Shown one piece after another: positions 1 to 14,124 of a DNA stretch of 14,124 nucleotides. Source of the DNA: a virus (lineage: Duplodnaviria; Heunggongvirae; Uroviricota; Caudoviricetes); IMG/VR virus record IMGVR_UViG_2690316286_000003, positions 1-14,124 of that record; one strand, 5' to 3'. The position numbers and the translations under genes were made by a program. Positions within the stretch are counted from its first letter, which is position 1; every line of letters begins with the position of its first letter. A model generated the notes under the pieces. The model saw only the letters and a list, made by a program, of their open reading frames with translations. It was not told the DNA's origin and did no database searches.

Positions 1-2184
1 CTGAAAATAGCCCGGCGTCAGCTCAATCCGCGACAGCGCTGCCGGTGCGGCAATCCGGAACGATACCGACGCCGGATCGCCCTGCTGCCCCCACGCATTT
101 ACTGCCCGGACTGTCAGCCTGTAGTTCCCCAGCGCCAGTTGTGTGAAGCGGTAAGTGGTTTCCGTCGTCCGGGCCGTGCTGACCAGCCGCTCACTGCCGT
201 CATCCGCTGTTACGGTCAGACGGAGCAGGAAGCTCACGCCCTTCACCACCTTCGGCGTGTCCCAGCGCGCCAGCACCTGATATTCCCCGCTGTCTGCGGT
301 GACTTCGGCAGTCAGGTGCTGCACCGCTGGCGGCGTGACACCATTCACCGTGCCGCTCTGGTCGCCGTCAAAGTGCGCCCCGTTATCCACGATGGCTTCT
401 TTTTCCGGCACATGCTGCACGGCGGTGATGGCATACGTGCCGTCGTCGTTCTCACGGATACTCACGCAGCGGAACAATCGCTGGTGCAGCGTCGGCAGCT
501 TCAGCCCCCACACGCTGTATTCAGCAACACCGTCAGGAACACGGCTCACTTTTACCTTCACGCCGTCGGTGACGGACTGGACCTCCACGCTGACCGGATT
601 CCCCTGCCCGTCAACCAGGCTTATCAGCGTGGTGCCGGAGGATGGCAGCGTGATTTCACGGTCGAGCGTCAGCGTCCGGGTCTGGCTGTTCACCGCCAGC
701 ACGCGCCCGCCGGTGCGGATACCGGCATAGTCATCATCGCAGATTTCAATGACATCGCCCGGTACATGACGAAGCCCTTCAGCACCCACGCTGAAATCCA
801 CGGTCTGCGTCTCCAGCAGTTCCGTTTTAATCAGCCACAGCCCGGCGCGGTGTGCCTGCCCCCGGCTGGTACAGCCAAAGGCATCCATCTTCGTGACGTT
901 ACGACCGTAACGGACAATGGCCTGCGTATCCTCCACAAGCTCTGTCGCCGTCTCCCAGCCGTTATCCGGGTCAATCCAGTTCACCTCAACGGCATTATGG
1001 CGGTCTTTCAGGGCGCTGAAACTGTAGCGGAACGGCGCGCCATCATCCGGCATCACCACATTACTGCGGTTATAGGCCCACACCTTATCCGACTGTCGGT
1101 CCTGCACGAACGTCAGCGTCTGCCCGTTCCATACCGGCATACAGCGCATCGCCGAGCAGAAATCACTGAGCACATCCCACGCCTTGCGCTGTGTGGTCAG
1201 CCAGGCATTACAGGTGATGCGCGGCTCCGTGCTGCCAAAGCCGTCCGGCACCGACTGGTCACAGTACTGGCCGATGACATACAGCGCCCATTTATCCACA
1301 TCTGCCGCACCAAGACGTTTCCCCATGCCATAGCGCGGATGGGTCAGCATATCCCACAGACACCAGGCCATGTTGTTGCTGTATGCCGGTTTTAACGTTC
1401 CGTCCCAGATACCGCTGTATTGCCGCGTCTGCGGATTATAGTTCGACGGCACCTGCAGAATGCGCCCGCGAAGATGATAATTACGGCTCACCTGCTGGCT
1501 GCCGAACTGCTCCGAATCCACCTGTACGCCGACCAGTGCCGTGTTCGGGTAGCACTGTTTCACATCGATGATTTCGGTGTATGACGACCAGAGCGTTTTG
1601 TTCTGCAGCTGGTCTGTGGTGCTGTCCGGCGTCATTCTGCGCATCCGGATATTAAACGGGCGCGGCGGCAGGTTATCCACCACCACCGAGGCCAGATACT
1701 GCGAGGTGGTTTTGCCCTTAATGGTGATGTCTTTTTCCGTCACCCAGCCACCGTTACGCTGTATCTGAACCAGCAGGCGAACTTCAGACGGATTCCTGTC
1801 TCCCTTTGAGGTGGTTTCCACCAGTGCCTGTACACCGAAGGTAAAACGCAGTCGGTCAATGTTTGCCGACGTGATGGTCCGGGTGATCGGCGTGTCATAT
1901 TTCACTTCCGTACCCAGCACCGTCTCGGAGCCGGAGGATTCAAATCCCTCCGGCGGTGACTGCTCCTGCTCACCTGCCCGGAACACCACCGTGACGCCGG
2001 AGATGTTGGTATTCCCCTCACTGTCCAGCACCGGCGTACTGTTCAGCAGCACGCTTTTTAATCCATCCACCGGACCTTCAACCGGCCCTTCGCTGATGGC
2101 ATCGATCACACTCAGCAGCTGCGTGGACTTCAGGTTGTCCTTCGCTTCGCGCGGGGTATGCCCCTTACTGCTGCCTTTACCCAT
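1..2184 (-). CDS. J: Host-specificity / central tail fibre protein J, 5' portion (first 728 codons; 3' end lies beyond position 1)
   Basis: Minus-strand ATG at 2182..2184 with GGAG 8 nt upstream. Translation begins MGKGSSKGHTPREAKDNLKSTQLLSVID, which I recognise as the N-terminus of lambda gpJ. The frame length to the window edge is an exact multiple of 3. Plus-strand ORF 139..1395 is its antisense shadow. Confidence 0.9.
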   Translation of the reverse strand, partial: MGKGSSKGHTPREAKDNLKSTQLLSVIDAISEGPVEGPVDGLKSVLLNSTPVLDSEGNTNISGVTVVFRAGEQEQSPPEGFESSGSETVLGTEVKYDTPITRTITSANIDRLRFTFGVQALVETTSKGDRNPSEVRLLVQIQRNGGWVTEKDITIKGKTTSQYLASVVVDNLPPRPFNIRMRRMTPDSTTDQLQNKTLWSSYTEIIDVKQCYPNTALVGVQVDSEQFGSQQVSRNYHLRGRILQVPSNYNPQTRQYSGIWDGTLKPAYSNNMAWCLWDMLTHPRYGMGKRLGAADVDKWALYVIGQYCDQSVPDGFGSTEPRITCNAWLTTQRKAWDVLSDFCSAMRCMPVWNGQTLTFVQDRQSDKVWAYNRSNVVMPDDGAPFRYSFSALKDRHNAVEVNWIDPDNGWETATELVEDTQAIVRYGRNVTKMDAFGCTSRGQAHRAGLWLIKTELLETQTVDFSVGAEGLRHVPGDVIEICDDDYAGIRTGGRVLAVNSQTRTLTLDREITLPSSGTTLISLVDGQGNPVSVEVQSVTDGVKVKVSRVPDGVAEYSVWGLKLPTLHQRLFRCVSIRENDDGTYAITAVQHVPEKEAIVDNGAHFDGDQSGTVNGVTPPAVQHLTAEVTADSGEYQVLARWDTPKVVKGVSFLLRLTVTADDGSERLVSTARTTETTYRFTQLALGNYRLTVRAVNAWGQQGDPASVSFRIAAPAALSRIELTPGYFQ

Positions 2185-2244
2185 TCGTCATGCTCCATAA
2201 ACGATAAAACCGCCCGGAGGCGATTTCACATAAAACATTTTGCA

Positions 2245-2916
2245 TCAGCGACCAATCACCACAACCTGACCACCGTCCCCTTCGTCTGCCGTGCTGATCT
2301 CCTGAGATACCACACGTGACCCCACGCGCATTTCACCATACAGAACAGGCATAACATTGCCCTGGGCAACCATGTTATCCAGTGAGGAGAAATAGATGTT
2401 CTGCTTACCGTTATCCGTTGTCTGTGTGCGGGGAGTTCTGGCTTTCGGTGCCAGCATCTGAGCCACACCGCCGAGCACCATACTGGCACCGAGAGAAAAC
2501 AGAATGCCGGTCATACCACCGGCACCAATGGCAGCCCCCCATGCTGCAAGGGTGGCTCCGGCGGTAAAGAATGATCCGGCAATGGCGGCTGCTCCCAGGA
2601 CAATCTGGAATACACCACCTGACTTGGCCCCGGCGACTCTGGGAACAATATGAATCACAGCGCCGTCAGGCAGAGCCTCATGTAACTGCGCCGTTAATCC
2701 GGACGTGCTAACATCCTGCCCGGCAATACGCACCTGATACCAGCCGTCGCTCAGCTTCTGACGAAACGCAGGGAGCTGTGTGGCCATCGCCCGGATGGCT
2801 TCGGCACCCGTTTTCACACGAAGGTCGATGCGGCGGCCAAATCGTTGCAAATCCCCGTAAAGGCAGATGCGTGCCATGCCCGGTGACGCCAGAGGGAGTG
2901 TGTGCGTCGCTGCCAT
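2245..2916 (-). CDS. I: Tail tip assembly protein I (223 aa)
   Basis: ORF-track protein MAATHTLPLASPGMARICLYGDLQRF... with a Gly/Ala-rich hydrophobic centre; same length as lambda gpI; overlaps the 3' end of K by 103 nt, as I recall for lambda K/I. Confidence 0.9.
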   Translation of the reverse strand: MAATHTLPLASPGMARICLYGDLQRFGRRIDLRVKTGAEAIRAMATQLPAFRQKLSDGWYQVRIAGQDVSTSGLTAQLHEALPDGAVIHIVPRVAGAKSGGVFQIVLGAAAIAGSFFTAGATLAAWGAAIGAGGMTGILFSLGASMVLGGVAQMLAPKARTPRTQTTDNGKQNIYFSSLDNMVAQGNVMPVLYGEMRVGSRVVSQEISTADEGDGGQVVVIGR

Positions 2917-3557
2917 TTGTCGGTATACCTCTCTCGTTTGCTCAGTTGTTCAGGAATATGGTGCAGCAGCTCGCCGTCACCACAGTAAATGGCGGCATGA
3001 TTCGGCACCGATGAACCAAAACAGCACAGCAGCACATCGCCCGGCTGCGCCGCTGACAACGGCACCTGATACAGCCCTGTGGCCTCCAGATTATCCAGAT
3101 AGAGATTCTGACCGTGACGCCACCAGTCATCCTCACGATGAAAATCCGGCATCTCAATCCCCGCCAGATGGTAAGCATCCCGGAACAGCGTGTAACAGTC
3201 CGTCACCCCGTGCTCAAAGCGCCGCCCGGTAAGATGTGGCACACAGCGGAACTTGTGAATCGCCCCCCGGCAGACCAGCCACCACGGCAAATCACTCTGC
3301 ACCTGCAGCCGCCGGTCGGCCTCACTCAGCCAGGGCAGACCACCGGGGTGGCTGTGGACCAGTGCCACAATCTCACCCTGCATCTCTGCCTGCAGCCAGT
3401 CTTCCGGCGACATACGGAAATACGCCTCCGGCTCACCGGAGATATTCACGCAGGGGAAATATCTTTCCCCCTCCGGCGTTCTTACCACGAAGCCGCACGA
3501 CTCCGCTGGAGCACATCGCCGGGCGTGCGCCAGAATCGCTGATTCTGTCTCTGTCAT
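2814..3557 (-). CDS. K: Tail tip assembly protein K, MPN/JAMM-like plus NlpC/P60-like domains (247-aa ORF; the canonical 199-aa lambda start would be the internal ATG at 3411..3413)
   Basis: Contains HSHPGG...SEAD (JAMM-type HxH...S..D motif) and a downstream Cys/His pair (VTDCYTLF ... HAAIYCGDGELLHH) typical of NlpC/P60. The ORF's first ATG lies 5 nt after the L stop. Confidence 0.85.
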   Translation of the reverse strand: MTETESAILAHARRCAPAESCGFVVRTPEGERYFPCVNISGEPEAYFRMSPEDWLQAEMQGEIVALVHSHPGGLPWLSEADRRLQVQSDLPWWLVCRGAIHKFRCVPHLTGRRFEHGVTDCYTLFRDAYHLAGIEMPDFHREDDWWRHGQNLYLDNLEATGLYQVPLSAAQPGDVLLCCFGSSVPNHAAIYCGDGELLHHIPEQLSKRERYTDKWQRRTHSLWRHRAWHASAFTGICNDLAAASTFV

Positions 3558-3562
3558 GGGAT

Positions 3563-4261
3563 TTACTGCGAAAGTTTGTTAATGGAAAGGAAGCCGCCAA
3601 AGTTGCCGACGTTATTGCGAAACTTACAGCCACTCAGGCATTTGCTGCATTTATCCTTCGTGATGTCGGACGTTGGCTGGTCATATTCATCCGCGACCGC
3701 CGGACCGTGATAACCGCACTCATCGCCGCGATAGGTCCAGGTGCAGGTGTTGGCCAGCATGATACGTCCCGGAAAAACAGCGCCATCTGTTTCCGTCGGC
3801 GTGGACAGTACAAAAGAGGCACTCACCGCGCTCAGTTCGCTGCACTGCTCAATGCGCCAGCGGCTGATCACCTCCTGCTCCGGATCGGCGTCACTGTTTC
3901 CGTTGACGAAGTTCACCGCATCCAGAAAACGGGCGTAAACCTTACGCCGGACCACCGTTCCGCCGACCAGACTCTGTAGATCTTCCGCCATCCCGGTGAC
4001 CATACCGTACAGGTTAGAAACCATCAGCGTGGGGCGCGTACTGGTGCCTTTGCCATTCAGTTCAAAACCACTCCCCTGAATGGGATACGGCTGATACTGT
4101 CGCCCCTGCCAGGTGACCGGCTCACCTTTTTCGTTCTGCTCATTACAGAAAAAATAACGTTCTCCACCGACCTCTGTCAGATCGATTTCCCAGAGCACCA
4201 CGCTGGCCGACTGCTCCGCACGGGTGCATTCATTCAGTGTTTCCTGCCGGATATCCTGCAT
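3563..4261 (-). CDS. L: Tail tip protein L (232 aa), with C-terminal cysteine cluster
   Basis: MQDIRQETLNECTRAEQSASVVLWEIDL... and C-terminal DKCSKCLSGCKF cysteine motif, as in lambda gpL; start overlaps the M stop by 1 nt. Confidence 0.9.
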   Translation of the reverse strand: MQDIRQETLNECTRAEQSASVVLWEIDLTEVGGERYFFCNEQNEKGEPVTWQGRQYQPYPIQGSGFELNGKGTSTRPTLMVSNLYGMVTGMAEDLQSLVGGTVVRRKVYARFLDAVNFVNGNSDADPEQEVISRWRIEQCSELSAVSASFVLSTPTETDGAVFPGRIMLANTCTWTYRGDECGYHGPAVADEYDQPTSDITKDKCSKCLSGCKFRNNVGNFGGFLSINKLSQ

Positions 4262-4590
4262 CAGTTCACCACCTGTTCAAACTCTGCGCTGAACTCAACA
4301 CGCAGCATACTGACCCGCGACGACCATTTTGCGCAGGTCACCTTTATCTGCCGCCACTCATAAGGCGGCGTCCACAGAAAGGCTTTCCAGCCCCCGTGCT
4401 CTTCCAGAAACGACTCCAGTACCATGGCCTCCTCACGGGGGACAGAAAGCGTCACGCTGTACGTTTTCAGGTTGGCATTCAGCCCGGCAGGCGCTCGCTG
4501 GGAATAGCCATCACCAAAGCGCACCTTTCTTACAGAAGGGGCCGAAGCCACATCCATACCGGGTTTCACTTTCCAGCGGAAGGTTTTCAT
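4261..4590 (-). CDS. M: Minor tail protein M (109 aa)
   Basis: MKTFRWKVKPGMDVASAPSVRKVRFGDGYSQR...; 109 aa; start overlaps the H stop by 4 nt (ATGA arrangement). Confidence 0.9.
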   Translation of the reverse strand: MKTFRWKVKPGMDVASAPSVRKVRFGDGYSQRAPAGLNANLKTYSVTLSVPREEAMVLESFLEEHGGWKAFLWTPPYEWRQIKVTCAKWSSRVSMLRVEFSAEFEQVVN

Positions 4591-7148
4591 CGTCCACCTC
4601 CGGAGAACAGGCCACCATCACGCATCTGTGTCTGAATTTCATCACGGGCACCCTTGCGGGCCATGTCATACACGGCCTTCATCATCTGTGGACCTGGCAG
4701 ACCATTCGTACCGTCGTTCTGAATCACCACGTGATTGTTCTGATTAAAATTAATGCCTTCAGCCCGCCGCATCTGCGCCGGACTTCCGGCACCGCCCACA
4801 TAACCACCTTCCGCATAGCCGCGCATCAGCCGGTAGAGATTCCCCACGCCAATCCGGCTGGTTGCCTCCTTCGTGAAGACAAATTCACCACGGTGAACAA
4901 TCCCCGCTGGCTCATATTTGCCGCCGGTTCCCGTAAATCCCCCGGTTGCAAAATGGAATTTCGCCGCAGCGGCCTGAATGGCTGTACCACCTGACGCGGA
5001 TGCGCCGCCACCAACAGCCCCGCCAATGGCGCTGCCGATACTCCCGACAATCCCCACCATTGCCTGCTTAAGCAGAATTTCTGTCATCATGGACAGCACG
5101 GAGCGGGTGAAGCTGCGCCAGTTCTGTTCACTGCCGGTCAGCATCGCCGCCATATTCTGTGCAATACCATCAAAGGTCTGCGTGGCTGCACTTTTAACCT
5201 GTGACATACTGTCCGTGGCGCTCTCTTCCCACTCACTCCAGCCGGACTTCAGGCCTGCCATCCAGCTCCCGCGAAGCTGGTCTTCAGCCGCCCAGGTCTT
5301 TTTCTGCTCTGACATGACGTTATTCAGCGCCAGAGGATTATCGCCATACTGTTCCTTCAGGCGCTGTTCCGTGGCTTCCCGCGCTGCCTGCCGGTCAGTC
5401 AGCCCCCGGTTTTTCGCATCAATGGCTGCCCGTTTTGCCCGTTGCTGCTGTGCGAATTTATCCGCCTGCTGCGCCAGCGCATTCAGGTGCTCCTGATACG
5501 TAACCTTGTCACCAAGTGCAGCCAGCTGGCGTTTGTACTCCAGCGTCTCGTCTTTATGCGCCAGCAGGGATTTCTCCTGTGCGGACAGCTGGCGACGTTG
5601 TGCCGCCTCCTCCAGTACCGCGAACTGACTTTCTGCCTTCCACAAATCCCGGCGCTGCTGGCTGATTTTCTCATTCGCTCCGGCATGCTTCTCCAGCGTC
5701 CGGAGTTCTGCCTGAAGCGTCAGCAGGGCCGCATGAGCACTGTCTTCCTGACGATCGCCCGCATACACCTTCACGCCGGACTGTTTCGGCTTTTTCAGCG
5801 TCGCTTCATAATCCTTTTTCGCCGCCGCCATCAGCGTGTTGTAATCTGCCTGCAGGATTTTTCCGTCTTTCAGTGCCTTGTTCAGTTCTTCCTGACGGGC
5901 GGTATATTTCTCCAGCGGCGTCTGCAGCCGTTCGTAAGCCTTCTGCGCCTCTTCGGTATATTTCAGCCGTGACGCTTCGGTATCGCTCTGCTGCTGCGCA
6001 TTTTTGTCCTGTTGACGCTGTTGATCTACCCTCTTTTGGGCTGCATCCCGCTCCAGGCGTTTTTTTTCACGATCATCCCAGTAACGCGCCCGTGCTTCAT
6101 CGTTAACGAAATAATCATCCTTGCGCAGATTCCAGATGTCGTCTGCTTTCTTAAACGCAGCCTCTGCCTTAATCAGCATCTCCTGCGCGGTATCAGGACG
6201 ACCAATATCCAGCACCGCATCCCACATGGATTTGAATGCACGTGCAGTCCTGTCTGCCCAGGTCTCCAGCGTGCCCATGTTCTCTTTCAGGCGGCGGGTC
6301 TGGTCATCAAACCCTTTCGTTGCGGCCTCGTTCGCCGCCTGCAATGCCCCGGCTTCATCGCCGGAACGCTGCAACTGAGCAACATACGCAATCTGCTCCG
6401 CCGTCACGTTATGGAACTGGCGTGCCATCGCCGTCAGCCCCGACGTCGGGTCTGTGGTCAGCTTCCCGAAGGCTTCAGCGACCTTGTCCACCTCCACGCC
6501 GGATGCAGAGGAGAAACGCGCCACACTCTGGCTGATGGACGCAATCTGAGCCTCACCGCTTACCCCCGCCTTAACCAGTGCGCTGAGTGACTCGCTGGTC
6601 TGGTTAAACGTCAGCCCTGCCGCCTGCCCGGCTCTGGACAGGACCAGCATACGATCTGCCGTCAGTCCCGCCTGATTACCGGAAAGGACCAGCGTTTTGT
6701 TGAAATCGGACAGGGTTGAGTTGCCCTGATACCAGGCATACGCCAGCGCACCGGTCGCCACCGCCAGCGAGGTGGCCCCCACCATCGGCAGGGTGATCGC
6801 GCCGGCAAGCCCCCTGAACATGGGGATCATCCCGCCGAAGGAGTCCTTAACCTGACCACCCTGTTGCAGCAGGATCAGCCAGGGATTCTGCCCCCCTGCA
6901 AGCTGCGTGGCCACGTCGGTGAACTGTGCAGGCAGCATACGCATGGCGGCTTTATACTGCCCGACGGAAATCCCCGCTTTCTGTGCAGCCAGCGCCTGTC
7001 GGCTCAGCGACTGTTCAACGACTGCCGCTGTTTTTTTCGCATCACTTTCCGTACCGGAAAAATGACGCCTGACTCTGGCCATCTGCTCGTCAAATCTGGC
7101 CGCATCCAGACTCAAATCAACGACCAGATCGCCTACCGGTTCAGCCAT
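4587..7148 (-). CDS. H: Tail length tape measure protein H (853 aa), copy A
   Basis: 853-aa ORF starting MAEPVGDLVVDLSLDAARFDEQMARVRRHFSG...; long Ala/Gln/Lys/Arg-rich central region consistent with coiled coil; Gly-rich C-terminal region; position between T and M; length equals lambda gpH. Confidence 0.95.
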   Translation of the reverse strand: MAEPVGDLVVDLSLDAARFDEQMARVRRHFSGTESDAKKTAAVVEQSLSRQALAAQKAGISVGQYKAAMRMLPAQFTDVATQLAGGQNPWLILLQQGGQVKDSFGGMIPMFRGLAGAITLPMVGATSLAVATGALAYAWYQGNSTLSDFNKTLVLSGNQAGLTADRMLVLSRAGQAAGLTFNQTSESLSALVKAGVSGEAQIASISQSVARFSSASGVEVDKVAEAFGKLTTDPTSGLTAMARQFHNVTAEQIAYVAQLQRSGDEAGALQAANEAATKGFDDQTRRLKENMGTLETWADRTARAFKSMWDAVLDIGRPDTAQEMLIKAEAAFKKADDIWNLRKDDYFVNDEARARYWDDREKKRLERDAAQKRVDQQRQQDKNAQQQSDTEASRLKYTEEAQKAYERLQTPLEKYTARQEELNKALKDGKILQADYNTLMAAAKKDYEATLKKPKQSGVKVYAGDRQEDSAHAALLTLQAELRTLEKHAGANEKISQQRRDLWKAESQFAVLEEAAQRRQLSAQEKSLLAHKDETLEYKRQLAALGDKVTYQEHLNALAQQADKFAQQQRAKRAAIDAKNRGLTDRQAAREATEQRLKEQYGDNPLALNNVMSEQKKTWAAEDQLRGSWMAGLKSGWSEWEESATDSMSQVKSAATQTFDGIAQNMAAMLTGSEQNWRSFTRSVLSMMTEILLKQAMVGIVGSIGSAIGGAVGGGASASGGTAIQAAAAKFHFATGGFTGTGGKYEPAGIVHRGEFVFTKEATSRIGVGNLYRLMRGYAEGGYVGGAGSPAQMRRAEGINFNQNNHVVIQNDGTNGLPGPQMMKAVYDMARKGARDEIQTQMRDGGLFSGGGR

Positions 7149-7581
7149 ACCGGACTCCTCCTGCGATCCCTTCTGATACTGTCATCAGCATTACGTCATC
7201 CTCCGTCATGTCCGCCACATCCGGGGAAGCGGGGATAACTTCATTCCCGTCCGGGCCAAAGCGGACACCTCCGGCAAGCCCTGCCGCTTTCTGCATCAGC
7301 ACATCATCTTCAGGCTCTTCGTCAGCCTCGCGCCGGTTCAGCAGACTGAAATCCAGCGGATGCATCTCCGGATCGCTGAAAAACAGGCTGAGCACGGTGT
7401 ACGTCAGCCCGGAAAAGTGCATATCCAGCAGAACATCATGAAAATAATGGGTACTGTAAAAGCGGTGCCAGTCGGCATACTCCGTGGATGACATCCCGGC
7501 AAGCATGGCGCGCCAGTCGGGTCGCCCCATCTCACGCGCCAGTTTCAGGGCAAAACTCAGCTCACCGTCGAACACTTTCCC
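7141..7581 (-). CDS. T: T reading frame of the G-T tail assembly chaperone, reached by -1 frameshift from G (copy A)
   Basis: T-frame runs from the slippery heptamer at 7575..7581 to the stop at 7141..7143; encodes (V)FDGELSFALKLAREMGRPDWRAMLAGM...; overlaps the H start by 8 nt. Confidence 0.85.
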   Translation of the reverse strand, partial: GKVFDGELSFALKLAREMGRPDWRAMLAGMSSTEYADWHRFYSTHYFHDVLLDMHFSGLTYTVLSLFFSDPEMHPLDFSLLNRREADEEPEDDVLMQKAAGLAGGVRFGPDGNEVIPASPDVADMTEDDVMLMTVSEGIAGGVRYG

Positions 7582-7979
7582 GCAGAAACAGGCTCTGCAG
7601 GCCCGGCGTCCTCTGCCTGTTCAGGAGCATCATTCACCACAAACTCATACATACCGGACAGCCGGTACACCACGTTTTCAGCATGAGAAATTGCCTCTGT
7701 GGGCCAGGTGGTAAGCACTTCCTGCTCAATCTGTTTAACGGCTTCATTCATGGACGGCATCTGCGTCTTCTTCGGATGGTTATGCCACAGGGACATCGCA
7801 ACCACAAAAGCGCCGGTTCTGATGGCGTCTTCCACAGTAAACTTCCGGTTGCTGTCTGACTCCGCCTGTTCTGCCTGCCGTTTCATCAGGTCGAGATGCT
7901 CAATACGCTGCAGGGCTGACAGTTCAGAAAGCGTGACGGTCACACCGTTATGTTCAAATGATTCGGTTTTCAGGAACAT
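7557..7979 (-). CDS. G: Tail assembly chaperone G (140 aa), copy A
   Basis: MFLKTESFEHNGVTVTLSELSALQRIEHLDLMKRQAEQAES...; ends ..SAGKCSTVS just after the slippery site; 140 aa as in lambda gpG. Confidence 0.9.
   Translation of the reverse strand: MFLKTESFEHNGVTVTLSELSALQRIEHLDLMKRQAEQAESDSNRKFTVEDAIRTGAFVVAMSLWHNHPKKTQMPSMNEAVKQIEQEVLTTWPTEAISHAENVVYRLSGMYEFVVNDAPEQAEDAGPAEPVSAGKCSTVS
7575..7581 (-). other. Programmed -1 ribosomal frameshift slippery heptamer GGGAAAG (G to G-T), copy A
   Basis: Plus-strand CTTTCCC is GGGAAAG on the minus strand; read in the G frame as G|GGA|AAG (..SAGKCSTVS-stop) and in the -1 frame as GGG|AAA|G.. continuing into T. Confidence 0.8.
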
Positions 7980-7994
7980 CGCTGACTCTCCGGA

Positions 7995-8216
7995 TTAACT
8001 GGCGGTGACGTTGATTTCTGCAACCGCAGCAAACTCACCATTACCAGATACGACCGGAATGTTGACCTTGCCTGCAGCAACACCTTTCACGGTGATGGTC
8101 ATACCACTGACCGACACGGTGGCTTTTGTTTTATCCGCAGACACCGCACGGAAGCTCTTGTCGGTTGCGCCATCCGGCTGGAATGCCACGGTCAGCGTGG
8201 TGCTCTGCCCTTTCAC
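7995..8216 (-). pseudogene. 3' fragment (last 73 codons) of a major tail protein V gene: Ig-like (Big_2-type) C-terminal domain only, left at the duplication junction
   Basis: (GTG)[72 protein letters not shown] aligns to residues 174..250 of the full V at 12274..13026; no V N-terminal tube domain precedes it, the upstream sequence is L instead. Confidence 0.8.
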
Positions 8217-8509
8217 AGACTCTGCAGGTCTTCCGCCATCCCGGTGACCAGACCGAACAGATTGGACACCGTCAGCGACGGTCTGGCACTGCTGCCCCGG
8301 CCGTTCATCTCAAAGCCGCTGCCGTCAATCGGGTATGCCTCATACTTACGCCCCTGCCAGGTGACCGGCTCCCCTTTTTCATTCAGCTCATTACAGAAAA
8401 AATACCGCTCACCACCCTGTACCGTCAGGTCGATTTCCCAGAGTACCACCCGCGGTGACTGCTCTGACTTAACCGACTCGTTCAGACTTTCTTCGCGAAT
8501 ATCCTGCAT
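8213..8509 (-). pseudogene. Truncated tail tip protein L (first 98 codons only), copy B, ended by a stop created at the junction
   Basis: MQDIREESLNESVKSEQSPRVVLWEIDL...GMAEDLQSL-stop is collinear with residues 1..98 of the intact L (3563..4261), which continues ..SLVGGTVVRRK; the C-terminal cysteine cluster is missing. Confidence 0.8.
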
Positions 8510-8838
8510 CAGTTCACCACCTGCTTAAACTCCGCGCTGAACTCAACGCGCAACATCCCGACCCGCGCAGACCACCCGGCACAGGTCACCTTTATCTGCC
8601 GGTATGCATAGGGTGGCTTCCACAAAAATGCCTTCCAGCCACCGTGCTCTGCCAGGAACGCTTCCAGATGCCGGGCCTCCTCCCGGGTCACGGAAAGCGT
8701 CACCCTGTATGTTTTCAGGTCAGCATTCAGCCCTGCCGCCATACGCTGTGAGTACCCGTCACCAAAACGCACTTCACGCACCGATGGCTGCGAGTTCACC
8801 TCCATATCCGGCTTCACTTTCCAGCGAAAGGTTTTCAT
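8509..8838 (-). CDS. M: Minor tail protein M (109 aa), copy B
   Basis: MKTFRWKVKPDMEVNSQPSVREVRFGDGYSQR...; same length as copy A, roughly 83% identical by eye. Confidence 0.9.
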   Translation of the reverse strand: MKTFRWKVKPDMEVNSQPSVREVRFGDGYSQRMAAGLNADLKTYRVTLSVTREEARHLEAFLAEHGGWKAFLWKPPYAYRQIKVTCAGWSARVGMLRVEFSAEFKQVVN

Positions 8839-11408
8839 CCACCGCTCCCTGATAACATACCGCCATCACGCAACTGCAGCCGGAGTTCATCCTGTGCCCC
8901 CTTGCGGGCCATCTCATACACCGCTTTCATCAGCTGCGGCCCTGCCCGCCCGTTGGGGCCGTCGTTCTGAATCACCACGTGATTGTTCTGATTAAAATTA
9001 ATGCCTTCAGCCCGCCGCATCTGCGCCGGACTTCCGGCACCGCCGACATAACCACCTTCCGCATAGCCCCGCATCAGGCGGTACAGATTGCCGACACCAA
9101 TCCGGCTGGTCGCCTCCTTCGTGAAGACAAACTCCCCGCGATGAACAATCCCCGCAGGTTCATATTTACCCCCCGTCCCCGTAAATCCCCCGGTCGCGAA
9201 ATGGAAGTTCGCCGCCGCAGCCTGAATGGCCGTCCCCGTGGAGGCAGACGCACCACCACCGAAAGCACCGCCAATGGCGCTGCCGATACTCCCGACTATC
9301 CCCACCATCGCCTGCTTCAGAAAAATCTCTGTCAGCATGGACAGCACAGAACGGGTGAAACCACGCCAGTTCTGTTCGCTGCCGATCAGCATCGCTGCCA
9401 TATTCTGTGCAATACCGTCAAAGGTCTGCGTGGCCGCGTTTTTAACCTGCGAAAAACTGTCCGTCGCACTTTCCGCCCACTCGCCCCAGCCGGACTTCAT
9501 CCCGGCCATCCAGCTTCCACGAAGCTGCTCCTCCGCAGACCAGGTGTTCTTCAGTGCAGATGTGGCCTTCGCCAGCGCAGCCGGATTATCACCGTACACC
9601 TCACGAAGGCGCTGCTCTTCCGACTCCCGCTGCGCCTGACGGTCGGTGAGTCCGCGGGCTTTTGCGCTGATTGCCGCCTGCTTCGCGCTCTGCTGCTGTT
9701 CAAACCGCGCCGCCTGCTGTGCCAGCTCATTCAGCCGTTTCTGGTGTTCAATCTTGTCGCCCAGCTCAGCCAGCTGGCGTTTGTACTCCAGCGTTTCTTT
9801 CTCATGGGCCAGCAGGGATTTTTCCTGCTCAGATAACTGCCGTTTCGTGGCGGCCTCTTTCAGGACCACATACTGATTTTCCGCTTTCCATAAATCACGG
9901 CGCTGCTGGCTGATTTTTTCATTCGCACCGCTGTGCTTCTCCAGCGTCCTGAGCTCAGTTTCAAGCGCCAGCAGGGCTGCATGCGCCTGGTCTTCCTGGC
10001 GCTCACCGGCAGACACCTTCACACCGGACGGCTTTTTCTGCGTCGACTCATAATCCTTTTTTGCCGACGCCATCAGCGTGTTGTAATCCGCCTGCAGGAT
10101 TTTCCCGTCTTTCAGGGCCTTATTCAGCTCTTCCTGCCGGGCGGTATATTTCTCCAGTGGCGTCAGCAGGCGCTCATACGCCTTCTGCGCCTCTCCGGTA
10201 TACTTCAGCTGTGACGACTCACGCTCAGCCCTGTCCCTTGCCGCCAGTTCACCGGCTTTTTCCATATCCGACTGCAGCGTTGCCGCTGCCAGACCCAGAC
10301 GGGCATTTTCCCGGTCATCCCATGCGCCCTGAAGGTTGGCCCGGAAAGAGGAGGTTTTACCGCGGCGCTGGCTCCGACTCTGGTACCACTGCCATTTTTT
10401 ATCCGCCTCATCAAATGCCTTCTGCGCACTGGCGAGCATATCCGCTGAGGATTCCGGACGACCGATATCCAGAATGGCATCCCACATCGATTTGAATGCC
10501 TTCCCTGTTTTATCCGCCCAGGTCTCCAGTGTTCCCATGTTTTCTTTCAGGCGACGGGTCTGCTCATCAAAGCCTTTCGTGGCGATATCGTTCGCCGCCT
10601 GCAATGCCCCGGCCTCGTCTCCGGAACGCTGCAGCTGTGCAACATACGCAATCTGCTCTGCCGTCACGTTACGGAACTGGCGCGCCATCGCCATCAGTCC
10701 CGACGTCGGGTCAGTGGTCAGCTTCCCGAAGGCTTCAGCGACTTTATCCACCTCCACACCGGATGCAGACGCAAAACGCGCGACACTCTGGTTGATGGCA
10801 TCAAACTGTTCACCACCACGCACACCGGCATTCACCAGGGCTGCCAGTGACTCTCTCGCCTGGTTAAACGTCAGCCCTGCTGCCTGCCCGGCTCTTGAGA
10901 GAGTCAGCATACGATCGGCAGTCAGTCCGGACTGATTACCGGAAAGAACCAGGGTTTTATTAAACGCTGAAAGCGTGGAATCTCCCTGGTACCAGGCGTA
11001 CACCAGTGCACCTGTCGCCACCGCCAGCGAGGTGACCCCGACCATCGGCAGGGTGATCGCATCGGCAAGCCCCCTGAACATGGGGATCATCCCGCCGAAG
11101 GAGTCCTTCACCTGACCGCCCTGTTGCAGCAGGATCAGCCAGGGATTCTGACCACCGGCAAGCTGCGTGGCGATATCCGTAAACTGTGCGGGCAGGGTTC
11201 GCATGGCCGCTTTATACTGCCCGACGGAAATCCCGGCTTTTTGTGCAGCCAGCGCCTGGCGGCTCAGGCCCTGTTCAACAGCACTGGCGGTTTTTCTGGC
11301 GTCGGTATCCAGACCTGAAAAATGACGCCTTACCCGGCTCATCTGCTCATCGAAACGGACAGCATCCAGACTCAGGTCAATAACAAGATCACCAACCGGC
11401 TGGGACAT
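8835..11408 (-). CDS. H: Tail length tape measure protein H (857 aa), copy B (divergent)
   Basis: MSQPVGDLVIDLSLDAVRFDEQMSRVRRHFSG...; collinear with copy A over its full length, with a divergent central block and a near-identical C-terminal region. Confidence 0.95.
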   Translation of the reverse strand: MSQPVGDLVIDLSLDAVRFDEQMSRVRRHFSGLDTDARKTASAVEQGLSRQALAAQKAGISVGQYKAAMRTLPAQFTDIATQLAGGQNPWLILLQQGGQVKDSFGGMIPMFRGLADAITLPMVGVTSLAVATGALVYAWYQGDSTLSAFNKTLVLSGNQSGLTADRMLTLSRAGQAAGLTFNQARESLAALVNAGVRGGEQFDAINQSVARFASASGVEVDKVAEAFGKLTTDPTSGLMAMARQFRNVTAEQIAYVAQLQRSGDEAGALQAANDIATKGFDEQTRRLKENMGTLETWADKTGKAFKSMWDAILDIGRPESSADMLASAQKAFDEADKKWQWYQSRSQRRGKTSSFRANLQGAWDDRENARLGLAAATLQSDMEKAGELAARDRAERESSQLKYTGEAQKAYERLLTPLEKYTARQEELNKALKDGKILQADYNTLMASAKKDYESTQKKPSGVKVSAGERQEDQAHAALLALETELRTLEKHSGANEKISQQRRDLWKAENQYVVLKEAATKRQLSEQEKSLLAHEKETLEYKRQLAELGDKIEHQKRLNELAQQAARFEQQQSAKQAAISAKARGLTDRQAQRESEEQRLREVYGDNPAALAKATSALKNTWSAEEQLRGSWMAGMKSGWGEWAESATDSFSQVKNAATQTFDGIAQNMAAMLIGSEQNWRGFTRSVLSMLTEIFLKQAMVGIVGSIGSAIGGAFGGGASASTGTAIQAAAANFHFATGGFTGTGGKYEPAGIVHRGEFVFTKEATSRIGVGNLYRLMRGYAEGGYVGGAGSPAQMRRAEGINFNQNNHVVIQNDGPNGRAGPQLMKAVYEMARKGAQDELRLQLRDGGMLSGSGG

Positions 11409-11853
11409 ATCTCACACCTCCCGGAATCCCCGCTGAAGCCATCATTAATGCGGCATCATCCACCATGACATCCGCCACATCCGCAGACGATAAAATATCG
11501 CGCCCTCCGTCCCCACCGAACCGGACGCCTCCGGCAAGTCCTGCCGCTTTCTGCATCAGCATTTTGTCCTCATCCGGCCTCTCCACCTGCTCTTCCTCAT
11601 GCCGGGGGACAAGCAGACTGAAATCAGAGGGATGCATATCCGGATCGCAAAAAAACAGGCTGAGTACAGCGTACGTCAGCCCGGAAAAATGCATATCCAG
11701 CTGGGTATCCTGAAAATAATGCGTGCGGTAAAAACGGCGCCAGTCGGCATATTCGGTGGATGTCATCCCGGCAAGCATGGCGCGCCAGTCGGGTCTCCCC
11801 ATCTCACGCGCCAGTCTGAGGGCAAAGTTCAGCTCGCCGTCGAAGACTTTCCC
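11389..11853 (-). CDS. T: T reading frame of the G-T tail assembly chaperone, reached by -1 frameshift from G (copy B)
   Basis: -1 frame from the slippery heptamer reads GKVFDGELNFALRLAREMGRPDWRAMLAGM... and ends ..GVRYVPAGW-stop; overlaps the H copy B start by 20 nt. Confidence 0.85.
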   Translation of the reverse strand, partial: GKVFDGELNFALRLAREMGRPDWRAMLAGMTSTEYADWRRFYRTHYFQDTQLDMHFSGLTYAVLSLFFCDPDMHPSDFSLLVPRHEEEQVERPDEDKMLMQKAAGLAGGVRFGGDGGRDILSSADVADVMVDDAALMMASAGIPGGVRYVPAGW

Positions 11854-12260
11854 GCAGAAAAATCATCATCAGTCAGCGTGTTATTTTTCGCCACTTCAGT
11901 AATATCAGTATCCGGACGAACAGCTTCGATCATCCCGGACAGGCACAACACCACGTCTTCCGCCCGGGCAATGGCATCGGCAGGCCAGGTGGTGAGCACT
12001 TCCTGCTCTATCTTCATCACGGCCTCATTCATTGACGGTGACTGCGTTTTCTGTGGATGGTTATGCCACAGGGACATCGCCACCAGAAACGCGCCGGTTC
12101 TGACGAGATCTTCCACGCTTACCTGCAGGTTGCCGCTGGATTCTGCCTGTTCTGCACGCCGTTTCAGGAGGGCAAGATGCTCGATACGCTGCAGCGCAGA
12201 CAATTCGGAAAGCGTGACAGACACACCGTTATATTCAAATTGTTCTGTTTTCAGAAACAT
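11829..12260 (-). CDS. G: Tail assembly chaperone G (143 aa), copy B
   Basis: MFLKTEQFEYNGVSVTLSELSALQRIEHLALLKRRAEQAES...; collinear with copy A G. Confidence 0.9.
   Translation of the reverse strand: MFLKTEQFEYNGVSVTLSELSALQRIEHLALLKRRAEQAESSGNLQVSVEDLVRTGAFLVAMSLWHNHPQKTQSPSMNEAVMKIEQEVLTTWPADAIARAEDVVLCLSGMIEAVRPDTDITEVAKNNTLTDDDFSAGKSSTAS
11847..11853 (-). other. Programmed -1 ribosomal frameshift slippery heptamer GGGAAAG (G to G-T), copy B
   Basis: Plus-strand CTTTCCC; G frame reads ..SAGKSSTAS-stop through G|GGA|AAG; same heptamer and same position as copy A. Confidence 0.8.
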
Positions 12261-12273
12261 GTATTACCTCCGT

Positions 12274-13026
12274 TTACCCTGCAGCGCCCGCTTCAGTAAC
12301 GGTGACTTCAGCCACTGCGGCGAACTGACCATTTCCGCTCACCACAGGGATCTGCACCTTACCTGTCGCCACGCCGTTTACCGTAATTGTCATATCTTTC
12401 ACACTAATGGTGGCTTTCGACGGATCGGCGGAAACCGCTCTGAACGTCTTGTCGGTTGCACTTTCCGGCTCAAAAGAAACCGTCAGGGTGGTTGTTTTCC
12501 CTTTTGCCACCGTACCGGATGTCGGCGTCACCTTAATCGCACTGACCGGCGTAATTTTGCTGCGTTCTTCCGCTACAGAAGGTTTACCCACGTTAGTGAC
12601 TTTCACCGTGCGGGTGATCACTTCTTTCGCCGTCACGGCCTTACCGATACTGCTGACCCAGCCACGAAACACATCCACCGTGCCATTCGGAAAACGGATT
12701 TTATAGGCCCGGACATCGCCGCTTTCAAACCAGCCTATAAGCCCTTTCTGGCCTTCCTCTCCCGGTTTCCAGGCCAGCGTAAAACTGGTATCACCTGCAG
12801 ATTTCTGCCCCTGCCCGGTCGCGCTCCAGTCCGCGTCTTCATCATCCAGGTAGTTATCATCATAGGATTCAGCCGTCATCTCGCCCGGCGTCAGATCCTT
12901 CACCTTAGCCAGTCGCTGCCAGTCATCGTCTGACAACGGGTTTGCATAAGCATCAGCCTTGCCGTTGTAAACCCACAGAGTGGTACCGGCACCTTTTACC
13001 GGCTCCAGGGGATTTGGTGTTGCCAT
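12274..13026 (-). CDS. V: Major tail (tube) protein V (250 aa) with C-terminal Ig-like domain
   Basis: [49 protein letters not shown]...; C-terminal [23 protein letters not shown]...[17 protein letters not shown] is Ig-like; located between U and G. Confidence 0.9.
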
Positions 13027-13033
13027 ATCGTCC

Positions 13034-13429
13034 TCACATCTCGTATGTAATGGAATAAGTCAGATCCGCAGAGCTCCATAACGCCATATCGTCATCACGA
13101 CGATACTCATAGCCCTGCGTAACCATCGTGGTAATCAGTCCTGCCAGTGCAGGGATCGCAGTCATCGCCGGATAAATCCGGCTTTCCATCCACTGATCGA
13201 GCTCCGAATCAGGTACCTGTGCCGGTAAAAACACCTCAATATGCAGTGTGGCCCGCCAGGTATCTGCATCCAGCTCTTCACCGGTATACTCTGCATCCGT
13301 CAGATAAACCGCGATCGCAGGAAAATCCTCTTCGTCAAAAACAACGGGGCGACCATCAAACAGCGTCGCCCCGTGTTCATGCTGCTCGAGTGCATCCAGC
13401 ACTGCGGCACGAATGTCAGTGTGTTTCAT
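13034..13429 (-). CDS. U: Tail tube terminator protein U (131 aa)
   Basis: [54 protein letters not shown]...; 131 aa as in lambda gpU; position between Z and V. Confidence 0.88.
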
Positions 13430-14001
13430 CGTTTTATCGCAATCCTCAGTTGTTGTTTCAGCGCGTATGCCAGTTCTTTAGGCAGGCGTTCACGCCGGAT
13501 ACGGTCAACATTCTCATCAAATGCCTGTTTCAGTGGGGCCGCCATCGGGATTTTCACCACCTGAATGGGAAGGCGATTACGCTTTTTCCTTCCCTTGTCG
13601 TCATTGCCCTCCTCATATCTGGCCTGGGGAAGACGTTGCATAACATGCCAGCGCCCATTATTTAATCGCTGGATAAATGCCCGCTGATAACGATGCTGAC
13701 CGGCTTTGAGTATGCTGTTCGGACGACGCCCCAGCATTCTGATCCCCAGCTTAATCACAGGGAGATCACCGCGGTTAACGATAATTCTGGCATTCGGATT
13801 TCTGACCGTCGCCCGTTTCAGTCTGGACCGTTCCTTTACCAGTTTCCGTCTCACCCTGGTTTCCCGGGCAACCTGTGACGAAGACTGATTAATCGCCGTT
13901 GTGGCCACGCGGTTAATGGTCATTGCAGAAGCAGCCGGAATGGCGTTTTTACGAACCCGGCTCAGATTGTCAATCGCCTGATCAAGCCCTTTTATCGCCA
14001 T
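13426..14001 (-). CDS. Z: Tail completion protein Z (191 aa)
   Basis: MAIKGLDQAIDNLSRVRKNAIPAASAMTINRVA...[25 protein letters not shown]; basic protein of lambda gpZ length; overlaps the U start by 4 nt. Confidence 0.85.
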   Translation of the reverse strand: MAIKGLDQAIDNLSRVRKNAIPAASAMTINRVATTAINQSSSQVARETRVRRKLVKERSRLKRATVRNPNARIIVNRGDLPVIKLGIRMLGRRPNSILKAGQHRYQRAFIQRLNNGRWHVMQRLPQARYEEGNDDKGRKKRNRLPIQVVKIPMAAPLKQAFDENVDRIRRERLPKELAYALKQQLRIAIKR

Positions 14002-14015
14002 AATTCACCCTGCGT

Positions 14016-14124
14016 TTATCGTCGCCGGTTAACTGCGGGTGGTTGCCCACGGTTGAGCCAGAGATAACAGCTGCCCCCGTCATCCGGAGATGTCAGCGCC
14101 AGTGATATAAGACGGTAATTCGCC
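14016..14124 (-). CDS. 3' end of an upstream ORF, probably the head-tail joining protein FII (5' end beyond the window)
   Basis: Open minus-strand frame from the window edge (..ANYRLISLALTSPDDGGSCYLWLNRGQPPAVNRRR) to TAA at 14016..14018, 14 nt before the Z start; identity inferred from synteny only. Confidence 0.4.
   Translation of the reverse strand, partial: ANYRLISLALTSPDDGGSCYLWLNRGQPPAVNRRR

What the first reader, a model, noticed from the sequence alone, without database searches (positions are those of the whole stretch)
1..8216. Left half looks like phage lambda itself, right half like a divergent relative
From memory, the proteins of copy A (G, T, H, M, L, K, I, J N-terminus and the V fragment ..[18 protein letters not shown]) match lambda almost residue for residue. 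Z, U, V and copy B of G/T/H/M/L' are clearly related but substituted throughout. This points to an inter-phage recombinant rather than an in-place duplication, and raises the question of whether the lambda-like half is laboratory or vector-derived.
Basis: partly seen in the sequence, partly recalled or inferred. Interest (0 to 1): 0.5.

Follow-up and report, generated by a model that had tools for sequence, protein, structure and literature searches.

The report
Two Shigella prophage tails, probably misjoined
The window is an exact splice of the tail-gene blocks of two different lambda-like prophages that lie 558 kb apart in finished Shigella sonnei chromosomes; the lambda-like half is a natural prophage and not laboratory lambda, and the splice is most likely an assembly error.

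Summary
The similarity contrast is real but overstated. Window 1-8216 is 96.1% identical to lambda in DNA (322 differences; proteins 94-99%), and 8216-14124 is about 78% (proteins 70-80%). So the left half is not lambda itself and not vector-derived. It is 100.000% identical (8216/8216) to a resident prophage ("A") of Shigella sonnei chromosome CP032523.1. The right half is 99.97% identical to a second, IS-truncated prophage ("B") of the same chromosome and of S. sonnei 53G. In finished genomes A and B are 558 kb apart with intact V and L. In the window they meet at a blunt, non-homologous point (L codon 98 | V codon 174). That junction is absent from every collection searched.

I judge it an assembly or scaffolding chimera (about 0.7). 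Both contig ends run 34 nt into repeats, as in a k=35 graph contig. Copy B carries A's allele at the one mismatch inside an 86-nt shared patch. Sister contigs with the same ends join B to A at other points, or with single-N joins. The A part starts exactly on a major identity-block boundary. A real illegitimate recombination (about 0.25) is not excluded: the junction has no N, and my contig-end controls were only mildly supportive. Nothing here is new biology.

The parts
1..34 (.). Contig end: the last 34 nt lie inside a 42-nt segment of J that is identical in prophages A and B
   Evidence: Exact A/B match L021 17115-17156; the window ends at L021 17148. IMG/VR contigs L065 and L131 end at the same base.
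1..2184 (-). J (central tail fibre), copy A, N-terminal 728 codons; runs off the window end
   Evidence: 97.4% aa identity to lambda J; 100% DNA identity to prophage A of CP032523.1
2245..2916 (-). I, copy A
   Evidence: ORF; 97.3% aa to lambda I; PF06805 on the identical gene in L021
2814..3557 (-). K, copy A
   Evidence: ORF; 97.2% aa to lambda K; PF14464/PF00877
3563..4261 (-). L, copy A, complete (232 aa)
   Evidence: 98.3% aa to lambda L; PF05100
4261..4590 (-). M, copy A
   Evidence: 97.2% aa to lambda M
4587..7148 (-). H tape measure, copy A (853 aa)
   Evidence: 95.7% aa to lambda H; the exact protein is in 482 blocks, including S. sonnei-type chromosomes CP032523.1 and CP041511.1
4711..4796 (.). 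86-nt segment identical to 8959-9044 (copy A instance)
   Evidence: In reference genomes the A/B identity here is 35 nt + 1 mismatch + 50 nt.
7141..7575 (-). T reading frame, copy A (expressed as G-T by -1 frameshift in lambda); slippery GGGAAAG at 7575-7581
   Evidence: 99.3% aa to the lambda T frame; slippery site present. The frameshift itself is inferred from established lambda biology, not tested.
7557..7979 (-). G tail assembly chaperone, copy A
   Evidence: 96.4% aa to lambda G; the exact protein occurs only in A-type contexts in the genomes read
7995..8216 (-). C-terminal 72-73 codons of V, copy A (Ig-like Big_2 domain only); N-terminal 173 codons missing
   Evidence: The intact 246-aa V is in L021.
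8213..8219 (.). Junction: ...GAGTCT G TGAAAGGG... (gene strand). Base 8216 (G) fits both parents. There is no homology between the partners.
   Evidence: The 42-mer across it is absent from GTDB representative genomes, IMG/VR and JGI metagenomes. No phage record or complete E. coli genome spans it.
8213..8509 (-). L, copy B, first 98 codons only; the TGA stop is created at the junction
   Evidence: The intact 232-aa L is in prophage B of finished genomes.
8509..8838 (-). M, copy B
   Evidence: 79.8% aa to lambda M; the exact protein is very common, 31,706 blocks
8835..11408 (-). H tape measure, copy B (857 aa)
   Evidence: 78.0% aa to lambda H; the exact protein is in CP032523.1, HE616528.1 and other chromosomes
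8959..9044 (.). 86-nt segment identical to 4711-4796 (copy B instance). Base 9009 carries prophage A's allele instead of B's.
   Evidence: on the gene strand this is T in the window and in A, but G in 12 of the 14 B-type loci examined (C in L004, a more distant relative)
11389..11802 (-). T frame, copy B; slippery GGGAAAG at 11847-11853
11829..12260 (-). G, copy B
   Evidence: 71.2% aa to lambda G
12274..13026 (-). V major tail protein, copy B, complete (250 aa)
   Evidence: 78.3% aa to lambda V
13034..13429 (-). U, copy B
   Evidence: 80.2% aa to lambda U
13426..14001 (-). Z, copy B
   Evidence: 70.1% aa to lambda Z
14091..14124 (.). Contig end: 34 nt of the terminus of an IS21-family element (TGTCAGCGCC...) that truncates prophage B upstream of Z
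   Evidence: Homology of L027 to the intact relative L042 starts at L027 7319; the window starts at L027 7285. IstA/IstB genes lie next to it in L027-L036.

Best explanation
The window is a whole short-read contig from a Shigella sonnei-type genome. It strings together pieces of two different resident lambda-like prophages. The right part (8216-14124) is the tail block Z-U-V-G-T-H-M-L' of a defective, IS21-truncated prophage B. The left part (1-8216) is 'V-G-T-H-M-L-K-I-J' of prophage A, a natural relative of lambda at 96% DNA identity. In the real chromosome these are separate loci about 558 kb apart, each with intact V and L.

The splice (L codon 98 to V codon 174) is most likely not biological. 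I think a de Bruijn assembler or scaffolder working at about k=35 got tangled in the two 78%-identical tail modules. These share several exact 35-53-nt patches. It then placed a B piece and an A piece in series and closed the join without an N.

Shown: the identity of both halves, their separate locations in finished genomes, the absence of the junction elsewhere, the graph-type contig ends, the allele swap, and inconsistent joins in sister assemblies. Inferred: that the junction itself was produced by software. The exact software step is unknown.
For: (1) Parents: window 1-8216 is 8216/8216 identical to L021 (CP032523.1, 4.83-4.85 Mb) and to L023. Window 8216-14124 differs from L027 (same chromosome, 4.27-4.30 Mb) by 2 synonymous bases. 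L028 (S. sonnei 53G) is equally close at 99.97%, although the two differing positions are not both the same. Each parent continues normally past the breakpoint.

(2) Chromosome coordinates are X = 4,283,236 and Y = 4,841,480. The join runs from the higher coordinate to the lower one. If real, it would require a 558-kb tandem duplication or circle, not a deletion.

(3) The junction is absent from 50,697 phage records, 5,426 complete E. coli genomes, GTDB representatives, IMG/VR and JGI metagenomes.

(4) Both window ends extend exactly 34 nt into repeats: the IS21 terminus at one end and the 42-nt A/B patch in J at the other. This indicates a complete k=35 graph contig.

(5) Copy B carries A's base at window 9009, the only mismatch between the shared 35-mer and 50-mer. 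This is what bubble-popping between co-resident A and B would give.

(6) Sister contig L131 has the same two ends but is 9,876 nt, which is the window minus 4,248. It switches cleanly from B to A inside the 35-nt patch. Sister scaffolds L141, L123 and L065 join A and B(-like) tail pieces in series with single-N joins. Some of the joined pieces overlap in true coordinates. L139 runs through X normally. So the assemblies of this family disagree with each other exactly here.

(7) The A part begins on the first base of an identity block shared with 15 lambda-like V alleles: mismatch at -1, next mismatch at +44. X lies 2-3 nt inside a block start for B-like L alleles. Scaffold L005 has its N-gap at X, with 31-nt overlapping flanks.
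Against: There is no N and no duplicated overlap at the junction, and graph assemblers do not normally butt-join nodes.

A and B share no 34-mer or longer at X or Y. So a third and a fourth allele must be assumed in the source genome to make those points node ends. The G_A look-up found only A-type contexts in the genomes read. Typical S. sonnei assemblies run through both X and Y.

The B part ends 2-3 nt away from where a k=35 node would end for the alleles I have.

The contig-end recurrence controls were weak. On the V side there were 4 contigs at the junction codon against 2 and 2 at control codons. On the L side the 98-aa form had 15 contigs against 2-8 for other truncation lengths, and that allele is very abundant overall.

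Sharp block starts are frequent: 121 in 9.1 kb of A and 70 in 6.9 kb of B. The chance coincidence is therefore about 0.4-4% for Y and about 7% for X. That is supportive, not decisive.

Real illegitimate junctions in prophage tail genes do exist in finished genomes (L043, L001).
Confidence: 0.7

Rival explanations
1. The junction is real. An illegitimate (non-homologous or 1-nt microhomology) recombination in one Shigella sonnei strain joined defective prophage B, broken in L, to prophage A, broken in V. Possible routes are: a homology-facilitated event anchored in the 91-98%-identical J segment, with an illegitimate left end; a single illegitimate crossover that integrated a circular phage A genome into L of B; or the novel joint of a 558-kb tandem duplication. 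The product would be a defective hybrid prophage with two full G/T/H/M sets.
For: The sequence is continuous, with no N or overlap artefact at the junction. One base is shared at the joint. Real truncation-and-fusion junctions in lambdoid tail genes are seen in finished chromosomes: in L043, L is cut at 211 aa and fused to another phage's lysis genes; in L001 there is a T-H deletion. A and B share no k-mer that would make X or Y graph node ends on their own. Typical S. sonnei assemblies do not break there.
Against: The junction occurs in no other record, and the reciprocal joint is absent from JGI metagenomes. With the gene order of finished genomes it requires a 558-kb duplication or a second copy of A. 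A second copy of A would itself create a graph branch at Y and should break a k=35 contig. The breakpoints coincide with identity-block starts. The A allele is present in copy B. Sister assemblies join A and B at other, mutually exclusive points.
Confidence: 0.25
2. The two parts were separate contigs that were simply placed end to end when the record or the window was built: concatenated contigs, or a removed or filled one-base gap. In that case no assembler graph path was involved. This is a sub-case of the artefact explanation.
For: Sister scaffolds in IMG/VR use single-N joins between prophage pieces (L065, L123, L141). The outer ends of the window are true contig ends. Several independent assemblies have contig ends within 2 nt of X.
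Against: The inner ends do not show the 34-nt run-in to a repeat that the outer ends show. I have no direct evidence that the source had an N here. The window contains no N.
Confidence: 0.15
3. The left half is laboratory lambda or a lambda-derived cloning vector that contaminated the sample or was spliced in.
For: Only the overall resemblance and gene order.
Against: There are 322 nucleotide differences from lambda in 8,216 nt, spread over all genes, with two strongly divergent patches in H. All lambda and vector-derived records (lambda, DE3, imm434, HK629/630) sit at 96.1-96.3%. The segment is 100.000% identical to a chromosomal S. sonnei prophage.
Confidence: 0.01
4. An in-place tandem duplication of the V-to-L segment occurred within one prophage, and the two copies then diverged.
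For: The head-to-tail topology, with a 4,248-nt offset.
Against: The copies are only 78-80% identical. Each is 99.97% or more identical to a different resident prophage at a different chromosomal site.
Confidence: 0.01

Closest known systems
Resident lambdoid prophage 'A' of Shigella sonnei (e.g. CP032523.1 4,827,851-4,850,412; contigs FTUS01000059.1, AAUFWJ010000066.1)
   Same: Window 1-8216 is identical base for base (8216/8216), with the same genes 'V-G-T-H-M-L-K-I-J.
   Different: In the chromosome V is intact (246 aa) and is preceded by Nu1...Z, U of the same prophage. In the window V starts at codon 174, directly after L' of another prophage.
Defective IS21-truncated prophage 'B' of Shigella sonnei (CP032523.1 4,273,855-4,296,428; S. 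sonnei 53G HE616528.1 2,078,857-2,101,430)
   Same: Window 8216-14124 differs from it by 2 synonymous bases, one of which is prophage A's allele. It has the same IS21 insertion point upstream of Z.
   Different: In the chromosome L is intact (232 aa) and is followed by B's own K, I, J. In the window L stops at codon 98.
Bacteriophage lambda (Lambdavirus lambda) tail module
   Same: Same gene order. Copy A proteins are 94-99% identical to lambda's. The G-T slippery heptamer GGGAAAG is conserved in both copies.
   Different: Copy A has 322 nt differences from lambda, with mosaic patches in H. Copy B is only 70-80% identical in protein. This is not lambda itself.
Escherichia phage 204576 (CP025907.1) and the PhiR12 / PhiR5 phages (PV340545-PV340554)
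   Same: These are the closest named phage records to copy B, at 95.7-97.3% DNA identity over Z...L'.
   Different: They have a complete L followed by their own K-I-J and carry no second tail block.
Paralogue serial-placement and repeat mis-threading errors of short-read assemblers and scaffolders
   Same: Two diverged copies of one module from the same genome are placed in tandem. Alleles are swapped inside a shared patch. Sister assemblies give different joins (L131, L141, L123, L065).
   Different: Here the join carries no N and is not at a sequence shared by the two copies, so the exact software step remains unidentified.

Membership tests
Phage lambda itself (laboratory strain or lambda-derived vector) | Near-identity (at least 99.9%) to the lambda reference across the tail genes | tested here: not met
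   96.1% identity, 322 differing columns in 8,216 nt. All lambda-derived records sit at 96.1-96.3%.
Phage lambda itself (laboratory strain or lambda-derived vector) | Vector-specific or engineered sequences adjacent (stuffer, polylinker, deletions b2/nin5) | not testable with these tools
   The window holds only tail genes, and the regions that are altered in vectors are not in it.
Lambda-type siphovirus tail module (Z-U-V-G-T-H-M-L-K-I-J) | Conserved gene order with the family domains (Minor_tail_Z, Phage_tail_U, Phage_TTP_12+Big_2, Phage_TAC_2, Phage_tail_T, TMP_2+Tape_meas_lam_C, Phage_min_tail, Phage_tail_L, NLPC_P60, Lambda_tail_I, GpJ domains) | tested here: met
   ORFs. Precomputed Pfam hits on the identical genes in L005, L021 and L027. 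Protein identity to lambda.
Lambda-type siphovirus tail module (Z-U-V-G-T-H-M-L-K-I-J) | G/G-T chaperone pair with the slippery heptamer GGGAAAG near the end of G | tested here: met
   GGGAAAG is present in both copies (window 7575-7581 and 11847-11853, - strand), in the same context as lambda. Frameshifting itself was not tested.
Resident Shigella sonnei prophages A and B | Exact or near-exact DNA identity to the chromosomal loci, including the strain-lineage marker (IS21 insertion upstream of Z in B) | tested here: met
   A 8216/8216. B 5907/5909, with the same IS terminus and insertion point. HE616528.1 is S. sonnei 53G. NCBI labels exact A-type V fragments as Shigella sonnei.
In-place tandem duplication | The two copies derive from one another (near-identical, or each other's closest relative) | tested here: not met
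   The copies are 78-80% identical, and each has a match of at least 99.97% at a different locus.
Assembly or scaffolding chimera | Both partners exist intact and separate in finished genomes of the same lineage, and the junction is found nowhere else | tested here: met
Assembly or scaffolding chimera | Breakpoints coincide with assembly-graph node boundaries or contig ends | tested here: inconclusive
   Y lies exactly on a major identity-block start (15 alleles). X lies 2-3 nt inside a minor one and at an N-gap or contig end in other assemblies. However, block starts are frequent, the contig-end controls show only mild enrichment, and no third allele was shown in typical S. sonnei.
Assembly or scaffolding chimera | Independent assemblies of the same loci disagree, and other assembler fingerprints are present | tested here: met
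   L131 switches B to A inside the 35-nt patch. L141, L123 and L065 have single-N joins. L139 is normal. The A allele sits in copy B. Both contig ends run 34 nt into repeats.
Assembly or scaffolding chimera | No reads or read pairs support the junction | not testable with these tools
   The source assembly and its reads were not identified. The junction and the window's contig are not in the searchable collections.
Real illegitimate or homology-facilitated recombinant prophage | The junction is reproducible in independent genomes or reads | tested here: not met
   Absent from all collections searched. The reciprocal joint is absent from JGI metagenomes. Reads were not available.
Real illegitimate or homology-facilitated recombinant prophage | Microhomology of a few bases at the joint | tested here: inconclusive
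   Only 1 shared base (G at 8216), which is expected by chance in 1 of 4 cases.

The most novel reading that the evidence does not exclude
The junction is genuine. In one Shigella sonnei strain, an illegitimate recombination grafted prophage A's 'V-G-T-H-M-L-K-I-J onto the defective prophage B inside gene L. The event may have been anchored by the near-identical J segment. It would leave a hybrid prophage with two complete, 80%-identical tape-measure and chaperone sets. That would be a snapshot of how lambdoid tail modules are exchanged by non-homologous joins.
Probability: 0.22. Interest if true: 0.3.

Novelty: already known. Interest (0 to 1): 0.1.

Why it matters
It matters mainly as a caution. 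A striking 'duplicated tail operon, half lambda, half relative' turns out to be two already-sequenced resident prophages of Shigella sonnei, put in series most likely by software. It should not be counted as a recombinant phage, a laboratory contaminant or a gene duplication. If the junction were real, it would be a modest example of illegitimate module exchange between co-resident prophages, which is a process already well documented in lambdoid phages.

Tried and rejected
1. Recurrent contig end at L codon 98. At first this looked decisive: the exact 98-aa L' is in 93 blocks, nearly all at contig ends. I downgraded it after controls. The M/L' allele is in 31,706 blocks. Truncated L fragments of many lengths exist, each with 2-8 contigs against 15 for the 98-aa form. 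The 96-aa control (7 blocks) is a different allele, so it is not a clean control.

2. Recurrent contig start at V codon 174. There were 4 contigs at the junction codon against 2 and 2 at two control codons, which is background level. The only suggestive point is that two of the four are isolate-type contigs 99.95% identical to A.

3. X as a sharp mosaic boundary among the first set of complete-genome loci: not seen. With more alleles, a block start appears at X-2 for some alleles.

4. A or B as each other's repeat partner at X or Y: rejected, because there is no shared 25-mer or longer there.

5. H81/H82 as a similar junction: rejected. It is an unrelated T-H deletion in an O157-type prophage.

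6. Tracing the source through a rare protein allele: both private SNPs are synonymous. The SNP 41-mer turned out to be the A-type sequence and hit 83 IMG/VR contigs. That led to the informative sister contigs but not to the source.

7. The 73-aa V ORF annotated in S. sonnei (SIY26145.1) is probably not the source. The only carrying contig I inspected (L019) has a frameshifted V, and all the carrying contigs are 20-200 kb, not 14 kb.

8. Search for a third prophage sharing the block after Y, through G_A: only A-type contexts were found.

9. The k-mer arithmetic for the inner ends (k=33 fits X and Y, k=35 fits the outer ends) could not be made consistent, so I make no claim from it.

Full report
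OBSERVATION. All genes lie on the - strand. The two blocks match each other at 78-80% DNA identity with an offset of 4,248 nt (8216-12504 against 3968-8213).

Against lambda, window 1-8216 aligns end to end at 96.1% with 322 differing columns. Identity falls to 74.5% in 4601-4796 and 89% in 5997-6196. Window 8216-14090 aligns at 75-78%. Protein identities to lambda are 94-99% for the left copy and 70-80% for the right copy. However, 'lambda itself, almost residue for residue' is not correct, and by the finding's own criterion that part is refuted.

WHAT THE TWO HALVES ARE. Exact-protein look-ups of the two tape-measure proteins led to the same finished chromosome, CP032523.1, at two different places. 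Window 1-8216 is 8216/8216 identical to the prophage at 4.83-4.85 Mb ("A"), and also to contig FTUS01000059.1. Window 8216-14124 is 5907/5909 identical to the prophage at 4.27-4.30 Mb ("B"), and S. sonnei 53G (HE616528.1) is equally close (the organism of HE616528.1 is confirmed in PMC5447701). NCBI also labels exact fragments of A's V protein as Shigella sonnei.

In these genomes A is a complete Nu1-to-tail-fibre prophage with an intact 246-aa V. B is a remnant whose head region is replaced by IS elements, but its Z-to-J block is otherwise intact, with a 232-aa L. The two breakpoints map to 4,283,236 (X, in L of B) and 4,841,480 (Y, in V of A), which are 558,244 nt apart on the same strand. 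The lambda-like half is therefore a natural chromosomal prophage. A laboratory or vector origin is excluded.

THE JUNCTION. On the gene strand it reads ...GAAGACCTGCAGAGTCT-G-TGAAAGGGCAGAGC.... B would continue GGTGGGGGCC, and A is preceded by ...GCTTCCGTA. Only the single G is common to both. L is cut after codon 98 and meets a TGA at once. V is represented only by its C-terminal Ig-like domain. The partners share no homology at this point. A and B share no exact match of 25 nt or more at X or Y.

No phage record (50,697) and no complete E. coli genome (5,426) spans the junction. A 42-mer across it is absent from GTDB representative genomes, IMG/VR and JGI metagenomes. With the gene order of the finished chromosome, the join runs from the higher coordinate to the lower one. 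That is the signature of a tandem duplication or a circle, not of a deletion.

IS THE JUNCTION REAL? EVIDENCE FOR AN ARTEFACT.

(a) The window is a complete graph-type contig. Its Z-side end consists of exactly 34 nt of the terminus of the IS21-family element that truncates B (TGTCAGCGCC...). Homology of L027 to an intact relative begins 34 nt inside the window. Its J-side end stops exactly 34 nt into a 42-nt segment that is identical in A and B. Two independent ends both giving 34 nt point to k=35.

(b) One of the two differences from B, window 9009, is A's allele at the single mismatch that separates a shared 35-mer from a shared 50-mer. As a result the window contains an 86-nt exact repeat (4711-4796 = 8959-9044) that the finished genomes do not have. 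This is what bubble-popping between two co-resident copies produces.

(c) Sister contigs disagree with one another. IMG/VR contig L131 has the same start and the same end as the window but is 9,876 nt long, exactly one repeat unit (4,248 nt) shorter. It is pure B up to position 5080 and pure A from 5116 on, so it switches inside the 35-nt patch. L139 starts at the same base and runs normally through X. L141 is a scaffold of A's L, then N, then B from its IS boundary through its J gene, then N, then A's J. L123 is B-like ...M-L', then N, then A H'-M-L, then N, then L''-K-I, then N, then IS. That gives the same kind of pseudo-duplication as the window, but with visible one-base joins between pieces that in truth overlap. 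L065 has a single N exactly where its A-type part begins, and it ends at the same J base as the window.

(d) The A part of the window begins on the first base of an identity block. In 15 lambda-like V alleles the nearest upstream mismatch to A is at -1, with 13-17 mismatches in the preceding 150 nt, and the next downstream mismatch is at +44. That makes it a node boundary in any graph that also contains such an allele. X lies 2-3 nt inside a similar block start for some B-like L alleles. It is also where scaffold L005 has its N-gap, with 31-nt overlapping flanks, and where several contigs end.

WEAKNESSES OF THE ARTEFACT READING. I checked them and they are real.

- The apparent 'recurrent contig end' at L codon 98 (93 blocks) shrinks once abundance is considered. 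The M/L' allele is in 31,706 blocks. Truncated L fragments of many other lengths have 2-8 contigs each, against 15 for this one.
- On the V side, the junction codon has 4 contig starts against 2 and 2 at control codons.
- Sharp block starts are common: 121 positions in 9.1 kb of A and 70 in 6.9 kb of B. Chance coincidence is therefore about 4% for Y (0.4% if only the dozen major boundaries count) and about 7% for X.
- A and B alone do not create node ends at X or Y.
- Typical S. sonnei assemblies run through both points.
- I found no third prophage carrying G_A in the genomes read.
- The junction carries no N.
- I could not reconstruct a consistent k for the inner ends.
- Real truncation-and-fusion junctions in these very genes exist in finished genomes (L043, L001).

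MOST LIKELY EXPLANATION. Weighing these points, I put about 0.7 on an assembly or scaffolding chimera. That figure includes the sub-case of two contigs abutted with a closed or stripped one-base gap. I put about 0.25 on a genuine illegitimate recombination in one strain: homology-facilitated with the anchor in J, integration of a circular A genome into L of B, or a duplication joint. I put about 0.01 each on laboratory lambda and on in-place duplication.

Shown: the identities, the locations, the absence of the junction elsewhere, the contig-end geometry, the allele swap, and the inconsistent sister assemblies. Inferred: that software made the join, and by which step.

COMPARISON WITH THE KNOWN. 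Both blocks are ordinary members of the lambda-type tail module. They have the same order and the same Pfam families, and both copies carry the GGGAAAG G-T slippery site. Copy A is a 96% relative of lambda, 434 and HK629/630. Copy B is closest to phage 204576 and the PhiR12 group, at 96-97%. Neither copy is new, since both are already present base for base in finished S. sonnei chromosomes.

VERDICT. The finding describes a real pattern in the sequence, but the pattern has an ordinary explanation. Novelty: already known. The 'recombinant' is probably not a real feature. Interest is low (0.1). The most novel reading not excluded is a real hybrid prophage with two tape-measure sets (probability about 0.22, interest 0.3 if true).

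Noticed in passing
window 9009 (and the repeat 4711-4796 = 8959-9044): Copy B carries prophage A's base at the only mismatch between two A/B-shared patches. This creates an 86-nt exact repeat that finished genomes lack. It could be bubble-popping or a tiny gene conversion.
   Followed up: yes
window 8216 relative to L027 12450 and 13942: The L breakpoint lies almost exactly midway (743 nt against 749 nt) between the two nearest A/B shared patches of 35 nt or more (the end of H, and K). I have no explanation; it may be coincidence or a trace of a gap-closing step.
   Followed up: no
window 8213-8216; L021 8933: The V breakpoint is the start of V's C-terminal Ig-like (Big_2) domain. It is also a population-level mosaic boundary: upstream, A's V differs by about 10% from lambda-like alleles; downstream it is nearly identical to them.
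   Followed up: partly
L019 9480-10222 (ENA k141_44968); NCBI SIY26145.1 (S. sonnei): In L019, V is split into 173-aa and 73-aa ORFs by a 2-nt insertion just upstream of the Ig-like domain. The 73-aa ORF is identical to the window's V fragment, and the S. sonnei entry SIY26145.1 has the same 73-aa sequence. Whether the Ig domain is still expressed there, for example by frameshifting, was not examined.
   Followed up: no
window 14091-14124; L027 4278-7318: Prophage B in S. sonnei has lost its head genes. IS elements (IS21 family, and an IS with HTH_Tnp_1/rve domains) sit between the lysis genes and Z, so B cannot be a viable phage.
   Followed up: partly
L131 (IMGVR_UViG_2698536458_000001), whole contig: This is a B-to-A hybrid contig with the same ends as the window. 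It switches inside a 35-nt shared patch. It is probably a mis-threaded repeat, but it could be a homologous recombinant.
   Followed up: partly
L141 462 and 12034; L123 8199, 9658, 11532; L065 5497: Single-N joins in IMG/VR contigs derived from draft genomes link prophage pieces that are non-adjacent or overlapping in true coordinates. Viral contig collections built from scaffolds inherit such chimeras.
   Followed up: partly
L043 10330-11124 (CP035330.1, complete genome): L is truncated at 211 aa and directly followed by the lysis and terminase genes of a different prophage. This is a genuine illegitimate fusion of two prophages in a finished chromosome.
   Followed up: no
L001 9620-10210 (NZ_AP027188.1; the same in NZ_CP074904.1): In an O157-type prophage, a deletion fuses the start of T to the end of H, removing most of the tape measure. 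The genes are annotated as pseudogenes.
   Followed up: no
hit H19 (MW057783.1): A record named 'Campylobacter phage CJLB-4' (48,361 nt) matches the window exactly as lambda does, with the same score and equivalent coordinates. It looks like lambda under a Campylobacter label and may be contamination in that record.
   Followed up: no
window 4601-4796 and 5997-6196: Two short patches of tape-measure gene H in copy A are much more diverged from lambda (74.5% and 89%) than the rest (95-99.5%). This is small-scale mosaicism inside H.
   Followed up: no

What the first reader, a model, noticed from the sequence alone, without database searches (positions are those of the whole stretch)
8195..8240. 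Non-homologous junction: L codon 98 fused to V codon about 174, with GTGA stop/start overlap
At plus 8213..8216 (TCAC, GTGA on the minus strand) the L frame ends in TGA right after ..MAEDLQSL, and a GTG in another frame opens the 73-codon V fragment. The intact L continues past this point (..SLVGGTVV). I see at most 2-4 bp of shared sequence at the crossover, which suggests illegitimate rather than homologous recombination. The overlap resembles the coupled stop/starts elsewhere in the operon, so the orphan Ig-like domain might be translated as a small free protein.
Basis: partly seen in the sequence, partly recalled or inferred. Interest (0 to 1): 0.5.

Follow-up and report, generated by a model that had tools for sequence, protein, structure and literature searches.

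The report
Dead-end join between two Shigella prophages
The junction is really in the sequence: the tail-gene block of one Shigella sonnei prophage is butted, with a single shared base, onto the tail-gene block of another, leaving two broken gene stubs that probably do nothing, and I cannot rule out an assembly error.

Summary
On the minus strand, L stops after codon 98 (..[11 protein letters not shown]). A GTG overlapping that stop (GTGA, 8216-8213) opens the last 73 codons of V.

The two sides are not one diverged duplication. Window 1-8216 is 100% identical to a lambda-like S. sonnei prophage (P1). Window 8216-14124 is 99.97% identical to a second, IS-disrupted S. sonnei prophage (P2). In finished genome CP032523.1 they lie about 558 kb apart, and V and L are intact there. 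The two identities overlap by one nucleotide, so the join is non-homologous.

I found the junction nowhere else: not in 5,426 complete E. coli genomes, phage records, GTDB representatives, IMG/VR or JGI metagenomes, nor in any S. sonnei contig read.

Best reading (0.55): a recent, private illegitimate recombination that left two dead fragments. Main rival (0.33): an assembly chimera. Only reads can separate them.

The idea of a free Ig-like protein is weak:
- The GTG is simply Val174 of V.
- There is no well-placed Shine-Dalgarno sequence.
- The fragment lacks the first ~13 residues of the Big_2 domain.
- In the reference genomes, IS elements cut P2's late operon off from its upstream genes.

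Low interest.

The parts
8213..8509 (-). L' : truncated minor tail protein L, codons 1-98 plus a TGA created by the join; derived from prophage P2
   Evidence: ORF list and translation. Pfam Phage_tail_L profile 3-70 of 206 only. 100% identical to the 5' part of the intact 232-aa L of S. sonnei P2 and of CFT073.
7995..8216 (-). 'V : 3' fragment of the lambda-type major tail protein V, codons 174-246; the GTG 'start' is the Val174 codon; derived from prophage P1
   Evidence: Pfam Big_2 profile 16-78 of 79. The parent V is about 98% identical to lambda gpV, PDB 6p3e.
8213..8216 (-). Crossover point and GTGA stop/start overlap. The G at 8216 is the only base assignable to both parents.
   Evidence: Junction ..CAGAGTCTG|TGAAAGGG.. 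against L parent ..CAGAGTCTGGTGGGGGCC.. and V parent ..TCCGTAGTGAAAGGG... The BLAST blocks meet at 8216.
1..8216 (-). P1-derived block: 'V, G, T (G/GT slippery site 7575-7581), H (4587-7148), M, intact L (3563-4261), K, I and part of J
   Evidence: 8216/8216 identical to CP032523.1 (L029) and FTUS01000059.1 (L031), where V is intact at 246 aa.
8216..14124 (-). P2-derived block: Z, U, intact V (12274-13026), G, T (slippery site 11847-11853), H (8835-11408), M, L'
   Evidence: 5907/5909 identical to CP032523.1 (L018) and 5908/5909 to CP060117.1 (L022). L is intact (232 aa) in all 27 contigs read.
14091..14124 (.). Probable outer end (last 34 nt) of the IS21-family element that lies upstream of Z in S. 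sonnei P2
   Evidence: Homology to IS-free relatives (CFT073, L003, L006, E. coli genomes) stops at 14090. In L018 the window's end maps 68 nt beyond the start of an IS21-type transposase gene at 6045-7217. The IS boundary itself is inferred.

Best explanation
The junction is the scar of one recent non-homologous (illegitimate) recombination between two lambdoid prophages that normally sit apart in the Shigella sonnei chromosome. The event joined codon 98 of L in the defective, IS-disrupted prophage P2 to codon 174 of V in the lambda-like prophage P1.

Shown:
- Both parents are identified at 99.97-100% identity.
- Only 1 nt is shared at the crossover.
- Both genes are intact in every other genome examined.

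Inferred:
- In the one finished genome where both positions are known, the order in the sense of transcription is P1, then about 558 kb, then P2. A P2-left::P1-right joint therefore cannot be a simple deletion.
- It fits insertion of an excised circular P1 into P2's L gene, which predicts a reciprocal V(1-173)::L(99-232) joint about one prophage length away. It also fits the novel joint of a large tandem duplication.
- The likely chemistry is break-and-join without homology, of the kind known from the formation of lambda specialised transducing phages.

Consequences:
- L' keeps only the N-terminal third of L and V' is an N-terminally clipped Ig-like domain. Both are pseudogene fragments.
- The GTGA overlap is accidental.
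- All tail functions still exist intact once in the window: V from P2, L, K and I from P1, and G, T, H and M from both. No new function is created.
For: - Parent alignments across the break.
- Window 1-8216 is 100% identical to P1 and window 8216-14124 is 99.97% identical to P2, both in the same genome CP032523.1, at 4.83-4.85 Mb and 4.27-4.30 Mb in the same orientation.
- There are no indels in 14,124 nt relative to these references, so the sequence is of high quality.
- Nothing foreign sits at the joint: no N, adaptor, IS or repeat.
- A de Bruijn or overlap assembler needs shared sequence to mis-join, and there is none here (inference).
- The suspected coincidence with contig ends on the L side disappeared under a control. 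Partial L proteins ending at codons 94-103 occur on 9, 17, 156, 2, 15, 12, 35, 5, 10 and 8 contigs, so codon 98 is not special.
- In the contigs read, S. sonnei draft assemblies were not broken at either site. The size classes point the same way: contigs carrying P2's H are mostly 10-20 kb and those carrying P1's H mostly 20-50 kb.
Against: - The junction is a singleton. It is absent from 5,426 complete E. coli genomes and from INPHARED phages, from GTDB representatives, IMG/VR and JGI metagenomes, and from all 27, 24 and 43 contigs read that carry the exact H(P2), H(P1) and G(P1) proteins.
- No independent assembly called the 98-aa L' inside a contig or the 73-aa V' next to it.
- The V-side breakpoint falls exactly where Logan contigs from 57 index blocks begin (GTGAAAGGG), against 4 contigs for the next three positions. 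A contig-end artefact would produce this.
- The implied rearrangement, a duplication joint or a relocated prophage, is unusual and cannot be seen within the window.
- In one Shigella study, only 1 region among 20 duplication/deletion calls made between assemblies was confirmed by both read types (PMC8092226).
Confidence: 0.55

Rival explanations
1. The junction is an assembly or curation chimera. Two sequence blocks from the two S. sonnei prophages were joined end to end, through a chimeric read or clone, a wrong bridge, or contigs concatenated without Ns. It does not exist in the cell.
For: - It is a singleton in every collection searched.
- Both flanks are essentially identical to prophages that are separate and intact in all finished S. 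sonnei genomes read.
- The V-side end coincides to the base with a frequent start of short-read contigs (57 blocks).
- Some deposited contigs end at ..CAGAGTCTG or ..CAGAGTCT, exactly the L-side end needed for a blunt abutment (L005, L006).
- The join makes no biological sense: it is out of frame and leaves two dead stubs.
- Assembly-level structural variants in Shigella are often not reproducible (PMC8092226).
Against: - Control one search shows that contig ends at L codon 98 are no more frequent than at neighbouring codons.
- The contigs that end or start at these sites are mostly E. coli prophages at 91-99% identity, not S. sonnei P1 or P2.
- The S. sonnei draft contigs read are not broken there.
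- Abutting the usual graph ends (..CTGGT plus GTGAAAGG..) would give CTGGTGTGAAAGG or CTGGTGAAAGG, not the observed CTGTGAAAGG.
- Graph and overlap assemblers need shared sequence to mis-join, and only 1 nt is shared.
- There are no Ns or adaptor sequence at the joint.
Confidence: 0.33
2. The join is real and the GTGA overlap acts as a translational coupling site. Ribosomes finishing L' restart at the GTG and make a free 73-aa Ig-like protein.
For: - The stop/start overlap geometry matches the ATGA overlaps of Z/U and H/M in the same operon.
- K also lacks a Shine-Dalgarno sequence and presumably relies on coupling.
- The fragment still scores as Big_2, E=5e-17.
- The same 73-aa ORF has been annotated as a protein elsewhere (SIY26145.1).
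Against: - The GTG is the internal Val174 codon in every intact V.
- The best anti-SD pairing is -4.8 kcal/mol and lies 15-20 nt upstream, which is too far.
- Big_2 profile positions 1-15 are missing. The low-confidence model of the intact V places two strands before the breakpoint. The model of the fragment alone is poor, pLDDT 53.
- In the reference genomes, two IS elements lie between P2's lysis genes and Z and no head gene is called there, so late transcription into this block is doubtful.
- The other annotated 73-aa ORFs arise from a 1-nt frameshift in V, not from selection for a free domain.
Confidence: 0.05
3. The true joint used the shared GTG and is in frame (CTG GTG AAA). It would encode a 171-aa L(1-98)-V(174-246) fusion, and the missing G is a sequencing error.
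For: Both parents have GTG at the break, offset by 1 nt. Adding a single G restores one continuous frame.
Against: There are no indels in 14,124 nt compared with the S. sonnei references. An indel error at exactly this base is therefore very unlikely, and GG is only a 2-base run.
Confidence: 0.03

Closest known systems
Illegitimate (short-homology-independent) recombination in E. coli and lambda, as in the formation of lambda gal/bio specialised transducing phages (Ikeda and co-workers; recalled from memory, not checked here)
   Same: A phage/prophage DNA join at non-homologous positions with 0-1 nt of shared sequence and no site-specific recombination signal. One partner is a lambda-like prophage.
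   Different: Here both partners are prophage tail genes and no transducing phage results. Enzyme involvement (gyrase, end-joining) is pure inference.
Mosaic evolution of lambdoid phages by non-homologous recombination followed by selection (Hendrix and Juhala model; recalled from memory)
   Same: A novel joint between two lambdoid genomes at unrelated positions produces a heterologous tandem repeat of V'-G-T-H-M-L'. This is the kind of mostly non-functional intermediate the model predicts.
   Different: The joint is inside genes and out of frame, is unselected, and is seen only once. It is not a joint at a gene boundary that has spread.
Frameshifted V genes that yield the same 73-aa ORF (metagenome contig L013; S. 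sonnei SIY26145.1)
   Same: An identical 73-aa ORF starting at the Val174 GTG and overlapping an upstream stop.
   Different: Those arise from a 1-nt insertion about 25 nt upstream within one V gene (TAG/GTG overlap). They do not arise from fusion to L.
Phage lambda gpV C-terminal Ig-like domain (PDB 2l04; full V in 6p3e)
   Same: The V fragment comes from a V about 98% identical to lambda gpV and covers most of its Big_2 domain.
   Different: The solved construct matches V residues 158-246, whereas the fragment starts at 174. It therefore lacks 16 residues of that construct and Big_2 profile positions 1-15.

Membership tests
Illegitimate (non-homologous) recombination junction | Both parental sequences can be identified and each aligns only on its own side of the break | tested here: met
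   P2 L up to 8216 and P1 V from 8216.
Illegitimate (non-homologous) recombination junction | No more homology at the crossover than chance gives (0 to a few nt) | tested here: met
   1 nt shared. The chance of at least 1 nt for a random join is about 0.44.
Illegitimate (non-homologous) recombination junction | No mobile-element end, att site or repeat at the joint that would point to site-specific or transpositional recombination | tested here: met
   Only short chance repeats in 8100-8330. The nearest IS sequence is at 14091-14124.
Illegitimate (non-homologous) recombination junction | The joint physically exists in the organism's DNA (read, PCR or independent-assembly support) | not testable with these tools
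   No reads are available, and no second assembly carries the joint.
Assembly chimera | Both sides of the joint coincide with ends of assembly units (graph branch points) | tested here: inconclusive
   V side yes: 57 blocks of contigs start at GTGAAAGGG against 4 contigs at the next positions. L side no: codon 98 is not enriched over codons 94-103. The S. sonnei drafts read are not broken at either site.
Assembly chimera | Gap filler, adaptor or vector sequence, or a drop in sequence quality, at the joint | tested here: not met
   The parents abut directly. There are no indels in 14 kb against the references.
Translationally coupled gene pair (stop/start overlap) | Overlapping stop and start codons | tested here: met
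   GTGA at 8216-8213.
Translationally coupled gene pair (stop/start overlap) | The start codon is used as a start in homologues, or is preceded by a Shine-Dalgarno sequence at 5-12 nt | tested here: not met
   It is the internal Val174 codon in intact V genes. The best SD pairing is -4.8 kcal/mol at 15-20 nt upstream.
Stand-alone Ig-like (Big_2) domain protein | The complete domain is present | tested here: not met
   Big_2 profile 16-78 of 79 in the fragment against 2-77 in intact V, residues 161-239. The AF2 models have low confidence.
Ancient tandem gene duplication within one phage | The two copies descend from one locus and diverged in place | tested here: not met
   The copies are 79-89% identical to each other. 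Yet each is 99.97-100% identical to a different prophage located elsewhere in S. sonnei genomes.

The most novel reading that the evidence does not exclude
The joint is real and records a lambda-like prophage (P1) that excised and re-inserted by homology-free recombination into the tail operon of a defective neighbour (P2). The result would be a nested prophage with two different, complete tail-assembly modules read in one direction. That would be a caught-in-the-act intermediate of lambdoid mosaic evolution, possibly also releasing a clipped Ig-like peptide by termination-reinitiation.
Probability: 0.12. Interest if true: 0.35.

Novelty: new member of a known kind. Interest (0 to 1): 0.12.

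Why it matters
If real, this is one more example of homology-free recombination between co-resident prophages. It has clean, datable parents, with essentially no divergence since the event, and that gives it modest value as an illustration of how mosaic phage genomes start. It creates no new gene or function.

Its practical importance is as a warning. The window should not be annotated as a phage with duplicated tail genes or a new small Ig-like protein until reads confirm the joint.

Tried and rejected
1. An old in-place tandem duplication. Rejected because each copy matches a different S. sonnei prophage at 99.97-100%.

2. 'Both breakpoints sit on recurrent contig ends, therefore a chimera'. 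This was my working idea. The L-side half was rejected by the codon 94-103 control. The V-side half stands. It may simply reflect divergence between V alleles just upstream of a conserved stretch: the aligned V types differ upstream of GTGAAAGGG and agree after it.

3. The 73-aa ORF annotated in S. sonnei (SIY26145.1) and in contig L013 as independent evidence for the junction. Rejected for L013, which carries a 1-nt insertion frameshift inside V. The S. sonnei contig itself was not displayed and is inferred to be the same kind.

4. Searches for the source or a second copy all gave nothing. These were:
   - the exact junction in genome contigs, viral contigs and metagenome contigs;
   - the predicted reciprocal joint in viral contigs;
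   - the sequence just beyond the window's left end in genome contigs, to look for a masked source. It gave 6 loci, none with N runs and none more than 96.5% identical.

5. Chi-driven processing. The L parent has TCTGGTGG (7 of 8 Chi bases) across the break. The break lies inside the octamer rather than 4-6 nt to its 3' side, and there is no true Chi in the window. Not pursued.

6. AlphaFold on V' and on the intact V. These were single-sequence models with pLDDT 53 and 45, too poor to decide whether the fragment can fold.

7. Literature searches found no description of this rearrangement.

Full report
**What is in the window**

All real genes are on the minus strand, and they form a lambdoid tail operon written twice.
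- First set: Z (14001-13426), U, V (13026-12274, 250 aa), G, T, H (11408-8835, 857 aa), M (8838-8509), then an L ORF of only 98 codons (8509-8213).
- Second set: a 73-codon 3' piece of V (8216-7995), G (7979-7557), T, H (7148-4587, 853 aa), M, a full L (4261-3563, 232 aa), K, I and part of J.

The two sets are 79-89% identical at start-to-start spacings of about 4.25 kb.

**The observation**

It is correct as written.
- L' ends ..MAEDLQSL followed by TGA.
- The GTG at 8216-8214 overlaps that stop as GTGA.
- The full L in the window continues ..SLVGGTVV.

I aligned the joint with an intact L of the same type (CFT073, locus L002) and an intact V of the same type (NCTC9082, locus L001). This defines the break:
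- L parent: ..CAGAGTCTGGTGGGGGCC..
- V parent: ..TCCGTAGTGAAAGGGCAG..
- Window: ..CAGAGTCTGTGAAAGGGCAG..

Only one base (the G at 8216) can be assigned to both parents, which is what chance gives. Both parents carry GTG at the break, offset by one base. A GTG-mediated join would have been in frame, but the window is one G shorter. L therefore reads CTG TGA, and the GTGA overlap is an accident of V's own ..GTG AAA.. sequence. Nothing else marks the joint: there is no N, IS end or meaningful repeat.

**Where the two halves come from**

Exact-protein look-ups of the two tape-measure proteins led to Shigella sonnei chromosomes.
- Window 1-8216 is 8216/8216 identical to a prophage I call P1. It is locus L029, CP032523.1 4,827,851-4,850,412. 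It has a full head and tail gene set and an intact V of 246 aa that is about 98% identical to phage lambda gpV.
- Window 8216-14124 is 5907/5909 identical to a second prophage, P2. It is locus L018, in the same genome at 4,273,855-4,296,428. It is 5908/5909 identical to the P2 copy in CP060117.1.
- In P2 the called genes run from lysis genes through two IS elements straight to Z, with no head gene between, and L is intact at 232 aa.
- The last 34 nt of the window (14091-14124) lie beyond the point where homology to IS-free relatives stops. They map 68 nt from the start of the IS21-type transposase gene, so they are probably the outer end of that IS. The window therefore sits at the S. sonnei P2 locus.
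- One synonymous difference at 9009 is private to the window among ten genomes compared.

The 'duplication' is thus two different resident prophages joined, and the join is very recent or artificial.

**Geometry**

In CP032523.1 both prophages point the same way. In the sense of transcription, P1 comes first and P2 follows about 558 kb later. A P2-left::P1-right joint therefore cannot be a simple deletion in that arrangement. It could be one of two things (inference):
- one of the two joints made when an excised circular P1 inserts into P2's L gene;
- the novel joint of a tandem duplication of about 558 kb.

The window ends inside P1's J gene, so neither can be checked here.

**Is the joint seen anywhere else?**

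No.
- No place covers the joint in 5,426 complete E. coli genomes or 50,697 phage records. The matches break at 8216.
- The exact 34-mer across the joint is absent from the GTDB representative genomes, IMG/VR and the JGI metagenomes.
- All 27 contigs read with the exact P2 H protein, including every one longer than 1 Mb, have an intact L after M.
- All 24 contigs read with the P1 H protein and all 43 read with the P1 G protein have an intact V.
- The 98-aa L' occurs in databases only as a partial gene at contig ends.
- The 73-aa ORF was found on three contigs. The one shown (L013) has V broken by a 1-nt insertion that gives a TAG/GTG overlap, which is a different origin. The other two were grouped with it as similar places.

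**Real event or assembly chimera?**

I first suspected a chimera, for two reasons.
- Many short-read contigs end at L codon 98.
- Many Logan contigs start exactly at GTGAAAGGG: 57 index blocks, against 4 contigs for the next three positions.

A control removed the L-side argument. Partial L proteins ending at codons 94 to 103 are found on 9, 17, 156, 2, 15, 12, 35, 5, 10 and 8 contigs, so codon 98 is ordinary.

Further points weigh against a chimera.
- Most of those contigs come from E. coli prophages 91-99% identical to the window, not from S. sonnei P1 or P2.
- The S. sonnei draft contigs that were read carry both prophages unbroken at these sites. The size classes point the same way: 10-20 kb for most contigs with P2's H and 20-50 kb for most with P1's H.
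- The common graph ends (..CTGGT and GTGAAAGG..) would not give the observed CTGTGAAAGG when abutted.
- The sequence has no indel in 14 kb against the references.
- Assemblers need shared sequence to mis-join, and here there is one base (inference).

Points in favour of a chimera remain.
- The V-side coincidence stands.
- The joint is a singleton.
- It implies an unusual rearrangement.
- In one Shigella study only 1 region among 20 duplication/deletion calls made between assemblies held up in both read types (PMC8092226).

I put a real private event at 0.55 and a chimera at 0.33. Only reads or a PCR can decide.

**Function**

- L' keeps Pfam Phage_tail_L positions 3-70 of 206 and is a dead stub.
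- V' scores as Big_2 but only over profile positions 16-78 of 79. In intact V the domain spans residues 161-239, so about 13 residues at the domain's start are missing. The solved lambda domain construct (2l04) matches V residues 158-246.
- A low-confidence model of the window's intact V places two short strands just before the point equivalent to the break. The model of V' alone is poor.
- The GTG is simply Val174 of V. The best anti-Shine-Dalgarno pairing upstream is -4.8 kcal/mol and lies 15-20 nt away. Most genuine starts in the operon score -6 to -11.6, although Z (-3.9) and K (+0.7) are also weak or lack one, so low-level reinitiation cannot be excluded.
- In the reference genomes two IS elements lie between P2's lysis genes and Z, so late transcription into this block is doubtful (inference).

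The suggestion of a free Ig-like protein is therefore weak (about 0.05).

**Comparison with what is known**

The joint behaves like a classical illegitimate recombination junction of the short-homology-independent kind known from lambda transducing-phage formation. It also fits the non-functional intermediates predicted by the Hendrix model of lambdoid mosaicism. Both comparisons are from memory and were not tested here. It meets the sequence-level criteria for such a junction, but its physical existence is untested. It is not an ancient duplication, not a coupled gene pair and not a complete stand-alone Ig domain.

**Verdict**

This is an ordinary kind of event if real, and possibly an artefact. 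Interest is low (0.12).

Noticed in passing
window 14091-14124: The last 34 nt of the window are probably the outer end of an IS21-family element. In S. sonnei prophage P2 this IS and an IS3-family element lie between the lysis genes and Z, with no head gene called there. This places the window at the S. sonnei P2 locus and suggests that P2's late operon is cut off from its upstream genes.
   Followed up: partly
window 7575-7581 (-) and 11847-11853 (-): Both copies of the G gene keep GGGAAAG just before the G stop codon. From memory, this is the lambda G/GT -1 frameshift heptamer. If so, both tail-chaperone modules look intact.
   Followed up: partly
L013 9960-10005 (metagenome contig ERZ19692899 k141_44968); also S. 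sonnei protein SIY26145.1: The identical 73-aa ORF starting at Val174 of V is annotated elsewhere. In L013 a 1-nt insertion about 25 nt upstream frameshifts V into a TAG that overlaps the same GTG. This is an independent route to the same orphan ORF.
   Followed up: yes
window 8216 and Logan contigs L034-L043: Logan contigs from 57 index blocks begin exactly at GTGAAAGGG (V codon 174), for V alleles 96-100% identical to the window. The aligned V types differ just upstream of this point and agree after it. It is therefore a frequent assembly-graph branch point about 13 codons inside the Big_2 domain.
   Followed up: partly
L002 around 6001 (CFT073 L) and L018 13193 (S. sonnei P2 L); equivalent of window 8216: The intact L parent carries TCTGGTGG, 7 of 8 bases of Chi (GCTGGTGG), straddling the breakpoint. 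There is no true Chi anywhere in the window. This is probably coincidence.
   Followed up: partly
window 9009: A synonymous single-base difference in the P2 tape-measure gene H, private to the window relative to all ten S. sonnei genomes compared. Otherwise the window's P2 part is identical to CP060117.1.
   Followed up: no
window 4172 (L of P1, codon ~30); L014 and L034: Two Logan contigs (SRR7266810, SRR7172059) are 99.95% identical to the window. They span exactly V codon 174 or 175 to L codon 30. This suggests a segment of about 4 kb (V'-G-T-H-M-L') present in two contexts in those samples.
   Followed up: no
window 4587-7148 vs 8835-11408: The two tape-measure genes differ in length (853 and 857 aa). 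Their identity is patchy, with repeat families at 80-89% and stretches that were not picked up at all.
   Followed up: no
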